From: a virus
Lineage: Duplodnaviria; Heunggongvirae; Uroviricota; Caudoviricetes
Length of the DNA stretch: 14,279 nt
Strand: one strand, 5' to 3'
Virus record (IMG/VR): IMGVR_UViG_3300029079_000040
Part shown: positions 1 through 14,279 of the stretch, piece after piece
How the letters are laid out: every line of letters begins with the position of its first letter
How positions within the stretch are numbered: the first letter of the stretch is position 1
Made by a program: the position numbers and the translations under genes
Notes under the pieces: model-generated
Told to the model about the DNA's origin: nothing
Databases searched by the model: none
What the model saw: the letters and a program-made list of their open reading frames with translations, nothing else

Positions 1-19
1 CCGGATACACACTGTTCAT

Positions 20-49
20 AGCCTGCGCCATACGCAGGCTATTTCTTTC
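20..49 (+). terminator. Hairpin AGCCTGCG-CCATA-CGCAGGCT followed by ATTTCTTTC; possible intrinsic terminator or 3-prime stabiliser at the convergence point with racC
   Basis: Perfect 8-bp inverted repeat at 20-27 / 33-40 with a 5-nt loop, then a T-rich run at 41-49 on the + strand. The minus-strand racC stop codon lies at 48-50. Confidence 0.3.
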
Positions 50-323
50 AGATTTCACCTTTTAATTTCATTGCAATCAGAGTTGCCAGAAATTCGGCTT
101 TTTTTTCTGCGGGCAGATTCTTTCCGGTATGCACCAGGCACATTTTTTTGACACCTTCGTGAAGTGTTTTAACGTTGCCTGATGGACCGTCGATATCAAC
201 CACAGTGAATGGGGTTTCTTTATTTTCTGTTTTAATCACGTAGCCAATACGCTTTCCTTCCAGATTAACTTCGTGAACAATGTCATCAGTAGTTACAACA
301 GTGGCTTCATAACTGGTAATCAT
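48..323 (-). CDS. racC: Rac-prophage RacC-like protein, 91 aa (start taken at the internal ATG preceded by AAGGAG, not at the longer track ORF start)
   Basis: Track ORF 48..371 contains MITSYEAT... preceded by AAGGAGAAAAAC-ATG. Length (91 aa) and position downstream of kilR/ydaE match what I recall for Rac racC. Name is from memory and synteny, unverified. Confidence 0.6.
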   Translation of the reverse strand: MITSYEATVVTTDDIVHEVNLEGKRIGYVIKTENKETPFTVVDIDGPSGNVKTLHEGVKKMCLVHTGKNLPAEKKAEFLATLIAMKLKGEI

Positions 324-397
324 GTTTTTCTCCTTAATTAAGGTTGAGCGAATCCCTGCCATTGCTGGCATAAATTCAGTTTCGCATAGTCAGTTAA

Positions 398-568
398 TTA
401 AAGTTCGTGTGCCATCTGGTCTTTTTCGGCACATATTTCACTACAATATTTTTTCATTTCCGTCGTTGGGATAACTCCACGCATGAAATGAAGTGGTCTT
501 TTAATGCTTTTGCTTTCTTTAACTTCTTTATCGCAAAGGTGGTAAGCACATTTTATTTTCTTAGTCAT
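398..568 (-). CDS. ydaE: Small Cys-rich (CxxxxC ... CxxxC) protein, 56 aa; YdaE-like putative zinc-binding protein
   Basis: Hand translation of the minus strand gives [56 protein letters not shown] with stop at 398-400. It is absent from the ORF track. The start ATG (568..566) overlaps the kilR stop (ATGA coupling). Size and position match Rac ydaE as I recall it. Confidence 0.55.
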   Translation of the reverse strand: MTKKIKCAYHLCDKEVKESKSIKRPLHFMRGVIPTTEMKKYCSEICAEKDQMAHEL

Positions 569-789
569 CACCATGACTCCGCCTTTACAGGTAAACCATC
601 ACGACCGAGGAAGACTTTAATCATGCAGTCAGTAATGCATTTTTTTGTGGTCAGGTTACGAATATAAAGCTTTCGCTTTTTAATATTGTTTGCCGAGGCA
701 ATATATGTCCGGCCGTTATGAAGAACATAATCACCAGGAGTCACACACTGACGAGGTATTTCATCAGTTCCGAAGTGATGAGCAATCAT
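568..789 (-). CDS. kilR: Kil protein of Rac type (FtsZ-targeting cell-division inhibitor), 73 aa
   Basis: Track ORF 568..807; preferred start is [15 protein letters not shown]... at ATG 789..787, preceded by GGAG. The 73-aa protein and its position next to sieB fit Rac KilR. Recognised from memory. Confidence 0.65.
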
Positions 790-828
790 AATTATCTCCA
801 TTTTCACAAATGAACTTTGTTGATGCGG

Positions 829-875
829 TGCCTGGTGCCTCCAGGTGACGTTAACCAGTTAACAATTAACGCCGG
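829..875. promoter_or_regulatory. Cluster of short palindromes upstream of the kilR operon and sieB (CCTGG-TGCCT-CCAGG at 831-845; GTTAACCAGTTAAC at 850-863); possible operator/promoter elements
   Basis: Inverted repeats are read directly from the sequence. No convincing -35/-10 pair could be assigned by eye. Confidence 0.2.
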
Positions 876-1220
876 ATAATCCACCCATAACACTGATGCT
901 TTTAACTGTTCCGCGTGCGCTTAGCCGCATTCACCGCATCACAAAATTCACTTTAAAAAGGGCGGACATCAGCCGAACTTCAAGAAAAAAACTGATGCCG
1001 CCAGGACTACACACAGCAATGTCGTTATTTACAACCGGAGGCGCACTCCCACCATTTAAATTTAACAGACAAGACCGACTCTTTATGGATATCGGAAATG
1101 CGCCTTCGTGTTGTGCCCGGTTTTATTTCACCACCTCCGGGCTTCGGTGGTCTCGGCTATACCCCTACAGCGAGAGCTTGTGTTAACATTTCAATACCCT
1201 TACAGTTGAGAGTTATTGAT

Positions 1221-1709
1221 ATGTTGGATGTATTTACTCCATTGTTGAAACTTTTTGCTAACGAGCCACTCGAAAGACTTATGTATACGATTATCATTTT
1301 TGGTCTCACTCTCTGGCTGATACCGAAAGAGTTTGCTGTCGCATTCAATGCTTATACTGAAATACCCTGGCTCTTTCAGATTATCGTTTTTGCCTTTTCT
1401 TTCGTGGTCGCTATTTCCTTCTCAAGATTGCGAGCACATATTCAAAAGCATTATTCATTGCTACCAGAGCAACGAGTATTGCTTCGTTTATCTGAGAAAG
1501 AAATCGCTGTATTTAAAGATTTCCTTAAAACAGGAAATCTTATTATCACTTCTCCTTGCCGTAACCCGGTTATGAAAAAATTAGAACGGAAGGGCATCAT
1601 TCAACATCAGAGTGATAGCGCAAACTGTTCTTATTATCTCGTCACCGAAAAATACTCCCACTTTATGAAGTTATTCTGGAACAGCAGGAGCAGGCGTTTT
1701 AATCGTTAG
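1221..1709 (+). CDS. sieB: Superinfection exclusion protein B (SieB), 162 aa, N-terminal transmembrane helices
   Basis: Track ORF 1098..1709; start taken at MLDVFTPLLK... (ATG 1221). Two hydrophobic helices (IIIFGLTLWLI, LFQIIVFAFSFVVAISF) followed by a soluble domain. Length and placement between kilR and ydaF match Rac sieB. The stop overlaps the ydaF stop on the opposite strand. Confidence 0.7.
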   Translation: MLDVFTPLLKLFANEPLERLMYTIIIFGLTLWLIPKEFAVAFNAYTEIPWLFQIIVFAFSFVVAISFSRLRAHIQKHYSLLPEQRVLLRLSEKEIAVFKDFLKTGNLIITSPCRNPVMKKLERKGIIQHQSDSANCSYYLVTEKYSHFMKLFWNSRSRRFNR

Positions 1710-1861
1710 CTTACTGTGTGCTTCTCCAACCATCGTCGTGCGCCAGCTTCGGTTTTAAACGTTTTGCTTTTGGTATACGTCATGGCAGTGAACGTTCCAT
1801 CCTGGTTGGGGAACACGCCGCACACCAGGGATTCGTTATTGCCGAGGTCGATTTTTTGCAT
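1706..1861 (-). CDS. ydaF: YdaF-like small protein, 51 aa
   Basis: Hand translation of the minus strand: MQKIDLGNNESLVCGVFPNQDGTFTAMTYTKSKTFKTEAGARRWLEKHTVS, with GAGG 8 nt upstream of the ATG. Not in the ORF track (below its length cutoff). Size and position match Rac ydaF as recalled. Confidence 0.5.
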   Translation of the reverse strand: MQKIDLGNNESLVCGVFPNQDGTFTAMTYTKSKTFKTEAGARRWLEKHTVS

Positions 1862-1871
1862 TTTTCGCACC

Positions 1872-2006
1872 TCACATCTTGTTGTTGCGGATAGAGGCTT
1901 CTGCCTGCCAGAGATCCCAGTCGTTGCTGCGTAGAGCCTGTACAGCCTGGCTGTAAGTGATATCGCAACAATCCATCAAATACTGAACTACTTCGTAATG
2001 CACCAT
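1872..2006 (-). CDS. ydaG: YdaG-like small protein, 44 aa
   Basis: Hand translation of the minus strand: MVHYEVVQYLMDCCDITYSQAVQALRSNDWDLWQAEASIRNNKM, preceded by GGAGAG-ATAAG-ATG. Size and position match Rac ydaG as recalled. Confidence 0.5.
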   Translation of the reverse strand: MVHYEVVQYLMDCCDITYSQAVQALRSNDWDLWQAEASIRNNKM

Positions 2007-2115
2007 CTTATCTCTCCCCTTAACGCCGGGTGGGTGAATTTTAACTGGGAGAGCTGGCGTCCGAATGTCGTCCAGCCAGGAATTGCGAAGTAATTTTTAC
2101 CGGGAGAAAAATTTA
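2007..2115. promoter_or_regulatory. 109-bp divergent intergenic region between the ydaG start (minus) and the first plus-strand gene; expected site of divergent early promoters and operators, but no repressor gene is present
   Basis: Positional inference only; no operator repeats confidently identified. Confidence 0.3.
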
Positions 2116-2877
2116 ATGGAGACTGTTTTTGACGCACTGAAAGCAATGGGAAAAGCCACATCCATAGAACTTGCTGCGCGACTTGATATCAGTCGTGAAG
2201 AAGTGCTGAACGAACTATGGGAACTGAAAAAGGCTGGTTTTGTTGATAAAAGCGCGTACACCTGGCGTGTGGCTGATAACAACGTTCAGCAGGAACAGCC
2301 AGCGCAGGCAGAACTGCCGGAAGAAATCACCACAGCAACAGTAGCGAAAATCTCAGAGTGCGATTTAACCGCGACGATTGAACAACGAGGACCACAAACG
2401 GCTGATGAGCTGGCTACATTGTTTGGTACCACATCACGCAAAGTGGCTTCAACGCTGGCAATGGCAATCAGCAAAGGTCGTCTGATTCGCGTAAATCAGG
2501 GCGGTAAATTTCGTTACTGCATACCGGGCGATAATTTACCAGCAGAGCCGAAAGCAGCATCGGTAGCGGAAACTGATGGTAAGGCCTTTCCTCAGACCGC
2601 AGGTGTTGCGTTACCAGTACAGGAGGCTGCAACACAGGAAGATATTAAAACAGAAACTGTGGCGGACATTGTGCAGTCGCTGCCATCGTTTACTGAAACG
2701 CGAGCGGATGACCTGGTTTTACCATCACTGCATATGGCAAACCGCGAACTGCGTCGGGCGAAAAATCATGTCCAGAAGTGGGAGCGTGTCTGCGCCGCGC
2801 TGCGTGAGTTGAACAAGCACAGGGATATTGTACGACAGATTACTGATTCTTCCCGCCATGTTGCATCGGAAAAGTGA
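2116..2877 (+). CDS. Hypothetical protein, 253 aa, with two apparent winged-helix-like segments; possible DNA-binding regulator or initiator
   Basis: Track ORF 2065..2877; start preferred at [13 protein letters not shown]... (ATG 2116), which has GGGAG 9 nt upstream. The segments [30 protein letters not shown] and [32 protein letters not shown] look like winged-helix recognition units. Family not recognised. Confidence 0.55.
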
Positions 2878-2892
2878 TTGCCGGAGGCACCT

Positions 2893-3315
2893 ATGGCAAA
2901 AGTATTTACACCAGAAGAGCGAGAAAAAATTAAAGGACAGGTTGTTGAACTTGTACCTCTGAGCGGTCGCGAGACGTTACGGCAACTGGAAGCCAAGACA
3001 GGTGAGACAAGATATCTGATGAGTGTTCTCGCCAGTGAGCTGGTTGCCAGTGGCGATGTATACAACTCTGGTTACGGGTTATTCCCGTCTGAACAGGCGC
3101 GTAAAGACTGGCAAAACGCCCGCAAAAAACTATCGAGGGCAAAGGTGAAGAAACCTGCTGTAGTTGATCCGGACCTTATCTGGTCATTACCAGACGGAGA
3201 AATACGCCGCTATGACAGGCGTCTGAATATAATCTGTCGCGAGTGCCGGAAGAGCGAAGTCATGCAGCGTGTACTGGCGTTCTATCAGGGTAATTTTCAG
3301 GATGTGCTGTTGTGA
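2893..3315 (+). CDS. Hypothetical protein, 140 aa, basic C-terminal half with a CxxC pair
   Basis: Track ORF 2878..3315; start preferred at MAKVFTPEEREK (ATG 2893) with GGAGG upstream. Function not recognised. Confidence 0.5.
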   Translation: MAKVFTPEEREKIKGQVVELVPLSGRETLRQLEAKTGETRYLMSVLASELVASGDVYNSGYGLFPSEQARKDWQNARKKLSRAKVKKPAVVDPDLIWSLPDGEIRRYDRRLNIICRECRKSEVMQRVLAFYQGNFQDVLL

Positions 3316-3419
3316 GCCAAATTAACAATCAGGGAACTGCGTGAACTGAAAGAGAAATCATAATCCAAATCTGAATAATTAAATTTAGCACTGTAAATAA
3401 AATTTAATCCTTAACCGGA

Positions 3420-3428
3420 GGGGGGGGG
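3420..3428. repeat. Homopolymeric G9 tract in the leader of the 3478 gene
   Basis: Read directly: CCGGA-GGGGGGGGG-CTGCGCCCTC, about 50 nt upstream of the ATG at 3478. It is followed by a GCCC-GAAA-GGGC tetraloop hairpin that sits next to the Shine-Dalgarno sequence. Confidence 0.9.
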
Positions 3429-3477
3429 CTGCGCCCTCAAAATATTAGGAGGCGGCCCGAAAGGGCGGTAATGAAAA

Positions 3478-3981
3478 ATGACTGAATTAACCAAAAAGCA
3501 ATTAATCGAAGAAGCTAAATTAAAAATAGCGATTGAGAAATGCCACCCCAATTCAGGGATGGCACGGGTAGAGGGCGAATTATTCAAAATTGCTCTGGCA
3601 TCGCTGGAAGCAGAGCCAGTTGGTGATTTTTATGAATACAAACCGGATGACTGGTATCAGCGTTCGGCTGGAGATAAAGCGCCAAAATGGACGCCACCCT
3701 ATGCCGTTTTTCCAGCGCCCGTAGTGCCGGAAGAAATGGATTTGCTTACATGCCATCTCGATGGTGTAACTGAAACATATGCTGAGGGATGGAACGCTTG
3801 CCGCGCTGCCCTGCTTCAGGGCAAAGGGGAGCCCGGGAAACAAGTTCGCGAATTGACAATGCTGGTTAAACAATTGGTTAGTCAACTGAAGAAACCGAAA
3901 CCGGGCTGCAAATTGCCGGATAAAGTGATGGACTACCTGGAGCGAAGCGGACTTATAAGCGTGGAGGATGTTTTACGATGA
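3478..3981 (+). CDS. Hypothetical protein, 167 aa
   Basis: Track ORF; TAGGAGG 11 nt upstream. N-terminal predicted helical/coiled region (MTELTKKQLIEEAKLKIAIEK). Family not recognised with confidence. Confidence 0.55.
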   Translation: MTELTKKQLIEEAKLKIAIEKCHPNSGMARVEGELFKIALASLEAEPVGDFYEYKPDDWYQRSAGDKAPKWTPPYAVFPAPVVPEEMDLLTCHLDGVTETYAEGWNACRAALLQGKGEPGKQVRELTMLVKQLVSQLKKPKPGCKLPDKVMDYLERSGLISVEDVLR

Positions 3982-4061
3982 CCTGGCCTGAAGCATTCAC
4001 AACGGTAGGAATTGCGATGGCGGTGGCGCTGGTGGTGTATTCGATTTGCCGCTGGGGTTGA
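3978..4061 (+). CDS. Possible 27-aa single-pass membrane peptide, translationally coupled to the upstream gene
   Basis: ATG at 3978 overlaps the upstream TGA (ATGA). Translation MTWPEAFTTVGIAMAVALVVYSICRWG has a hydrophobic core. It ends just before a terminator-like hairpin. Too short for the ORF track. Confidence 0.3.
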   Translation: MTWPEAFTTVGIAMAVALVVYSICRWG

Positions 4062-4073
4062 TAATACTAAATA

Positions 4074-4097
4074 ACCAGCCCTTATGGGGCTGGCTAA
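4074..4097. terminator. Bidirectional terminator-like hairpin between convergent genes
   Basis: CCAGCCC-TTAT-GGGCTGG stem-loop at about 4075-4093, between the 27-aa ORF (+) and the KilA-N gene (-). A-/T-rich flanks on both sides. Confidence 0.4.
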
Positions 4098-4101
4098 TCA
4101 T

Positions 4102-4875
4102 TTAGAACTGTTCATTGCCATCGAGGTTAGGTAGCATAATTTTTTCAATCAAGGCGAGAGCCTTTTTGTCCCGGTCAGCGAAGTATTTCGGGGCATATTG
4201 CGGCAACCAAATATTGTTAAAATGTTCTTTGAAATCTGCTAAATATTCATTTGGGTACAGCCTTGCAGGGTATACGCGACCATCGGGATATTCATGGTCA
4301 TAGGTAGGGAATGTTTTGGGTTCTACGTTTCTATTATCTCTTAACCATTGTGAAAATACTCTTCCTTGTGAAATGTCAGGAACCATTTTTTCTGGGAGTG
4401 TGTACCCTGCTTGTTCAAGAGGTGCAACCAAGTTGAATGTCAGTTCATTAAGAATAGAAAAGTGCGTGTGAGGAATTCTACTACGATTAACCATGTACCG
4501 TTTTAAATGTACAGGCATTTCTGCTGTAGTTCTTTCCCCTGACATCCATTCACGAACCCATCTTGAAACCTGGACTGCAAATTTGGGCGATAGCCACTGC
4601 GCTAGATTAATAGCGATGTCAGGATGCACCCATGTCCCTTGGTTTTCAGGTCTTCCACCTTTAAATGATTGAATTAACTCCGATATGGGAATTCCCATAT
4701 CGCGTGATAATTCGTCAAAAAACTCTTGAGTAGTTTTGAGTCTAGTGTAATCAGAGAGCAGTTTGCCCGCAGTTCTACACATTGATGTGGCGTTTATGTA
4801 ACCATCTTTGGCACGTAAATGTATTATTTCGCCGTCAATTTCACGAGAAATCAAAGATAATTGAAAGGATGTCAT
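4102..4875 (-). CDS. KilA-N domain protein, 257 aa
   Basis: N-terminal region (GYINATSMCRTAGKLLSDYTRL ... GTWVHPDIAINLAQWLSPKFAVQVSRWV) matches the KilA-N/APSES-type DNA-binding domain signature as I know it. GAGGAA 8 nt upstream of the ATG. C-terminal domain unrecognised. Confidence 0.75.
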   Translation of the reverse strand: MTSFQLSLISREIDGEIIHLRAKDGYINATSMCRTAGKLLSDYTRLKTTQEFFDELSRDMGIPISELIQSFKGGRPENQGTWVHPDIAINLAQWLSPKFAVQVSRWVREWMSGERTTAEMPVHLKRYMVNRSRIPHTHFSILNELTFNLVAPLEQAGYTLPEKMVPDISQGRVFSQWLRDNRNVEPKTFPTYDHEYPDGRVYPARLYPNEYLADFKEHFNNIWLPQYAPKYFADRDKKALALIEKIMLPNLDGNEQF

Positions 4876-5341
4876 TGAAAATTCCTCAAGTTGGAGAGTT
4901 CTGGAACATTAAGGCGAGGTGGCAGTAATGCACCATCTGTAATCTTTTGATACTGACGTAATCGGGCCTGATGTGCAACGCCTTGCAAGTATGTAACTCA
5001 TTGAAAACGATCATTTTTATCTATTGACATCAAATGGCAAACTGTCATTGTGCGGCTATGGCAAGTGGCAAATGCTTATAAATCATATGGATATAAATAG
5101 TACAGAAAGAGTTGTTTTCTCTAGGATATGAGTATACGCCCAATGCTGATTGGTTGAATTTTGTTCTTGTTTTAAAGGGTAAGAGTTTAAAGTGTTGGCA
5201 GTGATGTATTGGATAGTTAGAATTGCTGTGGGTGCTTGAGGCTATCTGCCTCGGGCATGAACACCAAAGGTAGATAGAGAAAAGCCCCAGTTAACATTAC
5301 GCGTCCTGCAAGACGTTTAACATTAATCTGAGGCCATATCT

Positions 5342-5401
5342 ATGCGACACATAGAGATTAGCCTCTTACGGACCGAAAGGTCAAGGAGAAGCAGGCTATG
5401 A
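5342..5401 (+). CDS. Short leader ORF (19 codons) ending in ATGA overlap with the hok start; possible mok-like coupling frame
   Basis: ATG 5342 to TGA 5399-5401, overlapping hok ATG 5398-5400. By analogy to mok/hok translational coupling; weak. Confidence 0.25.
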   Translation: MRHIEISLLRTERSRRSRL

Positions 5402-5523
5402 AGCAGCAAAAGGCGATGTTAATCGCCCTGATCGTCATCTGTTTAACCGTCATAGTGACGGCACTGGTAACGAGGAAAGACCTCTGCGAGGTACGAATCC
5501 GAACTGGCAGACGGAGGCTCTGA
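5398..5523 (+). CDS. hokD: Hok/Gef-family type I toxin (HokD/RelF-like N-terminus), 41 aa as read; C-terminus diverges or is frameshifted
   Basis: Translation MKQQKAMLIALIVICLTVIVTALVTRKDLCEVRIRTG-RRRL. The first 37 residues match HokD/RelF as I remember it. AGGAG 9 nt upstream. Canonical Hok proteins continue ...QTEVAVFTAYEPEE; here the +1 frame reads QTEALIRRLLI. Confidence 0.65.
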   Translation: MKQQKAMLIALIVICLTVIVTALVTRKDLCEVRIRTGRRRL

Positions 5524-5605
5524 TTCGTAGACTACTAATCTGAGTAAAAGACCCAGCGGGGAAAGAACCACGCCGGGACTAGTTAATAAGATATTTATAG
5601 CGTGG

Positions 5606-5947
5606 CTATTCTTTTTTTGCGGTATAGACTTTTTCGCCTGAGAAGTCTGGAGCTACCCAAAAGTTAATATTAAACTGAGCATCATCGCTTAGTTCAACAC
5701 GGTGCCAGTATTGTGGTGGGCTTGTTGCAAAAGCGCCAGCATTAATGACTACTTTTATCTCCGGTTCAGTAGCATTCTCATCAGCAAAACCATAATATGT
5801 TACAGTACCTTCCATCACGCATAACTGTCCAAAAACACCTGCTGCTGTATTATGATGTGTTAATAACGCTGAAGGTACGTTCTCTTTTGTGAAGAACGGA
5901 GTTGAGCGTTTGATTACCCAGTCTTTAGGAATTCTCTTGTGTGTCAT
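5606..5947 (-). CDS. YeaR-like protein (DUF1971, tellurite-resistance-related family), 113 aa
   Basis: Track ORF 5606..5971; start preferred at MTHKRIPKDWVIKRSTPFF (ATG 5947) with GGGAGGTG 5 nt upstream. Aligns by eye with chromosomal YeaR (RSTPFW..., FNIDFFVAPE-like motif FNINFWVAPD). Confidence 0.7.
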   Translation of the reverse strand: MTHKRIPKDWVIKRSTPFFTKENVPSALLTHHNTAAGVFGQLCVMEGTVTYYGFADENATEPEIKVVINAGAFATSPPQYWHRVELSDDAQFNINFWVAPDFSGEKVYTAKKE

Positions 5948-5961
5948 AACCACCTCCCATA

Positions 5962-5986
5962 AAACATGCATTATAAATGCACCTTT
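5962..5986. promoter_or_regulatory. NsrR-box-like palindrome ATGCAT-TATAA-ATGCAC immediately upstream of the YeaR-like gene
   Basis: Sequence AAACATGCATTATAAATGCACCTTT compared with the NsrR consensus AAGATGCATTT-n-AAATGCATCTT (established for E. coli, including the chromosomal yeaR promoter). The match is judged by eye. Confidence 0.35.
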
Positions 5987-6314
5987 TTGAGGGTTATGTC
6001 AAGCTGTTATGAAACACATAATTGATATGTTGATTAGAGGAGAAGATAGAATCAATATGGTTGTTTTTCGTATAACTATTTGTTTTACTTTTAGTTTGTG
6101 CATTCTGTGTGTTAGGAATAACTTATTAAAGTTTAACTAAAAAATCTCGATATAGTCCGCATAGATTACTGTTACTGAATCTTATTGTGTGCATTAGTTG
6201 TGTTCTGAAATTTCAATTTAATTACTTATGATATATTTTTAACGATAAATGTTTTCCGGGTGAAAGACAGTGGGGGATGAGATAAGCAATATATCATTAA
6301 TCTTGATTATTTCC

Positions 6315-6376
6315 AGGATGCCTTTACTGTGCATATAAATAAATCATATACGCATCAAATAATGTAAAGGCATCCT
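6315..6376. repeat. Perfect 13-bp inverted repeat AGGATGCCTTTAC / GTAAAGGCATCCT separated by 36 nt of AT-rich sequence
   Basis: Read directly from the sequence (6315-6327 and 6364-6376). The loop contains TGTGCATATAAAT; the right arm is followed by TTTTAG. Confidence 0.9.
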
Positions 6377-6814
6377 TTTAGATATATCTTATCAAATGTT
6401 AATGATTTGAGTGGGAAACATGATTCCAGAAACTAATCATGCGGCTACTTTATAAAAATAATGCCCATATAAAACAGCCAGCGAAAAGGATTACGGATAA
6501 AAAAGGAGCGAGATGTGCATAGTTGTTATTTTCCATGTTTAACCACCTTAAATAATTGATGATGACGGGATGTGCATCTGTAATGCTTTTGTTGAAATGT
6601 TATGATAAAAAAGAACTTTTTCATAACATTAAAATGTAATTTATCTAATCGTTTTTAATAATAAGTGTTGTATTTCTATCCTTGTATCAGCTATTTGATA
6701 TGTAGTGTTTGTTCATGTTATGTGGAGCTTTACACCATAGCCAGTTTATTTATACTTTATTCGTCAGCCTGAACAACTGGCATCTGCTGCACTGCGCCAT
6801 CGAGAGATTGAGAA

Positions 6815-7414
6815 ATGGCGCATATACAACTGGTCAAACAAACCTCTTCTGGACTACTTCTCCCGGCGACGCCGGAGAGTTGCGATTTTTTGCATCAAAT
6901 CAAAATAGGCGAGTGGATACACGCAGACTTTAAGCGTGTGCGTAACTACGCATTCCACAAGCGTTTTTTCAAACTCCTGCAACTGGGATTCGATTACTGG
7001 ACTCCGGTCGGTGGGGCGATCACGCCTCGCGAACGAAAGCTGGTTTCAGGATTCGTTGATTACCTATGTGAATCAGTAGGCCGGGAACATACGCCAGCTC
7101 TGAGCGAAGCCGCAGAGCAATATCTGAATACAGTTGCGACACGCAGAACCCGGGATACGGCATTGCTAAAGTCGTTTGAGGCTTTCCGCGAGTGGGTAAC
7201 CATTCAGGCCGGATTTTACACCGAGCATCTTTATCCTGATGGTAGCCATGGGCGTCGGGCGAAATCCATCGCTTTTGCGAATATGGACGAAACCGAGTTT
7301 CAGCAGGTTTATAAATCTGTTCTGAATGTGCTGTGGAACTGGATTCTGTTCCGTAAATTTTCCTCTCCGGAACAAGTCGAAAATGTGACCGCGCAGCTGC
7401 TGGAGTTTGCGTAA
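6815..7414 (+). CDS. nin-region protein, DUF1367-like, 199 aa
   Basis: Track ORF. Position immediately upstream of the YbcO-like gene and Q; the family name is a recollection. The stop overlaps the next start (TAATG). Confidence 0.6.
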   Translation: MAHIQLVKQTSSGLLLPATPESCDFLHQIKIGEWIHADFKRVRNYAFHKRFFKLLQLGFDYWTPVGGAITPRERKLVSGFVDYLCESVGREHTPALSEAAEQYLNTVATRRTRDTALLKSFEAFREWVTIQAGFYTEHLYPDGSHGRRAKSIAFANMDETEFQQVYKSVLNVLWNWILFRKFSSPEQVENVTAQLLEFA

Positions 7415-7704
7415 TGGTGGATTTACGTAAAGCGGCGCGGGGGCAGATGTGCACCGTCAGAATTCCTGGCTACTGCAATCACGATCCGGAAACGTCTGTG
7501 CTGGCGCATTACCGACTGGCGGGAACGTGCGGAACAGCGACAAAACCACACGATATGCAGGCGGCGATTGCCTGTAGCTCATGCCACGATCTAATCGACG
7601 GGCGGGTAAAAACCAGCGATTACACCAAAGAAGAATTACGCCTGATGCATGCAGAAGGTGTTTTTCGCACACAAGAAATCTGGAGAAAGGAGGGATATTT
7701 GTGA
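7414..7704 (+). CDS. ybcO: YbcO-like protein (DUF1364, putative metal-dependent nuclease), 96 aa
   Basis: MVDLRKAARGQMCTVRIPGYCNHDPETSVLAHYR ... ACSSCHD closely resembles DLP12 YbcO (MADLRKAARGRECQVRIPGVCN...) as I recall it, with conserved Cys residues and the same length. Confidence 0.7.
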   Translation: MVDLRKAARGQMCTVRIPGYCNHDPETSVLAHYRLAGTCGTATKPHDMQAAIACSSCHDLIDGRVKTSDYTKEELRLMHAEGVFRTQEIWRKEGYL

Positions 7705-8243
7705 TTTACCCAACGAATACAGGAAAAAGCGGAGAACACCTTCGTCTCGCCACGCTGGAAAGTGTCTGGATTCAGGGCAAACTGCGTATGTGGGGGCGCT
7801 GGTCGTATATTGGCGGTGGCAGGTCAGGAAATATGTTCAATCAGTTGTTGGCATCCAAAAAATTGACGAAAACAGCCATCAATGAAGCCCTGCGCAGAAT
7901 GAAAAAAGCGGGAATAGAGAAAGCTGAGCTGGAAGCGTTTTTGCGAGAGATGATCAACGGCAAGCAAAAGAGCTGGCTGGCGCATTGTACTGATGCAGAG
8001 GCGTTATGTATTGATCGAGTCATAAGTGAGGTGCTGGCAGAGCATCCTGGATTGATTAGTGTCCTCCGGCAACGGTATGAAGGACGGGGGATGACTAAGC
8101 GCAAAATGGCTGAATTGCTAAATGATGCACATCCTGAGTGGTGTTTTAGCACATGCGAAAAGCGAATTGCTAATTGGTTGGCTGTTGCTGAGTATGCCCT
8201 ATATATTCCCATGCGAGAATCATTTGCTCAAAAAATAGCTTGA
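7701..8243 (+). CDS. Late-gene antiterminator Q-like protein, about 180 aa from a GTG start
   Basis: Track ORF 7581..8243; preferred start is GTG 7701 (AAGGAGGG 5 nt upstream, GTGA overlap with the ybcO-like stop). Position directly upstream of a promoter-plus-terminator unit and the lysis cassette. Family assignment (phage Q antiterminator) is by context and partial recollection. Confidence 0.55.
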   Translation: MIYPTNTGKSGEHLRLATLESVWIQGKLRMWGRWSYIGGGRSGNMFNQLLASKKLTKTAINEALRRMKKAGIEKAELEAFLREMINGKQKSWLAHCTDAEALCIDRVISEVLAEHPGLISVLRQRYEGRGMTKRKMAELLNDAHPEWCFSTCEKRIANWLAVAEYALYIPMRESFAQKIA

Positions 8244-8270
8244 TTTTTTACGCATAAACTGCTTCAATTC
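8240..8270 (+). promoter_or_regulatory. Candidate late promoter (PR-prime analogue): TTGATT-17 nt-TTCAAT overlapping the Q stop
   Basis: -35-like TTGATT at 8240-8245 and -10-like TTCAAT at 8263-8268; about 60 nt upstream of a terminator. By eye only. Confidence 0.3.
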
Positions 8271-8326
8271 CGGTATGCTTCGCAAAGCTGTATCGCGAGG
8301 CGAACCAAGCGCATGAACTTTACCAG

Positions 8327-8356
8327 AACCCGCCATTGAGCGGGTTTTGTTGTTTC
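8327..8356 (+). terminator. Intrinsic terminator, tR-prime analogue downstream of Q
   Basis: AACCCGC-CATTGA-GCGGGTT stem-loop followed by TTTTGTTGTTTCT. Confidence 0.55.
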
Positions 8357-8404
8357 TGGTACTGGTGAACCTGATGTTTCATTTCTGGAGCGCGATTCCT
8401 GGCG

Positions 8405-8436
8405 GAATACCTAGAATCGAGACATTCTGGTAAAAT
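8405..8436 (+). promoter_or_regulatory. Candidate extended -10 promoter (TGgTAAAAT) for the membrane-protein moron
   Basis: TGG-TAAAAT at 8428-8436, about 30 nt upstream of the ATG at 8465. Weak -35. Confidence 0.3.
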
Positions 8437-8464
8437 TGTTTTCAGTACAGGATGTGGAGGTGAG

Positions 8465-9034
8465 ATGAGAGAACTACCTAAAGATTATTTTTTAGGAGTA
8501 GATGATGAGCTCGTCGATTATCTTGAAAAACAAGGGGAAGAGACGATACGAGAGATTCATCTTTCTAACAAAACCAATGTTGAGAATGGATACAAACTTC
8601 TGAACATTCAGATTGTTGGAATTGGTTCATCTTTTTTATTGCTGACACAGAAAACTAATTTCGATTTTCTCACCGCCGGAATTACCACATTTACATTACT
8701 ATGGACATGGTGCGCCATTTACTTGGTATGTACTGGTTTATCTGTGAAGGTTAGGGGCCTGATCAATGCCCCTCCTGATCATATATATCATGAAAAATAT
8801 AAGGATATGGAGCCCTCGAGCTTTAAAATATTCGCTGATGCAGGATATTTAGGACCTGATAAGTTATTGCCGCTTATACGAAGGTATCGCCTTGTTGACT
8901 TGAGTGATACAGCAAGAGAGTTACTGTTGGAAAATGAGAAAATCCGCACGAGTCTCGATAAAGCAAGGATGTATACCATCCTTGCTCCGGTAGCGGCGAT
9001 GTTTATCTCGGCTGTTTTTTTATATGTTCAATGA
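8465..9034 (+). CDS. Hypothetical integral membrane protein, 189 aa, three predicted transmembrane helices; moron between Q and the holin
   Basis: Track ORF with GGAGGTGAG immediately upstream. Hydrophobic segments LLNIQIVGIGSSFLLL, ITTFTLLWTWCAIYLVCTGL and MYTILAPVAAMFISAVFLYV; acidic N-terminus. Visibly AT-rich compared with the flanking Q and lysis genes. No family recognised. Confidence 0.65.
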   Translation: MRELPKDYFLGVDDELVDYLEKQGEETIREIHLSNKTNVENGYKLLNIQIVGIGSSFLLLTQKTNFDFLTAGITTFTLLWTWCAIYLVCTGLSVKVRGLINAPPDHIYHEKYKDMEPSSFKIFADAGYLGPDKLLPLIRRYRLVDLSDTARELLLENEKIRTSLDKARMYTILAPVAAMFISAVFLYVQ

Positions 9035-9164
9035 CTGAGTCGGCAGAATCTCCAACAAAAACACGACGTGTAGCAAAGTCTGTAGTACTTTGTGTTGGAG
9101 TTGGTTTTGGTGCCACGGGTTGCTGAGGTTTATTTTCACCTTGTGGTTTGTTTTTTTCAGACAT
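9003..9164 (-). CDS. Possible 53-aa Pro/Gln/Lys-rich small protein, convergent with and overlapping the 3-prime end of the membrane-protein gene
   Basis: Within track ORF 9003..9395; internal start MSEKNKPQGENKPQQPVAPKPTPTQSTTDFATRRVFVGDSADSVIEHIKKQPR has AGAGGA 5 nt upstream of the ATG at 9164..9162. Low complexity. Confidence 0.4.
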   Translation of the reverse strand: MSEKNKPQGENKPQQPVAPKPTPTQSTTDFATRRVFVGDSADSVIEHIKKQPR

Positions 9165-9258
9165 AAAAATCCTCTTTGTTTGAATTGTTACTTTTGGCGA
9201 TTTAACGATATCAAACACGAGTATATACCGCCAGAAGCTTAATCTGGCACTCCATCTG

Positions 9259-9286
9259 GCCCCGGCATGTCCCGGGGCTTTTTCGT
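9259..9286 (+). terminator. Strong intrinsic terminator upstream of the holin gene
   Basis: GCCCCGG-CATGTC-CCGGGGC stem followed by TTTTTCGTTGTT. Confidence 0.6.
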
Positions 9287-9381
9287 TGTTAGGCTCTGGA
9301 AACATCCTCGACTTCTTGTTAGCAAGCCTGAGAGCCTGAATCTTACACTTAGCACCATCCGAACTCTCGGAGGTGAGGCTT

Positions 9382-9723
9382 ATGAAAATGCACAATGCCC
9401 CTCATTCCTGGCCTGACTTACTGGAACTCTTACAAAGTTGGTGGCGTGGAGATACGCCGCTGGGTGCAGTGGTTATGTCAATTATTATGGCTGGTTTGCG
9501 CATTGCCTATTTTGGCGGTGGCGGCGGCTGGAAACGAAAAACGCTTGAGATTCTGCTTTGTGGTGCTCTGACGCTGACCTTTGCATCCGCGCTTGAGTAT
9601 GTCGGATGGCCTAAATCACTTTCTGTTGCCATTGGTGGTGGGGTGGGGCTGATTGGTGTTGATGCTATTCGTGGTGCGGCAATGAGGGTCATCGGTAACA
9701 AGTTCGGTGCCCATAAGGAGTAA
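9382..9723 (+). CDS. S: Class I holin with Met-Lys-Met dual-start motif (lambda S-like arrangement), 113 aa from the first ATG
   Basis: GGAGGTGA 6 nt upstream of ATG 9382. MKMHNAP... parallels lambda S107/S105 (MKMPEK). Three hydrophobic segments. Immediately followed by the R endolysin. The track used an upstream GTG (9373). Confidence 0.75.
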   Translation: MKMHNAPHSWPDLLELLQSWWRGDTPLGAVVMSIIMAGLRIAYFGGGGGWKRKTLEILLCGALTLTFASALEYVGWPKSLSVAIGGGVGLIGVDAIRGAAMRVIGNKFGAHKE

Positions 9724-9726
9724 TTA

Positions 9727-10203
9727 ATGCAGACACTTAATTCCCAGCGTAAAGCTTTCCTTGATATGGTGGCATGGTCAGAAGGAACAGATAACGGACG
9801 GCAGAAAACCAGAAATCACGGTTATGATGTTATTGTCGGTGGCGAACTGTTCACTGATTACTCCGATCACCCCCGCAAACTTGTCACGCTAAATCCGAAA
9901 CTCAAATCAACAGCCGCTGGACGTTACCAGCTTCTTTCACGCTGGTGGGATGCCTACCGCAAGCAACTTGGCCTGAAAGATTTTTCTCCAGAAAGTCAGG
10001 ATGCTGTAGCGCTGCAGCAGATTAAAGAGCGTGGCGCTTTGCCGATGATTGATCGCGGTGATATCCGTCAGGCTATCGACCGTTGCAGCAATATATGGGC
10101 TTCACTGCCGGGCGCTGGTTATGGTCAGTTCGAGCATAAGGCTGACAGTCTGATTGCAAAATTCAAAGAAGCTGGCGGAACGGTCAGAGAGATTGAGGTA
10201 TGA
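9727..10203 (+). CDS. R: Endolysin, lambda R-type lytic transglycosylase, 158 aa
   Basis: Near-identical by eye to lambda R (…[58 protein letters not shown]…). Confidence 0.9.
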
Positions 10204-10681
10204 GCAGAGTAACCGCGATTATCTCCGCTCTGGTTATCTGCATCGTCGTCTGCCTGTCATGGGGTGTTAATCATTACCGTGATAACGCCATCGCCTACAA
10301 AGAACAGCGCGACAAAAATGCCAGAGAACTGAAGCTGGCGAACGCGGCAATTACTGACATGCAGATGCGTCAGCGTGATGTTGCTGCGCTCGATGCAAAA
10401 TACACGAAGGAGTTAGCTGATGCGAAAGCTGAAAATGATGCTCTGCGTGATGATGTTGCCGCTGGTCGTCGTCGGTTGCACATCAAAGNNNNNNNNNNNN
10501 NNNNNNNNTCTGTCAGTCAGTGCGTGAAGCCACCACCGCCTCCGGCGTGGATAATGCAGCCTCCCCCCGACTGGCAGACACCGCTGAACGGGATTATTTC
10601 ACCCTCCGGGAACGACTGGTAATGATGCAGGCCCAACTTGAAGGTGCTCAGCAATACATAACCGAGCAGTGTTTAAAGTAA
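10200..10681 (+). CDS. Rz: Rz i-spanin; reading frame interrupted by a 20-nt N run, so coordinates are in window numbering
   Basis: N-terminal [96 protein letters not shown] matches lambda Rz. After the N run, the correct frame reads ...[57 protein letters not shown], stop at 10679-10681. Confidence 0.85.
10420..10622 (+). CDS. Rz1: Rz1 o-spanin lipoprotein embedded in the +1 frame of Rz
   Basis: AAGGAG 8 nt upstream of ATG 10420. [23 protein letters not shown]...[N run]...[37 protein letters not shown] matches lambda Rz1, with its lipobox LVVVGC and proline-rich region. Confidence 0.8.
10489..10508. other. Run of 20 N (assembly gap or masked bases) inside Rz/Rz1
   Basis: Literal n characters in the sequence. 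Comparison with lambda suggests the real content here is about 3 nt (CAG), not 20. Confidence 1.
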
Positions 10682-10818
10682 AATCTTAACTACAATATGA
10701 TTCATTTTGATGATTGTTTCATAAGGAACAGTGAAGTAAGATCTAAGAGGAGTTAAATTTTATACAGTATAATCATAATATTGCAGCAAGGTGGTTATAA
10801 TTGAAAGAATATTTAGAT

Positions 10819-12276
10819 ATGAATACATCTCATGTAAGAGTTGTTACTCATATGTGTGGGTTCCTGGTTTGGCTCTATAGTCTTTCAATGTTGCCACCAA
10901 TGGTTGTAGCATTGTTTTATAAAGAAAAAAGCCTGTTCGTTTTCTTTATAACTTTCGTTATATTTTTTTGCATTGGTGGCGGAGCGTGGTATACAACTAA
11001 GAAATCTGGCATTCAATTACGTACCCGTGATGGGTTTATTATAATTGTAATGTTTTGGATTTTGTTTTCTGTTATTAGTGCATTCCCTTTATGGATTGAC
11101 TCAGAACTTAATTTAACGTTCATTGATGCTCTGTTTGAAGGGGTTTCTGGAATAACAACAACAGGAGCAACTGTAATTGATGATGTTAGTTCATTACCTC
11201 GGGCATATTTGTACTATCGGTCACAGTTAAATTTTATAGGTGGTTTAGGAGTTATTGTTCTGGCGGTTGCTGTATTGCCATTATTGGGTATTGGTGGTGC
11301 AAAGCTTTATCAGTCAGAAATGCCGGGGCCATTTAAGGATGACAAACTCACTCCCCGCCTGGCCGATACGTCACGGACACTGTGGATAACTTATTCTTTA
11401 TTAGGTATTGCTTGTATTGTCTGTTATAGACTTGCAGGAATGCCTTTGTTTGATGCTATTTGTCACGGGATTTCCACAGTTTCGCTTGGTGGTTTCTCAA
11501 CTCATAGCGAGAGTATCGGATATTTTAATAACTATTTGGTTGAGCTGGTGGCTGGTTCTTTTTCCCTGCTATCGGCTTTCAACTTCACTCTTTGGTATAT
11601 TGTTATTAGCAGGAAAACGATAAAACCTTTAATCAGAGATATTGAACTTCGTTTCTTTCTGTTAATAGCCTTAGGGGTGATCATTGTTACCTCTTTCCAG
11701 GTCTGGCATATAGGTATGTATGACTTGCATGGAAGTTTTATTCATTCGTTTTTTCTTGCCAGCTCCATGCTCACTGATAATGGTTTAGCTACGCAGGATT
11801 ATGCAAGTTGGCCCACGCACACGATAGTGTTTTTGCTGTTGTCAAGTTTCTTTGGGGGATGTATAGGTTCAACTTGTGGTGGAATTAAGTCACTTCGATT
11901 TCTTATACTTTTCAAACAAAGCAAACACGAGATAAATCAGCTTTCTCATCCCAGAGCGTTGTTGAGTGTAAATGTAGGAGGGAAGATAGTTACAGATCGT
12001 GTAATGAGGTCTGTATGGAGTTTCTTTTTTCTTTATACTCTCTTCACGGTGTTTTTTATACTGGTGTTAAATGGTATGGGATATGATTTTCTTACATCAT
12101 TTGCAACAGTGGCTGCATGTATTAATAATATGGGATTAGGTTTTGGGGCTACTGCATCGTCATTCGGAGTGCTTAATGACATTGCAAAATGTTTAATGTG
12201 CATAGCTATGATTCTTGGTCGCCTTGAAATTTATCCTGTTATTATATTGTTTTCAGGTTTTTTTTGGCGCTCCTAA
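10819..12276 (+). CDS. trkG: TrkG, TrkH-family potassium uptake membrane protein, 485 aa
   Basis: Multi-pass membrane protein with repeated pore-loop-like GxG motifs. Sequence from MNTSHVRVVTHMCGFLVWLY matches Rac trkG as I recall it, and the position directly after Rz/Rz1 is the Rac arrangement. Track ORF starts at TTG 10801; the ATG at 10819 gives 485 aa. Confidence 0.85.
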   Translation: MNTSHVRVVTHMCGFLVWLYSLSMLPPMVVALFYKEKSLFVFFITFVIFFCIGGGAWYTTKKSGIQLRTRDGFIIIVMFWILFSVISAFPLWIDSELNLTFIDALFEGVSGITTTGATVIDDVSSLPRAYLYYRSQLNFIGGLGVIVLAVAVLPLLGIGGAKLYQSEMPGPFKDDKLTPRLADTSRTLWITYSLLGIACIVCYRLAGMPLFDAICHGISTVSLGGFSTHSESIGYFNNYLVELVAGSFSLLSAFNFTLWYIVISRKTIKPLIRDIELRFFLLIALGVIIVTSFQVWHIGMYDLHGSFIHSFFLASSMLTDNGLATQDYASWPTHTIVFLLLSSFFGGCIGSTCGGIKSLRFLILFKQSKHEINQLSHPRALLSVNVGGKIVTDRVMRSVWSFFFLYTLFTVFFILVLNGMGYDFLTSFATVAACINNMGLGFGATASSFGVLNDIAKCLMCIAMILGRLEIYPVIILFSGFFWRS

Positions 12277-12362
12277 TATATGGCTGATTTATAATTGTGA
12301 GTTTAATATTATGTTGACTCACTCATTGATCCAATACCTAACTTTACCAGCAACACCTCCGT

Positions 12363-12397
12363 CCCCAGTAGCACTGGCTGCTGGGGTGCGTTTTATT
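12363..12397 (+). terminator. Possible intrinsic terminator after trkG
   Basis: CCCCAG...CTGGGG imperfect stem followed by TGCG-TTTTATT. Confidence 0.3.
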
Positions 12398-12413
12398 CAT
12401 AAAGCAAGGCTGT

Positions 12414-13205
12414 ATGAGCGAGAAATTAAAGATAGTCTATCGCCCATTACAAGAATTGTCACCGTATGCGCACAACGCCAGGACGCACAGTACTGAGCAG
12501 GTGGCACAACTGGTAGAAAGTATTAAGCAATTCGGCTGGACTAATCCGGTGCTGATTGACGAAAAGGGCGAAATTATTGCGGGTCACGGTCGTGTTATGG
12601 CGGCTGAAATGCTCAAAATGGATTCTGTTCCGGTCATTGTTCTGTCTGGCCTGACGGATGAGCAGAAAAAGGCGTACCGCCTGGCAGATAATCGCCTGCC
12701 GATGAATGCTGGCTGGGATGAAGATCTGTTGCGGATGGAGCTGTCGGACCTAATCAATGCTGATTTTGATGTCTCCCTGACAGGCTTCATCCCGACAGAA
12801 ATTGATGAACTGTTGACGGATGTTTTGCCCGGTACAGGAAATGAGGAGGAGCCGTATACGACGAAAATTGATACGCCTGTTTATGAGCCGTCGGGCGGTA
12901 AACCGGATATCAGTGAACTGTACGACGATACGAAAACTCAGGAGCTGATCAGCCGGATACGTTCGGCGTCCCTTGAGCCTGATATTGAGAAATTCCTCCT
13001 GTGTGCGGCAGAACGTCACACGGTGTTTAATTTCAGCAGAATTGCGGACTATTACGCTCACGCCCCCTCTGAAATTCAGTGTTTTTTCGAGGAGTCGGCG
13101 CTGGTGATCATTGATTATCAGCAGGCTATTGAAAATGGATTTGTCCGGATGACGCAGCGCATGGTGGAGATCATGCATGGTGGTGAGGAGGAGGAATATG
13201 CGTGA
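12414..13205 (+). CDS. ParB/Srx-like N-terminal domain protein, 263 aa, acidic C-terminal tail
   Basis: N-terminal region (YRPLQELSPYAHNARTHS...SIKQFGWTNPVLIDEKGEIIAGHGRVMAAEML...VPVIV) fits the ParB/sulfiredoxin fold signature. Likely a full-length relative of Rac ynaK (recollection). The C-terminus GGEEEEYA also encodes the Shine-Dalgarno sequence of the next gene. Confidence 0.7.
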   Translation: MSEKLKIVYRPLQELSPYAHNARTHSTEQVAQLVESIKQFGWTNPVLIDEKGEIIAGHGRVMAAEMLKMDSVPVIVLSGLTDEQKKAYRLADNRLPMNAGWDEDLLRMELSDLINADFDVSLTGFIPTEIDELLTDVLPGTGNEEEPYTTKIDTPVYEPSGGKPDISELYDDTKTQELISRIRSASLEPDIEKFLLCAAERHTVFNFSRIADYYAHAPSEIQCFFEESALVIIDYQQAIENGFVRMTQRMVEIMHGGEEEEYA

Positions 13206-14130
13206 TGATTTTTGCGCCTTTATTCTGACTCACGGGCGACCGGACAAAGTTCTGACTTACCGGACGTTGCGTCGTGCTGGCTATACCGGGAAAATTTTTA
13301 TCGTTGTTGATGATGAAGATAAGACACGGCATCAGTACATGGCTGAATTTGGTGAACAGGTGCTGGTGTTTTCCAAAGCCGATATCGCCAGTCGTTTTGA
13401 CGAAGCCGATAATTTCTGTGACCGCCGCTCAATTTTTTACGCCCGTAATGCCTGTTTCGACCTGGCAAAACTGGTCGGGTGTAAATACTTCATTCAGCTC
13501 GATGATGATTATCACGAGTTCCAGTTTCGGGTGGATCGCAACTATGACCAGGCCTATTTTCCGATAAGGAAACTGGATGCGATCCTTTCTGAAATGCTGG
13601 CGTACTACGAATCAATACCTGCTCTTTCCATCGCTATGTCGCAGGGCGGGGATTTTCTTGGTGACAATGGCGGCCATGCTTCGTGGGTGAAACGCAAGGC
13701 AATGAACAGCTTTATCTGTTCGGTTGATCGACCGTTCTCATTCATGGGGCGCATTAACGAGGATGTGAATACGTACACGAATCTCGGTCGCTGTGGTGAA
13801 TTGTTTATGACGATCGGTGCTGTCCAGTTAGGGCAGAAACAGACGCAGAAAAACAGCGGCGGAATGACCGAGCTGTATCTGGATTCCGGAACCTACGTTA
13901 AAAGTTTTTACTCCGTCATGTATGCGCCGTCGTGCGTAAAAATCTCACTGATGGGTGCCAGCCATAAACGCATTCACCATCAGGTCACCTGGAACAACGC
14001 TGCAGTAAAAATCCTTCACGAAAAATACAGGAAGAAGACACCCTGCATATCAATGGGGGTGACAAATGATTCCGTATTCGAAAGTCGAGTCTCTGGCAGC
14101 GTGCCGGATGACTGCACAACAAATCGCTGA
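13198..14130 (+). CDS. GT-A-fold-like (nucleotide-diphospho-sugar transferase-like) protein, 310 aa, with DXD-type motif
   Basis: Start at ATG 13198 (GAGGAGG upstream, ATGCGTGA overlap with the ParB-like stop). Motifs CAFILTHGRPDKV, IFIVVDDEDKT and YFIQLDDDY resemble the beta-strand/DXD pattern of GT2-type glycosyltransferases. No transmembrane segment obvious. Possibly a full-length relative of Rac ydaY. Function is an inference from motifs. Confidence 0.5.
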   Translation: MRDDFCAFILTHGRPDKVLTYRTLRRAGYTGKIFIVVDDEDKTRHQYMAEFGEQVLVFSKADIASRFDEADNFCDRRSIFYARNACFDLAKLVGCKYFIQLDDDYHEFQFRVDRNYDQAYFPIRKLDAILSEMLAYYESIPALSIAMSQGGDFLGDNGGHASWVKRKAMNSFICSVDRPFSFMGRINEDVNTYTNLGRCGELFMTIGAVQLGQKQTQKNSGGMTELYLDSGTYVKSFYSVMYAPSCVKISLMGASHKRIHHQVTWNNAAVKILHEKYRKKTPCISMGVTNDSVFESRVSGSVPDDCTTNR

Positions 14131-14279
14131 CGTTCTGGATGTTGATCTGAACCGACTGAAAGAAAATCGGGAAGCAATGACAGATTTTTATGCGGCTATC
14201 CGGTTTGATAAATATGACGGTAGCGCAACAACTTTTCTTGGTGATGCGTATATTGATACACAAACGCTTGAAATTAATA
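14066..14279 (+). CDS. 5-prime part of a gene running off the window end; HTH-like N-terminus, possibly a DNA-packaging (small terminase-like) protein
   Basis: GGGGGTGA 4 nt upstream of ATG 14066; open frame to the window end (MIPYSKVESLAACRMTAQQIADVLDVDLNRLKEN...). Overlaps the preceding gene by 65 nt. Function is a guess from position. Confidence 0.35.
   Translation, partial: MIPYSKVESLAACRMTAQQIADVLDVDLNRLKENREAMTDFYAAIRFDKYDGSATTFLGDAYIDTQTLEIN

What the first reader, a model, noticed from the sequence alone, without database searches (positions are those of the whole stretch)
2007..4100. No repressor, cro or replication genes where a lambdoid immunity/replication region should be; an unrecognised four-gene plus-strand module sits there instead
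The window goes from the pL-type genes (ydaG, ydaF, sieB, kilR) straight into a plus-strand operon of four ORFs (253 aa with two winged-helix-like segments, 140 aa, 167 aa, 27-aa membrane peptide), then cargo genes and the nin/Q region. I could not recognise cI/cro, O/P or any other replication module in the whole window. Either the prophage is cryptic through deletion, or this module is a non-canonical regulatory/replication or accessory unit. The double winged-helix protein could be an initiator- or repressor-like DNA binder.
Basis: inference. Interest (0 to 1): 0.55.

Follow-up and report, generated by a model that had tools for sequence, protein, structure and literature searches.

The report
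Rac prophage with immunity-replication region deleted
This is an ordinary decayed Rac prophage of E. coli: a 3.2-kb deletion removed the repressor, cro, cII-like and replication genes, and the "mystery" four-gene block is the normal, already catalogued next stretch of the operon (YdaW/DUF1627, a Ren-like DUF977 protein, and two accessory ORFs).

Summary
The window is a Rac-type prophage of E. coli. The stated ORFs are real and sit at the stated coordinates. The window has no repressor, cro, cII-like or initiator gene.

The four-gene block does not sit "instead" of the immunity/replication region. In intact relatives the order is ydaG | racR | ydaS ydaT ydaU ydaV | DUF1627 (YdaW), DUF977, and so on. 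This holds for strain N31, K-12, phages Rac-SA53, vB_EcoS-673R7 and Shigella 75/02 Stx, and O157 prophages.

The window carries a deletion of about 3,183 bp relative to K-12:
- The junction is at window 2031-2033, a 3-bp TGG microhomology.
- The last 20 codons of ydaV remain (2031-2093), directly upstream of ydaW.
- Both candidate early promoters lie in the deleted interval.
- The exact junction occurs in only 2 of 5,426 complete E. coli genomes.

The four proteins:
- The 253-aa protein is full-length YdaW: two winged helices plus a C-terminal helix. The K-12 copy is a truncated chimera.
- The 140-aa protein falls in the same PHROG as lambda Ren and occupies the ren position.
- The 167-aa protein is a mosaic accessory protein of the Ead/Ea22-associated kind.
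- The 27-aa ORF is plausible but unproven.

Verdict: known prophage decay, low interest.

The parts
1872..2006 (-). ydaG (44 aa), the last gene of the leftward early arm before the deletion junction
   Evidence: tblastn with K-12 YdaG gives 89% identity over 44 aa. It is annotated as a hypothetical protein in DP051 and N31 and as ydaG in K-12.
2031..2033 (.). Deletion junction, a 3-bp TGG microhomology. Identity to the ydaG side runs to 2033 and identity to the ydaV side starts at 2031. Missing relative to K-12 is L003 7485-10667 (about NC_000913 1419484-1422666), 3,183 bp.
   Evidence: Base-by-base extension. The left half of the junction query ends at window 2033 in all other genomes.
2031..2093 (+). 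Remnant of ydaV (DnaC-like replication loader): the last 20 codons plus the TAA stop
   Evidence: It is identical to the 3' end of ydaV in N31 and K-12. PGAP annotates 'DNA replication protein DnaC, incomplete, missing N-terminus' at this spot in DP051 and AF56.
2116..2877 (+). Full-length ydaW (253 aa, DUF1627): winged helix 1 (residues 1-52), a disordered linker, winged helix 2 (residues 81-135), a second linker, and a C-terminal long helix (residues 205-252)
   Evidence: Pfam PF07789 at 328 bits, plus sub-threshold wHTH hits at residues 1-48 and 84-137. It is 99% identical to K-12 YdaW residues 1-151. The AlphaFold model has pLDDT 85-93 in both winged-helix domains. Foldseek matches are to tandem-WH and ArsR/MarR wHTH proteins.
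2893..3315 (+). DUF977 / 'LygF' protein (140 aa), a remote homologue of lambda Ren at the ren position
   Evidence: Pfam PF06163 at 93.8 bits. It hits phrog_142 'Ren-like exclusion protein' at E=1e-44, and lambda Ren hits the same PHROG at E=1.6e-41. Pairwise BLASTP shows only a C-terminal motif match, 11/20 identities.
3417..3470 (+). Conserved intergenic element: a G9 run, then AGGAGG, then a GCCC-GAAA-GGGC hairpin, just upstream of the 167-aa ORF. It precedes other genes in other prophages.
   Evidence: The RNA fold is not better than shuffled sequences (z = -0.76).
3478..3981 (+). 167-aa accessory protein (phrog_660) with conserved N- and C-terminal modules around a hypervariable centre. 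The modules are shared with DUF551 and Ead/Ea22-like prophage proteins and with N15 gp45.
   Evidence: The AlphaFold model is of low confidence (mean pLDDT 57.6).
3978..4061 (+). 27-aa hydrophobic ORF (MTWPEAFTTVGIAMAVALVVYSICRWG) whose start overlaps the stop of the 167-aa gene (ATGA). A possible small membrane protein.
   Evidence: It is retained with 0-1 amino-acid change next to 65-82%-identical homologues of the 167-aa gene, and sequence homology between loci ends right after its stop codon. It has no family hit. N15 gp45.1 is not homologous.
4072..4096 (-). GC-rich hairpin followed by a T-run, a terminator-like site for the convergent KilA-N/BstA-like gene. It marks the right end of the module.

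Best explanation
The window is a Rac-type lambdoid prophage of E. coli that lost its immunity and replication region in one illegitimate deletion of about 3.18 kb. The deletion joined a point 27 bp upstream of the ydaG start codon to codon 229 of ydaV, across a 3-bp TGG microhomology preceded by an imperfect AACGCCGGG/AACGGCGGG match. It removed racR (the CI equivalent), ydaS (Cro), ydaT (CII), ydaU (initiator/primosome-type protein), 92% of ydaV (DnaC-like loader), the racR-ydaS control region, and the ydaG-racR intergenic region that holds the best pL-like promoter.

The four ORFs that now abut ydaG are the unaltered distal genes of the rightward early operon. They are ydaW (tandem winged-helix DUF1627), a Ren-like DUF977 gene, a mosaic accessory gene associated with the Ead/Ea22 kind, and a small hydrophobic ORF. 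In intact phages these genes are transcribed from the pR-type promoter after the replication genes.

Inferred, not shown: with both early promoters gone the block is at most weakly transcribed, for example by read-through from sieB. Also inferred: the prophage can neither establish immunity nor replicate. Loss of racR is tolerated because the toxic ydaS/ydaT genes and their promoter went with it.

My best guess for the function of YdaW and the Ren-like protein in the intact phage is that they are accessory winged-helix nucleic-acid- or protein-binding factors acting at the replication/anti-exclusion stage. They are not repressors or initiators. Confidence in this functional guess is low, about 0.3.
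For: - Identity and context. The window is 99.3% identical over its full length to the Rac prophage at ttcA in strain DP051, and 100% identical over window 1000-10000.
- Intact relatives carry racR-ydaS-ydaT-ydaU-ydaV between ydaG and the DUF1627 gene (N31; K-12).
- Breakpoints are mapped to the base and a ydaV tail is retained.
- No RacR, YdaS, YdaT or YdaU homology exists anywhere in the window.
- The exact junction is in 2 of 5,426 complete genomes, whereas 2,451 genomes carry one or both halves at separate places. Of the 153 genomes that match at least 80% of the window, only 2 carry the junction.
- The same order, repressor / cro / cII-like / initiator / loader / DUF1627 / DUF977, is found in phages Rac-SA53, Shigella 75/02 Stx and vB_EcoS-673R7, and in O157 prophages with a different (DnaT plus lambda-P type) replication module.
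- In K-12 the best promoter-like sites (minus strand at L003 7655-7627, 11/12; plus strand at 8310-8339, 10/12) both fall inside the deleted interval. None is found in window 1600-4300.
- Literature. RacR, YdaS and YdaT are regarded as CI, Cro and CII equivalents (PMC5917428). racR can only be deleted together with ydaS and the intergenic region. ydaS is present in only 33.7% of 154 genomes, and always with racR (PMC5700373).
Against: - Nothing contradicts the deletion account.
- The weaker parts are promoter loss and transcriptional silence. These rest on consensus scans only; no expression data were available.
- The functions of YdaW, DUF977 and the 167-aa protein are untested. The Ren link is profile-level only; pairwise similarity is limited to a 20-residue motif.
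- The window itself does not include the attachment site or integrase, so 'Rac at ttcA' is taken from near-identical genomes.
Confidence: 0.93

Rival explanations
1. The four-gene block is a non-canonical immunity or replication cassette that functionally replaces cI/cro and O/P. In this reading the double winged-helix protein acts as repressor or initiator.
For: The 253-aa protein has two winged-helix domains and a probable oligomerising C-terminal helix. The block lies exactly where the immunity/replication genes would be.
Against: - The same block sits downstream of complete immunity and replication modules in every intact relative checked.
- A ydaV stump at 2031-2093 shows a deletion, not a replacement.
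- There are no iteron-like or tandem repeats and no promoter- or operator-like sites in 1600-4300.
- Fold searches give only generic wHTH matches with TM about 0.2, and no plasmid or phage initiator stands out among them.
Confidence: 0.03
2. The junction is an assembly or sequencing artefact, and the real genome carries racR through ydaV.
For: None specific. Collapsed assemblies can in principle create false deletions.
Against: The identical 301-bp junction is present at 100% identity in two independently assembled complete genomes from different countries: DP051 from the Netherlands and AF56 from the UK. Those two genomes differ elsewhere in the prophage. There are no repeats that could cause a collapse, only a 3-bp microhomology.
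Confidence: 0.01
3. The deletion is real, and the retained block is still an active, host-beneficial accessory unit. It would provide counter-defence or exclusion functions through YdaW and the Ren-like protein, would be expressed by read-through from sieB or another promoter, and would be kept by selection rather than by chance.
For: - All four ORFs are intact.
- No plus-strand terminator-like site lies between sieB and ydaW.
- K-12 ydaW was recovered as a blocker of the retron-Sen2 toxin RcaT in an overexpression screen (bioRxiv 10.1101/2020.06.22.160242).
- Lambda Ren, in the same PHROG as ORF2, is named for resistance to Rex exclusion. The Rex function itself is from my background knowledge.
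Against: - The deletion allele is 100% identical to relatives across 9 kb, so it is too young for intact ORFs to indicate selection.
- No promoter-like site was found.
- The retron result came from overexpression of the truncated, chimeric K-12 protein.
- The module proteins have no PADLOC hit beyond weak wHTH-only matches.
Confidence: 0.15

Closest known systems
Cryptic prophage Rac of E. coli K-12 (racR-ydaS-ydaT-ydaU-ydaV-ydaW)
   Same: It has the same prophage type and gene order. The left arm is 94.9% identical and the ydaV tail plus the ydaW 5' part is 99.8% identical. ORF1 equals YdaW.
   Different: K-12 keeps the 3,183 bp of racR through ydaV that the window lacks. K-12 in turn lacks window 2566-10219, which runs from the 3' part of ydaW through the Q and lysis genes. 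K-12 YdaW (186 aa) is therefore a chimera whose last 37 residues come from the Rz region. These are two independent decay events.
Full-length Rac-like phages: Rac-SA53 (KU052037), vB_EcoS-673R7 (ON470616), and the N31 prophage
   Same: The ydaW-DUF977 pair follows the loader gene. In 673R7 and N31 the 167-aa gene, the KilA-N gene, and the Q, lysis and trkG genes follow in the same order.
   Different: They retain a repressor, cro, a cII-like gene, an initiator and a loader upstream. The immunity alleles differ between them, which is normal mosaicism.
Laboratory deletions of racR in K-12 (Krishnamurthi et al. 2017, PMC5700373)
   Same: racR is removable only together with ydaS and the intergenic control region. 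Those authors recovered a sieB-to-ydaU deletion. The natural deletion here removes racR, the control region and ydaS/T as one block.
   Different: The deletion here is natural, has different end points (ydaG upstream region to ydaV codon 229), and leaves sieB intact.
Lambda ren gene (Ren-like exclusion protein, phrog_142)
   Same: It occupies the same map position, immediately after the replication loader gene in the pR operon. It falls in the same PHROG as the 140-aa protein.
   Different: Lambda Ren is 96 aa and does not reach the Pfam DUF977 threshold. Pairwise similarity is limited to a 20-residue C-terminal motif. Lambda has no DUF1627 gene between P and ren. Function was not tested here.

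Membership tests
Lambdoid immunity region (CI-type repressor and divergent Cro, here RacR/YdaS, with the CII-like YdaT) | Divergently transcribed repressor and cro-type HTH genes with an intergenic operator/promoter region | tested here: not met
   tblastn with K-12 RacR, YdaS and YdaT against the window gives no hit below E=0.1. None is annotated in the near-identical DP051 locus or its flanks. No promoter-like sites are found in 1600-4300.
Lambdoid replication module (initiator plus helicase loader: YdaU/YdaV, O/P or DnaT/P types) | Intact initiator and loader genes, and usually an origin with repeats | tested here: not met
   There is no YdaU homology, and only the last 20 codons of YdaV remain. 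There are no iteron or tandem arrays in 1800-4300.
Rac prophage | Gene order racC-ydaE-kilR-sieB-ydaF-ydaG ... ydaV-ydaW ... trkG-ynaK, integrated next to ttcA | tested here: met
   The gene order is seen in the window through near-identical annotated genomes. The attachment at ttcA is seen only in the flanks of DP051 and AF56, not in the window itself.
Pfam DUF1627 (PF07789) / YdaW | Score above the Pfam gathering threshold, and orthology to K-12 YdaW | tested here: met
   328 bits against a cut-off of 28.1. 150/151 identities with K-12 YdaW residues 1-151.
Pfam DUF977 (PF06163) | Score above the Pfam gathering threshold | tested here: met
   93.8 bits against a cut-off of 22.1, covering the full length of the model.
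Ren-like exclusion proteins (phrog_142, type member lambda Ren) | Profile membership together with lambda Ren, and position directly after the loader gene | tested here: met
   The 140-aa protein hits at E=1e-44 and lambda Ren at E=1.6e-41 to the same PHROG. Position was checked in lambda and in Rac-like phages.
Ren-like exclusion proteins (phrog_142, type member lambda Ren) | Confers resistance to Rex-type exclusion | not testable with these tools
   This needs a phage plating assay on rexAB lysogens.
Winged-helix (wHTH) DNA-binding fold, tandem arrangement | An H-(E)-H-H-E-E topology twice in one chain, with structural matches to solved wHTH proteins | tested here: met
   The AlphaFold model has two such units (residues 1-52 and 81-135) at pLDDT 85-93. 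Foldseek matches ArsR/MarR-type wHTH domains at rmsd of about 1-1.5 A over 55-60 residues, and tandem-WH proteins (ESCRT-II, ScpB, SelB) at E of 1e-4 to 1e-3. DNA binding itself was not tested.
Dual-winged-helix replication initiators (plasmid RepA/RepE/pi type) | Closely packed WH1-WH2 domains with specific sequence or fold similarity to Rep proteins, and cognate iterons nearby | tested here: not met
   There is no Rep family hit in Pfam, NCBIfam or PDB sequence searches. The top PDB fold matches are other tandem-WH proteins. The two winged-helix domains are separated by a ~28-residue disordered linker. There are no iterons.
Anti-phage defence systems (PADLOC) | A significant hit of the module proteins to a defence-system model | tested here: not met
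   There are only weak wHTH-level hits (E >= 2e-4) for YdaW, and none for the 140-aa and 167-aa proteins.

The most novel reading that the evidence does not exclude
The YdaW (tandem winged-helix DUF1627) and Ren-like DUF977 pair keeps its place directly after the helicase-loader gene whatever the loader type. It could therefore be a dedicated counter-defence module of lambdoid phages, blocking abortive-infection systems such as Rex or retron-Sen2. It might still be expressed and useful to the host in this promoter-deleted remnant.
Probability: 0.12. Interest if true: 0.45.

Novelty: already known. Interest (0 to 1): 0.1.

Why it matters
It matters little beyond correct annotation. The locus is a clean natural example of how Rac prophages decay. 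It agrees with published genetics showing that racR can only be lost together with ydaS/ydaT and their control region. It also shows that the K-12 reference YdaW is a truncated chimera, whereas this window carries the full-length gene. That is useful for anyone studying YdaW/DUF1627 or the Ren-like DUF977 proteins, whose functions are still untested.

Tried and rejected
- Sequence searches of the three larger proteins against PDB chains gave nothing below E=0.5.
- NCBIfam gave only sub-threshold wHTH hits for YdaW and nothing for the other proteins.
- PADLOC gave nothing meaningful for the module proteins.
- Foldseek of the YdaW model against PDB and BFVD returned only generic wHTH or tandem-WH matches with TM about 0.2. 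No specific family could be named.
- The AlphaFold model of the 167-aa protein had mean pLDDT 57.6, so I ran no fold search on it.
- I had no homologue searches left to build an alignment for DUF977, so I did not model it.
- Rfam at gathering and at E<=1 found only sok. No tRNAs were found.
- There are no iterons or tandem arrays in the module.
- Promoter scans found nothing in 1600-4300, and only two 9/12 sites (fewer than the shuffled mean) in 1-2200.
- I tested whether N15 gp45.1 is a homologue of the 27-aa ORF. It is not.
- YdaW against DUF977 by BLASTP is not significant (E=0.26).
- The conserved intergenic element at 3417-3470 does not fold better than shuffled sequences.
- A literature search for LygF gave only annotation-level mentions.
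- Several fetched loci (L002, L004-L006) never appeared in the Python sandbox. Breakpoints against N31 were therefore read by eye. Breakpoints against K-12 were computed.
Full report
**What is in the sequence**

The six-frame ORF list and the sequence itself show four plus-strand ORFs at the stated place:
- 2116-2877, 253 aa. A longer 270-aa reading from 2065 only adds an upstream in-frame ATG.
- 2893-3315, 140 aa.
- 3478-3981, 167 aa.
- 3978-4061, 27 aa. Its start overlaps the previous stop as ATGA.

To the left lie racC, ydaE, kilR, sieB, ydaF and ydaG (1872-2006, minus strand). To the right lie a KilA-N gene, hok/sok, a DUF1971 gene, DUF1367-YbcO-Q-like genes, lysis genes, trkG and a ynaK fragment. 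This reading uses the annotation of near-identical genomes.

tblastn with K-12 RacR, YdaS, YdaT and YdaU finds nothing in the window (all E > 0.1). YdaV matches only at its extreme C-terminus. The factual core of the observation therefore holds: there is no repressor, cro, cII-like or initiator gene, and there are four plus-strand ORFs.

**Where the window comes from**

The whole window matches E. coli chromosomes. It is 99.3% identical in one piece to strain DP051, where it is the Rac prophage next to ttcA/intR. All 100 differences fall in window 1-1000 and 10000-11000. Window 1000-10000, which includes the whole finding, is identical to DP051.

Other close matches align in two or three pieces because they carry extra DNA. 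In strain N31 the extra DNA lies between ydaG and the DUF1627 gene. It is racR, ydaS, ydaT, ydaU and ydaV. K-12 Rac has the same five genes there, followed 22 bp later by ydaW.

**The deletion**

Against K-12, identity on the ydaG side runs to window 2033 (K-12 locus L003 position 7484). Identity on the ydaV side starts at window 2031 (L003 position 10668). The two sides overlap in TGG (sequences).

The window therefore lacks 3,183 bp of K-12, roughly NC_000913 1,419,484-1,422,666. Against N31 the figure is about 3,186 bp. Just 5' of both breakpoints there is an imperfect match, AACGCCGGG versus AACGGCGGG. This is typical of illegitimate, microhomology-mediated deletion.

The TGG is in frame with ydaV. 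The last 20 codons and the stop codon of this DnaC-like loader survive at 2031-2093. PGAP calls the same spot a DnaC pseudogene in DP051 and AF56.

A 301-bp probe across the junction is found intact in only 2 of 5,426 complete E. coli genomes, DP051 and AF56. By contrast, 2,451 genomes carry one or both halves of the probe at separate places. The two junction genomes differ elsewhere in the prophage. DP051 has a recE-xis deletion. AF56 has an intact int-recE arm but a different right-end truncation. The junction is therefore real and arose once in a minor lineage.

**The "module" is in its normal place**

The DUF1627 gene followed by the DUF977 gene sits directly after the helicase-loader gene in all of these:
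- N31 and K-12.
- Phage Rac-SA53.
- Shigella phage 75/02 Stx.
- Phage vB_EcoS-673R7. This phage also has a 100%-identical 167-aa gene and the same KilA-N gene, Q, lysis genes and trkG.
- Five O157-type prophages whose replication genes are of a different type, DnaT-like plus lambda-P-like.

All of these also have a repressor, a cro and a YdaT/CII-like gene upstream. In a few loci DUF1627 is followed by a different gene instead of DUF977.

So nothing replaced the immunity/replication region. It was cut out, and the next genes of the rightward early operon now abut ydaG.

Compared with K-12 the two prophages have complementary losses. K-12 lacks window 2566-10219. The last 37 residues of the 186-aa K-12 YdaW come from window 10219-10329, so the reference YdaW is a chimera and the window has the full-length gene.

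**The proteins**

*ORF1 (253 aa).* It is PF07789/DUF1627 (328 bits) with sub-threshold wHTH hits at residues 1-48 and 84-137. An AlphaFold model was built on 27 homologues from two sub-families. It shows two winged-helix units (residues 1-52 and 81-135, pLDDT 85-93), disordered linkers (56-76 and 140-180), and a long C-terminal helix (205-252). The C-terminal helix carries most of the invariant residues. Foldseek finds ArsR/MarR-type wHTH domains at about 1 A rmsd, and tandem-WH proteins such as ESCRT-II, ScpB and SelB. TM scores are only about 0.2, and no initiator or phage repressor stands out.

*ORF2 (140 aa).* It is PF06163/DUF977 and hits phrog_142 "Ren-like exclusion protein" at 1e-44. 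Lambda Ren hits the same PHROG at 1.6e-41 and occupies the same position after P. Direct similarity is limited to a 20-residue C-terminal motif.

*ORF3 (167 aa).* It has conserved N- and C-terminal modules around a hypervariable centre. It shares these modules with DUF551 and Ead/Ea22-like proteins and with N15 gp45. Homologues sit in various early-region positions, including near xis/int in phage H19J. Its model was too poor to search with.

*ORF4 (27 aa).* It is kept with 0-1 amino-acid change beside diverged ORF3 homologues. Inter-locus homology ends right after its stop codon, which is mild support for a real small gene.

**Consequences (inference)**

In K-12 the best promoter-like sites are a leftward one between racR and ydaG (11/12 match) and a rightward one between racR and ydaS (10/12). 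Both lie inside the deleted interval. No promoter-like site is found in window 1600-4300, and only two weak ones in 1-2200. The block has probably lost its normal promoter. Read-through from sieB cannot be excluded, because no plus-strand terminator-like site lies between sieB and ydaW.

RacR, YdaS and YdaT are regarded as CI, Cro and CII equivalents (PMC5917428). racR is essential in K-12 because it represses ydaS/ydaT. It can be deleted only with ydaS and the control region. ydaS occurs in only a third of 154 genomes, and always with racR (PMC5700373). The natural deletion here fits that rule exactly.

**What the retained genes may do**

No function is established.
- K-12 ydaW was a blocker of the retron-Sen2 toxin in an overexpression screen.
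- YdaW is listed among E. coli transcription factors of unknown function.
- Lambda ren is described as transcribed with O and P and "likely involved in DNA replication", and Ren interacts with Rex proteins in two-hybrid assays.

My best guess is that these are accessory winged-helix factors of the replication or anti-exclusion stage. Confidence in that guess is low.

**Verdict**

The finding is explained by a known process, Rac prophage decay by deletion, and by catalogued gene families. It is not novel and is of low interest. The residual open question is the function of DUF1627 and DUF977. That question is general to lambdoid phages and is not raised specifically by this window.

Noticed in passing
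window 4102-4875 (minus strand): The 257-aa KilA-N protein convergent with the module hits the PADLOC model for BstA, a prophage-encoded abortive-infection defence protein, at E=3.2e-21 over residues 119-238.
   Followed up: partly
window 5230-5523: This is a hok/sok type I toxin-antitoxin locus. The Rfam sok hit at 5230-5400 scores 101.5 bits, and a Hok/Gef ORF lies at 5398-5523.
   Followed up: partly
window 2565/10220 (K-12 L003 11201-11202): K-12 Rac has its own 7.65-kb deletion relative to this window. It fuses ydaW codon ~150 to the Rz region, so the reference K-12 YdaW (186 aa) is a chimeric, truncated protein. The window encodes the full-length 253-aa form.
   Followed up: yes
window 3417-3470: This is a conserved ~55-nt intergenic element: a G-run, then CTGCGCCCTC, then AGGAGG, then a GCCC-GAAA-GGGC hairpin. 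Sequence around it matches 1,428 of 5,426 E. coli genomes. In O157 prophages it precedes a different gene (DUF7167). The G-run length varies: 9 here, 8 in phage 673R7, and 5 in O157 prophages. It may be a mosaic 'boundary sequence' or a translation-initiation element. Its RNA fold is not better than shuffled sequences.
   Followed up: partly
window 3978-4061: A 27-aa hydrophobic ORF overlaps the stop of the 167-aa gene. It has 3 substitutions in 84 nt, against roughly 12 per 100 nt just upstream, in a diverged locus. Homology between loci stops right after its stop codon. It is not annotated in RefSeq genomes.
   Followed up: partly
window 1-1000 and 10000-11000: All 100 differences from strain DP051 cluster in these two patches, and the 9 kb between them is identical. 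This suggests recombination patches rather than uniform divergence.
   Followed up: no
window 5972-6814: This is an 843-bp stretch with no annotated gene between the DUF1971 gene and the DUF1367 gene. Related prophages carry a small rem gene in the corresponding interval. There is no Rfam or tRNA hit here.
   Followed up: no
window 1998-2093: The deletion created a chimeric 31-codon ORF. Its ATG lies opposite the 5' end of ydaG and it reads in frame into the ydaV tail. It is probably meaningless.
   Followed up: no

What the first reader, a model, noticed from the sequence alone, without database searches (positions are those of the whole stretch)
5230..5605. hok/sok-type type I toxin locus whose toxin is frameshifted relative to HokD after residue 37
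The ORF at 5398 encodes MKQQKAMLIALIVICLTVIVTALVTRKDLCEVRIRTG, matching the HokD/RelF N-terminus I remember, with a short leader ORF overlapping its start (mok-like coupling). After Gly37 the frame reads RRRL-stop, whereas the +1 frame continues QTEALIRRLLI-stop, which keeps the conserved QTE. That pattern suggests a single-base deletion near 5507-5509: either a pseudogenised hok, a sequencing error, or a natural C-terminal variant. The long untranslated flanks (5230-5397, 5524-5605) are where fold-back and antisense (sok-like) elements would reside. In K-12 hokD sits in the Qin prophage beside relBE; here it is stand-alone.
Basis: partly seen in the sequence, partly recalled or inferred. Interest (0 to 1): 0.5.

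Follow-up and report, generated by a model that had tools for sequence, protein, structure and literature searches.

The report
Decayed hok/sok toxin locus in prophage
This is a real but half-eroded copy of the well-known hok/sok toxin–antitoxin module in an E. coli prophage: its regulatory front half is intact, while the toxin's tail and the RNA element that normally keeps the message silent have been lost, so it is most likely an ordinary dead toxin gene.

Summary
[quoted passage not shown] It matches Rfam sok at 101.5 bits and Pfam HOK_GEF at E=3e-16.

The 5' half is intact and about 98.6% identical to loci with a full 51-aa HokD. It holds the promoter, the tac element, the Sok gene and target, a 19-codon mok-like leader overlapping the hok start (ATGA), the hok ribosome-binding site and codons 1-37.

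The 3' half is eroded:
- An older 2-bp frameshift, a GAA>TAA nonsense change and a 3-bp deletion also disrupt the coding tail.
- The fbi element and the terminator are gone, replaced by the 3' end of a convergent DUF1971 gene.

Repairing the single base therefore gives an older frameshifted 48-aa form, not HokD.

The 41-aa allele is identical in 104 of 5,426 complete E. coli genomes and occurs in thousands of assemblies, so it is not a sequencing error. RefSeq already names it a Hok/Gef family protein.

The most likely reading is a pseudogenised toxin with a possibly still-expressed Sok RNA. Decay of chromosomal hok loci is well known, so interest is low.

The parts
5195..5223 (+). hok mRNA promoter, TTGGCA-17 nt-TAGAAT
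   Evidence: Consensus scan, 10 of 12 matches. It lies 7 nt upstream of the start of the Rfam hit at 5230. It is conserved in the 48-aa relatives L012 and L013.
5230..5400 (+). hok mRNA 5' leader holding the tac, ucb-like, Sok-target and mok elements. The Rfam 'sok' model matches this sense strand.
   Evidence: RF01794 full-length match, 101.5 bits, E=1.6e-22. Only 4 differences from the intact hokD locus L019 over 5218-5504.
5230..5241 (+). tac element (GGGUGCUUGAGG), the 5' partner of fbi in intact relatives; it has no 3' partner here
   Evidence: In MFE folds of intact EC-1639 hokD, L019 hokD and 933W hokW, nt 1-12 pair with the fbi sequence CCUCAACGCACCC. In the window they pair locally with nt 53-59.
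5280..5348 (-). Sok-like antisense RNA gene, about 69 nt, covering the mok ribosome-binding site (GAGG 5330-5333) and the mok ATG
   Evidence: Positional homologue of the sokW misc_RNA annotated in phage 933W, AF125520. Predicted fold is a short 5' region plus a long stem-loop ending GGGGCUUUU, dG about -26 kcal/mol.
5355..5384 (-). Putative Sok promoter, TTGACC (5384-5379), 18 nt, TAATCT (5360-5355)
   Evidence: Read from the sequence. It falls below the threshold of the consensus scan, so it is inferred from position and homology only.
5342..5401 (+). mok-like leader ORF: 19 codons (MRHIEISLLRTERSRRSRL), stop TGA overlapping the hok ATG as ATGA
   Evidence: Translation. The leader sequence is the same in loci with intact HokD, L005 and L019.
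5398..5523 (+). Truncated hok ORF, 41 aa: HokD residues 1-37 followed by RRRL and a stop
   Evidence: RefSeq annotates it as Hok/Gef family protein WP_001445775.1.
5508..5509 (+). Site of the 1-bp (C) deletion in codon 38, the most recent lesion
   Evidence: Alignments A1 and A3. L013 differs from the window over 5150-5660 only by C at 5505 and by this extra C.
5509..5547 (+). Decayed remnant of the C-terminal coding region. It carries a substitution cluster with a 2-bp deletion at 5518-5523, GAA>TAA at 5536-5538, and a 3-bp deletion near 5543. The ancestral stop is at 5545-5547.
   Evidence: After the stop, frame 0 reads FVDY*, a remnant of the hokW-type tail VAVFVDYESEK.
5550..5579 (.). Imperfect hairpin derived from the hok 3' UTR stem-loop. 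On the minus strand it is followed by UUUUAC, so it probably terminates the DUF1971 gene. Homology to hok 3' UTRs ends at about 5574.
5606..5971 (-). Convergent DUF1971/TehB-like gene that occupies the place of the hok fbi element and terminator. RefSeq calls 5606-5947.
   Evidence: Pfam DUF1971, E=3.5e-26; annotation. No complete E. coli genome has this gene next to an intact hok.

Best explanation
[quoted passage not shown] It lies in the nin region of a Rac-like lambdoid prophage of E. coli.

Shown: the 5' half is intact and nearly identical to loci that encode full 51-aa HokD. It contains the promoter, the tac element, the Sok gene and its target, a 19-codon mok-like leader coupled to hok by an ATGA overlap, the hok ribosome-binding site and codons 1-37.

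Shown: the 3' half has been destroyed in steps. An older event joined the hok 3' UTR hairpin to a convergent DUF1971 gene and removed fbi and the terminator. A 2-bp frameshift after Glu40, together with other changes, then gave a 48-aa product ending QTEALIRRLLI. A later C>T change at 5505 and a 1-bp deletion at 5508/5509 gave the present 41-aa product ending RRRL.

Inferred: the peptide lacks the periplasmic tail, including the Tyr/Cys-46 position, so it is non-toxic or strongly attenuated. Without fbi the transcript cannot adopt the inert end-paired form and should fold directly into the open, Sok-accessible form. The stable mRNA reservoir needed for post-segregational killing therefore cannot exist. 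Sok RNA is probably still made. The locus is best read as a hitchhiking pseudogene remnant that spreads with the prophage.
For: - Family identity: Rfam sok 101.5 bits and Pfam HOK_GEF E=3e-16, but only profile positions 1-34 of 42.
- Closest annotated relatives are hokD and the hokW/mokW/sokW locus of phage 933W.
- Lesions were mapped against five intact loci.
- Differences are clustered. Against L019 there are 4 in 287 nt of the 5' half and 18 of 63 columns in the 3' half (Fisher p=2e-11). Against the closest 3' relative, hokW, the 3' figure is 12 of 63 (p=5e-7).
- The fbi sequence is absent with up to 3 mismatches allowed.
- Intact relatives fold with nt 1-12 paired to fbi. The window transcript folds like EC-1639 hokD (L005) with fbi removed in silico; the other two relatives, L019 and 933W hokW, also lose the end-pairing but refold the 5' end into a different local hairpin.
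- Intermediate 48-aa alleles exist in three contigs, giving the haplotype series CCGGCC > CTGGCC > CTGG-C.
- The 41-aa allele is identical in 104 of 5,426 complete genomes, with no intermediate between that and 80-90% identity.
- Published work shows the C-terminus matters. For R1 Hok, 18 of 20 possible nonsense codons, Y48N, stop-codon loss and a C-terminal FLAG tag all abolish toxicity (PMC9841398). Position 46 carries a Cys in Hok homologues, introduced by RNA editing in HokD, and C46S abolishes the toxicity of edited HokB (PMC12214031). Replacing the Gef C-terminus with PhoA gave a non-toxic protein (cited in PMC8509063).
Against: - No experiment here tests toxicity or expression of the 41-aa peptide.
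- The 41-aa allele is far commonest (2,444 blocks of the collection against 3 contigs for the 48-aa form). That could reflect selection rather than hitchhiking.
- The RNA folds are MFE predictions only.
- The real 3' end of the transcript is unknown. No terminator-like site was found on the + strand.
Confidence: 0.8

Rival explanations
1. The 41-aa peptide is a natural, still active C-terminal variant. The transmembrane helix alone damages or depolarises the membrane. The locus then works as a simplified toxin-antitoxin pair in which a constitutively open mRNA is held in check only by Sok.
For: The promoter, leader ORF, ribosome-binding site and residues 1-37, including the transmembrane helix and Cys15/Cys30, are intact. 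The allele is very widespread. [quoted passage not shown] RefSeq does not flag it as a pseudogene.
Against: In R1 Hok nearly every possible premature stop is a loss-of-function suppressor, and even Y48N or C-terminal extensions abolish toxicity. The Cys-46 position needed in HokB is missing. The downstream coding remnant carries several further lesions, which is typical of neutral decay. In a second genomic context the same allele has lost its leader and has a mutated ribosome-binding site (L016/L017). That pattern does not fit a maintained toxin.
Confidence: 0.1
2. The locus is kept for its Sok RNA. It would be an orphan antitoxin or anti-addiction module, or the toxin-dead open hok mRNA would act as a decoy. 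Either would modulate related hokD/hokW loci elsewhere in the genome or on incoming phages and phage-plasmids.
For: The 5' half is about 98.6% identical to intact loci while the 3' half is heavily eroded. The unique C>T changes at 5271 and 5316 keep G-U pairs in the sense RNA. Host genomes carry 2-4 sok-like places. Related hokD loci occur on P1-like plasmids and Stx phages.
Against: The asymmetry is explained just as well by mosaic recombination. The 5' half resembles the EC-1639/L019 type and the 3' half the hokW type. The decayed 3' half persists in L016/L017 without the Sok region. The same C>T changes create A-C mismatches in the Sok stem (read from the sequence). There is no expression or cross-reactivity data.
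Confidence: 0.08
3. The frameshift is a sequencing or assembly artefact in an otherwise intact hokD.
For: The missing base lies in a CC dinucleotide. Three assemblies show the extra C.
Against: The sequence is identical in 104 independently assembled complete genomes, and the protein is listed in 2,444 blocks of the assembly collection. The alleles with the extra C still carry every downstream lesion and still lack fbi. They also differ at the neighbouring position 5505, forming a coherent mutational series.
Confidence: 0.01

Closest known systems
hokD (relF) of E. coli K-12, Qin prophage
   Same: Codons 1-37 are identical at the protein level. The DNA is identical from 5384 to 5504. Both are prophage-borne and both are incomplete hok loci.
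   Different: K-12 hokD keeps the full 51-aa ORF, the fbi element and the terminator. It has lost the 5' leader, sok and mok, which are replaced by relBE upstream; homology starts at 5384. The window locus is the mirror image: 5' half intact, 3' half lost.
hokW/mokW/sokW of Stx2 phage 933W (AF125520)
   Same: It occupies the same position in a lambdoid phage, between the early genes and the Q module. Identity is 91% over 5218-5561. SokW is annotated at the homologous place. The 3' coding remnant (TTCGTAGACTAC) is of the hokW type.
   Different: hokW encodes 51 aa, has fbi pairing with tac, and its mok is annotated as an in-frame 70-aa extension. The window has a 19-codon leader ORF ending in ATGA, a 41-aa ORF and no fbi.
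hok/sok (parB) of plasmid R1
   Same: It shares the same architecture in the 5' half: tac, ucb, Sok antisense over the mok translation start, and mok-hok coupling. The model is described in PMC9841398.
   Different: R1 needs tac-fbi end-pairing and slow 3' processing for post-segregational killing. The window lacks fbi and a complete toxin.
Inactivated chromosomal hok loci of E. coli (hokA, hokC and hokE by IS elements; hokD by rearrangement)
   Same: Decay of chromosomal and prophage hok loci is a known general phenomenon. It is summarised in PMC12214031 and in bioRxiv 10.1101/2025.08.07.668861, which discards CDS shorter than 40 aa as degenerate.
   Different: Here the route is stepwise small frameshifts plus replacement of the 3' UTR by a DUF1971 cassette, not an IS insertion. 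At 41 aa the ORF just passes that length filter, and RefSeq annotates it as a normal Hok/Gef protein.

Membership tests
[quoted passage not shown] | Sequence homology of the toxin ORF to Hok/Gef (Pfam PF01848) | tested here: met
   E=3.2e-16, 59.1 bits against a cut-off of 22. Residues 1-37 are identical to K-12 HokD.
[quoted passage not shown] | Complete toxin of about 50 aa, including the conserved periplasmic C-terminal segment (E-V-A-x-F-x-A-Y/C-E) | tested here: not met
   Only profile positions 1-34 of 42 are matched. The product ends RRRL after Gly37. The downstream remnant carries further frameshift and nonsense lesions.
[quoted passage not shown] | Antisense Sok RNA gene overlapping the mok translation-initiation region | tested here: met
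   Met by homology and position only. The region matches annotated sokW, lies within the Rfam RF01794 match, and is predicted to form a stem-loop with a U tail. The promoter is weak by consensus. Expression was not tested.
[quoted passage not shown] | Leader ORF (mok) whose translation is coupled to hok | tested here: met
   A 19-codon ORF at 5342-5401 with an ATGA overlap and GAGG 8 nt upstream of its ATG. The same leader occurs in intact loci L005 and L019. PMC9841398 reports that mok translation up to the hok start is sufficient.
[quoted passage not shown] | Long-range tac-fbi pairing of the mRNA 5' and 3' ends, which gives the inert full-length form | tested here: not met
   fbi is absent with up to 3 mismatches allowed. 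Alignment shows homology ends at about 5574. No 5'-3' pairing appears in folds ending at 5585, 5625 or 5700, whereas all three intact relatives show it.
[quoted passage not shown] | Toxicity of the peptide, and post-segregational killing or Sok-dependent repression | not testable with these tools
   This needs expression and plasmid-stabilisation assays. Published work on R1 Hok and HokB suggests loss of toxicity.

The most novel reading that the evidence does not exclude
The prophage keeps a toxin-dead hok locus because its still-expressed Sok RNA, and/or the constitutively open Sok-binding hok transcript, acts in trans on related hokD/hokW modules. These could lie elsewhere in the genome or on incoming Stx-type phages and P1-like phage-plasmids. 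The remnant would then work as an anti-addiction or cross-immunity RNA module and would not be a simple pseudogene.
Probability: 0.06. Interest if true: 0.55.

Novelty: already known. Interest (0 to 1): 0.15.

Why it matters
The value is mainly for annotation. A 41-aa ORF named 'Hok/Gef family protein' in RefSeq (WP_001445775.1) is found in thousands of E. coli assemblies, many of them carbapenemase-producing clinical isolates. It is most likely a dead toxin lacking both its C-terminal tail and the fbi RNA element, so it should not be counted as a functional type I toxin-antitoxin system in surveys. At 41 aa it just passes a 40-aa length filter. The preserved allele series (51 aa, then 48 aa, then 41 aa) is a tidy natural example of stepwise toxin decay with the antitoxin side left intact. 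It does not change what is known about hok/sok.

Tried and rejected
- An exact-pattern scan of the GTDB species-representative genomes for the window-specific hairpin (CCAGCGGGGAAAGAACCACGCCGG) found nothing. No intermediate came from other species.
- I looked for complete E. coli genomes, phage records or plasmids with an intact hok next to the DUF1971 gene. There were none.
- About 340 genomes have the DUF1971 gene with a similar hairpin but no hok (L006/L007).
- The three 'phage' records with 100% identity (vB_EcoS-666R9 and others) are PHASTER-predicted prophages, not isolated virions. They give no evidence that the prophage is inducible.
- No supplementary table of PMC9841398 is held, so the exact positions of the nonsense suppressors could not be read.
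- The consensus scan found no terminator on either strand in 5100-5750. The hairpin at 5550-5579 is imperfect and was judged from folding only.
- NCBIfam Hok models score below their cut-offs even for intact HokD, so they were uninformative.
- Sequencing error and programmed frameshifting were considered. Sequencing error is rejected. Programmed frameshifting is rejected because no slippery site is evident and the downstream frame is itself broken.

Full report
**1. What is in the sequence**

Window 5398-5523 (+) is a 41-codon ORF, MKQQKAMLIALIVICLTVIVTALVTRKDLCEVRIRTGRRRL. Pfam HOK_GEF matches it at E=3.2e-16, but only over profile positions 1-34 of 42. Rfam RF01794 ('sok') matches 5230-5400 on the + strand over the whole model, at 101.5 bits against a gathering score of 59. 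On this strand the model covers the hok mRNA leader, and its last three positions are the hok AUG.

A sigma-70-type promoter, TTGGCA-17-TAGAAT, lies at 5195-5223, just upstream of 5230. A 19-codon leader ORF runs from ATG 5342, preceded by GAGG at 5330-5333, to TGA 5399-5401. Its stop overlaps the hok ATG as ATGA.

**2. Where the window comes from**

The window is E. coli DNA. The stretch 5200-5640 is 100% identical to chromosomes such as NZ_CP023820.1. The annotation there shows a Rac-like lambdoid prophage: sieB, ydaF, a cI/cro-like pair, ydaT, ydaV, then a KilA-N gene, hok, a convergent DUF1971 gene, DUF1367/DUF1364/DUF1133 (the Q module), lysis genes and trkG.

RefSeq names the ORF 'Hok/Gef family protein' WP_001445775.1 and does not flag it as a pseudogene. 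K-12 Rac matches about a third of the window. Three 'phage' records carry identical sequence, but they are PHASTER-predicted prophages from carbapenemase-producing clinical isolates.

**3. Comparison with intact loci**

I aligned the locus with K-12 hokD (relB-relE-hokD), hokD loci with a full leader (EC-1639, L005; ChlosBP-23-1, L019; STEC299, L020), a P1-like plasmid hokD (L004) and the hokW/mokW/sokW locus of 933W and a related prophage (L008, L002).

- From 5218 to 5504 the window differs from L019 at only 4 positions.
- K-12 hokD is identical from 5384 to 5504.
- From 5505 onwards the differences are dense:
  - T at 5505, a synonymous change.
  - One C missing between 5508 and 5509 (GGC CAG -> GGC AG).
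  - A substitution cluster with a net 2-bp loss at 5518-5523 (GGTCGCTGTCTTC -> GGCTCTGATTC).
  - G>T at 5536 (GAA -> TAA).
  - A 3-bp deletion near 5543.
  - Changes and a 2-bp loss in the 3' UTR hairpin.
  - Complete loss of similarity after about 5574.
- The contrast is 4 of 287 positions against 18 of 63 columns (Fisher p=2e-11). Against the closest 3' relative, hokW, it is 12 of 63 (p=5e-7).
- After the -1 and -2 events the original frame is restored and reads FVDY, a remnant of the hokW tail VAVFVDYESEK, but it then meets the new TAA.

**4. The missing 3' element**

Intact relatives carry, about 35 nt after the 3' UTR hairpin, the sequence CAGGCATCCTCAACGCACCCGC. The hokD-type loci follow it with a terminator. 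In MFE folds of three intact mRNAs, nt 1-12 (GGGUGCUUGAGG) pair with CCUCAACGCACCC. This is the tac-fbi end-pairing that defines the inert full-length hok mRNA (model described in PMC9841398).

The window has no match to this element with up to three mismatches. Folds ending at 5585, 5625 or 5700 show no 5'-3' pairing. Instead the 5' end pairs with nt 53-59, exactly as in EC-1639 hokD (L005) once fbi is removed in silico. L019 and 933W hokW also lose the 5'-3' pairing on truncation, but their 5' ends refold into a different local hairpin.

The 3' end of a convergent DUF1971/TehB-like gene (5606-5947/5971, minus strand) sits where fbi should be. The hairpin at 5550-5579 is followed on the minus strand by UUUUAC and probably terminates that gene. 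No + strand terminator was detected.

**5. Natural intermediates**

A protein search returned P0002, a 48-aa protein ending ...RTGQTEALIRRLLI. It is encoded on three contigs. Their DNA keeps the C (CCGGCC or CTGGCC) but has all the downstream lesions and the DUF1971 junction.

L013 differs from the window over 5150-5660 only at 5505 and by this C. The series CCGGCC -> CTGGCC -> CTGG-C is the most parsimonious order. The 48-aa form, itself a -2 frameshift of a 51-aa hokW-like gene, is therefore ancestral, and the 1-bp deletion is the latest event.

The 41-aa protein is listed in 2,444 blocks of the assembly collection. Its 3' region is identical in 104 of 5,426 complete E. coli genomes, and the next-best matches are only 80-90% identical. 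It also occurs in a second context (L016/L017). There the whole leader, sok and mok have been replaced and the ribosome-binding site is altered. Sequencing error is excluded.

**6. Mechanism**

Shown: the promoter, leader, Sok region and the N-terminal 37 codons are intact. The toxin's tail and the fbi element with its terminator are lost.

Inferred: the peptide is non-toxic or much weakened. Published evidence supports this:
- In R1 Hok, 18 of the 20 codons that can mutate to a stop were recovered as loss-of-function suppressors.
- Y48N, loss of the stop codon (+17 aa) and a C-terminal FLAG tag all abolish toxicity (PMC9841398).
- Position 46 is a Cys in Hok homologues, introduced by A-to-I editing in HokC, HokD and HokE, and C46S abolishes the toxicity of edited HokB (PMC12214031).
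- Replacing the Gef C-terminus with PhoA gave a non-toxic protein (cited in PMC8509063).

Also inferred: an fbi-less transcript cannot form the stable inert reservoir, so post-segregational killing cannot work. The transcript should be immediately open to Sok binding and degradation.

The Sok-like gene (about 5348 to 5280, minus strand) is homologous to annotated sokW. It folds into the usual stem-loop with a U tail. Its promoter, TTGACC-18-TAATCT, is plausible but weak. Sok is probably still made, but this was not tested.

**7. Rivals**

- An active truncated toxin is possible, because the transmembrane helix and all expression signals are intact and HokC work stresses the transmembrane domain. 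The literature above, the piled-up downstream lesions and the leaderless L016 form argue against it.
- An orphan-Sok, anti-addiction or decoy role would explain the conserved 5' half, and host genomes carry 2-4 sok-like places. Mosaic recombination explains the asymmetry equally well, since the 5' half is of the EC-1639/L019 type and the 3' half of the hokW type. The decayed 3' half also persists without Sok in L016/L017.
- Sequencing artefact is refuted.

**8. Comparison with what is known, and novelty**

The locus belongs by descent to the hok/sok family. Its closest relatives are hokD and hokW/sokW. It fails two defining features that were tested: a complete toxin and tac-fbi pairing. It is the mirror image of K-12 hokD, which kept the toxin and fbi but lost the leader, sok and mok.

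Decay of chromosomal and prophage hok loci is well documented, and the ORF already has a RefSeq name. I rate it as already known and ordinary. It has minor value as an annotation caveat and as a neat stepwise-decay series.

Noticed in passing
window 4102-4875 (-): The 257-aa KilA-N protein immediately upstream of hok matches the BstA prophage-encoded abortive-infection defence family (PADLOC BstA E=3.2e-21; Pfam KilA-N; BstA_C listed for the identical gene in related loci). A live defence gene therefore sits next to the dead toxin locus.
   Followed up: partly
window 5550-5612; L006 about 2990-3060 and L007 about 2930-3000: About 340 complete E. coli genomes carry the DUF1971 gene in a prophage remnant with no hok. 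They have a similar hairpin (GAGACCCGTCGGGGATAGCCCTGCCGGGTCT) at the same distance from the DUF1971 stop. That hairpin resembles the hok 3' UTR stem-loop, so the DUF1971 terminator may have been co-opted from a former hok 3' UTR.
   Followed up: partly
proteins P0001, P0003, P0009, P0016, P0018, P0113: Several rare Hok variants diverge right after ...RIRTG(Q). P0003 reads into a translation of the fbi/terminator sequence, which implies a deletion fusing the Gln38 codon to the fbi region. P0113 looks like an independent frameshift at the same GGCCAG. The site may be a recurrent break point, or some of these may be assembly errors.
   Followed up: no
L016 and L017, 880-1130: The same 41-aa allele, with synonymous differences, occurs directly after a DUF1627 gene. 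There the entire hok leader, sok and mok are replaced and the ribosome-binding site is altered (AAGGAG -> AAGGGT). This is a further-decayed form in another prophage mosaic.
   Followed up: partly
window 5229, 5271, 5316, 5505: The substitutions that set the window's 5' half apart from the intact loci compared are C>T. Those at 5229, 5271 and 5505 are absent from every intact locus compared, whereas T at 5316 also occurs in two intact hokD loci (L019, L020). Those at 5271 and 5316 fall in stems and give G-U pairs in the sense RNA, but they would give A-C mismatches in the antisense Sok stem.
   Followed up: no
window 5972-6814: RefSeq annotates no gene in this stretch of about 840 bp between the DUF1971 gene and the DUF1367 gene. 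One predicted-prophage record calls a 43-aa hypothetical ORF near its start.
   Followed up: no
window 10801-12276 (+): The potassium transporter gene trkG lies inside the prophage after the lysis genes, as in K-12 Rac. This confirms that the window is a Rac-locus prophage variant.
   Followed up: no

What the first reader, a model, noticed from the sequence alone, without database searches (positions are those of the whole stretch)
5606..5990. Prophage-borne YeaR-like (DUF1971) gene with an NsrR-like operator: a possible nitric-oxide-responsive cargo gene
The minus-strand gene resembles chromosomal YeaR. Directly upstream lies AAACATGCATTATAAATGCACCTTT, close to the NsrR inverted-repeat consensus (two ATGCAT hexamers 5 nt apart). 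Chromosomal yeaR is a known NsrR/NarL-regulated gene. If the box is functional, the prophage carries a nitrosative-stress-inducible moron, which would link prophage cargo expression to host stress in the gut or macrophage.
Basis: partly seen in the sequence, partly recalled or inferred. Interest (0 to 1): 0.5.

Follow-up and report, generated by a model that had tools for sequence, protein, structure and literature searches.

The report
Prophage cargo gene with NsrR operator
A Rac-type E. coli prophage carries a small stress-protein gene together with its own binding site for the host's nitric-oxide sensor NsrR, so this phage cargo is very probably switched on when the bacterium meets nitric oxide; both the gene family and this control are already known from Salmonella.

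Summary
A 113-aa DUF1971 gene lies at 5606-5947 (-); the true start is ATG 5947, not 5971. Fifteen nt upstream is AAGGTGCATTTATAATGCATGTT (5963-5985). It matches the NsrR 11-1-11 consensus at 19/22 positions. A PWM built from 26 published CFT073 sites gives 24.7 bits, second only to ytfE. The next best site in the window scores 9.3, no shuffle reached the score, and P is about 3.5e-10 per position.

The protein is only 44% identical to YeaR. It is 77-83% identical to a chromosomal subfamily whose Salmonella member sits beside dsbB, the STM1808 position; STM1808 is a published NsrR-regulon gene. All 55 enterobacterial orthologue loci carry a box 15-27 nt before the ATG (54 score 16.8-27.7 bits, one indel-disrupted), so gene and operator travelled together.

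The gene sits in a 931-bp cassette (5518-6448) with promoter elements and a terminator-like hairpin. The cassette is inserted between hok and the DUF1367 gene and truncates hok. It occurs in 457 of 5426 complete E. coli genomes, in Rac-type prophage DNA in all four contexts inspected; K-12 Rac lacks this interval.

Verdict: a real, probably NO-derepressed moron and a new member of a known kind. Regulation and the promoter are not experimentally shown.

The parts
5518..6448 (.). 931-bp cargo (moron) cassette inserted between hok and the DUF1367 gene of the Rac-type backbone
   Evidence: Backbone homology to the prophage in NZ_CP128931 runs over window 5218-5517 and 6449-6900. That prophage has 142 bp where the window has 931 bp. 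The segment 5990-6450 is found in essentially the same set of genomes as the gene (463 vs 457 genomes).
5545..5577 (-). Terminator-like hairpin (CCCGGCGUGG...CCCCGCUGGG, 5552-5577) followed by UCUUUUA (5545-5551), 29 nt after the stop codon
   Evidence: RNA fold and coordinates. The simple terminator scanner did not flag it, so this is a prediction only.
5606..5947 (-). DUF1971 protein gene, 113 aa (stop codon TAG 5606-5608), STM1808/VfR98-type subfamily
   Evidence: Pfam PF09313, E 3e-26. RefSeq WP_001445776.1. 78% identical to PDB 3DL3 (E 2.6e-59) and matched to YeaR 3BB6 at E 4.6e-25. 44% identical to K-12 YeaR. 77-83% identical to Kluyvera, Citrobacter, Klebsiella, Salmonella and Vibrio proteins.
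5950..5958 (-). Shine-Dalgarno sequence GGGAGGTGG
   Evidence: Sequence. GGAGG is conserved at this position in the orthologue alignment.
5963..5985 (.). NsrR operator, 11-1-11 inverted repeat AAGGTGCATTTATAATGCATGTT (read on the - strand)
   Evidence: 24.7 bits; 19/22 matches to AAGATGCATTT-N-AAATGCATCTT. Conserved in position and sequence across orthologues and prophage alleles.
5970..5979 (-). Candidate -10 elements inside the operator: CATTTA (5974-5979), the position homologous to the orthologues' TAT(T/A)TT and 17 nt from the -35; and a perfect TATAAT (5970-5975), 21 nt from the -35
   Evidence: Coordinates and alignment. The sigma-70 scanner found no canonical promoter here. The TSS is unmapped.
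5997..6002 (-). -35 hexamer TTGACA
   Evidence: Coordinates. It aligns with the conserved TTTACA/TTGACG of the orthologues and is invariant in the 13 E. coli prophage-type upstream haplotypes.
6004..6448 (.). A+T-rich (29% G+C) upstream part of the cassette, role unknown
   Evidence: Composition. No Rfam hit, no plasmid match, only short ORFs.
5230..5523 (+). Flanking hok/sok locus. sok RNA (5230-5400) is intact. hok (5398-5523) is cut to 41 aa by the cassette junction
   Evidence: Rfam RF01794, 101.5 bits. Pfam HOK_GEF. 36/38 identical to HokD and then divergent; HokD is 51 aa. The junction is at 5517/5518.

Best explanation
The interval 5518-6448 is a self-contained cargo cassette (moron) in a Rac-type lambdoid prophage. 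It is transcribed opposite to the phage early and late genes.

It encodes a 113-aa DUF1971 protein of the STM1808 type. Its core promoter is embedded in a high-affinity binding site for the host repressor NsrR.

Proposed mechanism:
- In unstressed lysogens, holo-NsrR ([4Fe-4S]) occupies the 11-1-11 palindrome at 5963-5985. This site contains both candidate -10 hexamers and lies 11 nt downstream of the -35 TTGACA, so RNA polymerase is excluded.
- Nitric oxide nitrosylates the cluster, NsrR leaves the DNA, and the gene is transcribed from a short leader of about 17-22 nt carrying a strong Shine-Dalgarno sequence.
- Transcription probably ends at the hairpin at 5545-5577.

The product is expected to add tolerance to nitrosative or oxidative stress, as reported for Salmonella STM1808 and UPEC YeaR.

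Shown here: the gene family, operator quality and specificity, conservation of the operator-gene pair, cassette boundaries and distribution.

Inferred: NsrR occupancy, NO induction, promoter use, termination, and the benefit to the lysogen.
For: Operator quality. The box scores 24.7 bits and ranks between ytfE (28.2, leave-one-out) and hcp (21.8). It scores above yeaR (19.9), ygbA (19.1) and hmp (17.1). P is 3.5e-10 per position. It is specific relative to matched palindromes.

Phylogenetic footprint. All 55 enterobacterial orthologue loci have a recognisable box 15-27 nt from the ATG (54 at 16.8-27.7 bits; L012 indel-disrupted, 10.9), while surrounding non-coding sequence diverges. A -35-like hexamer sits a constant 17 nt before a TAT(T/A)TT that lies inside the distal half-site.

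Architecture shared with yeaR. The chromosomal yeaR box AAATGGTATTTAAAATGCAAATT carries the -10-like hexamer TAAAAT in the same register as TATAAT here; whether TAAAAT is the yeaR -10 was not checked against a mapped TSS.

Link to STM1808. The Salmonella orthologue lies in the order nhaB-dsbB-X, the position of STM1808. STM1808 is described as NsrR-regulated with a role in virulence in PMC7527575, citing Karlinsey 2012. YeaR is NO-, NsrR- and NarL-regulated and contributes to oxidative-stress resistance in UPEC (PMC4959519).

Moron anatomy. Insertion is relative to a sister prophage. The gene is in opposite orientation to the backbone. There is a hairpin plus U-tract.

Persistence. The gene is in 457 of 5426 E. 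coli genomes, including a decayed Rac remnant where it sits at the deletion edge. All 35 E. coli prophage-type viral-contig copies with upstream sequence keep a box of 16.8-26.3 bits.
Against: There is no experimental datum for this gene in E. coli. NsrR ChIP data exist only for K-12 and CFT073, and the gene does not appear among the CFT073 sites.

The promoter of this allele is not canonical. The hexamer 17 nt from TTGACA is CATTTA, which lacks the key T6. The perfect TATAAT is 21 nt from the -35. The sigma-70 scanner reports nothing here.

The most common E. coli allele has a weakened distal half-site (AACACGCAT..., 19.8 bits).

The 445-bp, 29% G+C upstream tract could attract H-NS silencing (inference).

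The biochemical function of DUF1971 proteins is unknown. Most Vibrionaceae orthologues lack a proximal box, so NsrR control is not universal in the family.
Confidence: 0.78

Rival explanations
1. Inherited but inert. The box is a genuine NsrR site carried over from the chromosomal donor. In the prophage alleles the promoter has decayed or is H-NS-silenced, so the gene is not expressed, or not NO-responsive, and persists only by linkage to the Rac backbone.
For: The -10 and spacer geometry of this allele is non-canonical. The distal half-site is degraded in the commonest allele. The upstream tract is A+T-rich. The Fur-box-like element of the nearest chromosomal clade is lost.
Against: The ORF is intact in all 37 viral-contig copies, with only a few substitutions. 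TTGACA, the Shine-Dalgarno sequence and the proximal half-site are kept in essentially all alleles. Some alleles improve the box (AAGATGCATTTTTAATGCATCTT, 26.3 bits) and give TTGACA-17-CATTTT. The gene is retained at the very edge of a heavily deleted Rac remnant in about 350 genomes.
Confidence: 0.13
2. Decoy or titration role. The main function of the cassette's high-affinity site is to sequester scarce NsrR when the phage genome replicates. This would derepress the host NsrR regulon (hmp, ytfE, hcp) during induction, with the gene itself secondary.
For: The site is among the strongest NsrR boxes known by PWM. It lies on a replicon that amplifies on induction. From general knowledge, multicopy NsrR sites titrate the repressor (Bodenmiller & Spiro 2006; not re-read here).
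Against: The box-gene pair is inherited intact from chromosomal loci, where no amplification occurs. About 350 genomes keep it in a non-replicating remnant. No second site exists in the window; the next best scores 9.3 bits.
Confidence: 0.05
3. The palindrome is an operator for another protein (a phage repressor or another Rrf2 regulator such as IscR), or it is a chance A+T-rich palindrome.
For: It is A+T-rich and only 8/11 self-complementary. Rrf2 proteins share a fold (general knowledge).
Against: It shows a position-specific match to the NsrR matrix that matched palindromes do not show. The same box is present upstream of chromosomal orthologues in more than a dozen genera that lack this phage. 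No similar sequence occurs elsewhere in the prophage.
Confidence: 0.03

Closest known systems
Salmonella Typhimurium STM1808 (NsrR-regulon DUF1971 protein; Karlinsey et al. 2012, as cited in PMC7527575)
   Same: About 80% protein identity to the Salmonella protein encoded next to dsbB. Same length (113 aa). H31, H32, C43 and H82 are invariant in the subfamily alignment. An NsrR box lies just upstream of the start codon (Salmonella L037: 18.3 bits, 27 nt from the ATG).
   Different: STM1808 is a core chromosomal gene placed after the dsbB terminator. Here the gene and operator ride in a prophage cassette, the box is 15 nt from the ATG, and the -35 is a consensus TTGACA. That L037 equals STM1808 rests on synteny plus my recollection of LT2 locus tags. 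The reported zinc binding and the H32/H82 requirement are recalled from the 2012 paper, which is not held.
E. coli yeaR-yoaG operon (NsrR-repressed, NarL-activated)
   Same: DUF1971 fold family. An NsrR 11-1-11 box carries a -10-like hexamer in the same register, TAAAAT versus TATAAT. The gene is induced by nitrosative stress.
   Different: Only 44% identity. There is no yoaG (DUF1869) partner; 82 nt after the stop lies the hok ORF. The yeaR box is 58 nt from its ATG, against 15 nt here. No NarL input is evident (uninformative).
Vibrio fischeri 'tellurite resistance protein B' VfR98 (PDB 3DL3) and the N-terminal DUF1971 domain of Haemophilus TehB (3M70)
   Same: 78% identity to 3DL3 over the full length, and E 3.7e-10 to the TehB N-domain.
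   Different: These are structural-genomics entries without an assigned function. Most Vibrionaceae loci lack a proximal NsrR box. The window protein has no methyltransferase domain (113 aa; NCBIfam TehB model 48 bits against a cutoff of 303), so the RefSeq name 'TehB family protein' seen in some genomes overstates.
Lambdoid prophage morons under host regulators (e.g. bor/lom of lambda, sodCI of Gifsy-2, trkG of Rac)
   Same: A discrete insertion between conserved backbone genes, with its own promoter and terminator. It is transcribed independently of, and opposite to, phage operons.
   Different: The regulator is the NO sensor NsrR. I found no paper describing a prophage-borne NsrR-controlled gene or a prophage DUF1971 gene in the held library.

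Membership tests
Pfam DUF1971 (PF09313) | Match to the family HMM above the gathering score over the full domain | tested here: met
   91.6 bits against a cutoff of 23.1; profile positions 1-80 of 80.
STM1808-type DUF1971 subfamily | High full-length identity to the Salmonella dsbB-adjacent protein and its enterobacterial and Vibrio orthologues, with the subfamily-invariant residues kept | tested here: met
   74-83% identity to 15 representatives. All 54 invariant columns, including H31, H32, C43 and H82, are present in the window protein. Salmonella synteny is nhaB-dsbB-X.
STM1808-type DUF1971 subfamily | Zinc metalloprotein that supports growth under nitrosative stress | not testable with these tools
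   Needs metal analysis and mutant phenotypes. The property is recalled from Karlinsey 2012, which could not be opened.
YeaR orthologue (yeaR-yoaG operon) | Orthologous sequence level and operon partner yoaG (DUF1869) downstream | tested here: not met
   44% identity. It groups with a different subfamily. No ORF follows the gene before the hok junction.
NsrR regulon (operator) | 11-1-11 inverted repeat matching the NsrR position weight matrix at the level of validated sites | tested here: met
   24.7 bits, against validated sites at 8.7-28.2 (leave-one-out). 19/22 matches to the consensus. P 3.5e-10 per position.
NsrR regulon (operator) | Site positioned to interfere with the core promoter | tested here: inconclusive
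   Both candidate -10 hexamers lie inside the box, and the -35 is 11 nt upstream of it. The TSS is unmapped and the promoter geometry of this allele is non-canonical.
NsrR regulon (operator) | NsrR binding in vitro or in vivo, and derepression in an nsrR mutant or by NO | not testable with these tools
   No experimental data for this locus were found.
NsrR regulon (operator) | Evolutionary conservation of the site upstream of orthologues | tested here: met
   55/55 enterobacterial loci carry a recognisable box 15-27 nt before the ATG; 54 score at least 16.8 bits and one (L012) is indel-disrupted at 10.9. The flanks show only 3 sites of at least 15 bits in about 480 kb.
Prophage moron | Discrete insertion relative to related phages, with its own promoter and terminator, not part of phage operons | tested here: met
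   931 bp against 142 bp in a sister prophage. Opposite strand. Promoter elements and a hairpin plus U-tract are predicted. Promoter and terminator function are not shown.
NarL/NarP-activated promoter (as yeaR) | NarL heptamers (TACYYMT, 7-2-7) upstream of the core promoter | tested here: inconclusive
   A strict heptamer scan found none in the window. It also found none in the known yeaR promoter, so the test lacks power.

The most novel reading that the evidence does not exclude
The cassette may be more than a stress gene under host control. It places one of the strongest NsrR sites in the cell on a replicon that amplifies on induction. Rac-type phage replication could therefore titrate the scarce NsrR repressor and derepress the host's whole NO-defence regulon. 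This would link prophage induction, which NO-damaged DNA can itself trigger, to host nitrosative-stress physiology. The allelic series in the distal half-site (GGT, CAC, GAT, GGA) would then tune the set-point.
Probability: 0.05. Interest if true: 0.7.

Novelty: new member of a known kind. Interest (0 to 1): 0.4.

Why it matters
E. coli has no core copy of the STM1808-type gene. At DNA-level sensitivity, the only copies among 5426 complete genomes are in these 457 genomes, and the four contexts inspected are all Rac-type prophage DNA. The prophage therefore supplies about 8% of strains, many of them clinical or poultry isolates, with an extra candidate member of the nitric-oxide stress regulon, already wired to the host sensor.

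It is a clean example of a transcription-factor site and its target gene moving together as one mobile unit.

It also gives a simple, testable case of prophage cargo that responds to a host-immunity signal. The interval is deleted from K-12 Rac, which would explain why the gene is absent from K-12-based studies.

The conceptual step is modest, because both NsrR control of this family and host-regulated morons are established.

Tried and rejected
- **tRNA scan.** No tRNA genes in the window.
- **Rfam.** At gathering and at E up to 1 over 5500-6850, only sok and a chance snoRNA hit.
- **Sigma-70 and terminator scanner.** No canonical promoter for the gene, and the hairpin found by folding was not flagged.
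- **NarL heptamers.** Nothing found, even for the positive control yeaR, so the scan is uninformative.
- **Fur box.** Absent at the homologous position in the window (11/19, background level), although present in the Kluyvera/Leclercia clade.
- **Plasmid search with the A+T-rich upstream 445 bp.** No match.
- **Literature.** Karlinsey 2012 and Lin 2007 are not held. Searches for DUF1971 plus NsrR, NsrR plus moron, and YeaR plus cupin gave nothing relevant.
- **The three GenBank 'phage genomes' carrying the gene.** These are PHASTER-predicted intact prophages from carbapenemase-producing isolates, not isolated virions. They do not prove the element is inducible.
- **Rejected:** a YeaR orthologue; a TehB methyltransferase; a chance palindrome; the 121-aa start codon.

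Full report
**1. What is in the sequence**

The window is 100% identical to a Rac-type lambdoid prophage in the chromosome of E. coli strain 50579417 (NZ_CP033884) and many other isolates. It runs from ydaT through the replication genes, a KilA-N gene, hok/sok, DUF1367/DUF1364/DUF1133 (the Q-like antiterminator block), holin, endolysin and spanin, trkG and ynaK, towards the terminase.

On the minus strand, ORF 5606-5971 contains a DUF1971 domain (PF09313, 91.6 bits, full-length). The biologically sensible start is ATG 5947, giving 113 aa. It is preceded by GGGAGGTGG (5950-5958), RefSeq uses it, and it aligns with the MSH/MTH start of all relatives. The upstream ATG at 5971 that yields the 121-aa form lies inside the palindrome.

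The palindrome is 5963-5985. Read on the gene's strand it is AAGGTGCATTTATAATGCATGTT. On the + strand its hexamers are ATGCAT and ATGCAC, separated by 5 nt.

**2. Is the box more than chance?**

I built a strand-symmetrised weight matrix from 26 of the 27 11-1-11 NsrR sites listed for E. coli CFT073; c0233 was omitted because its sequence is identical to c0118 (Table 4 of Mehta et al. 2015, PMC5320621).

- The window box scores 24.7 bits. Leave-one-out scores of the training sites are 28.2 for ytfE, 21.8 for hcp, 19.9 for yeaR, 19.1 for ygbA and 17.1 for hmp, down to 8.7.
- The second-best position in the whole window scores 9.3.
- None of 200 dinucleotide-preserving shuffles of the window reached the observed score (maximum 18.8).
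- A matrix restricted to 18 ChIP-positive or genetically validated sites gives 23.9.
- The exact tail probability is 3.5e-10 per position. It is 2.2e-9 under a 70% A+T null. That corresponds to at most about 0.01 expected per 5.2-Mb genome.
Among 20,000 such pseudo-palindromes the mean was -14.7 and the maximum 21.8, and none reached 24.7.
- The box matches AAGATGCATTT-N-AAATGCATCTT at 19 of 22 positions. yeaR matches at 16, ygbA at 17 and hmp at 18.

The stated refutation criterion is therefore not met.

**3. What the gene is**

It is only 44% identical to K-12 YeaR. A database search gives 77-83% identity to 111-114-aa proteins of Kluyvera, Leclercia, Citrobacter, Klebsiella, Raoultella and Salmonella, and of Vibrio, Aliivibrio and Photobacterium. 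It is 78% identical over its full length to the crystallised Vibrio fischeri protein 3DL3; YeaR is 3BB6.

The subfamily is very conserved. There are 54 invariant columns among 16 representatives, including H31, H32, C43 and H82.

In Salmonella the gene follows nhaB and dsbB and is a widespread core protein (cluster members on at least 1000 contigs). To my knowledge of LT2 numbering, this is the position of STM1808. STM1808 is described as an NsrR-regulon gene with a role in virulence in PMC7527575, citing Karlinsey et al. 2012. The 2012 paper itself is not held. Its report that STM1808 is a zinc protein requiring H32 and H82 is from my memory only.

The gene is therefore a DUF1971 paralogue of YeaR, of the STM1808 type. 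It is not a YeaR orthologue and it has no yoaG partner.

**4. Gene and operator travel together**

A scan of one genome per species returned 80 loci.

- In all 55 enterobacterial loci, the best NsrR-matrix hit within 300 nt upstream lies at a fixed 15-27 nt before the ATG. In 54 it scores 16.8-27.7 bits; in L012 a one-base deletion drops it to 10.9.
- The rest of those loci (about 480 kb) contain only three sites of at least 15 bits.
- Most Vibrionaceae loci lack a proximal box.
- In an alignment of the 150 nt upstream, the box is the most conserved block. It is flanked by a conserved -35-like hexamer (TTTACA, TTGACG or TTGCCT) placed 17 nt before TAT(T/A)TT, and that hexamer lies inside the distal half-site. 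The Shine-Dalgarno sequence is also conserved; everything else diverges.

This is a classical phylogenetic footprint. It shows that the prophage imported a pre-assembled operator-promoter-gene unit.

The chromosomal yeaR promoter has the same logic. Its box AAATGGTATTTAAAATGCAAATT carries the -10-like hexamer TAAAAT in the same register as TATAAT in the window box.

**5. Cassette anatomy**

I compared the window with a sister prophage in which hokD is followed directly by DUF1367 (NZ_CP128931). Homology covers window 5218-5517 and 6449-6900. The window has 931 bp (5518-6448) where the sister has 142 bp.

- The left junction removes the last 13 or so codons of hok (41 aa against 51 aa; identical up to residue 37-38). 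sok is intact.
- Twenty-nine nt after the stop codon, a hairpin CCCGGCGUGG/CCCCGCUGGG followed by UCUUUUA (5545-5577) looks like an intrinsic terminator. The simple scanner did not flag it.
- Upstream of the -35 (TTGACA, 5997-6002) lie 445 bp of 29% G+C DNA with no recognisable feature.
- The gene is transcribed opposite to the phage operons.

**6. Distribution**

The gene occurs in 457 of 5426 complete E. coli genomes. Of these, 103 carry this allele at 99% identity or more, and 354 carry an allele at 95-97%. A blastn search sensitive to roughly 65-70% identity finds no further copies. E. coli therefore has no core orthologue.

Three sampled copies of the second allele (strains S21, JCKP02 and Ecol_224) sit at the left edge of a decayed Rac-type remnant. 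That remnant abuts the same chromosomal genes in each and is followed by DUF1367/1364/1133, lysis genes and, in S21 where the sampled stretch reaches that far, trkG.

K-12 Rac goes directly from ydaW to the rzpR pseudogene and trkG. The interval holding the cassette is deleted there.

Thirty-seven IMG/VR contigs carry the gene. Thirty-six have upstream sequence and give 14 distinct upstream haplotypes: 13 from the 35 E. coli prophage-type copies, plus L121 (79% identical, at a contig edge, Klebsiella-type promoter and box at 26.3 bits). Among the 13 E. coli haplotypes TTGACA is invariant, and the Shine-Dalgarno sequence and the proximal half-site are nearly so. The distal half-site varies (AAGGTGCAT, AACACGCAT, AAGATGCAT, AAGGAGCAT), with scores of 16.8-26.3 bits. 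The ORF is intact in all 37.

Three GenBank 'phage genomes' with the gene are PHASTER predictions from clinical isolates, not virions.

**7. Mechanism and its weak points**

The best explanation is NsrR occlusion of a promoter whose -10 lies within the operator, relieved when NO destroys the NsrR iron-sulfur cluster. The NsrR biochemistry is established knowledge. Mehta et al. restate the 11-1-11 motif and note that single half-sites can function.

The weak point is the promoter of this allele. The hexamer homologous to the orthologues' -10 is CATTTA, which has no T at position 6. The perfect TATAAT created 4 nt downstream is 21 nt from TTGACA. Other prophage alleles read TTGACA-17-CATTTT, a plausible promoter. 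Either way the -10 is inside the box, but promoter strength and the TSS need mapping.

No NarL input could be assessed. The Fur-box-like element that precedes the -35 in the Kluyvera/Leclercia clade (13-17 of 19 matches) is absent here.

**8. Novelty and verdict**

NsrR control of DUF1971 genes and host-regulated prophage morons are both known. I found no description of a prophage-borne NsrR-controlled gene or of this E. coli gene in the held library.

This is a well-supported new member of a known kind. It is of moderate interest as a ready-made experimental case and as an accessory addition to the E. coli NO regulon.

The most novel reading not excluded is that the strong site also acts as an NsrR decoy when the phage replicates. 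I rate that unlikely.

Noticed in passing
window 5398-5523 (hok) and junction 5517/5518: The cassette junction truncates hok to 41 aa (HokD is 51 aa; identical up to residue 37-38). It also removes the hok mRNA 3' region, while sok (5230-5400) is intact. The toxin-antitoxin locus is probably disabled. The DUF1971 transcript converges on it.
   Followed up: partly
L004-L024 (Kluyvera, Leclercia, Pantoea, Enterobacter, Pseudescherichia, Silvania, Buttiauxella), about 64-66 nt upstream of the orthologue's ATG: A conserved Fur-box-like element (e.g. GATAATGAGATTCATTATC, 13-17 of 19 matches to the Fur consensus) lies just upstream of the -35. This suggests dual Fur and NsrR control in that clade. 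It is absent from the Citrobacter/Klebsiella/Salmonella clade, where the dsbB terminator abuts the -35, and from the prophage copy (11/19, background level).
   Followed up: partly
window 6004-6448: 445 bp of 29% G+C DNA belongs to the cassette and is found in essentially the same genomes as the gene. It has no Rfam hit, no plasmid match and only short ORFs. Its role (H-NS target, regulatory region or donor remnant) is unexplained.
   Followed up: partly
window 10489-10508: A run of 20 N (masked bases) lies inside the spanin/Rz gene region.
   Followed up: no
L086-L122 (IMG/VR copies), box positions 3-5 and 10-12: Prophage alleles differ mainly in the distal NsrR half-site (AAGGTG, AACACG, AAGATG, AAGGAG) and in the centre (TTTAT or TTTTT). 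The proximal half-site is nearly fixed and TTGACA is fixed. This may be tuning of repression or promoter strength. The commonest E. coli allele has the weakest box (19.8 bits).
   Followed up: partly
L123 (K-12 MG1655 Rac, 1,422,752-1,423,782) versus window about 2100-10800: K-12 Rac jumps from ydaW to the rzpR pseudogene and trkG. It lacks the whole interval with KilA-N, hok/sok, the DUF1971 cassette, the Q-like block, holin and endolysin. The window shows the undeleted form of Rac.
   Followed up: yes
L055, L063 (Neptunomonas) and L076 (Photobacterium sagamiensis), flanks of the orthologue: Strong NsrR-matrix hits (19.5-21.8 bits) lie elsewhere in the 3-kb flanks, not directly upstream of the gene. 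They may be operators of neighbouring genes, or of an operon containing the orthologue. Most Vibrionaceae orthologues have no proximal box.
   Followed up: no
window 5606-5971; RefSeq annotations: Annotation is inconsistent. Some sources call the 121-aa form that starts inside the operator (cluster P0001). Some RefSeq records name the protein 'TehB family protein', although it lacks the methyltransferase domain (48 bits against a 303-bit cutoff for the TehB model).
   Followed up: yes
window 10801-12276: trkG, the potassium transporter gene known as Rac cargo, follows the lysis cassette. The prophage therefore carries at least two independent cargo genes.
   Followed up: no

Follow-up and report, generated by a model that had tools for sequence, protein, structure and literature searches.

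Why does a prophage carry some 0.8 kb of AT-rich DNA in which no gene is annotated, between a YeaR-like (DUF1971) gene and the nin genes? The window, that is, the whole stretch of 14,279 nucleotides that was analysed, is a Rac-like E. coli lambdoid prophage with the gene order ydaS/ydaT/ydaV, KilA-N, hok, DUF1971, gap, DUF1367, DUF1364, Q-like, lysis genes and trkG. The AT-richness noted in the preliminary description was confirmed at about 30% G+C, with 28–33% in 300-nt windows across 5851–6750 and 41–54% in most flanking genes. The reference locus is likewise blank from DUF1971 to DUF1367, and the E. coli searches, which matched more than 1,000 genomes, returned no RefSeq gene under the match among the matches listed. 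Rather than a single element, the interval is probably a recombination junction at which three independent modules abut in a 'moron slot' bounded by hok/sok on one side and the nin/Q operon on the other (Table 1). Each module brings its own control DNA, which accounts for the large non-coding share of the interval; approximately 300 bp (6006–6314) fall outside this explanation.

Table 1. Features of the interval and its borders, with strand and basis of assignment.
Feature	Position	Strand	Description and basis
YeaR-like DUF1971 gene	5606..5947	-	ATG 5947, Shine-Dalgarno GGAGGTGG; Pfam DUF1971 E = 3.5e-26; PGAP 342-nt CDS
Module A	5948-~6005	-	YeaR/DUF1971 promoter with predicted NsrR operator
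NsrR-type 11-1-11 operator (predicted)	5963..5985	-	AAGGTGCATTTATAATGCATGTT; overlaps -10 region of DUF1971 promoter; weight-matrix score
-35 hexamer, DUF1971 promoter	5997..6002	-	TTGACA; sequence reading
AT-rich spacer	6006..6449		travels solely with DUF1971 cassette; holds three of five TGTGCAT copies
Hairpin + TTTT	6315..6380	+	13-bp perfect stem, 36-nt interior; terminator-like for rightward transcripts
Module B	6449-~6670	-	missed 28-codon membrane-peptide gene with own control block
28-codon gene, unannotated	6450..6536	-	product MENNNYAHLAPFLSVILFAGCFIWALFL; ORF list, conservation, Shine-Dalgarno
Shine-Dalgarno of 28-codon gene	6543..6549	-	AAGGTGG, 6 nt upstream of ATG
Imperfect palindrome/hairpin	6596..6630	-	presumed 5' leader of small gene; z = -4.1 and -4.4
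Most conserved non-coding block	6620..6668	-	CATAACATTAAAATNTAATTTATCTAATCNNTTTTAATAATAAG; near-invariant between clades
Module C	6729-6830	+	sigma-70 promoter and two-hairpin leader
Sigma-70 promoter (predicted)	6729..6756	+	TTTACA-16-TATACT; DUF1367-DUF1364-Q operon; 10/12 consensus matches
Leader hairpin HP1	6763..6781	+	stem GUCAG/CUGGC, loop CCUGAACAA; at predicted transcript 5' end
Leader hairpin HP2	6793..6822	+	UGCGCCAU (6793-6800) pairs AUGGCGCA (6815-6822); inverted repeat, 8/8 complementary
DUF1367 (NinB/Orf-like) gene	6815..7414	+	Pfam DUF1367 E = 3.5e-97; PHROG 319 NinB/Orf
Terminator-like hairpin + T6	6866..6893	+	DUF1367 codons 18-27; ~105-130 nt from predicted start site

The modular structure emerges from comparison with homologous prophages. 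The right 365 bp reappears at approximately 76–78% identity beside hokD, where neither DUF1971 nor the left half is present, and the left half is confined to DUF1971-carrying loci. Three different left flanks adjoin the small-gene module in different loci, and its right flank also changes in L311, the most divergent copy: the conserved block at 6620–6668 forms the right-hand module boundary there, and the DNA further right is unrelated. Elsewhere the same slot is filled by a rem-like gene, and K-12 Rac lacks the entire region. An intact ordinary gene at this place in related prophages, which the preliminary description had named as evidence against its view, was not found within the homologous DNA.

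Judging from compensatory changes and from a constant distance to promoter and start codon, the right edge of the interval (6763–6822) is a structured cis-regulatory 5′ leader. The non-coding RNA proposed earlier is thus best placed here, as a predicted cis-acting leader of the nin/Q operon and not as a free-standing sRNA. The −10 box lies 5–7 nt ahead of HP1 in loci from about 15 genera. HP1 combines a loop core, UGAAC, that is invariant across genera with a stem in which four pairs are changed on both sides in 5–13 of 27 sequences; its covariation score is reached by 0/500 shuffles, and RNAalifold predicts it independently. The HP1 stem of the window is weak, with five base pairs of which one is G-U, and single-sequence folding favours another pairing there. 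In HP2, the right arm AUGGCGCA spans the start codon plus five bases beyond it, and the Shine-Dalgarno region lies within the 14-nt loop. Its six core pairs are paired in 27/27 sequences, with CG replaced by UA in three, GC by AU in one, and three wobbles. Across the leader alignment, 84% of cells are paired, compared with 24–38% when the partners are slid, and both-side changes occupy 45 cells, compared with 18 in shuffles (45 being reached by 0/500); RNAalifold recovers both helices.

A covariance model of the leader (65.8 bits, E = 3e-21) detects exactly one copy per phage region, which precedes DUF1367 or else a 91/92-aa ORF of the Qin type. The leader recurs across many Enterobacterales genera, its prophage carriers including Escherichia, Shigella, Salmonella, Citrobacter, Klebsiella, Kluyvera, Leclercia, Enterobacter, Pantoea, Erwinia, Serratia and others. 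The leader matches no Rfam 15 family. The Rfam check suggested earlier yielded a single family above its gathering score in the window, sok (5230–5400), outside the gap; a permissive search of 5900–6900 gave four matches, all at chance level and none on the leader. No second CUGAACA hairpin was found near the late promoter, and TGTTCAG, the antisense partner of the HP1 loop, is absent from the + strand of the whole window.

The covariance model built here also identifies a homologue in the K-12 Qin prophage (36 bits, E = 2.8e-12), with the same order of promoter, HP1 and HP2. The Qin transcript starts within 1 nt of the predicted position, a match behind which the conversion between K-12 genome versions is presumably good to about 1 nt. 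This start site, at U00096.2 position 1642655 (reverse strand), has been mapped experimentally and lies 7–8 nt past TACAAT, at the foot of HP1. A 123-nt 'IGRSTe' transcript between ydfU and rem, credited to Raghavan 2011 in a published listing (PMC4681348), likewise matches the predicted Qin leader start within 1 nt. IGRSTe had been listed as an uncharacterised transcript, and the literature search returned no account of its structure or distribution. The Qin element is homologous to the leader here and precedes an unannotated 92-aa ORF and ydfU, whereas the leader here precedes DUF1367. Additionally, one study ranks the terminator upstream of ydfU with the strongest Rho-dependent ones, and in its supplementary expression table ydfU rises and rem does not (PMC9160355).

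The leader stands before DUF1367, the first of three overlapping genes, followed by a PHROG 131 member and a Q-like PHROG 753 member; stop and start codons overlap along DUF1367, DUF1364 and Q, and the last gene is a Q-like antiterminator. Lambdoid prophages, cryptic or active, must keep Q, and thereby lysis, silent. We know of no account of how the nin/Q operon is controlled in phages that lack an N/nut system. From this arrangement we infer that the leader gates Q. Transcription from the strong rightward promoter would begin at the foot of HP1, and HP2 would draw the first nin start codon into base-pairing, so that the leader would be poorly translated. Rho or an early hairpin would then truncate the untranslated leader RNA, and the overlapping downstream genes, including that for the Q-like antiterminator, would stay off until the leader is opened or bypassed. 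The invariant HP1 loop would be the likely recognition site of a leader-opening factor; a phage or host factor bound there would switch the leader from an untranslated, Rho-terminated state to a translated one that is read through. The basis of this gating model is K-12 Qin, in which the first gene is a different one from DUF1367 here. A candidate early hairpin at 6866–6893 is the only consensus terminator-like site within 5100–7000. It was rejected as a conserved attenuator, since its T-run is kept in the closest relatives only, which leaves its function uncertain.

Structurally, the leader resembles lambda nut boxB and HK022 put in lying directly downstream of a phage promoter and upstream of genes leading to Q, and HP1 shares with boxB an invariant loop on a covarying stem. 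It differs from lambda boxB in that the HP1 loop comprises 7–9 nt (CUGAACA or CCUGAACAA) instead of a GNRA-like pentaloop. Inspection by eye revealed no boxA-like CGCUCUUA between promoter and HP1; on both counts the leader departs from a lambda-type nut site, in which boxA precedes a 5-bp stem with a GNRA-like pentaloop. The inclusion of the start codon in HP2 points to translational control, not to modification of RNA polymerase. The leader also resembles start-codon-occluding leaders with Rho-dependent polarity, a Rho-dependent terminator being reported upstream of ydfU at the homologous K-12 site.

At the left edge (5963–6002), regulator-binding DNA, one of the contents suggested earlier, was recognised as a predicted NsrR-type operator together with the promoter of the YeaR-like gene. 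The NsrR box has TATAAT (5975→5970) at its centre and is preceded by TTGACA at a distance of 17 nt. Since 21 nt separate these −35 and −10 hexamers, both of them perfect, the precise −10 is uncertain. From the end of the box to the DUF1971 ATG there are 15 nt. A longer DUF1971 frame from 5971 was set aside, as PGAP uses the 342-nt CDS and the longer frame would contain the NsrR box. Scored with a matrix of 26 distinct published CFT073 sites (training range 10.1–29.7 bits, median 17.5), the box reaches 25.8 bits, compared with shuffle maxima of 21.5 (500 local) and 19.4 (200 whole-window). It is retained in 26/26 prophage variants (16.7–26.9 bits) and in chromosomal DUF1971 relatives (27–28.4 bits), in both at the same distance to the start codon. 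Three relatives (L279, L350 and L351) show TTGACG or TTTACA, 17 nt, and then the box, and in the closest relatives (82–83% identity) the upstream DNA is unrelated except for the promoter and the box.

These observations point to repression of the prophage DUF1971 gene by NsrR, yeaR itself being a known NsrR target (PMC5320621). The leftward gene would have arrived with a yeaR-type promoter whose −10 region lies within the operator, and NsrR would hold it repressed until nitric oxide damages the iron-sulphur cluster of NsrR. As in the NsrR-repressed promoters of ytfE, hmp, ygbA and yeaR-yoaG, an 11-1-11 inverted repeat overlaps the −10 region; the prophage operator reads AAGGTGCATTT-A-TAATGCATGTT, compared with AAGGTGCATTTATATTACAACTT in ygbA and AAGATGCATTTAAAATGCATCTT in ytfE, and, as at yeaR-yoaG, the gene downstream is a YeaR homologue. 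Unlike the E. coli NsrR promoters, this predicted operator is located in a prophage moron and not in the chromosome proper. No NarL or Fur site was recognised here; a Fur-box-like palindrome occurs in the two closest chromosomal relatives.

Between these edges, the earlier statement that the gap holds no convincing protein-coding gene needs amendment. It stands insofar as no ORF exceeds 43 aa and six-frame translation gives no Pfam match, and fails at a conserved 28-codon ORF on the − strand that is preceded by a Shine-Dalgarno sequence. The first nine residues of the encoded peptide form a polar N-terminus and the other 19 a hydrophobic helix, residues 10–28 being uninterruptedly hydrophobic or small, with almost no charged residues. 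The ORF is conserved across two clades at approximately 70–78% nucleotide identity. Exactly 28 codons are found in 276/276 retrieved copies, for which the search pattern left the last 10 codons and the stop unconstrained, and the ORF is intact in 47/47 loci that were chosen independently of it. The module occurs in 1170/5426 complete E. coli genomes (~22%), unannotated among the matches listed; annotation pipelines skip a gene of this size. Comparison with Pfam, NCBIfam and PHROGs gave no credible relative (the best was an Rz-like spanin match over the hydrophobic stretch, E = 0.009), and searches of the literature for the peptide string gave no match.

Upstream of the ORF, the interrupted palindrome previously placed at about 6597–6630 was recovered at 6596–6630, with arms 93% complementary and z of about −4. 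It is the sole helix kept by RNAalifold over 27 variants, with clade-specific inner sequence, and is absent from L311. The block at 6620–6668 is presumed to be the promoter of the small gene on account of weak hexamers TTATTA (6662→6657) and TACATT (6639→6634); the promoter scan found none of consensus grade. Most variants have AAGGTG as the Shine-Dalgarno sequence, the Qin-type clade the weaker AAAGTGAG, and the module brings no terminator of its own. Module B would accordingly read as a self-contained leftward unit of promoter block, hairpin leader of about 90 nt, Shine-Dalgarno sequence and 28-codon ORF.

The conservation pattern argues for translation of the peptide, whose gene most likely specifies a prophage accessory membrane peptide, possibly a toxin-like one. 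An improbable but serious alternative is that the module is a type I toxin-antitoxin locus, in which a small RNA, antisense or divergent, would check the 28-aa membrane toxin in the manner of hok/sok, ibs/sib, shoB/ohsC and zorO/orzO. The peptide fits in size and shape, at 28 aa lying within the <60 aa of hydrophobic membrane peptides of this type and having one helix that reaches the C-terminus, and its predicted form of fewer than 30 hydrophobic residues in a single helix recalls Hok, Ibs, ShoB, ZorO, TisB, DinQ and YohP-like small proteins. The gene here also has a long, conserved, hairpin-bearing leader, adjoins hok/sok in a prophage and is missed by annotation; the module behaves as a self-contained mobile unit. 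Against this reading, neither a promoter nor a terminator that could serve an antisense RNA is conserved on the + strand of the module, although a weak or unconventional RNA gene may have escaped the scan, and the DNA past the stop codon varies by context, so that a 3′-overlapping antisense gene cannot belong to it. Unlike the type I toxins, moreover, the peptide resembles no toxin-family model (Pfam and NCBIfam; PHROG matches at chance level only), has no evident antisense RNA gene and has almost no charged residues.

About equally doubtful is the proposal that the ORF is untranslated and its frame open by chance, what is conserved over 6450–6670 being a non-coding RNA transcribed leftward or control sites at the DNA level. 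With just two deep clades, the coding statistics draw on few independent changes; with about 15 known protein variants and no detectable relatives, the coding signal is moderate (P = 0.007) and not overwhelming. Codons 19–23 are rich in non-synonymous changes, and an exact look-up in a collection of 15 billion proteins did not return the peptide. Yet frame, ATG, stop and Shine-Dalgarno sequence are kept in all copies of both samples, the 87 nt contain no indel where the flanks contain several, and synonymous changes are in excess (11/26 compared with 20% expected), with dN/dS mostly 0.2–0.5 (range 0.09–0.73). In addition, replacements are hydrophobic-for-hydrophobic, and the ORF is not spanned by any stable, conserved RNA structure. 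The accessory membrane peptide is the reading retained below.

The AT-rich spacer to the left of the small gene is present in 465/5426 E. coli genomes, always in this context and at 81–100% identity, the lowest values being due to a 56-bp indel (6257–6312) that distinguishes its variants. No homologue occurs outside the DUF1971 cassette, the DNA upstream of chromosomal DUF1971 genes is unrelated, neither Pfam nor Rfam gives a match, and a search through DUF1971 relatives found no donor of this half. Approximately 440 bp of AT-rich DNA would thus have come along with the DUF1971 gene. A 43-aa ORF at 6009–6140 (+) was rejected as a gene: its stop codon varies, most variants reading 48 aa, its Shine-Dalgarno sequence is poorly spaced, and it is represented in the 15-billion-protein collection only by a near-identical E. 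coli cluster.

Within the spacer, the palindrome reported at 6315–6376 was verified, with perfect 13-nt arms (6315–6327 and 6364–6376) and fold z-scores of −5.6 (+) and −6.7 (−). Extended to 6380, it folds on the + strand at −22.7 kcal/mol, a value reached by 0/200 shuffles, with 6 G-C pairs in the 13-bp stem, an interior that is unusually large for a terminator (36 nt) and U4 only; the consensus terminator scan missed it because its loop exceeds 8 nt. Hairpin and U-run would probably stop rightward transcripts. Distinctly less likely than either alternative for the small gene is that the left half encodes a trans-acting + strand sRNA starting near 6240 and ending at this hairpin. A promoter-like CTGAAA-16-TATGAT (6205–6232, 9/12 matches) does lie upstream of this very stable hairpin, but such matches occur at chance level in AT-rich DNA (5 sites found, 6.4 expected), and most carriers, namely the 307/465 genomes of the 80–90% identity band, whose listed matches are shorter by 56 bp, lack 56 nt of the proposed RNA. 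Mid-stem mismatches in hairpin variants arise without compensation and give no covariation support, Rfam offers no match, and homologues beyond the DUF1971 cassette, against which the structure could be judged, are absent.

Other sequence features singled out earlier proved less informative. CATGATT-N9-AATCATG is present at 6419–6441 but folds no better than shuffles (z −0.7 and −1.1). The GTGCAT motifs exist, 1–4 nt from where they had been placed, at 6098, 6189, 6515 and 6572, with a fifth copy at 6329, and all five share the extended form TGTGCAT on the + strand. This number is reached by 0/2000 local dinucleotide shuffles (6/500 in an any-7-mer control), without enrichment across the whole window, and several copies are mutated or missing in homologous prophages. 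Additional NsrR half-sites were discounted, as no copy ranks among the best-scoring half-sites and the copies are not conserved; minus-strand ORFs starting at the copies (ATGCACA) lack a Shine-Dalgarno sequence. Silencing by H-NS, also raised earlier, is plausible for DNA of 30% G+C. Finally, a wrecked ordinary gene or an origin-like iteron element, suggested by AT-rich, stop-codon-rich DNA in a phage region usually tightly packed with genes, is very improbable, since no frame gives a Pfam signal, homologous DNA contains no longer ORF or annotation among the matches listed (>1,000 genomes) and no ordinary gene at any homologous locus, chromosomal DUF1971 relatives have unrelated upstream DNA, and iterons are absent, the sole direct repeat being one 12-nt pair.

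Collectively, the junction of three modules illustrates how modular exchange, by setting several control regions end to end, can produce an 'unusual gap' in a phage genome. The NsrR operator predicts a prophage cargo gene that is switched on by host nitric oxide, and the 28-codon gene offers a concrete case of a small protein that is widespread (22% of complete E. coli genomes) and has never been annotated. A conserved leader through which Q expression depends on translation of the opening nin gene would offer a mechanism amenable to testing and would explain the strong Rho-dependent termination reported upstream of ydfU in K-12 Qin. More tentatively, and with less than even confidence, the leader may represent an undescribed class of prophage riboregulators gating the late-gene activator Q, and the 28-aa peptide a new family of small prophage membrane proteins or toxins. 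If so, the leader would be an N-independent counterpart of the lambda nut/N step, and the new peptide family would be carried by roughly one-fifth of E. coli genomes.

The stretch at 5990-6814 is a real, unannotated, AT-rich interval rather than one exotic element, and three adjoining modules of control and cargo DNA account for it, apart from about 300 bp (6006-6314) and a set of TGTGCAT repeats. Its G+C content of 28-33%, against 41-54% in most flanking genes, bears out the AT-richness noted in the preliminary description. The absence of a convincing gene, also claimed there, holds in that the longest ORF does not exceed 43 aa and the six frames give no Pfam match, but a conserved 28-codon ORF is present on the minus strand. 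The interval has no annotation in the reference locus, and none is given under the matches listed in three E. coli searches.

The window represents an E. coli lambdoid prophage of the Rac-like type; its gene order is taken from an identical, annotated stretch in strain 50579417. PHROGs places DUF1367 with NinB/Orf, the gene after it with HNH-type endonucleases and DUF1133 with Q-like antiterminators; together with the annotation, this confirms the names YeaR-like gene and nin genes used earlier. Directly to the left of the YeaR-like gene is a complete type I toxin-antitoxin locus, hok/sok (5230-5523). The lysis-gene region contains 20 consecutive Ns (10489-10508), a sign of masking or a gap in the window sequence. 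It is followed, as also in K-12 Rac, by trkG (10801-12276), a potassium transporter gene of low G+C (31-43%) that looks like a further cargo insertion.

Features of the interval and its surroundings (window positions unless stated)
Feature	Position	Strand	Details
Gene order	strain 50579417		ydaS-like, ydaT, ydaV, DUF1627, DUF977, KilA-N, Hok, DUF1971 (leftward), 867 bp without annotation, DUF1367, DUF1364, DUF1133, holin, lysozyme, spanin, trkG
sok antitoxin RNA	5230-5400		Rfam, 101.5 bits
Hok CDS	5398-5523		part of hok/sok locus
DUF1971 gene start	ATG 5947	minus	PGAP; behind GGAGGTGG
Promoter/operator part of Module A	5948-~6005		
NsrR-type box	5985->5963	minus	AAGGTGCATTTATAATGCATGTT
-35 TTGACA	6002->5997	coding strand of DUF1971 gene	17 nt, then box
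TGTGCAT copies (GTGCAT position)	6098, 6189, 6329, 6515, 6572	+	T precedes every copy
Hairpin + UUUU	6315-6380 region	+	13-bp perfect stem
28-codon ORF	6450-6536	minus	MENNNYAHLAPFLSVILFAGCFIWALFL; AAGGTGG 6 nt ahead of ATG
Conserved palindrome	6596-6630		Module B
AT-rich block, nearly invariant	6620-6668		Module B; presumed promoter
Sigma-70 promoter	6729-6756	+	TTTACA-16-TATACT; 10/12 matches
Module C	6729-6830		promoter and structured leader of nin/Q operon
Unannotated 92-codon ORF	1807-2085 of L352 (NC_000913.3 1642500-1648500)	minus	MARNAKYYNSDNSPVLACTHGRYSHAFKSEW...; E. coli K-12 MG1655 Qin

Megablast of the interval against 5426 complete E. coli genomes yields two patterns: a full-length match at 94-100% identity, and a match of the right 365 bp only (6449-6814) at about 76-78%, in a group whose left neighbour is the 3' end of hokD and which has neither the DUF1971 gene nor the left half. 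The left half (5985-6449) occurs in 465 E. coli genomes, always adjoining DUF1971, at 81-100% identity, the lower values being due to a 56-bp indel at 6257-6312. The final ~90 bp ahead of the start codon are common to all loci retrieved by their DUF1367 protein, and the DNA immediately upstream of these differs widely in other prophages, a rem-like gene being one example. These match patterns, and the differing DNA upstream of a common end, therefore divide the interval into Module A (DUF1971 promoter and spacer), Module B (the unit of the 28-codon ORF) and Module C (nin/Q promoter and leader).

The leader of Module C was compared across Escherichia, Shigella, Salmonella, Citrobacter, Klebsiella, Kluyvera, Leclercia, Enterobacter, Siccibacter, Silvania, Atlantibacter, Pluralibacter, Pantoea, Erwinia and Serratia, with DUF1367 identity down to about 51%. 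Every locus has a -10 box and, 5-7 nt beyond it, a first hairpin, HP1, whose stem varies between species and whose loop retains UGAAC, usually CUGAACA. Further on in every locus, UGCGCCA(U/C) can pair, as the second hairpin HP2, with its complement (A)UGGCGCA, which comprises the start codon and the bases after it. In an alignment of 27 sequences, pairing holds in 84% of cells and drops to 24-38% with the partners slid, and both-side changes occupy 45 cells versus 18 in shuffles (0/500 as high). HP1 pairs alternate among GC, AU, UA and CG (for columns 9-25, UA 9, CG 7, AU 6, UG 4), while the six core pairs of HP2 are unbroken, with CG->UA in 3 sequences, GC->AU in 1 and three wobbles; both helices also emerge from RNAalifold without guidance. 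A covariance model based on the leader alignment detects a single copy in each phage region (window match 6757-6830, 65.8 bits, E = 3e-21), and also matches ahead of a different first gene in Qin-type prophages, where a 91-aa ORF, a ydfU-like gene and the Q gene follow. Rfam, a search proposed in the preliminary description, has no family matching the leader, and its sok match falls outside the interval. As a promoter-proximal hairpin with fixed loop and variable stem the leader resembles boxB/nut, but its loop size departs from the boxB definition, and inspection of the sequence between promoter and HP1 showed no boxA. The window contains neither a sequence complementary to the HP1 loop nor a second leader copy. 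Such an invariant loop would imply a specific partner, and HP2 points to translational control.

K-12 Rac is without the leader region; in K-12 Qin, rem and ydfU flank a copy of the element (36 bits, E = 2.8e-12). The MARNAKYYNSDNSPVLACTHGRYSHAFKSEW... ORF fills this 'intergenic' space with the same promoter and leader upstream, and has a conserved 91-aa counterpart in Qin-type prophages (locus L086). The offset between K-12 genome versions is 1975-1976 bp, good to 1 nt; so converted, with that same precision, the start site 1642655 lies where predicted, at the foot of HP1 and 7-8 nt past the TACAAT box. This reverse-strand site is reported together with a transcript of 123 nt ('IGRSTe, ydfU-rem, 1642532-1642655'), for which Raghavan 2011 and Conway 2014 are given as sources (PMC4681348 supplement). 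A terminator-like hairpin with T6 within DUF1367 (6866-6893) corresponds in position to the end of this short transcript, and its T-run is not conserved. The terminator upstream of ydfU is reported among the strongest Rho-dependent terminators in vivo, and a supplementary table gives much higher values for ydfU than for rem (PMC9160355), which we read as a response to impaired Rho. The K-12 data are compatible with a model in which the leader gates Q: the leader would be transcribed from the nin/Q promoter, HP2 would hide the start codon and the leader RNA would be poorly translated, such RNA would be cut short, and the overlapping downstream genes, Q included, would then stay off. As far as we found, the K-12 homologue is known in the literature as an anonymous transcript, and no description of it as a structure or family was found there.

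Module B is present in 1170 of the 5426 complete E. coli genomes (22%), E. coli W included, and is unannotated in all matches listed. A DNA search pattern constraining 14 of the first 18 codons retrieved 276 copies of the ORF from viral, metagenome and genome collections, every one of exactly 28 codons plus stop; the divergent-clade version reads MENNKSAHYAPFLSVILFVLCCVWALFL. When loci were reselected without circularity, by the DUF1367 protein and a non-coding leader block only, the ORF was intact in 47/47; of the 26 nucleotide changes among these, 11 are synonymous, where 20% would be expected (P = 0.007), and codon positions 1, 2 and 3 hold 5, 7 and 11 variable sites. Pairwise dN/dS is mostly 0.2-0.5, and the 87 nt of the ORF contain no indels, against several in the surrounding non-coding DNA. 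The 28-aa peptide matches no family model in Pfam, NCBIfam or PHROGs, is absent from a 15-billion-protein collection, and is not quoted as a string in the searchable literature. The product looks like a small membrane peptide. It is attractive to see Module B as a type I toxin locus, given its hok/sok neighbour, but a conserved antisense RNA gene was not found in the module and the likeness of the peptide to type I toxins is one of form alone. The module directly adjoins hokD in other prophages.

The module carrying this putative membrane-peptide gene ends on the left at the stop codon, beyond which three unrelated sequences occur in different prophages, and on the right near 6668, since L311, its most divergent, metagenomic copy, diverges completely past that point. 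The AT-rich block is the presumed promoter of the small gene, though its hexamers are weak. A small hairpin, CGTTT-TTAATAAT-AAGTG (6650-6667), overlaps the presumed -35; it alternates G-C, A-T and G-T among clades (CGCTT/AAGCG, CACTT/AAGTG), and in the window its wobble pairs work in + strand RNA only. Some copies (L144, L332) have an insertion sequence, with its transposase, between the module and the nin/Q promoter, equivalent to window ~6694.

In Module A, a weight matrix from 26 distinct 11-1-11 NsrR sites of E. coli CFT073 (PMC5320621, Table 4, where one of the 27 rows is a duplicate) scores the box ahead of the YeaR-like gene at 25.8 bits. Among the training sites ytfE alone is higher, and the best shuffle scores are 21.5 (500 gap shuffles) and 19.4 (200 window shuffles). 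The box is retained in 26/26 distinct prophage variants (16.7-26.9 bits), and chromosomal DUF1971 genes of other bacteria are preceded by a -35 and a box (27-28.4 bits) in an identical arrangement, with about 20 nt separating box and ATG. In sequence and position, the putative operator thus agrees with NsrR sites. An established target of NsrR, yeaR ranked in CFT073 among the genes most strongly induced by nitrate/NO (PMC5320621). The prophage YeaR-like gene would likewise be NsrR-repressed and NO-inducible. Just upstream of the -35 in the closest chromosomal relatives (L350 ~225-245, L351 ~150-170) lies a Fur-box-like palindrome, GATAATGAGATTTATTATC, which agrees at 16/19 positions with the Fur-box consensus; the prophage copy is without it.

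For the 440-bp spacer (6006-6449), no relatives were found beyond the DUF1971 cassette, and it is unlike the sequence that precedes the closest chromosomal DUF1971 genes. A 43-aa + strand ORF (6009-6140) was rejected as a gene for its poor Shine-Dalgarno spacing and non-conserved stop. Of the palindromes listed in the preliminary description, 6315-6376 (z -5.6/-6.7) and 6596-6630 (z about -4) fold far better than shuffles, whereas 6419-6441 is at chance level. The first, with its UUUU, may be a terminator for rightward transcripts, an assignment kept tentative because sister variants have uncompensated stem mismatches and a consensus scan did not call it. The GTGCAT repeats also exist, at slightly different coordinates from those first given and in five copies. 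That count of TGTGCAT is locally unusual (reached in 0/2000 shuffles; any-7-mer control 6/500), but the copies are not conserved across homologous prophages and do not score as half-sites with the NsrR matrix; the motif is probably non-functional. A direct repeat has one copy, CGAGATGTGCAT (6509-6520), within the small ORF and the other, CGGGATGTGCAT (6566-6577), in its leader; the copies are spaced by 57 nt and are missing from the divergent small-ORF clade.

Two of the modules merit follow-up, one for its widespread small gene that lacks annotation, the other for the conserved leader that precedes Q.

What the first reader, a model, noticed from the sequence alone, without database searches (positions are those of the whole stretch)
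6315..6376. Perfect 13-bp inverted repeat with a 36-nt AT-rich spacer
AGGATGCCTTTAC (6315-6327) and its exact reverse complement GTAAAGGCATCCT (6364-6376) would form a long-stem hairpin in RNA or a cruciform or dimeric protein-binding site in DNA. The spacer contains a TATAAAT -10-like hexamer, so the repeat could bracket or occlude a promoter. The right arm is followed by TTTTAG, so it might also serve as an unusual large-loop terminator or sRNA 3-prime end.
Basis: seen in the sequence. Interest (0 to 1): 0.45.

Follow-up and report, generated by a model that had tools for sequence, protein, structure and literature searches.

The report
Terminator-like hairpin at prophage cargo boundary
The inverted repeat is real and folds into a stable hairpin at the right edge of a cargo-gene insertion in an E. 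coli Rac-like prophage, where it is most likely a weak, atypical transcription terminator or simply a neutral palindrome, so it is ordinary rather than a new regulatory device.

Summary
The 13-bp perfect inverted repeat (6315-6327 / 6364-6376) exists as described and is non-random. It is the outer stem of a longer imperfect palindrome.

It lies in an 843-bp AT-rich, unannotated gap of a Rac-like lambdoid prophage of E. coli. To its left is a minus-strand yeaR-like (DUF1971) cargo gene. To its right is the DUF1367-YbcO-Q late-regulator block.

Copies exist only in E. coli/Shigella prophages and are at least about 92% identical. The perfect 13/13 stem is specific to the window's lineage. The commonest haplotype has a mismatched outer stem and a perfect inner stem. 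There is no covariation signal, and the hairpin is no more conserved than its flanks. IS1 has inserted into it twice independently.

On the + strand its T-tail is terminator-grade and invariant, but the stem is too long and loose. On the minus strand it is not a terminator. It sits 74 nt from the stop of a previously unannotated, strongly conserved 28-codon minus-strand ORF. In sister prophages, canonical terminators of hokD or iteS occupy that position.

Best reading: a weak +-strand terminator or insulator at a cargo boundary (confidence about 0.4). Main rival: a functionless quasi-palindrome (about 0.3). The promoter-occlusion and protein-operator readings are unsupported. Interest is low.

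The parts
6315..6327 (+). Left arm of the inverted repeat, AGGATGCCTTTAC (outer stem, 5' side on the + strand)
   Evidence: Varies in relatives: AGGATACC, AGGGTACC, AGGACACC, AGG-TACC.
6328..6363 (+). Spacer. It holds inner stem TGTGCATAT (6328-6336) / ATATACGCA (6346-6354), apical loop AAATAAATC (6337-6345) and a 9-nt asymmetric internal loop TCAAATAAT (6355-6363).
   Evidence: Fold. In the commonest haplotype the inner stem is a perfect TGTGTATAT/ATATACACA, extended to 11 bp in the fold.
6364..6376 (+). Right arm, GTAAAGGCATCCT (outer stem, 3' side on the + strand)
   Evidence: Relatives have GGCGTCC, GGTGTCC or AGCGTCC.
6376..6390 (+). T-rich tail TTTTAGATATATCTT directly after the stem on the + strand
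   Evidence: Tail score 4.28, within the range of benchmark terminators. The first nine bases (TTTTAGATA) are invariant in all 11 haplotypes; one lineage has a substitution at 6386.
6291..6305 (+). Left outer flank (ATCATTAA..TTGAT) that pairs with 6391-6405 and extends the palindrome to about 115 nt
   Evidence: Folds. This flank lies in the 57-bp segment missing from the short variants, whose own left flank (TTAACGATAAATATTT) can also pair with the right flank.
6391..6405 (+). Right outer flank (ATCAA..TTAATGAT) that pairs with 6291-6305
6258..6314 (.). 57-bp segment present in the window and GF47 lineages and absent from the commonest lineages. It ends exactly at the left arm and is bounded by the short direct repeats TTTCCGGG / TTTCCAGG.
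   Evidence: Alignments; E. coli hits that start at window 6310.
6450..6536 (-). Unannotated 28-codon ORF (MENNNYAHLAPFLSVILFAGCFIWALFL) with Shine-Dalgarno AAGGTGG (6543-6549), 6 nt from the ATG. The hairpin lies 74 nt downstream of its stop on the minus strand. Its stop codon marks the boundary (6449/6450) between the cargo unit and the conserved right-hand module.
   Evidence: 28 codons in all 147 loci, with 12 protein variants, including the DNA type that is about 75% identical. The module is present in 1177 of 5426 E. coli genomes.
5606..5947 (-). yeaR-like DUF1971 cargo gene. Together with the AT-rich DNA and the hairpin it forms the inserted unit (about 5576-6449).
   Evidence: Pfam DUF1971, 3e-26. 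Chromosomal homologues at about 80% aa identity in many genera lack the gap. The hok 3' end has been replaced.

Best explanation
The repeat is the base of a long, imperfect RNA hairpin. On the + strand, which is the direction of the phage's early rightward transcription, it acts as a weak and atypical Rho-independent terminator or insulator at the right edge of a cargo insertion.

The insertion spans about 5576-6449. It consists of the minus-strand yeaR-like DUF1971 gene, AT-rich DNA and the hairpin. It replaced the 3' end of hok, including the canonical hok terminator that abuts the same conserved module in sister prophages.

Proposed mechanism: + strand transcripts form the GGAUGCC...GGCAUCC stem just before UUUUAGAUAUAU, and a fraction are released there. 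These transcripts could be read-through from pR or hok, or could start inside the AT-rich DNA. Termination would limit antisense transcription into the convergent 28-codon ORF and unprogrammed read-through into the DUF1367-YbcO-Q operon, which has its own conserved promoter-like element at 6729-6756.

Shown: the structure, its stability in all lineages, the tail quality, strand asymmetry, position and genomic context.

Inferred: that transcription reaches it, that termination occurs, and which transcript is affected.
For: - The hairpin is stable in every haplotype: -19.8 to -23.8 kcal/mol on the + strand, z <= -4.3.
- The + strand T-tail score of 4.28 equals those of clear terminators in the window and in sister loci (2.9-4.6). 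The minus-strand tails are poor at 2.3.
- The first nine bases of the tail (TTTTAGATA) are invariant in all 11 haplotypes.
- Sister prophages are homologous from window 6449 rightwards. Immediately left of that boundary they carry canonical terminators: hokD CCCGC-TTCG-GCGGG-T-tract in L146 at 1464-1481, and the iteS bidirectional terminator in L041 at 2955-2988. By a strict rule, 30 of 90 loci without the hairpin have one.
- The window's hok has lost that terminator.
- All phage early genes from ydaT to Q are on the + strand, so + strand transcription through the site is expected during development.
Against: - The stem is too long and loose. Its dG per nt is 0.29-0.37 against 0.56-0.79 for benchmark terminators, giving a composite score of about -4 to -11 against +11 to +36. 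The coefficients of that score were recalled from memory, so only the relative values are meaningful.
- The tool's terminator scan does not call it. There are only four consecutive U.
- There is no covariation: all measures equal their shuffled means.
- The arms and spacer are at least as variable as flanking non-coding DNA: 0.052-0.066 against 0.028-0.049.
- The commonest haplotype has an A-C mismatch in the outer stem.
- IS1 has inserted into the hairpin twice independently, so it is dispensable at least for carriage of the prophage.
- No + strand gene upstream within the unit is established. The 43/48-aa ORF has no homologues outside the module.
Confidence: 0.4

Rival explanations
1. A functionless quasi-palindrome. 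On this view the structure is an accident of history in AT-rich, horizontally acquired cargo DNA, for example an old inverted duplication. It drifts, and it may be partly 're-perfected' by template-switch mutation, which is known to act at quasi-palindromes in E. coli (established knowledge, not tested here). It persists only because all copies are young.
For: - All copies are at least about 92% identical and confined to E. coli/Shigella prophages.
- There is no covariation beyond shuffles.
- Diversity in the hairpin is equal to or higher than in the flanks.
- Different lineages are 'perfect' in different parts. The outer stem is perfect in the window and the inner stem in the commonest haplotype. 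Variable sites cluster at paired positions: L5:R9 is T:A, T:G or C:G, and L6:R8 is G:C, A:C or A:T. This fits templated mutation as well as it fits selection.
- There are two independent IS1 disruptions, single-copy arm-breaking variants in L122 and L127, and a 57-bp indel abutting the left arm.
Against: - A stable hairpin is retained in every lineage with similar total energy despite different substitutions.
- The orientation-specific good T-tail and the position equivalent to real terminators would be coincidences.
Confidence: 0.3
2. A minus-strand RNA element. On this view the hairpin lies in the 3' region of the mRNA of the 28-codon ORF, 74 nt past its stop, and upstream of the co-directional yeaR-like gene. 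It would serve as a 3'-end stabiliser after Rho-dependent termination or processing, or as an RNase III site that controls decay of that mRNA, in the manner of lambda sib retroregulation.
For: - The minus strand folds better: -28.1 kcal/mol, z = -6.3. With flanks it reaches -37.4, z = -4.9.
- The ORF upstream of it on that strand is clearly real: 28 codons in 147 of 147 loci with a conserved Shine-Dalgarno sequence.
- The combined stems (13 + 8-10 bp plus flank pairing) approach RNase III substrate length.
- The segment 3' of the hairpin on the minus strand is C-rich and G-poor (CUCAUCCCCCACUGUCUUUCACCC), which is rut-like.
Against: - There is no U-tract on the minus strand: tail score 2.3, composite about -34 to -38.
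- The C-rich segment and the outer flank pairing lie in the 57-bp piece that most lineages lack.
- In most sister prophages the ORF does without this hairpin.
- The same lack of covariation and the IS1 disruptions apply.
Confidence: 0.15
3. The 3' end of a small + strand RNA. This is a special case of the terminator reading. A transcript would start near 6240, from the promoter-like CTGAAA-16-TATGAT at 6205-6232, and end at the hairpin. That gives an sRNA of about 140 nt, or about 83 nt in the short variants.
For: - The promoter-like site (9 of 12) is found at 6205-6232, and its hexamers are conserved in relatives.
- A hairpin followed by U-rich sequence is the usual sRNA 3' end.
Against: - Promoter-like hits here are no more frequent than in shuffles.
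- The 57-bp indel removes most of the putative sRNA body in the majority of lineages.
- There is no Rfam match, even at E <= 10, other than chance miRNA or snoRNA hits.
- There are only four U at the 3' end.
Confidence: 0.1
4. A DNA-level site: either a dimeric or looping protein operator, or a cruciform that occludes a promoter in the spacer.
For: The arms are perfectly symmetrical in the window. There is a TATAAAT in the spacer.
Against: - The arms differ between lineages and are not kept symmetrical.
- The half-site does not recur elsewhere above chance: 3 matches at 2 or fewer mismatches including the two arms, with 18 of 200 shuffles reaching 3.
- No -35 partner for the TATAAAT was detected.
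- The 49-bp centre-to-centre spacing is atypical.
Confidence: 0.05

Closest known systems
Rho-independent (intrinsic) terminators at moron/cargo boundaries of lambdoid phages, such as the hok mRNA terminator and the iteS terminator at the homologous junction in sister prophages
   Same: The stem is directly followed by a T-rich tail on the strand of early rightward transcription. It occupies the same position relative to the conserved 28-aa-ORF module. It sits at the edge of an inserted cargo unit.
   Different: The hairpin is 60 nt long, with a 9-nt apical loop and a 9-nt internal loop, instead of a compact GC-rich stem of 5-10 bp with a loop of 3-8 nt. Its energy per nucleotide is about half. 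It has only four consecutive U. It is not called by the consensus scan.
Lambda nin-region terminators (tR2-tR4) upstream of Q
   Same: It lies between the replication genes and the Q-type antiterminator gene on the early rightward strand. If active, it would limit read-through to Q.
   Different: There is no sequence relationship. It belongs to an exchangeable cargo unit rather than to the phage backbone: most relatives with the same Q module lack it. Whether this phage has an N-like antitermination system was not examined.
Lambda sib/tI retroregulator (RNase III-sensitive hairpin 3' of int)
   Same: It is a long interrupted stem located 3' of a gene (the 28-aa ORF on the minus strand). Its extended form depends on flanking sequence.
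   Different: There is no evidence of RNase III cleavage or of alternative terminated and read-through transcripts. The flanking extension is absent in most lineages.
Quasi-palindromes that act as template-switch mutation hotspots in E. coli
   Same: It is an imperfect palindrome whose variable positions cluster at paired sites, and whose complementarity is 'perfected' in different parts in different lineages.
   Different: No mutational-spectrum data exist here. The pattern is equally compatible with weak selection for stability.

Membership tests
Rho-independent terminator | Stable stem-loop with a G+C-rich stem base | tested here: inconclusive
   The base GGAUGCC/GGCAUCC is G+C-rich, and the total energy is -17.6 to -21.6 kcal/mol for the 59-60-nt hairpin. 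However, dG per nt is 0.29-0.37 against 0.56-0.79 for seven benchmark terminators.
Rho-independent terminator | Compact hairpin (loop of about 3-8 nt, uninterrupted stem) | tested here: not met
   There are 36 nt between the arms. With the inner stem there is still a 9-nt apical loop and a 9-nt internal loop. It is not detected by the consensus scan.
Rho-independent terminator | U-rich tract immediately 3' of the stem | tested here: met
   On the + strand, UUUUAGAUAUAUCUU has a tail score of 4.28, within the benchmark range of 2.9-4.6. On the minus strand it is not met: 2.3.
Rho-independent terminator | Lies at the 3' end of a transcription unit | tested here: inconclusive
   It occupies the position held by the hokD and iteS terminators in sister prophages. 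No upstream + strand gene within the unit is established.
Rho-independent terminator | Transcript 3' ends map to the U-tract | not testable with these tools
   No Term-seq or 3'-RACE data are available for a carrier strain.
Any curated RNA family (Rfam 15) | Covariance-model match at or near the gathering score | tested here: not met
   Only sok (5230-5400) passes in the window. At E <= 10 the hairpin gives only a chance mir-3688 hit: 19 bits against a gathering score of 84.
Structured functional RNA in general | Compensatory base-pair changes beyond what relatedness gives | tested here: not met
   94.6% of cells are paired, against a shuffled mean of 94.5%. There is 1 pair with a double change, against a shuffled mean of 1.0. 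The covariation score is 0.097 against 0.093. Power is low because there are only 11 haplotypes, all at least 92% identical.
Dispersed repeat / MITE (REP, ERIC-like) | Multiple copies per genome in different contexts | tested here: not met
   There is one place per genome in all 465 E. coli genomes that have it. No matches were found in plasmids, or in phages other than three identical ones.
Palindromic protein operator | Half-sites conserved and kept symmetrical; recurrence of the half-site in the element | tested here: not met
   The arms vary asymmetrically between lineages, and the half-site does not recur above chance.
sib-type RNase III retroregulator | Extended duplex of about 20 bp or more located 3' of the regulated gene | tested here: inconclusive
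   There are 13 + 8-10 bp interrupted by a 6-9-nt internal loop, 74 nt after the stop of the 28-aa ORF on the minus strand. The flank extension is missing in most lineages.
sib-type RNase III retroregulator | RNase III cleavage that changes upstream mRNA stability | not testable with these tools
   This needs a comparison of rnc mutant and wild-type hosts.

The most novel reading that the evidence does not exclude
The hairpin is the shared 3' element of a convergent pair. One partner is the conserved but never-annotated 28-aa hydrophobic protein gene on the minus strand, possibly a type I toxin-like or membrane-active peptide that heads the late-regulatory region of more than 1100 E. coli prophages. 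The other is a + strand RNA that ends at the hairpin. Overlapping 3' ends or RNase III cleavage of the long duplex would set the level of the small protein, in the manner of the 3'-overlapping type I toxin-antitoxin pairs of Bacillus prophages or of lambda sib.
Probability: 0.07. Interest if true: 0.55.

Novelty: new member of a known kind. Interest (0 to 1): 0.2.

Why it matters
If the hairpin terminates + strand transcription, it shows how an exchanged cargo unit brings its own insulator when it replaces the native hok terminator. That insulator would protect the downstream late-regulator (Q) operon and a convergent small gene from read-through. This is a small but concrete point about how lambdoid mosaics stay functional.

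By itself the hairpin is of limited interest. It is shallowly distributed, not demonstrably constrained, and dispensable in some carriers.

The surroundings are more useful. A sharply bounded cargo/defence hotspot lies just upstream of the Q-region operon. A conserved, unannotated 28-codon gene marks its right border. A phage-borne yeaR-like gene appears to have kept an NsrR operator, which would make it a nitric-oxide-responsive moron.

Tried and rejected
1. Rfam at gathering and at E <= 10 gave nothing relevant. No tRNA or tmRNA was found.
2. I looked for diverged relatives of the hairpin module, and none were more than about 8% diverged. The searches were:
   - a genome-contig search by the flanking DUF1971 protein, which returned chromosomal yeaR homologues without the gap;
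   - distant blastn against phages and plasmids;
   - a metagenome scan anchored outside the arms.
3. The covariation test was null.
4. The TGTGCAT motif occurs five times on the + strand of the gap. I considered it as a protein-binding repeat. Each site is altered in at least one sister lineage, so I did not pursue it.
5. The 43/48-aa + strand ORF (6009-6140) was considered as the gene terminated by the hairpin. It has no homologues outside the module, its substitutions are mostly nonsynonymous, and its stop codon is not conserved. It remains unconvincing.
6. The EHEC prophage anti-sRNA loci (PMC4104026) lie downstream of pR', not at this site.
7. K-12 Qin annotation: the hokD-rem gap is only 216 bp and nothing is annotated there.
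It has no NCBIfam hit, and the exact sequence is absent from the protein collection.
9. The whole-window Markov simulation gave an implausible mean and was discarded. Only the gap simulation is used.
10. An integron attC-like site was considered from memory and dropped: the arms do not fit the GTTRRRY core and there is no integrase nearby.

Full report
**Observation**

AGGATGCCTTTAC lies at 6315-6327 and its exact reverse complement at 6364-6376, with 36 nt between them. TATAAAT is at 6334-6340, and TTTAG follows the right arm.

It is the only perfect inverted repeat of 13 nt or more with a spacer of 60 or less in the window. In first-order Markov simulations of the 843-nt AT-rich gap that contains it, such a repeat arose in 0.3% of trials.

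The 76-nt core folds at -22.7 kcal/mol on the + strand (z = -5.4) and -28.1 on the minus strand (z = -6.3).

The 13-bp repeat is only the outer stem of a larger imperfect palindrome:
- An inner stem, 6328-6336 with 6346-6354.
- A 9-nt apical loop.
- A 9-nt asymmetric internal loop.
- Flank pairing between 6291-6305 and 6391-6405.

**Context**

The window is a Rac-like lambdoid prophage of E. coli. It is 100% identical to many RefSeq chromosomes and 99.9% identical to induced phages vB_EcoS-666R9, 673R7 and 613R10. The gene order is:
- the end of cro, then ydaT, O-like, DnaC-like, DUF1627, DUF977 and a hypothetical gene, all on the + strand;
- KilA-N on the minus strand;
- hok/sok (Rfam sok at 5230-5400);
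- a DUF1971 gene on the minus strand (5606-5947);
- an unannotated 843-bp gap of 28-33% G+C;
- DUF1367, YbcO and a DUF1133 Q-type antiterminator on the + strand;
- a pR'/tR'-like pair, the lysis genes and trkG.

The repeat lies in the middle of the gap.

**What the gap is made of**

1. DUF1971 is a yeaR-like gene. Homologues at about 80% amino-acid identity are chromosomal in Kluyvera, Citrobacter, Klebsiella and Vibrio, and none of them has the gap next to it. The phage copy is therefore captured cargo.
2. Homology to a second, much commoner prophage type starts exactly at window 6449. That type is about 74% identical and occurs in 708 E. coli genomes.
3. Position 6450 is the stop codon of a minus-strand ORF of 28 codons (6450-6536, MENNNYAHLAPFLSVILFAGCFIWALFL), preceded by AAGGTGG-N6-ATG.
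   - The ORF is 28 codons long in all 147 loci examined, with 12 protein variants and a conserved Shine-Dalgarno sequence, across DNA that is only about 75-80% identical.
   - It is annotated nowhere. It is absent as an exact sequence from a collection of 15 billion proteins, and it has no family match.
   - I take it to be a real small hydrophobic protein gene.
4. Left of this ORF is an exchange hotspot. In different genomes it holds iteS, hokD with NACHT, AbiH or other genes, a P-loop NTPase, SIR2, QueH or IS elements.
5. In the window the hok gene is truncated. It has lost the canonical hokD terminator, which in hokD-type prophages abuts the 28-aa ORF module.

The unit from about 5576 to 6449 (yeaR-like gene, AT-rich DNA and hairpin) is therefore an insertion that replaced the hok 3' end. 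The hairpin sits 73 nt from its right edge.

**Comparative evidence on the hairpin**

The hairpin module is in 465 of 5426 complete E. coli genomes, always once per genome. It is also in Shigella, 34 IMG/VR contigs and 17 metagenome contigs. Nothing more than about 8% diverged was found.

The 57 copies give 11 haplotypes.
- The perfect 13/13 outer stem belongs to the window's lineage.
- The commonest haplotype has AGGATACC paired with GGCGTCC, which gives one A-C mismatch and one wobble. Its inner stem is perfect (TGTGTATAT/ATATACACA).
- Pair L5:R9 occurs as T:A, T:G and C:G. Pair L6:R8 occurs as G:C, A:C and A:T.

This looks compensatory, but the formal count is null. Cells paired are 94.6% against a shuffled mean of 94.5%. 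There is one double change against a shuffled mean of 1.0. The covariation score is 0.097 against 0.093.

Diversity along the gap shows no extra constraint:

| Segment | Diversity |
|---|---|
| Arms | 0.052-0.059 |
| Spacer | 0.066 |
| 6141-6257 | 0.049 |
| 6377-6449 | 0.028 |
| Right-hand module | 0.012-0.020 |

Other variation:
- Single copies carry arm-breaking changes (L122 and L127).
- A 57-bp indel bounded by short direct repeats ends exactly at the left arm.
- IS1 has inserted into the hairpin twice independently, once in the inner-left stem (L005) and once in the right arm (L130).

Against pure drift, every lineage still folds into a stable hairpin of similar energy: -19.8 to -23.8 on the + strand and -22.3 to -28.1 on the minus strand, with z <= -3.5. 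The first nine bases of the tail are invariant.

**Terminator test**

I scored the hairpin against seven clear terminators from the window and the sister loci.

| | T-tail score | dG per nt | Composite score |
|---|---|---|---|
| Hairpin, + strand | 4.28 | 0.29-0.37 | about -4 to -11 |
| Hairpin, minus strand | 2.3 | 0.39-0.42 | about -34 to -38 |
| Benchmark terminators | 2.9-4.6 | 0.56-0.79 | +11 to +36 |

The composite score is of the d'Aubenton-Carafa type. Its coefficients were recalled from memory, so only the relative values should be used. The consensus scan does not call the hairpin.

The element is therefore strand-asymmetric in the right way, but it is borderline as a terminator.

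At the homologous place, sister prophages have the hokD terminator (L146 at 1464-1481) or the bidirectional iteS terminator (L041 at 2955-2988). By a strict rule, 30 of 90 loci without the hairpin have a canonical + strand terminator within 140 nt of the ORF stop. The other 60 fail the strict rule, and those I inspected have weaker hok-3'-end hairpins.

**Other readings**

- Promoter bracketing is not supported. No + strand promoter-like site uses the TATAAAT. The two minus-strand 9-of-12 hits lie in a region with fewer hits than shuffles.
- A protein operator is not supported. The arms vary asymmetrically, and the half-site does not recur above chance.
- A mobile repeat is excluded by copy number.
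- A small + strand RNA starting near 6240 is possible but unsupported, and most of its body falls in the 57-bp indel.
- A minus-strand role, as a 3' stabiliser or RNase III site for the 28-aa ORF mRNA in the manner of lambda sib, remains possible. The minus strand folds better and the ORF is real. However, there is no U-tract, and most carriers of the ORF lack the hairpin.

**Verdict**

The most likely function is a weak, atypical + strand terminator or insulator at the right edge of a cargo insertion (confidence about 0.4). A functionless quasi-palindrome is nearly as likely (about 0.3). It is a new instance of a known kind of element and of low interest.

The more valuable results are incidental:
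- the conserved unannotated 28-codon gene that marks a cargo/defence hotspot upstream of the Q-region operon;
- the NsrR-box-bearing yeaR-like moron;
- the conserved TTTACA-16-TATACT element upstream of the late-regulator operon.

Noticed in passing
window 6450-6536 (minus strand), SD at 6543-6549: An unannotated 28-codon ORF (MENNNYAHLAPFLSVILFAGCFIWALFL) with a polar N-terminus, a roughly 20-aa hydrophobic tail and a strong Shine-Dalgarno sequence. It is exactly 28 codons in all 147 loci examined, with 12 protein variants, across DNA only about 75-80% identical. Its module is in 1177 of 5426 complete E. coli genomes. No pipeline has ever called it. It may be a small membrane protein or a type I toxin-like peptide.
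   Followed up: partly
window about 5576-6449 and the junction at 6449/6450; loci L003, L004, L006, L041, L139-L146: The site immediately left of the 28-aa ORF module, upstream of the DUF1367/YbcO/Q or rem-like/DUF968/RusA genes, is a sharply bounded cargo/defence hotspot. In different prophages it holds iteS (an S8 anti-phage peptidase), hokD with NACHT, AbiH or 'beta family' genes, a P-loop NTPase, SIR2, QueH, an MFS transporter or IS elements.
   Followed up: partly
window 5963-5985: An 11-1-11 palindrome, AACATGCATTATAAATGCACCTT, lies just upstream of the phage-borne yeaR-like (DUF1971) gene (start 5947, SD GGAGGTGG). It matches the NsrR operator (the best CFT073 site is AAGATGCATTTAAAATGCATCTT; PMC5320621). 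This suggests the moron is nitric-oxide responsive, like chromosomal yeaR.
   Followed up: partly
window 6729-6756: A promoter-like TTTACA-16-TATACT (10 of 12) lies about 60 nt upstream of DUF1367. The element is unchanged in the roughly 75%-identical prophage type, and even where the downstream genes are rem-like/DUF968 instead of DUF1367. This suggests the Q-region operon has its own promoter.
   Followed up: partly
window 6097, 6188, 6328, 6514, 6571: TGTGCAT occurs five times on the + strand within the 843-nt gap, against three times (on either strand) in the other 13.4 kb. Two of the sites extend to TGTGCATTnnnTGTGTT. Each site is altered in at least one sister lineage, so it may be lineage-specific or chance.
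   Followed up: partly
window 5398-5523 and 5230-5400: The hok gene is shortened to 41 codons. Compared with hokD it carries indels (from about 5505) and has lost the 3' end of the hok mRNA, including its terminator. The sok/hok leader still matches Rfam strongly at 101 bits. The hok/sok system is probably decaying.
   Followed up: partly
L005 about 1713-2500 and L130 1-53: There are two independent IS1 insertions inside the 62-bp hairpin, in different haplotype backgrounds. In L005 the insertion has the target duplication GTGTATATA. The hairpin may be an IS1 target hotspot.
   Followed up: partly
window 6596-6630: A second inverted repeat, AATGTTATGATAAA / TTTTTCATAACATT (14 nt, 93% complementary, 7-nt loop), lies between the 28-aa ORF and the DUF1367 promoter-like site. 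It is only partly conserved in the diverged type.
   Followed up: no
window 6009-6140 (+): A 43-aa ORF with a hydrophobic core lies divergent from the yeaR-like gene. It is 48 aa in sister lineages because the stop codon differs. It is annotated as hypothetical in phage 666R9 and has no homologues outside this module. Its coding status is doubtful.
   Followed up: partly
window 8178-8207 and 8324-8349: A promoter-like TTGGCT-18-TATATT at the end of the Q gene is followed by a strong terminator (CAGAACCCGC..GCGGGTTTTG plus a T-tract). This is the expected pR'/tR' arrangement for Q-dependent late transcription.
   Followed up: no

What the first reader, a model, noticed from the sequence alone, without database searches (positions are those of the whole stretch)
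8405..9290. Self-contained AT-rich cassette between Q and the holin encoding an unrecognised three-helix membrane protein
The slot between the Q antiterminator/late promoter and the holin is the classic cargo position of lambdoid phages (stx genes in Stx phages, tRNA and other morons elsewhere). Here it holds a promoter-like element (TGgTAAAAT), a strong Shine-Dalgarno sequence, a 189-aa ORF with an acidic N-terminal domain and three hydrophobic helices, and a strong intrinsic terminator at 9259-9286. The cassette is visibly more AT-rich than its neighbours, suggesting horizontal acquisition. I cannot place the protein in any family I know. Small membrane proteins at this locus are good candidates for superinfection exclusion or abortive-infection functions, or for host-envelope remodelling.
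Basis: partly seen in the sequence, partly recalled or inferred. Interest (0 to 1): 0.75.

Follow-up and report, generated by a model that had tools for sequence, protein, structure and literature searches.

The report
Two-gene membrane cargo module in prophage
Between the late-gene switch and the lysis genes of this E. coli prophage lies a mobile cargo module with two genes, not one: a three-helix inner-membrane protein and a small proline-rich protein on the opposite strand, both of untested function and most plausibly used in conflicts with other phages.

Summary
Window 8359-9290 is a discrete, more AT-rich insert just after the tR'-like terminator that follows Q. It carries a 189-aa ORF (8465-9034) with a strong SD, three hydrophobic helices and a strong terminator (9258-9284).

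A 53-aa Pro/Gln-rich ORF runs convergently (9164 to 9003) and overlaps the 3' end of orf189 by 32 nt. It is under purifying selection (dN/dS 0.06-0.22). It accompanies the membrane gene in 93 of 96 loci, including relatives at 17-25% identity.

The membrane protein belongs to PHROG 11870 (function unknown) and has no Pfam, NCBIfam or PADLOC hit. It is unrelated to P22 SieA/SieB, lambda RexB and HK97 gp15. Family members give only weak, colinear matches to PycTM and CBASS 2TM effector models.

Most relatives sit in the same Q-to-holin slot, next to three antiterminator families and at least four endolysin types. Others lie among tail genes, among early genes or outside phages, so the module is autonomous cargo rather than part of the lysis machinery.

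An 18-nt promoter/5'UTR block upstream of the small gene drives unrelated cargo genes in other prophages.

Function is unknown experimentally. An exclusion or abortive-infection role is the best guess (confidence about 0.4).

The parts
7701..8243 (+). Late antiterminator Q (DUF1133 / Phage_antitermQ). This is context and marks the left border of the cargo slot.
   Evidence: Pfam DUF1133 E 1e-106 and Phage_antitermQ 5e-06. PHROG 753, Q-like. The PGAP CDS in the identical E. coli locus maps to these coordinates.
8244..8358 (+). Conserved Q-downstream leader ending in a tR'-like intrinsic terminator (stem-loop 8324-8349 plus T-run). The insert begins right after it.
   Evidence: Terminator scan. 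Partial matches in about 1200 E. coli genomes cover only query positions 1-115, which equal window 8244-8358.
8428..8436 (+). TGGTAAAAT, an extended -10-like element (hexamer TAAAAT 8431-8436). Candidate weak own promoter of orf189.
   Evidence: Sequence. GGTAA(A/G)AT recurs 32-42 nt before the start in diverged loci. Not significant alone, no -35.
8456..8460 (+). Shine-Dalgarno GGAGG of orf189.
   Evidence: Sequence, 4 nt before the ATG at 8465.
8465..9034 (+). orf189: a three-TM inner-membrane protein (WP_001208721.1, PHROG 11870). Predicted topology is N-in/C-out, so the acidic N-terminal helix (1-44) and the 76-aa loop (93-168) are both cytoplasmic.
   Evidence: AF2 model pLDDT 83 with helices 14-62, 68-92 and 134-188. 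Architecture kept in 61 relatives.
9003..9164 (-). Convergent small gene, 53 aa, Pro/Gln-rich and hydrophilic. Conserved MS..NKP start and DF..R..VGDSA(D/E) motif (PHROG 14506). Overlaps the 3' end of orf189 by 32 nt.
   Evidence: dN/dS 0.06-0.22 outside the overlap. Mostly disordered, with a C-terminal helix, in a single-sequence AF2 model. PGAP annotates it with a longer GTG start at 9218.
9170..9174 (-). Shine-Dalgarno (GAGGA on the minus strand) of the small gene, 5 nt before its ATG.
   Evidence: Sequence. An SD is present in every locus.
9196..9213 (-). Conserved 18-nt block TGATATCGTTAAATCGCC (minus strand). It contains an extended -10 (TGATATCGT, + coordinates 9205-9213) and the start of the 5' UTR. 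Candidate promoter of the small gene.
   Evidence: The core positions TG.TA..GT are invariant in 28 of 28 aligned loci, and the middle T is kept in at least 90%. TGnTAnnnT lies 46-57 nt before the ATG in 34 of 41 unique loci. The exact 18-mer is kept where the proteins are only about 50% identical. The same block precedes unrelated minus-strand genes in 20 other viral loci.
9230..9248 (.). Inverted repeat GCCAGA-N7-TCTGGC between the block and the terminator. It overlaps the -35 position of the minus-strand promoter. It could be an operator or an RNA hairpin.
   Evidence: Trabulsiella loci have a different inverted repeat (GCCGCC..GCGGC) at the same place.
9258..9284 (+). Strong intrinsic terminator closing the cassette on the + strand, upstream of the holin.
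   Evidence: A terminator of varying sequence stands at the same place in diverged loci.
9382..9723 (+). Lambda-family holin S. This is context and marks the right border of the cargo slot.
   Evidence: Pfam Phage_holin_3_1 E 2e-27. PGAP annotation.

Best explanation
WHAT IT IS (confidence about 0.85). It is a mobile two-gene accessory ('moron') module dropped into the cargo slot between the Q-dependent late promoter/tR' and the holin. Gene 1 encodes a 189-aa inner-membrane protein. Its long N-terminal and C-terminal helices run from the cytoplasm into the membrane and, with a middle TM helix, form an elongated three-helix bundle. Gene 2 is encoded convergently and overlaps gene 1's 3' end. 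It encodes a 53-aa mostly disordered, Pro/Gln-rich cytoplasmic protein with a conserved C-terminal FxxxRxxVGDSA motif. Each gene has its own -10-like element, and terminators bracket the unit.

HOW IT PROBABLY WORKS (inferred, confidence about 0.35-0.4). In the lysogen the conserved minus-strand promoter would express the small protein and send antisense transcription into orf189. The weak plus-strand promoter would give a low level of the membrane protein, and the 9258 terminator would shield the holin from read-through. The membrane protein would act as an inner-membrane effector that either blocks genome entry or, after oligomerising, depolarises the membrane. The small protein and/or the antisense transcript would act as its brake or sensor. 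Challenge by another phage would tip the balance towards the membrane protein. So would Q-driven read-through from pR' during induction, which would override the convergent promoter. The outcome would be exclusion or abortive infection of competitors.

Shown: the anatomy, conservation, selection, genomic distribution and lack of homology to known families. Inferred: expression pattern, the interaction between the two products, membrane activity and the defence phenotype.
For: - The two-gene architecture is conserved. The small convergent ORF with an SD is present in 93 of 96 loci examined. The exceptions are an N-containing sequence, one unexplained locus, and a 1-nt homopolymer deletion. The small ORF is also present in relatives at 17-25% identity in Pandoraea, in a non-phage metagenome contig and in a phage early region.
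- The small ORF is a real gene: dN/dS 0.06-0.22.
- The membrane protein is strongly conserved: 24 invariant columns across 40 enterobacterial homologues, nearly all exactly 189 aa. The profile search found 102 cluster representatives with the same three-TM layout. All 61 tested fall in PHROG 11870.
- The module is autonomous. It is bracketed by terminators. It lies next to three antiterminator families and at least four endolysin types. It also occurs in tail-gene regions, in early regions near a repressor or HicA-like genes and in a non-phage context.
- The slot holds other cargo in sister prophages. At least three alleles (100%, 57% and 52% identity) sit next to the same Q or the same holin in E. 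coli (L092, L073/74).
- The architecture matches membrane-disrupting immune effectors. There are weak colinear hits to PADLOC PycTM: 4 of 61 members, best E 1.5e-8. P0186 residues 26-165 align to model positions 10-151 of 160, and P0127 residues 26-128 to positions 10-108. The family consensus scores 0.0022. There are also hits to the CBASS '2TM' effector model: 2 of 61, best 4e-5.
- The minus-strand promoter block is shared with other small prophage cargo genes. This fits expression independent of the late operon.
Against: - There is no experimental or literature evidence for any phenotype.
- The window protein itself hits no PADLOC, Pfam or NCBIfam model.
- The member giving the 1.5e-8 PycTM hit could not be identified. 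The other PycTM/2TM hits have E-values of 0.002-0.05 and involve hydrophobic helices, which are prone to composition-driven matches.
- No cyclase or other sensor gene lies nearby.
- Fold searches return only generic long-helix bundles such as BAR domains.
- Both promoters are inferred from sequence only.
- Most close relatives sit immediately upstream of lysis genes, which also fits a late or lysis-linked role.
- Only 5 of 50,697 deposited phage genomes carry the gene, so nothing is known from studied phages.
Confidence: 0.4

Rival explanations
1. Toxin-antidote (addiction) module. orf189 is a membrane toxin. The convergent transcript and/or the small protein neutralise it. This would stabilise the prophage or the slot, with no specific anti-phage role. 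It is analogous to 3'-overlapping type I toxin-antitoxin pairs.
For: The convergent, 3'-overlapping arrangement is conserved family-wide. The minus-strand promoter block is highly conserved. Truncated orf189 copies are frequent, as expected for a costly gene: P0033 (128 aa) occurs on 25 contigs, and L021-L023 are also truncated. A hok/sok pair in the same prophage shows such modules are tolerated there.
Against: The candidate toxin is 189 aa with large soluble parts, unlike type I toxins of under 60 aa. The antisense partner is a protein-coding gene under purifying selection, not just an RNA. One locus has an intact orf189 with a frameshifted small ORF, although this is probably a homopolymer sequencing error. 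No toxicity data exist.
Confidence: 0.2
2. Late-expressed lysis or late-infection accessory. As the first gene read by Q-modified RNA polymerase, orf189 would tune holin timing or membrane state, or prevent re-adsorption or superinfection during the late phase.
For: Of the 80 IMG/VR loci, 67 have a recognisable antiterminator and/or lysis gene beside the gene, and all 67 place it downstream of the antiterminator and/or upstream of the lysis genes. The Serratia and Pantoea loci do the same. It lies downstream of tR', so it must be transcribed from pR' on induction. It is a three-TM inner-membrane protein, the same compartment as holins.
Against: There is no hit to any holin, antiholin or spanin family. 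It is partnered with unrelated holins and endolysins, and other cargo is sometimes interposed. Relatives at 55% identity sit among tail genes, and others sit in early regions or outside phages, always with the small partner. Most lambdoid phages with the same Q and the same holin lack it. It has its own terminator in front of the holin.
Confidence: 0.12
3. Lysogenic-conversion factor for host physiology, such as envelope stress, ion homeostasis or colonisation. It would benefit the host independently of phages, like trkG further along in the same prophage.
For: It is a moron-type cassette in a prophage that also carries trkG. It is present in 223 of 5426 complete E. coli genomes, many of them human isolates.
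Against: There is no transporter or enzyme signature. Only three helices are present, with no conserved polar network typical of carriers. The diversified alleles and the obligatory small partner are more typical of conflict systems. Nothing links it to a host pathway.
Confidence: 0.1

Closest known systems
Pycsar PycTM and CBASS '2TM' membrane effectors (PADLOC PDLC02363/02364, PDLC00700; Pfam PF18967)
   Same: Similar size (models of 154-173 positions against 160-200 aa here). Weak but colinear profile matches from several family members and from the family consensus. Like them, it is carried on mobile elements.
   Different: The window protein itself gives no hit. No nucleotide cyclase or CD-NTase is adjacent. 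The constant partner is a 47-64 aa Pro-rich protein encoded convergently. A third, C-terminal TM helix is conserved. No PF18967-annotated protein was reached by profile searches.
Classical lambdoid morons and exclusion genes (HK97 gp15, P22 SieA/SieB, lambda RexB)
   Same: These are prophage accessory genes. HK97 gene 15 is annotated 'moron product' with a terminator directly after it. P22 sieA and sieB each have an annotated promoter of their own. From my own knowledge, they encode inner-membrane proteins expressed in the lysogen.
   Different: No detectable homology: hhalign probability 0.1-1.0%. Size and topology differ. None of them has a conserved convergent small partner gene.
Type I toxin-antitoxin loci with 3'-overlapping convergent transcripts, and lambda cII/OOP
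   Same: A convergent transcription unit overlaps the 3' end of a gene for a membrane protein. The antisense partner has a conserved promoter.
   Different: The membrane protein is three times larger than type I toxins. The antisense partner encodes a conserved protein (dN/dS 0.06-0.22). No RNA family matches the region.
Other cargo of the Q-to-S slot (tRNA genes, TerB, SASA-family esterase; stx from my own knowledge)
   Same: Same insertion point directly after tR'. Read by Q-modified polymerase on induction.
   Different: The content is different. This module has its own terminator and an opposing promoter, so it is insulated from the late operon in the lysogen.

Membership tests
Moron (Hendrix/Juhala sense) | Extra gene(s) inserted between genes that are adjacent in related phages | tested here: met
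   Sister prophages with the same Q and leader carry other cargo at this point. 1445 genomes share only 8244-8358.
Moron (Hendrix/Juhala sense) | Own transcription terminator | tested here: met
   Terminator 9258-9279 plus T-run. A terminator stands at the same position in diverged loci.
Moron (Hendrix/Juhala sense) | Own promoter active in the lysogen | tested here: inconclusive
   Only -10-like elements were found: TGGTAAAAT on the + strand and TGATATCGT on the - strand. Both are conserved in position. There is no -35, no call by the two-hexamer scan and no expression data.
Moron (Hendrix/Juhala sense) | Base composition different from neighbours | tested here: met
   40.8% GC against 47-50% in the flanks. 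GC3 is 0.36 (orf189) and 0.20 (small gene) against 0.45-0.53 in neighbouring genes.
Pycsar effector PycTM | Significant match to PycTM profile (Pfam PF18967 / PADLOC PycTM) | tested here: inconclusive
   Window protein: no hit at E<=1. Family: 4 of 61 members hit, best E 1.5e-8 (member not identified). The identified hits have E 0.007-0.046 and the family consensus scores 0.0022.
Pycsar effector PycTM | Adjacent pyrimidine cyclase PycC | tested here: not met
   No cyclase in the window or in the annotated identical locus. None is adjacent in the related loci. One metagenome locus has a Guanylate_cyc-TPR gene two genes away, on a different transcription unit.
CBASS 2TM effector | Profile match and adjacent CD-NTase | tested here: not met
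   Only 2 of 61 members hit PDLC00700 (best 4e-5; P0196 scores 0.0022). No CD-NTase is present in any neighbourhood examined.
Holin / antiholin | Match to a holin family and obligatory linkage to an endolysin | tested here: not met
   The window protein has no holin Pfam or PHROG hit. One of 61 relatives has a marginal hit to holin phrog_689 at E 0.0028. Relatives occur away from lysis genes. The locus already has a lambda-family holin.
P22 SieA / SieB, lambda RexB, HK97 gp15 | Sequence homology | tested here: not met
   hhalign of the family profile against each protein gives probability 0.1-1.0%.
Type I toxin-antitoxin | Small (<60 aa) hydrophobic toxin plus non-coding antisense RNA antitoxin | tested here: not met
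   The membrane protein is 189 aa. The antisense partner is protein-coding under purifying selection. No Rfam match. Whether the transcripts pair is not testable here.
PHROG 11870 / PHROG 14506 (function unknown) | Full-length profile match | tested here: met
   orf189 matches phrog_11870 at E 1e-107 over positions 1-189 of 189. The small ORF matches phrog_14506 at E 6e-33. All 61 relatives hit phrog_11870.

The most novel reading that the evidence does not exclude
A previously undescribed two-component phage-conflict system, widespread in prophages of Gamma- and Betaproteobacteria. A stand-alone PycTM/2TM-like inner-membrane effector would be controlled by a convergently encoded, disordered proline-rich peptide and by the antisense transcription it brings, rather than by a nucleotide second messenger. 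The module would be expressed from a portable 'cargo promoter' shared by several other unknown prophage genes.
Probability: 0.3. Interest if true: 0.75.

Novelty: new variant of a known kind. Interest (0 to 1): 0.55.

Why it matters
The Q-to-holin slot is where lambdoid prophages carry their best-known cargo, such as Shiga toxin. This module sits in that slot in about 4% of complete E. coli genomes and across Enterobacterales, yet it is annotated only as 'hypothetical protein'. In the phage-record annotations seen here (ON470614.1, ON470609.1), the small gene is not called at all.

A convergent gene pair that stays together from 100% down to 17% identity of the membrane protein is unusual, and it gives a concrete, cheap experiment. 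If the module is an exclusion or abortive-infection system, it adds a membrane effector with a new kind of regulator.

The shared 18-nt promoter/5'UTR block also gives a handle for finding more lysogen-expressed cargo genes in lambdoid prophages.

Tried and rejected
- Family scans of the window protein and the small ORF against Pfam, NCBIfam and PADLOC gave nothing.
- PDB sequence searches with both family profiles gave only chance-level hits.
- I tried to pin down the family member that gives the 1.5e-8 PycTM hit. Four PADLOC scans and a fifth with consensus sequences found only weak hits.
- A profile search meant to bridge to PF18967 proteins found none.
- Supplements of two defence-discovery papers hold no sequence or accession for this gene. 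A full-text search for the accession found nothing.
- A 5'UTR/3'UTR hairpin around the conserved block folds well in E. coli (z -3.5). Across loci only 59% of cells pair, and the slid controls are similar. RNAalifold predicted no consensus structure. I do not claim it.
- An apparent Rz-Rz1 fusion ORF (10200-10622) turned out to be an artefact of a masked 20-N run.
- Viral-contig scans with two distant relatives found no loci. The broad alignments were too diverse for locus scans.
Full report
**Origin and setting.** The window is a Rac-like lambdoid prophage of E. coli. The stretch 8244-9372 is 100% identical to E. coli TUM14771 and eight other listed complete genomes. In the annotated copy the gene order is DUF1367, DUF1364, Q (DUF1133), two 'hypothetical proteins', lambda-family holin, GH24 lysozyme, Rz, trkG, ynaK. 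Pfam and PHROG scans confirm Q (7701-8243), the holin, and Rz/Rz1.

**Check of the observation.**
- The 189-aa ORF (8465-9034), its GGAGG (8456-8460) and the terminator at 9258-9279 are all present.
- Kyte-Doolittle profiles give three hydrophobic segments at about 45-62, 69-92 and 169-189, and an acidic N-terminus with net charge -5.
- Lys/Arg distribution is 6 in residues 1-45, 1 in the 6-residue loop between helices 1 and 2, and 14 in residues 93-168. This argues for N-in/C-out topology with both soluble parts in the cytoplasm. That is inference from the positive-inside rule.
- The cassette is 40.8% GC against 47-50% in the flanks. That is not extreme for this mosaic window.
- TGGTAAAAT (8428-8436) is not significant on its own and has no -35. 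A GGTAA(A/G)AT motif does recur 32-42 nt before the start codon in diverged loci.
- A second terminator (8324-8349) lies just upstream. About 1200 E. coli genomes match only the first 115 nt of my query, which is 8244-8358. The insert therefore starts at about 8359, straight after a tR'-like terminator.
- In sister prophages with the same Q, the slot holds tRNA-Thr/Gly, tRNA-Ile/Arg plus TerB plus DUF3927 plus a SASA esterase, or other genes. The 'cargo slot' reading is correct.

**A second gene was missed.**
- On the minus strand an ATG at 9164, preceded by GAGGA, opens a 53-aa ORF that ends at 9003, 32 nt inside orf189. It matches PHROG 14506, function unknown.
- Homologues of orf189 in Serratia and Pantoea (45-55% identity) have the same convergent 48-50 aa ORF overlapping by 20 nt.
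- I counted 96 loci from genomes, IMG/VR and metagenomes. The small ORF with an SD is found in all but two. A third carries a 1-nt deletion in a T7 run, and one of the two misses contains an N.
- Its pattern is MS-x-x-NKP, then a Pro/Gln-rich stretch, then DF-x-x-x-R-x-x-VGDSA(D/E), then a basic tail.
- Outside the overlap, dN/dS is 0.06-0.22. It is a protein-coding gene under purifying selection.
- The remotest relatives of the membrane protein (17-25% identity) also have a convergent, SD-preceded, Pro-rich small ORF abutting the 3' end. These include a Pandoraea Mu-like prophage, a non-phage metagenome contig, a phage early region and a low-GC prophage.
- A single-sequence AF2 model of the small protein is mostly unstructured, with a short C-terminal helix.

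**The membrane protein family.**
- The first homology search found 104 clusters, all that carry a name from Enterobacterales, nearly all exactly 189 aa, none with a Pfam domain.
- Forty of them align with 24 invariant positions, concentrated in the N-terminal helix and TM1: D-Y-F-L-x-x-D-D, L-E-K-Q-G-E, S-N-x-x-N-x-E-N-G-Y-K-L-L and I-V-G-I-G-S-S-F.
- An exhaustive profile search found 102 representatives at the 50% clustering level, down to about 18% identity. They are 160-200 aa and all have the same three hydrophobic segments. All 61 tested fall in PHROG 11870.
- AlphaFold2 (pLDDT 83) predicts helices 14-62, 68-92 and 134-188, giving an elongated three-helix bundle whose distal end is the membrane part.
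- Profile comparison with P22 SieA, P22 SieB, lambda RexB and HK97 gp15 gives probabilities of 1% or less.

**A lead towards immune membrane effectors.**
- Scanning the 61 members against PADLOC gave PycTM hits for 4 members (best E 1.5e-8) and CBASS '2TM effector' hits for 2 (best 4e-5).
- The hits I could locate are weak but colinear and nearly full length:
  - P0186 residues 26-165 against model positions 10-151 of 160.
  - P0202 residues 36-107 against 8-76.
  - P0127 residues 26-128 against 10-108.
  - Family consensus residues 64-154 against 49-127, E 0.0022.
  - P0196 against the 2TM model, E 0.0022.
- Pfam PF18967 (PycTM) hit one member at E 0.016.
- The window protein itself gives no hit. 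No cyclase or CD-NTase is adjacent in any locus. I could not reach PF18967 proteins by profile search.
- I treat this as 'works like' evidence of modest weight, not as membership.

**Where the module sits.**
- Of 80 IMG/VR loci, 67 have a neighbour I could recognise. All 67 place the module downstream of an antiterminator and/or upstream of lysis genes. The antiterminators belong to three families: DUF1133-type Q, PF06530 Q and PF03589. The lysis genes include at least four endolysin types. Other cargo sometimes lies on either side.
- This is not obligatory. A group at 55% identity lies among tail genes next to a Rha-like gene. The Pandoraea copy lies between Mu gp43- and gp44-like tail genes. 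Others lie in early regions beside a repressor or a HicA-like gene. One is in a non-phage context.
- In E. coli itself, alleles at 100%, 57% and 52% identity sit next to the same holin (L092) or the same type of Q (L073/L074).
- Only 5 of 50,697 deposited phage genomes carry it.
- This distribution argues for an autonomous cargo module and against an integral lysis function.

**Regulatory anatomy.**
- The most conserved non-coding element lies upstream of the small gene: TGATATCGTTAAATCGCC on the minus strand (+ coordinates 9196-9213).
- In 28 of 28 aligned loci the core positions TG.TA..GT are invariant, and the middle T is kept in at least 90%. In 34 of 41 unique loci TGnTAnnnT lies 46-57 nt before the ATG. 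This is an extended -10 without a conserved -35.
- The exact 18-mer survives where the proteins are only about 50% identical.
- Scanning IMG/VR for it gave 85 stretches. Of the 65 new stretches with enough flanking sequence to test, 45 carry orf189. The other 20 carry the same block and 5' UTR in front of unrelated minus-strand genes. These include a 67-aa zinc-ribbon protein, a 92-94 aa protein, a 148-aa protein and a 163-165 aa protein. Some of the 20 have the same right flank (inverted repeat, terminator, holin leader) as the window.
- The block is therefore a portable cargo promoter/leader of this slot, and the small gene is what it drives here.
- Between the block and the terminator lies an inverted repeat, GCCAGA-N7-TCTGGC (9230-9248), at the -35 position. 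Trabulsiella loci have a different repeat at the same place.
- A hairpin spanning the block is not supported across loci. No Rfam family matches the region.

**Interpretation.**
- Shown: a conserved two-gene convergent module of unknown function, bracketed by terminators, sitting in a cargo slot and mobile among prophage positions.
- Inferred: in the lysogen the minus-strand promoter makes the small protein and an antisense transcript across orf189. A weak plus-strand promoter makes some membrane protein. The 9258 terminator protects the holin. On induction, Q-modified polymerase from pR' reads through both terminators, overrides the convergent promoter and makes orf189 the first late product.
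- The most likely role is inter-phage conflict (exclusion or abortive infection) through an action on the inner membrane, with the small protein and/or the antisense RNA as brake or sensor. I put this at about 0.4.
- Rivals are a toxin-antidote stabilisation module (0.2), a late or lysis accessory (0.12) and host-physiology conversion (0.1).

**Novelty and score.** The kind of element (moron, prophage membrane protein) is known. The family, its obligatory convergent proline-rich partner and the shared cargo promoter were not found in any paper or family library I could search. I rate it a new variant of a known kind, with interest 0.55.

Noticed in passing
window 9196-9213 (minus strand); also loci L130-L198: The 18-nt block TGATATCGTTAAATCGCC plus a conserved 5' UTR precedes at least five unrelated minus-strand cargo genes in 20 other IMG/VR prophage loci. 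These include a 67-aa Zn-ribbon protein, a 92-94 aa protein starting MASFTVRVEL, a 148-aa protein and a 163-165 aa protein starting MDKFDR. Some loci have the same right flank as here. It looks like a portable promoter/leader for cargo of the late-region slot.
   Followed up: partly
window 5230-5400 (+): Full-length Rfam sok antitoxin RNA (101.5 bits, E 1.6e-22). A Hok/Gef gene is annotated at the corresponding place in the identical E. coli locus. This is a hok/sok type I toxin-antitoxin in the nin-like region of the prophage.
   Followed up: no
window 5972-6708: About 740 nt of very AT-rich DNA (about 31% GC) with no ORF of 50 aa or more on either strand, between the DUF1971 gene and the DUF1367 gene. 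Nothing was identified there.
   Followed up: no
window 10801-12276: trkG (potassium transporter) is a second AT-rich cargo gene (37.8% GC, GC3 0.32). It lies between Rz and the ParB-like ynaK gene, as in Rac.
   Followed up: no
window 10489-10508: A masked run of 20 N lies inside Rz/Rz1. It makes the ORF 10200-10622 look like an Rz-Rz1 fusion (Pfam hits to both). This is an artefact, because the identical genome has a normal 154-aa Rz.
   Followed up: yes
window 9151-9157; locus L043: A T7 (A7 on the coding strand) homopolymer spans codons 3-5 of the small gene. One IMG/VR copy has a 1-nt deletion there that frameshifts the small ORF while orf189 stays intact. It is probably a sequencing error, but slippage-based switching is not excluded.
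   Followed up: partly
loci L092, L073, L074 (E. coli-type flanks): Alleles of the module at only 57% and 52% protein identity sit next to the same holin (L092, 100% identical) or the same type of Q (L073/L074, 82-83% identical). This points to allelic replacement or diversification at a fixed site.
   Followed up: partly
proteins P0033, P0083, P0095-P0104; loci L021-L023: Truncated or frameshifted copies of the membrane gene are common in Escherichia, Citrobacter, Klebsiella, Leclercia, Symbiopectobacterium and Yersinia. In Leclercia the small gene stays intact.
   Followed up: no
window 1-2030 and about 4067-4070 against L001: The window matches E. coli TUM14771 from 2031 onwards. It lacks that strain's IS5 insertion next to the KilA-N gene. 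Its first 2 kb (immunity region side) find no match in the 21-kb TUM14771 locus fetched here, which may reflect mosaicism at the left end.
   Followed up: no
locus L011 (metagenome), 2930-4747: Near a remote, non-phage family member there is a 605-aa Guanylate_cyc plus TPR protein two genes upstream. It is probably coincidental. It is noted because Pycsar effectors pair with cyclases.
   Followed up: no

What the first reader, a model, noticed from the sequence alone, without database searches (positions are those of the whole stretch)
9003..9164. Convergent 53-aa Pro/Gln-rich ORF overlapping the 3-prime end of the membrane-protein gene
On the minus strand an ORF with a very good ribosome-binding site (AGAGGA-N5-ATG) encodes a low-complexity peptide (MSEKNKPQGENKPQQPVAPKPTPTQ...). 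Its last 10 codons overlap the final codons of the 189-aa gene on the other strand. Either it is a genuine small protein partner, or its transcript acts as an antisense regulator of the membrane protein, which would be a toxin/antitoxin-like or immunity-like arrangement.
Basis: inference. Interest (0 to 1): 0.45.

Follow-up and report, generated by a model that had tools for sequence, protein, structure and literature searches.

The report
Conserved antisense small-protein gene in prophage
The 53-codon reading frame is a real, conserved small-protein gene that always sits tail-to-tail with, and overlaps, an uncharacterised phage membrane-protein gene, forming a mobile two-gene cassette whose function is still unknown.

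Summary
The ORF at 9003-9164 (-) has an AGAGGA-N5-ATG start and overlaps the 189-aa gene (8465-9034, +) by 32 nt. The window is a Rac-like lambdoid prophage of E. coli, and the pair lies between the Q antiterminator and the holin.

The small ORF is a genuine protein-coding gene:
- A homologous convergent ORF of 43-64 aa accompanies every intact membrane gene examined: 80/80 viral contigs, 14 closer loci from at least ten genera, and 4 distant family members.
- dN/dS is 0.1-0.3 in the non-overlapping part, all indels are in frame, and only this frame is always open.
- The conserved start is ATG 9164. RefSeq's 71-aa GTG start is not conserved.

Its likely promoter (TGnTATnGT) is conserved. A 12-bp hairpin with compensatory changes lies inside the membrane gene (8960-8988). 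It pairs on the minus strand (97% vs 78%), so the small mRNA runs antisense into the membrane gene.

The cassette behaves as a mobile moron: it occurs in Q-holin, tail, Mu-like late and cI-adjacent sites. Neither protein matches any known family. The toxin/antidote-like coupling, switched by lysogeny versus lysis, is inferred and not shown.

The parts
9003..9164 (-). Small-protein gene, 53 aa. Basic (pI 9.7), Pro/Gln/Lys-rich N-terminal half, conserved F-x3-R-x2-VGDSA[DE] motif, basic tail.
   Evidence: Translation. Orthologues in 14 closer loci and 80 viral contigs. dN/dS 0.1-0.3 with third codon position most variable. It is the only frame open in 15/15 loci. A profile search finds 77 protein clusters, all 'hypothetical'. 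AF2 predicts no globular fold (pTM 0.24), with one short helix at residues 42-49.
9170..9175 (-). Shine-Dalgarno sequence AGAGGA, 5 nt upstream of ATG 9164.
   Evidence: Read directly from the sequence. GGAG/AGGA-type sites at the same place in orthologues.
9187..9213 (-). Conserved non-coding box. On the minus strand it reads TGATATCGTTAAATCGCCAAAAGTAAC. Positions 9213-9205 (TGaTATcGT) are a candidate extended -10 promoter of the small gene, with a start of transcription inferred near 9198.
   Evidence: The alignment of 13 loci shows TG-TAT-GT invariant. The pattern is present in 40/47 non-redundant viral loci. The promoter role is inferred. An unexplained 4-bp covarying stem GTTA/TAAC is also present.
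9230..9248 (.). Hairpin 1 (GCCAGA-N7-TCTGGC), between the box and the plus-strand terminator. It covaries across genera. Its strand of action is unknown.
   Evidence: variants GCCAGT/ACTGGC and GCCGC/GCGGC.
9258..9284 (+). Intrinsic terminator that closes the cassette on the plus strand (GGCCCCGG-loop-CCGGGGC, then TTTTT).
   Evidence: Terminator scan. Compensatory changes in 8 stem pairs. In the Trabulsiella and Morganella loci (L007, L008, L019) the region folds 6-9 kcal/mol more stably on the plus strand.
8960..8988 (-). 12-bp hairpin embedded in codons ~166-175 of the membrane gene, 15-43 nt downstream of the small ORF's stop. Probable terminator or 3'-end structure of the small-gene mRNA.
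   Evidence: Present in 15/15 closer loci. 97.2% of cells pair on the minus strand against 78.3% on the plus strand, with 5 pairs changed on both sides. Mean folding energy is -20.7 vs -15.6 kcal/mol. It is more stable on the minus strand in 44/47 viral loci. It is followed by T7 in L002/L004 and by TTTAT in the window.
8465..9034 (+). 189-aa inner-membrane protein gene (PHROG 11870, function unknown). Three long helices with three hydrophobic segments. The N-terminus and the 93-168 loop are probably cytoplasmic.
   Evidence: 104 homologue clusters at 42-98% identity in Enterobacterales. 98 representatives at 50% clustering. AF2 pLDDT 82. Only generic helical-bundle matches. No Pfam, NCBIfam or PADLOC hit.
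8428..8436 (+). TGGTAAAAT, a candidate extended -10 promoter of the membrane gene, ~30 nt upstream of its ATG.
   Evidence: An (ca)GGTAAAAT-like motif recurs at the same distance in at least 9 of 14 closer loci, and also in L026 and the distant locus L029. The promoter role is inferred.
8324..8349 (+). Intrinsic terminator between the Q-like gene (7701-8243) and the cassette (tR'-like).
   Evidence: A similar hairpin precedes the cassette in L004, L007, L008, L015 and L017.
9003..9034 (.). 32-nt overlap of the two coding regions. It contains a T7/A7 homopolymer run.
   Evidence: The overlap is 20-35 nt in all closer loci and all 80 viral loci; distant members range from 0 to 71 nt.

Best explanation
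The ORF is a real, translated small-protein gene. It is the obligate convergent partner of the 189-aa membrane-protein gene, and together they form a self-contained accessory cassette (moron) that moves between temperate phages.

Shown: (1) The small protein is under purifying selection. (2) It is present next to every intact membrane gene examined. (3) Its start is ATG 9164. (4) A minus-strand RNA hairpin under selection lies inside the membrane gene. The small mRNA (about 245 nt, ~9198 to ~8955) is therefore complementary to the last ~80 nt of the membrane coding region. If the plus transcript ends at the 9258-9284 terminator, the small mRNA is complementary to that transcript over its whole length. 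(5) The membrane gene is co-oriented with the surrounding lytic operons, and the small gene is the lone opposite-strand gene.

Inferred: In the lysogen the small gene is transcribed from its own extended -10 promoter. In one distant relative it appears to be transcribed as the gene directly behind the cI-like repressor. It then restrains the membrane protein in two ways: by antisense transcription and RNA pairing, and as a basic, disordered peptide that binds the cytoplasmic, acidic helical part of the membrane protein. When lytic transcription (here Q-antiterminated late transcription) sweeps through, the balance flips towards the membrane protein.

What the membrane protein does is not known. 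Possibilities include a membrane-damaging effector for abortive infection, exclusion, or an aid to lysis.
For: Gene reality:
- dN/dS is 0.1-0.3 and codon position 3 is the most variable.
- In-frame PT/Q-rich indels.
- It is the only open frame in 15/15 loci.
- The Shine-Dalgarno site is conserved.
- 77 homologue clusters of 43-53 aa.

Partnership:
- 80/80 viral contigs, plus 14 closer loci from Escherichia, Trabulsiella, Serratia, Yersinia, Leclercia, Citrobacter, Morganella, Proteus, Pantoea and 'Actinobacillus phage pPE4'.
- Distant members L029, L030, L031 and L033.

Antisense geometry:
- Hairpin statistics.
- Canonical T7 tail in L002/L004.
- Plus-strand terminator beyond the small gene.

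Life-cycle logic:
- 93.5% of flanking long-ORF bases lie on the membrane-gene strand.
- In L029 the small gene starts 15 nt after a Peptidase_S24 repressor gene on the same strand.

Moron character:
- Lower GC (0.40 against ~0.50 in the neighbours).
- Flanking terminators.
- Four different insertion contexts.

Precedent: a small overlapping antisense gene encodes the inhibitor of the prophage effector Tha, and both the protein and the antisense transcription contribute (PMC11087260).
Against: - There are no expression, toxicity or interaction data.
- Promoter assignments are pattern-based, and the tool's two-hexamer scan found no promoter there.
- The membrane gene has its own candidate promoter, so both genes may be on together in lysogens. 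That fits a toxin-antidote pair but weakens a strict toggle.
- One E. coli genome (L028) has an intact membrane gene with a 1-nt deletion in the A7 run at codons 3-5 of the small ORF. If real, the peptide is dispensable; it may be a homopolymer sequencing error.
- In Leclercia (L012) the membrane gene is broken but the small ORF is intact. This is compatible with an antidote outliving a toxin, but also with an independent function.
- Co-occurrence and co-divergence are expected from physical overlap alone.
- Distant members L029 and L030 lack a clear embedded hairpin.
Confidence: 0.5

Rival explanations
1. Independent small lysogenic-conversion protein. The small gene is real but acts on a host target of its own (as the prophage small protein DicB does). 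It is linked to the membrane gene only because the two share a compact cassette and a terminator region.
For: It has its own conserved promoter-like box. It stays intact when the membrane gene is disrupted in L012. The disordered basic peptide gives no structural hint of a specific partner. Small prophage proteins with host targets are known (PMC6832061, listed).
Against: It was never found without the membrane gene or its remnant in about 100 loci, including members near 30% identity and different phage types. The small gene's hairpin is built into the membrane gene's codons, with amino-acid covariation in the membrane protein (A..A vs V..T). That ties the two genes together over long evolutionary time.
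Confidence: 0.17
2. Membrane protein as the lysogen's defence or exclusion factor, with the small gene as the switch-off. The roles are as in Tha/Ith or Tai/Ati: the membrane protein protects the lysogen from other phages, and the small gene's product prevents self-harm at a particular stage.
For: The insertion sites are classical moron or defence spots: Q-holin, between tail chaperone and tape measure as for HK97 gp15, and next to cI as for rex. Both genes have candidate promoters of their own. Precedents are PMC11087260 and PMC11364771.
Against: Orientation argues the other way. Lytic transcription runs with the membrane gene and against the small gene, and in L029 the small gene follows cI. 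The small gene therefore looks like the lysogeny-expressed member. No PADLOC model matches.
Confidence: 0.2
3. Non-coding antisense RNA only. The minus-strand transcript regulates the membrane gene, and the ORF within it is incidental.
For: Convergent 3' overlap and a conserved terminator-like hairpin resemble lambda OOP/cII and type I toxin-antitoxin pairs.
Against: dN/dS is 0.1-0.3 in the part that overlaps nothing. Third positions are the most variable, all indels are in frame, and the ATG and Shine-Dalgarno site are conserved. The protein motif is retained at near-saturated synonymous divergence and in distant relatives.
Confidence: 0.04
4. Chance ORF or annotation artefact.
For: ORFs of this size are common on any strand (94 of at least 40 aa in the window). 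Low-complexity composition.
Against: All the conservation evidence above.
Confidence: 0.01

Closest known systems
Tha/Ith of Staphylococcus aureus prophages (noncontiguous operon; PMC11087260)
   Same: A small gene with its own promoter lies antisense to, and overlaps, a prophage accessory effector gene inside a larger operon. In Tha/Ith the small protein inhibits the effector, antisense transcription adds a minor effect, and the arrangement couples activity to lysogeny versus lysis.
   Different: There is no sequence or fold relation. Tha is a cytoplasmic HEPN RNase, whereas here the partner is a 3-helix membrane protein. In Tha/Ith the effector is in the cI operon and the inhibitor rises in the lytic cycle. 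Here the small gene appears to be the lysogeny-side member. Function here is untested.
Type I toxin-antitoxin pairs with convergent 3' overlap (txpA/RatA and bsrG/SR4 of Bacillus prophages; own knowledge), and hok/sok, present in this same window at 5230-5523
   Same: A membrane-protein gene and a short (~250 nt) convergent transcript complementary to its 3' end, carried on prophages.
   Different: The 'toxin' here is 189 aa, not under 60 aa. The antisense RNA encodes a conserved protein under purifying selection. Toxicity is not shown.
Lambda OOP RNA / cII, and the BTP1 STnc6030 antisense RNA (PMC7067206)
   Same: A phage-encoded transcript antisense to the 3' end of a phage gene, with its own promoter and terminator hairpin.
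   Different: Those RNAs are non-coding, and their targets are regulatory or structural genes.
Phage morons (HK97 gp15, lambda bor/lom; own knowledge, and reference list seen)
   Same: An autonomous promoter-gene-terminator unit. It has lower GC, is present or absent among related phages, and sits at the same hot spots (Q-holin; between tail chaperone and tape measure).
   Different: It is a two-gene convergent unit with interlocked transcripts, and there is no homology to any described moron protein.
Dual-function RNAs (SgrS/SgrT, SR1/SR1P; own knowledge)
   Same: One transcript could act both by base-pairing and through a small encoded protein.
   Different: Those RNAs act in trans on distant targets. 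Here complementarity is in cis, and dual action is only inferred.

Membership tests
Type I toxin-antitoxin system | The toxin is a small (usually under 60 aa) hydrophobic membrane peptide. | tested here: not met
   The partner is 189 aa with three long helices and a ~75-residue soluble loop.
Type I toxin-antitoxin system | The antitoxin is a non-coding antisense RNA. | tested here: not met
   The antisense transcript carries a conserved ORF with dN/dS 0.1-0.3. The antisense overlap itself is supported.
Type I toxin-antitoxin system | Overexpression of the toxin arrests growth, and the antitoxin rescues it. | not testable with these tools
   Needs expression experiments.
Tha/Ith-type antisense inhibitor pair (noncontiguous operon) | [quoted passage not shown] | tested here: inconclusive
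   Orientation is met: 93.5% of flanking coding bases lie on the membrane-gene strand. Transcript overlap is inferred from the minus-strand hairpin and the plus-strand terminator. There are no RNA data.
Tha/Ith-type antisense inhibitor pair (noncontiguous operon) | HEPN RNase effector homologous to Tha, and Ith-like inhibitor. | tested here: not met
   No Pfam hit for either protein at E<=1. No PADLOC hit.
Phage moron | An autonomous unit with its own promoter and terminator, with composition unlike its neighbours. | tested here: met
   Terminators at 8324-8349 and 9258-9284. Conserved -10-like motifs. GC 0.40 vs ~0.50. Promoter activity itself is not shown.
Phage moron | Found at different positions, or absent, in related phages. 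| tested here: met
   Found between three types of Q and several holin types, in a tail cluster, in a Mu-like late region and next to cI. Present in 257 of 5426 complete E. coli genomes, whereas the neighbouring sequence matches 703.
Holin / antiholin or spanin (lysis cassette) | Homology to holin, antiholin or spanin families. For Rz1-like proline-rich proteins, a lipoprotein signal peptide. | tested here: not met
   Only the next gene (9382-9723) matches Phage_holin_3_1. The small protein has no hydrophobic segment and no Cys. The cassette also occurs away from lysis genes.
SGNH/GDSL hydrolase (because of the VFVGDSAD motif) | A full ~200-aa fold with blocks I-V. | tested here: not met
   Only a block-I-like string in a 53-aa protein. 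The PDB profile match to PAF-AH has E=0.26.

The most novel reading that the evidence does not exclude
This is a widespread, so far undescribed phage two-gene system. One short mRNA acts twice on a membrane effector: as a cis-antisense RNA, and through the 47-64-aa disordered peptide it encodes. Its terminator hairpin is written into the effector's codons, which forces amino-acid covariation in the effector. Such a hybrid RNA-plus-peptide antidote, switched by lysogeny versus lysis, would be a new class of toxin-antidote or abortive-infection module.
Probability: 0.25. Interest if true: 0.72.

Novelty: new variant of a known kind. Interest (0 to 1): 0.55.

Why it matters
- It adds a validated small protein (start corrected to 53 aa) and a conserved partner to the 'hypothetical' fraction of temperate-phage genomes. 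About 5% of complete E. coli genomes carry it, as do many other Enterobacterales.
- It gives a clean, testable case of an antisense-embedded gene pair in lambdoid late operons. This architecture was recently shown in staphylococcal phages to balance immunity and autoimmunity.
- It gives an example of an RNA structure constraining the protein sequence of the gene on the opposite strand.
- If the membrane protein proves to be an effector, the cassette is a new defence or toxin-antidote family that current defence-finder models miss.

Tried and rejected
- **Family searches, both proteins:** Pfam, NCBIfam and PADLOC gave nothing. PHROGs gave only the two self-families of unknown function.
- **Pfam on ten distant membrane homologues:** only sub-threshold noise.
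- **PDB profile searches:** chance-level GpsB and PAF-AH hits.
- **Rfam:** only sok elsewhere in the window at the gathering threshold. Only chance hits at E<=5 across 8250-9420.
- **Literature:** no paper names the accessions or PHROGs. Keyword searches gave analogies only.
- **Tai/Ati:** read and rejected as a relative. It has a different location (before the packaging genes) and no membrane protein.
- **RefSeq 71-aa start:** rejected.
- **Plus-strand ORF 9090-9242 and the other frames:** not conserved as open frames.
- **Mirror-tree correlation of the two proteins:** positive (rho 0.43-0.55), but uninformative because the genes overlap physically.
- **Genome-collection scan:** returned only 8 loci, so most comparative power came from contig look-ups and IMG/VR.

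Full report
**Context.** The window is a Rac-like lambdoid prophage of E. coli. The 1.2 kb around the finding is 100% identical to several complete E. coli chromosomes. RefSeq annotation of one of them (NZ_CP128875.1) gives the gene order: ydaU/ydaV-like replication genes, KilA-N, hok, DUF1367, DUF1364, a Q-like antiterminator (DUF1133; window 7701-8243), two 'hypothetical proteins', lambda-family holin, lysozyme, Rz, trkG. The two hypothetical proteins are the 189-aa plus-strand gene (8465-9034) and the finding.

**Observation.** It is preceded by AGAGGA-N5-ATG and shares 32 nt with the end of the 189-aa gene. An ORF of this size is not special by itself, since the window holds 94 ORFs of at least 40 aa. 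The question is conservation.

**Is it a gene?** Yes.
- A single-sequence protein search found only near-identical E. coli copies plus two divergent ones. The divergent ones already showed in-frame PT-repeat indels and a diverged but alignable C-terminal half.
- I then looked downstream of divergent homologues of the membrane protein, which is a broad Enterobacterales family of almost constant 189-aa length. In every locus with an intact membrane gene there is a convergent ORF of 46-53 aa.
- These ORFs share the pattern MSxxNKPxxxxKPQ...KPxP...F-x3-R-x2-VGDSA[DE]-basic tail. The loci come from Trabulsiella, Serratia, Yersinia, Leclercia, Citrobacter, Morganella, Proteus, Pantoea, Escherichia sp. 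and 'Actinobacillus phage pPE4'.
- In the part of the ORF that overlaps nothing, pairwise dN/dS is 0.04-0.34, with synonymous sites often near saturation. Third codon positions are the most variable (0.575 vs 0.355 and 0.283).
- Of the six frames, only this one is free of stops in all 15 loci.
- A profile of the family finds 77 protein clusters, all unnamed.
- In IMG/VR, 80 of 80 contigs with an intact membrane gene carry the small ORF (39 distinct sequences, 46-64 aa, overlap 20-35 nt).
- Distant members of the membrane family were found by an exhaustive profile search. They also have a convergent 43-48-aa Pro/Lys-rich ORF. L029's is recognisably homologous (MSESKKNSNENKRPQAPQNK...KVFLDSAE).

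**Start codon.** RefSeq and PHROG 14506 use a GTG at 9218 (71 aa). The 18 extra codons are not conserved as protein. Nine of 18 loci have an in-frame stop within 8 codons upstream of the ATG. L007 and L008 differ by an indel in that stretch that shifts the frame. The apparent conservation of the 'extension' is conservation of DNA.

**Cis elements.** Upstream of the ATG lies a 27-nt box (9187-9213) that is better conserved across genera than either coding region. Read on the minus strand, its invariant positions are TG-TAT-GT. These are the positions that matter in an extended -10 promoter (established knowledge of sigma-70 promoters). I infer a start of transcription near 9198. The pattern occurs in 40 of 47 non-redundant viral loci.

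Beyond the box lie a covarying hairpin (9230-9248) and a plus-strand intrinsic terminator (9258-9284).

Downstream of the small ORF's stop, inside codons ~166-175 of the membrane gene, there is a 12-bp hairpin (8960-8988) present in all 15 closer loci:
- On the minus strand 97.2% of pair cells are standard pairs. On the plus strand only 78.3% are, because most of the departures from Watson-Crick pairing are G-U on the minus strand and C-A on the plus strand. Five pairs show changes on both sides.
- Folding energies agree: -20.7 vs -15.6 kcal/mol. The minus strand is more stable in 44 of 47 viral loci.
- In L002 and L004 the stem is followed by T7, a textbook terminator. In the window it is followed by TTTAT.
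- The hairpin even shapes the membrane protein. Residues 167 and 174 covary as Ala..Ala (GCN..GCN) or Val..Thr (GTN..ACN). The mixed state that is a G-U pair on the minus strand (Ala..Thr, 7 of 35) is commoner than the opposite one (Val..Ala, 2 of 35; read).

This shows that a minus-strand RNA reaching at least 8960 is under selection. The small mRNA is therefore antisense to the 3' end of the membrane mRNA. The plus transcript, if it ends at 9284, covers the whole small gene.

**The cassette.**
- GC is 0.40, against ~0.50 in the neighbouring genes.
- Terminators flank it.
- A TGGTAAAAT-like motif lies ~30 nt before the membrane gene's ATG. It recurs in at least 9 of 14 closer loci, and also in L026 and the distant L029.
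- The pair is found behind three unrelated antiterminator families and before different holins. In one case it occupies the place of stx, upstream of a nanS-p-like esterase (L002). It is also found between tail chaperone and tape-measure genes in Citrobacter koseri, in a Mu-like late region and next to a cI-like repressor.
- In ±3 kb flanks of 80 viral loci, 93.5% of long-ORF bases are on the membrane gene's strand. The small gene is thus the lone opposite-strand gene in a lytic operon.
- In L029 the small gene starts 15 nt after the stop of a Peptidase_S24 repressor gene on the same strand. There it is presumably expressed with the lysogeny repressor.

**The proteins.**
- The membrane protein models as three long helices (14-62, 68-92, 134-188; pLDDT 82). 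The distribution of Lys/Arg (my count: 20 on the side of the N-terminus and the 93-168 loop, 1 on the other side) places the soluble parts in the cytoplasm by the positive-inside rule.
- Fold and sequence searches give nothing specific.
- The small protein is basic (pI about 9.3-10.2 in 16 of 18 loci). It has no hydrophobic segment and is predicted to be extended, with one short helix (pTM 0.24). It looks like a peptide that folds on a partner. The acidic N-terminal helix of the membrane protein is an obvious candidate, but that is inference.

**Mechanism.** The best-supported reading is a two-gene accessory cassette in which the small gene restrains the membrane protein. It would do so by convergent transcription and RNA pairing, and probably as a peptide. 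The balance is set by the phage life cycle: the small gene's own promoter or cI-linked transcription acts in lysogeny, and read-through lytic transcription acts after induction.

The published precedent for this logic is Tha/Ith of S. aureus prophages. There a small overlapping antisense gene encodes the inhibitor, and antisense transcription adds a minor effect (PMC11087260). Tai/Ati of phi80 is a looser parallel.

Membership in those families, in type I toxin-antitoxin systems, or in lysis-protein families fails on the defining features that could be tested (see the membership table).

Points against the model, or left open:
- There are no expression or toxicity data.
- One genome has a homopolymer frameshift in the small ORF beside an intact membrane gene (L028). 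This may be a sequencing error.
- The small ORF is intact beside a broken membrane gene in Leclercia.
- There is an unexplained 4-bp covarying stem within the promoter box.

**Verdict.** The 'genuine small protein' reading is established by comparative evidence. The antisense relationship is structurally supported. The toxin/immunity-like function is plausible but untested. The family is annotated only as hypothetical (with a wrong start), and I found no paper on it. I rate it a new variant of a known kind (an antisense-embedded small-gene/effector cassette of prophages), of moderate interest.

Noticed in passing
window 9003-9218 (-): RefSeq (WP_152948782.1) and PHROG 14506 annotate the small gene as 71 aa from GTG 9218. 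Comparative data place the start at ATG 9164 (53 aa). The 'extension' is a conserved non-coding box.
   Followed up: yes
window 9187-9213: Inside the conserved box, a 4-bp stem GTTA/TAAC shows two independent double compensatory changes (L009 GTTG/CAAC, L010 GTCA/TGAC). This does not fit easily with the box being only a -10 promoter.
   Followed up: partly
window 9230-9248: Hairpin GCCAGA-N7-TCTGGC covaries across genera. It lies where a -35 element of the small-gene promoter would be, and just before the plus-strand terminator. Its strand and role are unknown.
   Followed up: partly
window 9147-9155 and 9014-9020: There are two homopolymer runs: A7 at codons 3-5 of the small ORF, and T7 in the two-gene overlap. 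Natural 1-nt deletions occur in the first run and next to the second. L028 has a 1-nt deletion in the A7 run that truncates the small ORF only. L027 (the P0007 cluster, 12 contigs) lacks the G at 9014 just before the T7 run, which rewrites both C-termini.
   Followed up: partly
window 5230-5523: hok/sok type I toxin-antitoxin locus: sok (RF01794, 101.5 bits) at 5230-5400 and a 41-aa hok ORF at 5398-5523.
   Followed up: no
window 8178-8349: A promoter-like site (TTGGCT-18-TATATT) lies inside the end of the Q-like gene, and a terminator lies at 8324-8349. This is the layout of a pR'-tR' short leader transcript. The terminator segment is 96.8% identical in 'Actinobacillus phage vB_Apl-pPE4'.
   Followed up: no
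L026 (PP818812.1, 'Actinobacillus phage vB_Apl-pPE4'): This record carries hok, DUF1367-like and Q-like genes, and the same cassette, with near-identity to E. coli prophage DNA. It looks like an enterobacterial lambdoid phage, so the stated host may be wrong.
   Followed up: no
window 10801-12276: A trkG-like potassium transporter gene with GC ~0.39 follows the lysis cassette, as in the Rac prophage of K-12. It is another moron.
   Followed up: no
window 6001-6500: A very AT-rich stretch (GC 0.296) without long ORFs lies between the DUF1971 gene and the DUF1367 gene.
   Followed up: no
L002 3900-6100; L015 4700-4850: In Escherichia sp. 20412-1 the cassette occupies the position that stx genes hold in Stx phages, between Q and a nanS-p-like SASA esterase. 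In Citrobacter it is followed directly by a tRNA gene, another Stx-phage-like feature.
   Followed up: no
window 9003-9164 (-), residues 35-42: The conserved VFVGDSAD string resembles block I (GDS) of SGNH/GDSL hydrolases. The PDB profile hit to PAF acetylhydrolase has E=0.26, which is chance level for a 53-aa protein.
   Followed up: yes

What the first reader, a model, noticed from the sequence alone, without database searches (positions are those of the whole stretch)
12414..14130. Translationally coupled ParB/Srx-like and GT-A-like gene pair upstream of the packaging genes: candidate DNA-modification module
A ParB/Srx-fold protein (a DNA-binding, NTP-binding fold that in phages is often fused to DNA methyltransferases) is followed, with an 8-nt overlap, by a soluble protein whose motifs (ILTHGRPD, IVVDDED, LDDDY) look like a nucleotide-sugar transferase. 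The ParB C-terminal EEEE codons double as the ribosome-binding site of the second gene. This location between lysis and packaging is where lambdoid phages commonly carry ParB-methyltransferase anti-restriction genes. A ParB plus glycosyltransferase pairing would suggest sugar modification of DNA, or of another nucleotide-containing substrate, and I do not know of it as a characterised system. In K-12 Rac the corresponding genes (ynaK, ydaY) are, as I recall, truncated or pseudogenised, so this may be an intact version.
Basis: partly seen in the sequence, partly recalled or inferred. Interest (0 to 1): 0.65.

Follow-up and report, generated by a model that had tools for sequence, protein, structure and literature searches.

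The report
Phage DNA sugar-transferase with clamp adaptor
Two overlapping prophage genes encode a sugar-transferring enzyme of a family known to decorate phage DNA and a partner protein that probably holds it on DNA. The pair occurs in phages of many bacterial phyla and in one archaeal virus, yet nobody has tested what it modifies.

Summary
ORF A (12414-13205, 263 aa) has a ParB/Srx N-terminal domain. ORF B (13198-14130, 310 aa) is a GT-A glycosyltransferase of Pfam PF20691 (TAGT), the family of the T2/T6 DNA glucosyltransferase. The genes overlap by 8 nt behind a GAGGAGGAGGAA ribosome-binding stretch.

The pairing is not chance. In 73 of 76 genomic loci spanning more than ten bacterial phyla, an ORF A homologue lies immediately upstream of the TAGT gene. 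One haloarchaeal virus has the pair too. The constant partner is only the C-terminal half of ORF A. In many phages that half stands alone, begins with a beta-clamp-binding-like motif (MKQxxLFG) and often lies between DNA polymerase and sliding-clamp genes.

My best reading is an adaptor that tethers a DNA glycosyltransferase to DNA, through a ParB-type module here and through the replicative clamp elsewhere.

The acceptor is unknown. No hydroxymethyl-pyrimidine-making enzyme accompanies the pair.

Two corrections. In this window the packaging genes are deleted after 14202. In K-12, ynaK is the truncated ORF A, but ydaY is not the transferase's counterpart.

The pair is uncharacterised experimentally. 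I rate it a new variant of a known kind.

The parts
12363..12386 (+). Terminator-like hairpin after the low-GC trkG moron, 28 nt upstream of ORF A. This is context, not part of the module.
   Evidence: The scan gives a 10-bp stem with 7 G-C pairs followed by TGCGTTTTAT. GC is 35-39% across trkG and about 49-50% in ORF A and ORF B.
12414..13205 (+). ORF A, 263 aa: a ParB/Srx N-domain, a linker motif and a C-terminal TAGT-partner domain.
   Evidence: ORF listing; PHROG 620 over the full length, E 1e-90; 100% identical to the H10407 protein WP_001291105.1.
12414..12818 (+). ParB/Srx-fold N-terminal module, residues 1-135. It includes GHGR (12582-12593), which aligns with ParB box II GERR, and ADN (residues 91-93), which aligns with box III.
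12855..12890 (+). Conserved linear motif Y148-T-T-K-I-D-T-P-V-Y-E-P159 (consensus YTKKIxxPxYEP), at the start of the partner region.
   Evidence: Y148, K151, P155, Y157 and P159 are invariant in alignment A2. The motif is conserved in the stand-alone partners of distant phages.
12906..13178 (+). Helical TAGT-partner domain, about residues 165-255 (FLLxAAERHTVFNFSxIADYYAH...SALVIIDYQQAIENGF). It has no Pfam family.
   Evidence: This is the only part of ORF A kept in the 129-170 aa stand-alone partners. A library of 50%-identity representatives holds 1189 hits, and in the 150 best listed the domain lies in the C-terminal part of the protein in most. The AF2 model is helical but of low confidence.
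13185..13196 (+). GAGGAGGAGGAA: the four Glu codons of ORF A, which also form a Shine-Dalgarno-like stretch for ORF B.
   Evidence: Read directly from the sequence. The acidic tail is conserved in enterobacterial homologues.
13198..14130 (+). ORF B, 310 aa: a GT-A glycosyltransferase of family PF20691 (TAGT). Active-site-type residues are R14 (13237-13239), D102-D104 (13501-13509) and E188-D189 (13759-13764).
14108..14202 (+). The first 31-32 codons of a small ORF that is 69 aa long and precedes the small terminase gene in intact prophages. It is cut here by a deletion.
   Evidence: Compared with H10407 locus L002 15809-16018.
14203..14279 (+). Tail-fibre gene fragment joined at the deletion junction 14202/14203. 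All packaging and head genes are missing in this prophage.
   Evidence: Matches to tail-fibre genes of other phages. PGAP calls it 'phage tail protein, missing N-terminus'.

Best explanation
ORF A and ORF B form a two-gene DNA-glycosylation module of tailed phages.

ORF B is a soluble GT-A enzyme. It uses a nucleotide-sugar donor, held through the DDD metal site, to put a sugar on phage DNA.

ORF A is its adaptor. The C-terminal domain, with the YTKKIxxPxYEP motif, binds or activates the transferase. The N-terminal ParB/Srx module binds DNA and perhaps an NTP, and keeps the enzyme on the DNA.

In other phages the same partner domain lacks the ParB module. There it carries an N-terminal beta-clamp-binding-like peptide, so the replicative sliding clamp would do the tethering.

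The pair is translated together from the late transcript, just before the terminase genes in intact prophages. Progeny DNA would therefore be decorated before or during packaging and resist nucleases in the next host.

Shown here: the family and fold assignments, the near-obligate gene pairing, the overlap, and the modular swap of tethers.

Inferred: physical binding of the two proteins, DNA as the substrate, clamp binding, and the anti-restriction benefit.

Unknown: the sugar and the acceptor atom.

In this window the prophage has lost its packaging genes, so the intact pair is probably stranded.
For: Family and fold
- ORF B is in PF20691 at 122 bits. R14, DDD102-104 and ED188-189 are invariant. 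The fold is GT-A.
- Characterised relatives glycosylate DNA: the T2/T6 enzyme (PMC13216743) and the 5mYOX-associated GT-A enzymes (10.1101/2023.12.21.572611).

Pairing
- An ORF A homologue lies directly upstream in 73 of 76 loci from more than ten phyla.
- The pair is also in the haloarchaeal virus HHTV-2, Lactobacillus phage phi jlb1 and Nocardia phage NTR1.
- The stop/start overlap is conserved.

Links to DNA
- The N-module of ORF A is the one fused to phage DNA methyltransferases (PHROG 498, E 9e-51; PADLOC MTase_II, E 1.5e-38).
- Stand-alone partners start with M-K-Q-x-[NED]-[LM]-F. Qxx[LMIF]F occurs in 27 of 59 unique N-termini against 9 of 719 control ORFs (Fisher p 5e-26).
- 28 of 80 such loci carry a beta-clamp gene just downstream, and many carry polA upstream.
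- Tandem TAGT paralogues, cytidylyltransferase-like genes and sugar-nucleotide genes occur in these clusters.

Precedents
- Phage thymine dioxygenases need a ParB-like activator that lacks a DNA-binding domain (PMC13229309).
- T4 alpha-glucosyltransferase co-purifies with the gp45 clamp (PMC13216743).
- Aravind and co-workers proposed that ParB proteins direct modification enzymes to DNA during packaging (as cited in PMC8256090).
Against: - No enzyme that makes 5-hydroxymethyl-pyrimidines (TET/5mYOX or a thymidylate-synthase-like hydroxymethylase) lies in the window, in 30 kb of the H10407 prophage, or anywhere in the annotated genome of phi jlb1. None was common in the neighbourhood censuses. 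Canonical DNA has no hydroxyl like those that known DNA glycosyltransferases use.
- Box II of ORF A reads GHGR instead of GERR, so the catalytic Glu is lost and NTP hydrolysis is doubtful.
- No DNA-binding domain was detected in ORF A.
- The stand-alone partner of Vibrio phage pv27 has no clamp-binding-like motif.
- Both AF2 models are only moderately confident (mean pLDDT 63 and 66). The partner domain and the C-terminal third of ORF B are poorly modelled.
- No complex could be modelled and nothing was measured.
Confidence: 0.55

Rival explanations
1. ORF B glycosylates a protein rather than DNA. Candidates are the partner itself, at the invariant tyrosines of YTKKIxxPxYEP in the manner of glycogenin, or a DNA-bound, packaging or virion protein. 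ORF A would serve as substrate or scaffold.
For: - Canonical DNA offers no obvious acceptor, and no hydroxymethylase accompanies the pair.
- Two tyrosines in the partner motif are invariant across phyla.
- The eukaryotic TAGT relative GREB1 O-GlcNAcylates a protein (PMC7968844 abstract). PGAP names ORF B 'GREB1-related protein'.
Against: - All characterised phage members of the family act on DNA-linked acceptors.
- A protein substrate does not explain why the adaptor carries either a ParB module shared with DNA methyltransferases or a clamp-binding-like peptide.
- ORF B homologues keep 45-60% identity across phyla, and the archaeal-virus copy keeps 42.7%. That argues for a universal substrate rather than a host-specific protein.
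Confidence: 0.15
2. ORF A is a packaging, partition or regulatory ParB-like factor (a pac/cos-site accessory protein or nuclease). ORF B is a functionally separate accessory gene that happens to share the same slot before the terminase genes.
For: - A large terminase gene of one of several different Pfam families lies within two genes downstream in roughly half of the loci.
- ParB-like 'nuclease' annotations are common there.
- Late-operon starts are known slots for accessory genes. trkG is inserted right beside the pair.
Against: - Pairing is essentially obligate (73 of 76 adjacent, the other 3 nearby) and the overlap is conserved.
- The ParB module can be absent while the partner domain stays glued to the TAGT gene.
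- In many phages the pair sits in the replication module, not next to a terminase gene.
- ORF A fails the canonical ParB model (38.1 bits against a cut-off of 58.45).
- No parA is annotated in the prophage.
Confidence: 0.08
3. The transferase acts on a soluble nucleotide or signalling molecule, or drains a nucleotide-sugar pool, as an anti-defence measure. The ParB/Srx domain would supply nucleotide binding or kinase-type chemistry.
For: - The fold binds CTP, ATP or GTP in different proteins (PMC12704722).
Against: - The ParB module is dispensable in many relatives.
- A clamp-binding-like peptide and a position between polA and clamp genes point to DNA-bound action.
- The family has no precedent for a soluble small-molecule acceptor.
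Confidence: 0.05
4. In this particular genome the pair does nothing. It is an intact but stranded remnant of a decaying Rac-like prophage that can no longer package DNA.
For: - The deletion after 14202 removes the terminase, portal and head genes.
- recE, xisR and a dnaC fragment are annotated as pseudogenes in the same prophage.
- K-12 Rac shows a further stage of the same decay, with ORF A cut at residue 85 and ORF B gone.
Against: - Both ORFs are intact and identical to those of an apparently complete prophage.
- This reading concerns the present use of the pair in this strain. It is compatible with the best explanation for what the module does in phages.
- Over-expression of the truncated K-12 YnaK raised the MIC of six antibiotics in one screen, so even fragments may have effects (PMC12924614).
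Confidence: 0.3

Closest known systems
T2/T6 beta-glucosyl-HMC-alpha-glucosyltransferase and the 5mYOX-associated phage GT-A DNA glycosyltransferases (Pfam PF20691, TAGT)
   Same: Same Pfam family (122 bits), same GT-A fold, and the same R...DDD...ED active-site pattern. All are soluble phage enzymes.
   Different: - Those enzymes act on glucosyl-5hmC or 5hmC made by other phage enzymes. Here no hydroxymethylase or dioxygenase is present.
- Sequence similarity to T-even-like copies is very low. tblastn finds only Aeromonas T4-like phages, at 22-24% identity.
- This subfamily has an obligate upstream partner gene and a conserved C-terminal extension beyond the Pfam domain.
ParB-dependent phage thymine dioxygenases (5mYOX176 with ParB176; O'Toole et al. 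2026, PMC13229309)
   Same: A phage DNA-modifying enzyme is encoded next to a ParB-like protein that keeps the nucleotide-binding N-domain and a C-terminal domain but has no recognisable DNA-binding domain. GT, ParB and terminase genes are the commonest neighbours in those clusters.
   Different: - The enzyme there is an Fe/2OG dioxygenase, not a glycosyltransferase. No 5mYOX gene is present here.
- Dependence of ORF B on ORF A is untested.
ParB-like N-domain fused to phage DNA methyltransferases (PHROG 498; PADLOC MTase_II; surveyed in PMC12704722)
   Same: Residues 3-144 of ORF A are clearly homologous to the N-terminal module of these fusions (E 9e-51 and 1.5e-38). Both occur in prophages near the late genes.
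   Different: ORF A has no methyltransferase domain. The module is joined to a partner domain for a separately encoded glycosyltransferase.
T4 alpha-glucosyltransferase bound to the gp45 sliding clamp
   Same: A phage DNA glycosyltransferase is tethered to a sliding clamp (pull-down in PMC13216743). The stand-alone partners of ORF B relatives carry a clamp-binding-like N-terminus and lie beside clamp genes.
   Different: T4 alpha-GT is a GT-B enzyme that binds the clamp itself. Here the proposed tether is a separate adaptor protein, and in the window it is a ParB-type module rather than a clamp-binding peptide. Clamp binding is inferred from sequence only.
DpdA/DpdB (7-deazaguanine insertion into DNA) and DndB: ParB-like proteins working with DNA-modifying enzymes
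   Same: From my own knowledge, not tested here: DpdB is a ParB-like ATPase needed for DNA modification by DpdA. DndB is described as a ParB-like protein of the phosphorothioation system in PMC12704722.
   Different: The chemistry differs (base exchange, sulfur insertion), the setting is bacterial defence islands rather than a phage late operon, and no sequence comparison was made here.

Membership tests
Pfam PF20691 TAGT (phage GT-A DNA glycosyltransferases) | Profile score above the curated gathering threshold over the whole domain | tested here: met
   122.3 bits against a cut-off of 27.5; residues 8-222 cover profile positions 4-205 of 205. PHROG 842, E 6e-104.
Pfam PF20691 TAGT (phage GT-A DNA glycosyltransferases) | GT-A fold | tested here: met
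Pfam PF20691 TAGT (phage GT-A DNA glycosyltransferases) | Active-site pattern R...DDD...ED(Y/F), as described for phage GT-A DNA glycosyltransferases (10.1101/2023.12.21.572611) | tested here: met
   R14, D102-D104 and E188-D189 are invariant in 16 sequences at 60-100% identity to ORF B. The residue after ED is Val, not Tyr or Phe.
Pfam PF20691 TAGT (phage GT-A DNA glycosyltransferases) | Genomic association with an enzyme that makes the 5-hydroxymethyl-pyrimidine acceptor (TET/5mYOX or a ThyS-like hydroxymethylase). This gives the family its name but is not strictly defining. | tested here: not met
   None is annotated in the window's prophage, in 30 kb of the H10407 prophage, or in the whole phi jlb1 genome. 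Neither family is among the 25 most frequent families listed in either Pfam census of neighbours.
Pfam PF20691 TAGT (phage GT-A DNA glycosyltransferases) | Transfer of a sugar onto DNA | not testable with these tools
   This needs nucleoside mass spectrometry or an in vitro assay.
ParB/Srx fold (Pfam PF02195) | Profile score above threshold, and the fold itself | tested here: met
ParB/Srx fold (Pfam PF02195) | NTP-binding and hydrolysis residues of ParB CTPases (box II GERR, box III EN) | tested here: inconclusive
   GHGR aligns with GERR. R60 is invariant, but the Glu and the first Arg are replaced. D92-N93 align with EN. Binding is plausible and hydrolysis is doubtful.
Canonical partition ParB (TIGR00180) | Score above the curated cut-off | tested here: not met
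   38.1 bits against a cut-off of 58.45, and only the N-domain matches.
Canonical partition ParB (TIGR00180) | An HTH DNA-binding domain, and a ParA partner | tested here: not met
   No HTH family was detected in ORF A. No parA is annotated in the prophage. The N-terminus MSEKLKIVY lacks the LG[KR]GL-type ParA-binding motif used in PMC12704722.
ParB-dependent 5mYOX systems (PMC13229309) | A 5mYOX/TET-JBP dioxygenase gene next to the ParB-like gene | tested here: not met
   The neighbours are trkG and ORF B. ORF B is a TAGT, not a dioxygenase.
ParB-dependent 5mYOX systems (PMC13229309) | A ParB-like protein with a nucleotide-binding N-domain and a C-terminal domain but no DNA-binding domain | tested here: met
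   This is the domain layout of ORF A.
ParB-DNA methyltransferase fusions (PHROG 498, PADLOC MTase_II) | A methyltransferase catalytic domain | tested here: not met
   Only the N-terminal ParB-like part of those profiles is matched: positions 31-171 of 633 and 13-151 of 436.
Beta-clamp-binding proteins (pentapeptide QL[SD]LF type; consensus from my own knowledge) | A clamp-binding motif at a protein terminus | tested here: not met
   ORF A in the window has none. Among stand-alone partners of ORF B relatives, 27 of 59 unique N-termini have Qxx[LMIF]F and 54 of 59 have [LMIF]F at a fixed distance from the YxxK motif. Actual binding is untested.

The most novel reading that the evidence does not exclude
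The core partner-TAGT pair glycosylates ordinary DNA directly, with no hydroxymethyl-pyrimidine precursor. The target could be an exocyclic or ring nitrogen of a canonical base, or another DNA atom. The enzyme would be carried along the DNA by a sliding-clamp adaptor, of ParB type or beta-clamp-bound. That would be a new kind of DNA modification, present in thousands of temperate phages and in about one in six complete E. coli genomes.
Probability: 0.2. Interest if true: 0.9.

Novelty: new variant of a known kind. Interest (0 to 1): 0.6.

Why it matters
Phage DNA glycosylation is known mainly from T-even phages and from TET-linked clusters. In those systems a hydroxymethyl group is made first.

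Two recent surveys set aside the large class of solitary GT-A/TAGT genes. One counted 288 of 753 phage genomes and called their function yet to be defined (PMC13216743). The other found about 65% of some 25,000 contigs in this class and judged them less likely to modify DNA (10.1101/2023.12.21.572611).

This finding shows that one such subfamily always travels with a dedicated partner protein. The interchangeable N-termini of that partner both point to DNA: a ParB module shared with DNA methyltransferases, or a clamp-binding-like peptide next to polymerase and clamp genes.

If the pair does modify DNA, three things follow.

- Many temperate phages of gut and environmental bacteria, and common E. 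coli, Salmonella and Klebsiella prophages, would carry an unrecognised DNA modification. That would affect restriction, CRISPR, sequencing signals and phage therapy.
- It would extend the recent discovery that ParB-like proteins activate DNA-modifying enzymes.
- It would make the acceptor question directly testable in E. coli.

Tried and rejected
- The paper that defined TAGT (Iyer et al. 2013) is not held. I could only use what later papers cite from it.
- Two early literature searches (ParB alone, ynaK alone) returned mostly noise.
- Searching solved structures by sequence gave nothing for ORF B and only N-domain ParB and Noc matches for ORF A.
- The partner domain has no Pfam, NCBIfam or PADLOC family. 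Its AF2 model is too uncertain for a fold assignment.
- The supplementary sequences of the 5mYOX-associated ParBs are not held, so their C-terminal domains could not be compared.
- I looked for TET/5mYOX or hydroxymethylase genes near the pair and found none among the frequent neighbours. The census lists only the 25 commonest families, so rare cases cannot be excluded.
- A rough tree of TAGT sequences places clamp-motif partners in several separate blocks. My automatic classing of partner types was too crude to count switches reliably.
- I found no partner-TAGT fusion protein among the 150 best representatives.
- The literature on HHTV-2 says nothing about DNA modification.
- Rejected: ydaY as the transferase's counterpart.
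- Rejected: a partition function, because there is no ParA and no HTH and ORF A scores below the TIGR00180 cut-off.
- Rejected: a seroconversion-type envelope transferase, because ORF B is soluble and paired with a DNA-linked adaptor.
Full report
WHAT IS IN THE WINDOW

The window is a Rac-like defective prophage of E. coli. It is 100% identical to strain DP051.

ORF A runs from 12414 to 13205 (263 aa) and ORF B from 13198 to 14130 (310 aa). They overlap by 8 nt. The ORF B ATG (13198-13200) lies inside the last codons of ORF A, whose stop is 13203-13205. The four Glu codons at 13185-13196 read GAGGAGGAGGAA, which puts a GGAGG core 6 nt before the ORF B start. PGAP uses the same ORF B start.

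Upstream lies trkG, a low-GC insertion (35-39% GC against about 50%). A terminator-like hairpin follows it at 12363-12386.

Downstream, homology to intact prophages ends at 14202 and a tail-fibre fragment follows. This prophage has therefore lost its terminase, portal and head genes. In ETEC H10407 the same two proteins are 100% identical. There they sit in the order lysis genes, trkG, ORF A, ORF B, a 69-aa ORF, small terminase, large terminase, portal.

In K-12 Rac, homology stops at window position 12667. YnaK is therefore ORF A cut after residue 85, and ORF B is gone. ydaY, which follows ynaK in K-12, is a gene that lies between the tail-tube and tape-measure genes in H10407. It is not the transferase's counterpart.

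About 889 of 5426 complete E. coli genomes carry most of the region.

WHAT THE TWO PROTEINS ARE

ORF B matches Pfam PF20691, the TET-associated glycosyltransferase family (TAGT). The score is 122.3 bits against a cut-off of 27.5, and the match covers the whole domain. It also matches PHROG 842, which is annotated as beta-glucosyl-HMC-alpha-glucosyltransferase.

R14, D102-D104 and E188-D189 are invariant among homologues. They correspond to the R...DDD...ED(Y/F) pattern described for phage GT-A enzymes that put sugars on 5hmC in DNA (10.1101/2023.12.21.572611).

PF20691 includes the T2/T6 enzyme that adds a second glucose to glucosyl-5hmC (PMC13216743). No solved structure is detectable by sequence.

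ORF A has a ParB/Srx N-terminal domain:

- Pfam PF02195 scores 29.3 bits against a cut-off of 26.3.
- ORF A is not a canonical partition ParB. It falls below the TIGR00180 cut-off, has no detected HTH domain, and has no parA neighbour.
- Residues 3-144 are the same module that is fused to phage DNA methyltransferases (PHROG 498, E 9e-51; PADLOC MTase_II, E 1.5e-38).
- Box II reads GHGR rather than GERR. The phosphate-binding Arg is kept but the catalytic Glu is lost.

The C-terminal half (about residues 140-263) matches no curated family. It holds an invariant linear motif (Y148-TTKIDTPV-Y157-EP) and a helical domain.

THE PAIR IS A CONSERVED MODULE

The ORF B family is very large. All 8000 scored candidates passed E 0.001.

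A scan of one genome per species returned loci from many groups. These include Proteobacteria, Bacteroidota, several Firmicutes classes, Saccharibacteria, Acidobacteriota, Planctomycetota, Verrucomicrobiota, Kiritimatiellae, Ignavibacteria and others. Identity to the E. coli protein was 45-60%.

Of 76 loci with at least 800 nt upstream, 73 have an ORF A homologue ending at the TAGT start. The other three have one within about 0.8-1.8 kb. In most loci the upstream stop lies a few nt (typically 4-11) beyond the TAGT start, so the coupling is conserved too.

Cultured viruses with the pair include:

- Lactobacillus phage phi jlb1;
- L. delbrueckii phages of the c5/LL-Ku group (TAGT match only; I did not inspect the upstream gene);
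- Nocardia phage NTR1;
- Vibrio phages of 191-195 kb;
- the haloarchaeal virus HHTV-2, at 42.7% identity.

T-even TAGTs are too distant for tblastn to find.

A large terminase gene follows within two genes in roughly half of the loci. These terminases belong to several different Pfam families. The position is thus conserved across unrelated packaging machines.

THE CONSTANT PARTNER IS THE C-TERMINAL HALF OF ORF A

In seven genomic loci, and in 74 of 80 viral contigs retrieved with a stand-alone query, the gene upstream of the TAGT gene encodes only 129-170 residues. These residues align with ORF A positions ~140-263 and have no ParB domain.

Their N-termini follow M-K-Q-x-[N/E/D]-[L/M]-F-[G/D]. 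This motif lies 10-17 residues before the YxxK motif.

- Qxx[LMIF]F is present in 27 of 59 distinct N-termini, against 9 of 719 other ORFs from the same loci (Fisher p 5e-26).
- [LMIF]F is present in 54 of 59.

From my own knowledge, this fits the bacterial beta-clamp-binding pentapeptide QL[S/D]LF.

In 28 of the 80 contigs a DNA polymerase III beta-type clamp gene lies just downstream. A family-A DNA polymerase often lies just upstream. These clusters may also hold one or two extra TAGT paralogues, cytidylyltransferase-like genes and radical-SAM genes. Sugar-nucleotide enzymes appear in a few other loci.

The partner domain has 1189 representatives at the 50% identity level. In the 150 best listed, it lies in the C-terminal part of the protein in most.

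One exception was seen. The stand-alone partner of Vibrio phage pv27 has no such motif, although it lies among replication genes.

HOW IT MOST LIKELY WORKS

I read the module as a DNA glycosyltransferase with a dedicated adaptor. The partner domain binds or activates the enzyme. A swappable N-terminus keeps the complex on DNA: a ParB-type module in the window, or a clamp-binding peptide in other phages.

Each element has a precedent:

- Phage thymine dioxygenases need a ParB-like activator that lacks a DNA-binding domain. GT, ParB and terminase genes are the commonest neighbours in those clusters (PMC13229309).
- T4 alpha-glucosyltransferase co-purifies with the gp45 clamp (PMC13216743).
- The ParB-CTPase fold is widely fused to DNA methyltransferases in phages and can bind CTP, ATP or GTP (PMC12704722).
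- Aravind and co-workers proposed that ParB proteins direct modification enzymes to DNA during packaging (cited in PMC8256090).

The family assignments, the pairing, the overlap and the modular architecture are shown here. Protein-protein contact, clamp binding, DNA as substrate and any anti-restriction benefit are inferred.

THE MAIN DIFFICULTY

Known DNA glycosyltransferases use a hydroxyl on 5hmC, 5hmU or a sugar already attached. No TET/5mYOX or hydroxymethylase gene is annotated in any of the following:

- the window's prophage;
- 30 kb of the H10407 prophage;
- the complete 38-kb phi jlb1 genome, where no unassigned ORF outside the tail-gene block is large enough, and the 1.4-kb gap before the ParB gene has no long ORF.

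None was frequent in the neighbourhood censuses either.

Either the enzyme uses an acceptor in ordinary DNA, which would be new chemistry, or the substrate is something else. One candidate is a protein. The partner's two invariant tyrosines and the structural resemblance to glycogenin keep that rival alive.

Pyle et al. noted ParB-like, terminase and clamp genes next to GT-A genes. They considered the roughly 65% of contigs without a 5mYOX or ThyS neighbour less likely to be involved in DNA hypermodification. The T4 study counted 288 of 753 phage genomes with solitary TAGTs and called the function of TAGTs yet to be defined.

I found no paper that treats the ParB-TAGT pair itself.

VERDICT

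Two recollections need correcting: ydaY, and the presence of packaging genes in this window. One refinement is added: the partner domain, not the ParB domain, is the invariant companion of the transferase.

The proteins belong to known families and the pairing has been glimpsed in surveys, so this is not categorically new. However, a solitary TAGT with an obligate adaptor, interchangeable DNA tethers and no precursor-making enzyme is an uncharacterised variant. It is widespread and directly testable in E. coli.

In this particular strain the pair is intact but probably stranded in a prophage that can no longer package DNA.

Noticed in passing
window 10801-12386: trkG is a low-GC insertion (35-39% GC against about 50% in the flanking phage genes), placed between the lysis genes and ORF A. 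A terminator-like hairpin at 12363-12386 follows it. The same insertion is present in H10407 and K-12.
   Followed up: partly
window 14202/14203: A deletion junction fuses codon ~32 of a 69-aa pre-terminase ORF to a tail-fibre gene fragment. It removes all packaging and head genes. K-12 Rac has a different deletion that starts inside ORF A at 12667.
   Followed up: yes
window 12414-13205 (L001 14115-14372): In the source genome, PGAP annotates only the first 258 nt as a 'ynaK' pseudogene 'missing C-terminus'. Yet the 263-aa ORF is intact and identical to the H10407 protein. This looks like an annotation artefact, possibly driven by the truncated K-12 YnaK.
   Followed up: partly
L173, L177, L185, L188, L033, L070 (viral and genomic contigs): Between the DNA polymerase A and beta-clamp genes, some phages carry up to three TAGT paralogues, a second partner-like gene (L070 4460-4801), cytidylyltransferase-like genes and a radical-SAM gene. 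This suggests multi-step glycan or hypermodification pathways.
   Followed up: partly
L062, L063, L079, L085 (probably; Clostridia prophages): Five radical-SAM proteins appeared among the one or two genes directly downstream of the TAGT gene in the neighbourhood census. I inferred these loci from ORF sizes only, because the census does not name its members. Their subfamily and role were not examined.
   Followed up: no
L250 6459-6878 (Vibrio phage pv27): The stand-alone partner of this 191-kb phage has a polar N-terminus and no clamp-binding-like motif. It lies among SSB, primase, exonuclease and helicase genes. It is an exception to the motif rule.
   Followed up: partly
K-12 ynaK (L003 5378-5641): In an over-expression screen, the 87-aa truncated YnaK raised the MIC of six antibiotics 3- to 6-fold (PMC12924614). 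No mechanism is known.
   Followed up: no
L248 11350-12746 (phage phi jlb1): A 1.4-kb stretch without long ORFs lies directly upstream of the ParB-like gene. Short reading frames there look like translated tRNA genes. It might hold tRNAs, a cos site or a loading site. I did not scan it.
   Followed up: no
window ~1-10600 (L001 1702-12300): PGAP annotates a mosaic and partly decayed early region. It includes a truncated recE and xisR, a dnaC fragment, a Hok/Gef toxin gene, and KilA-N, DUF1627 and DUF977 genes. These were not examined.
   Followed up: no
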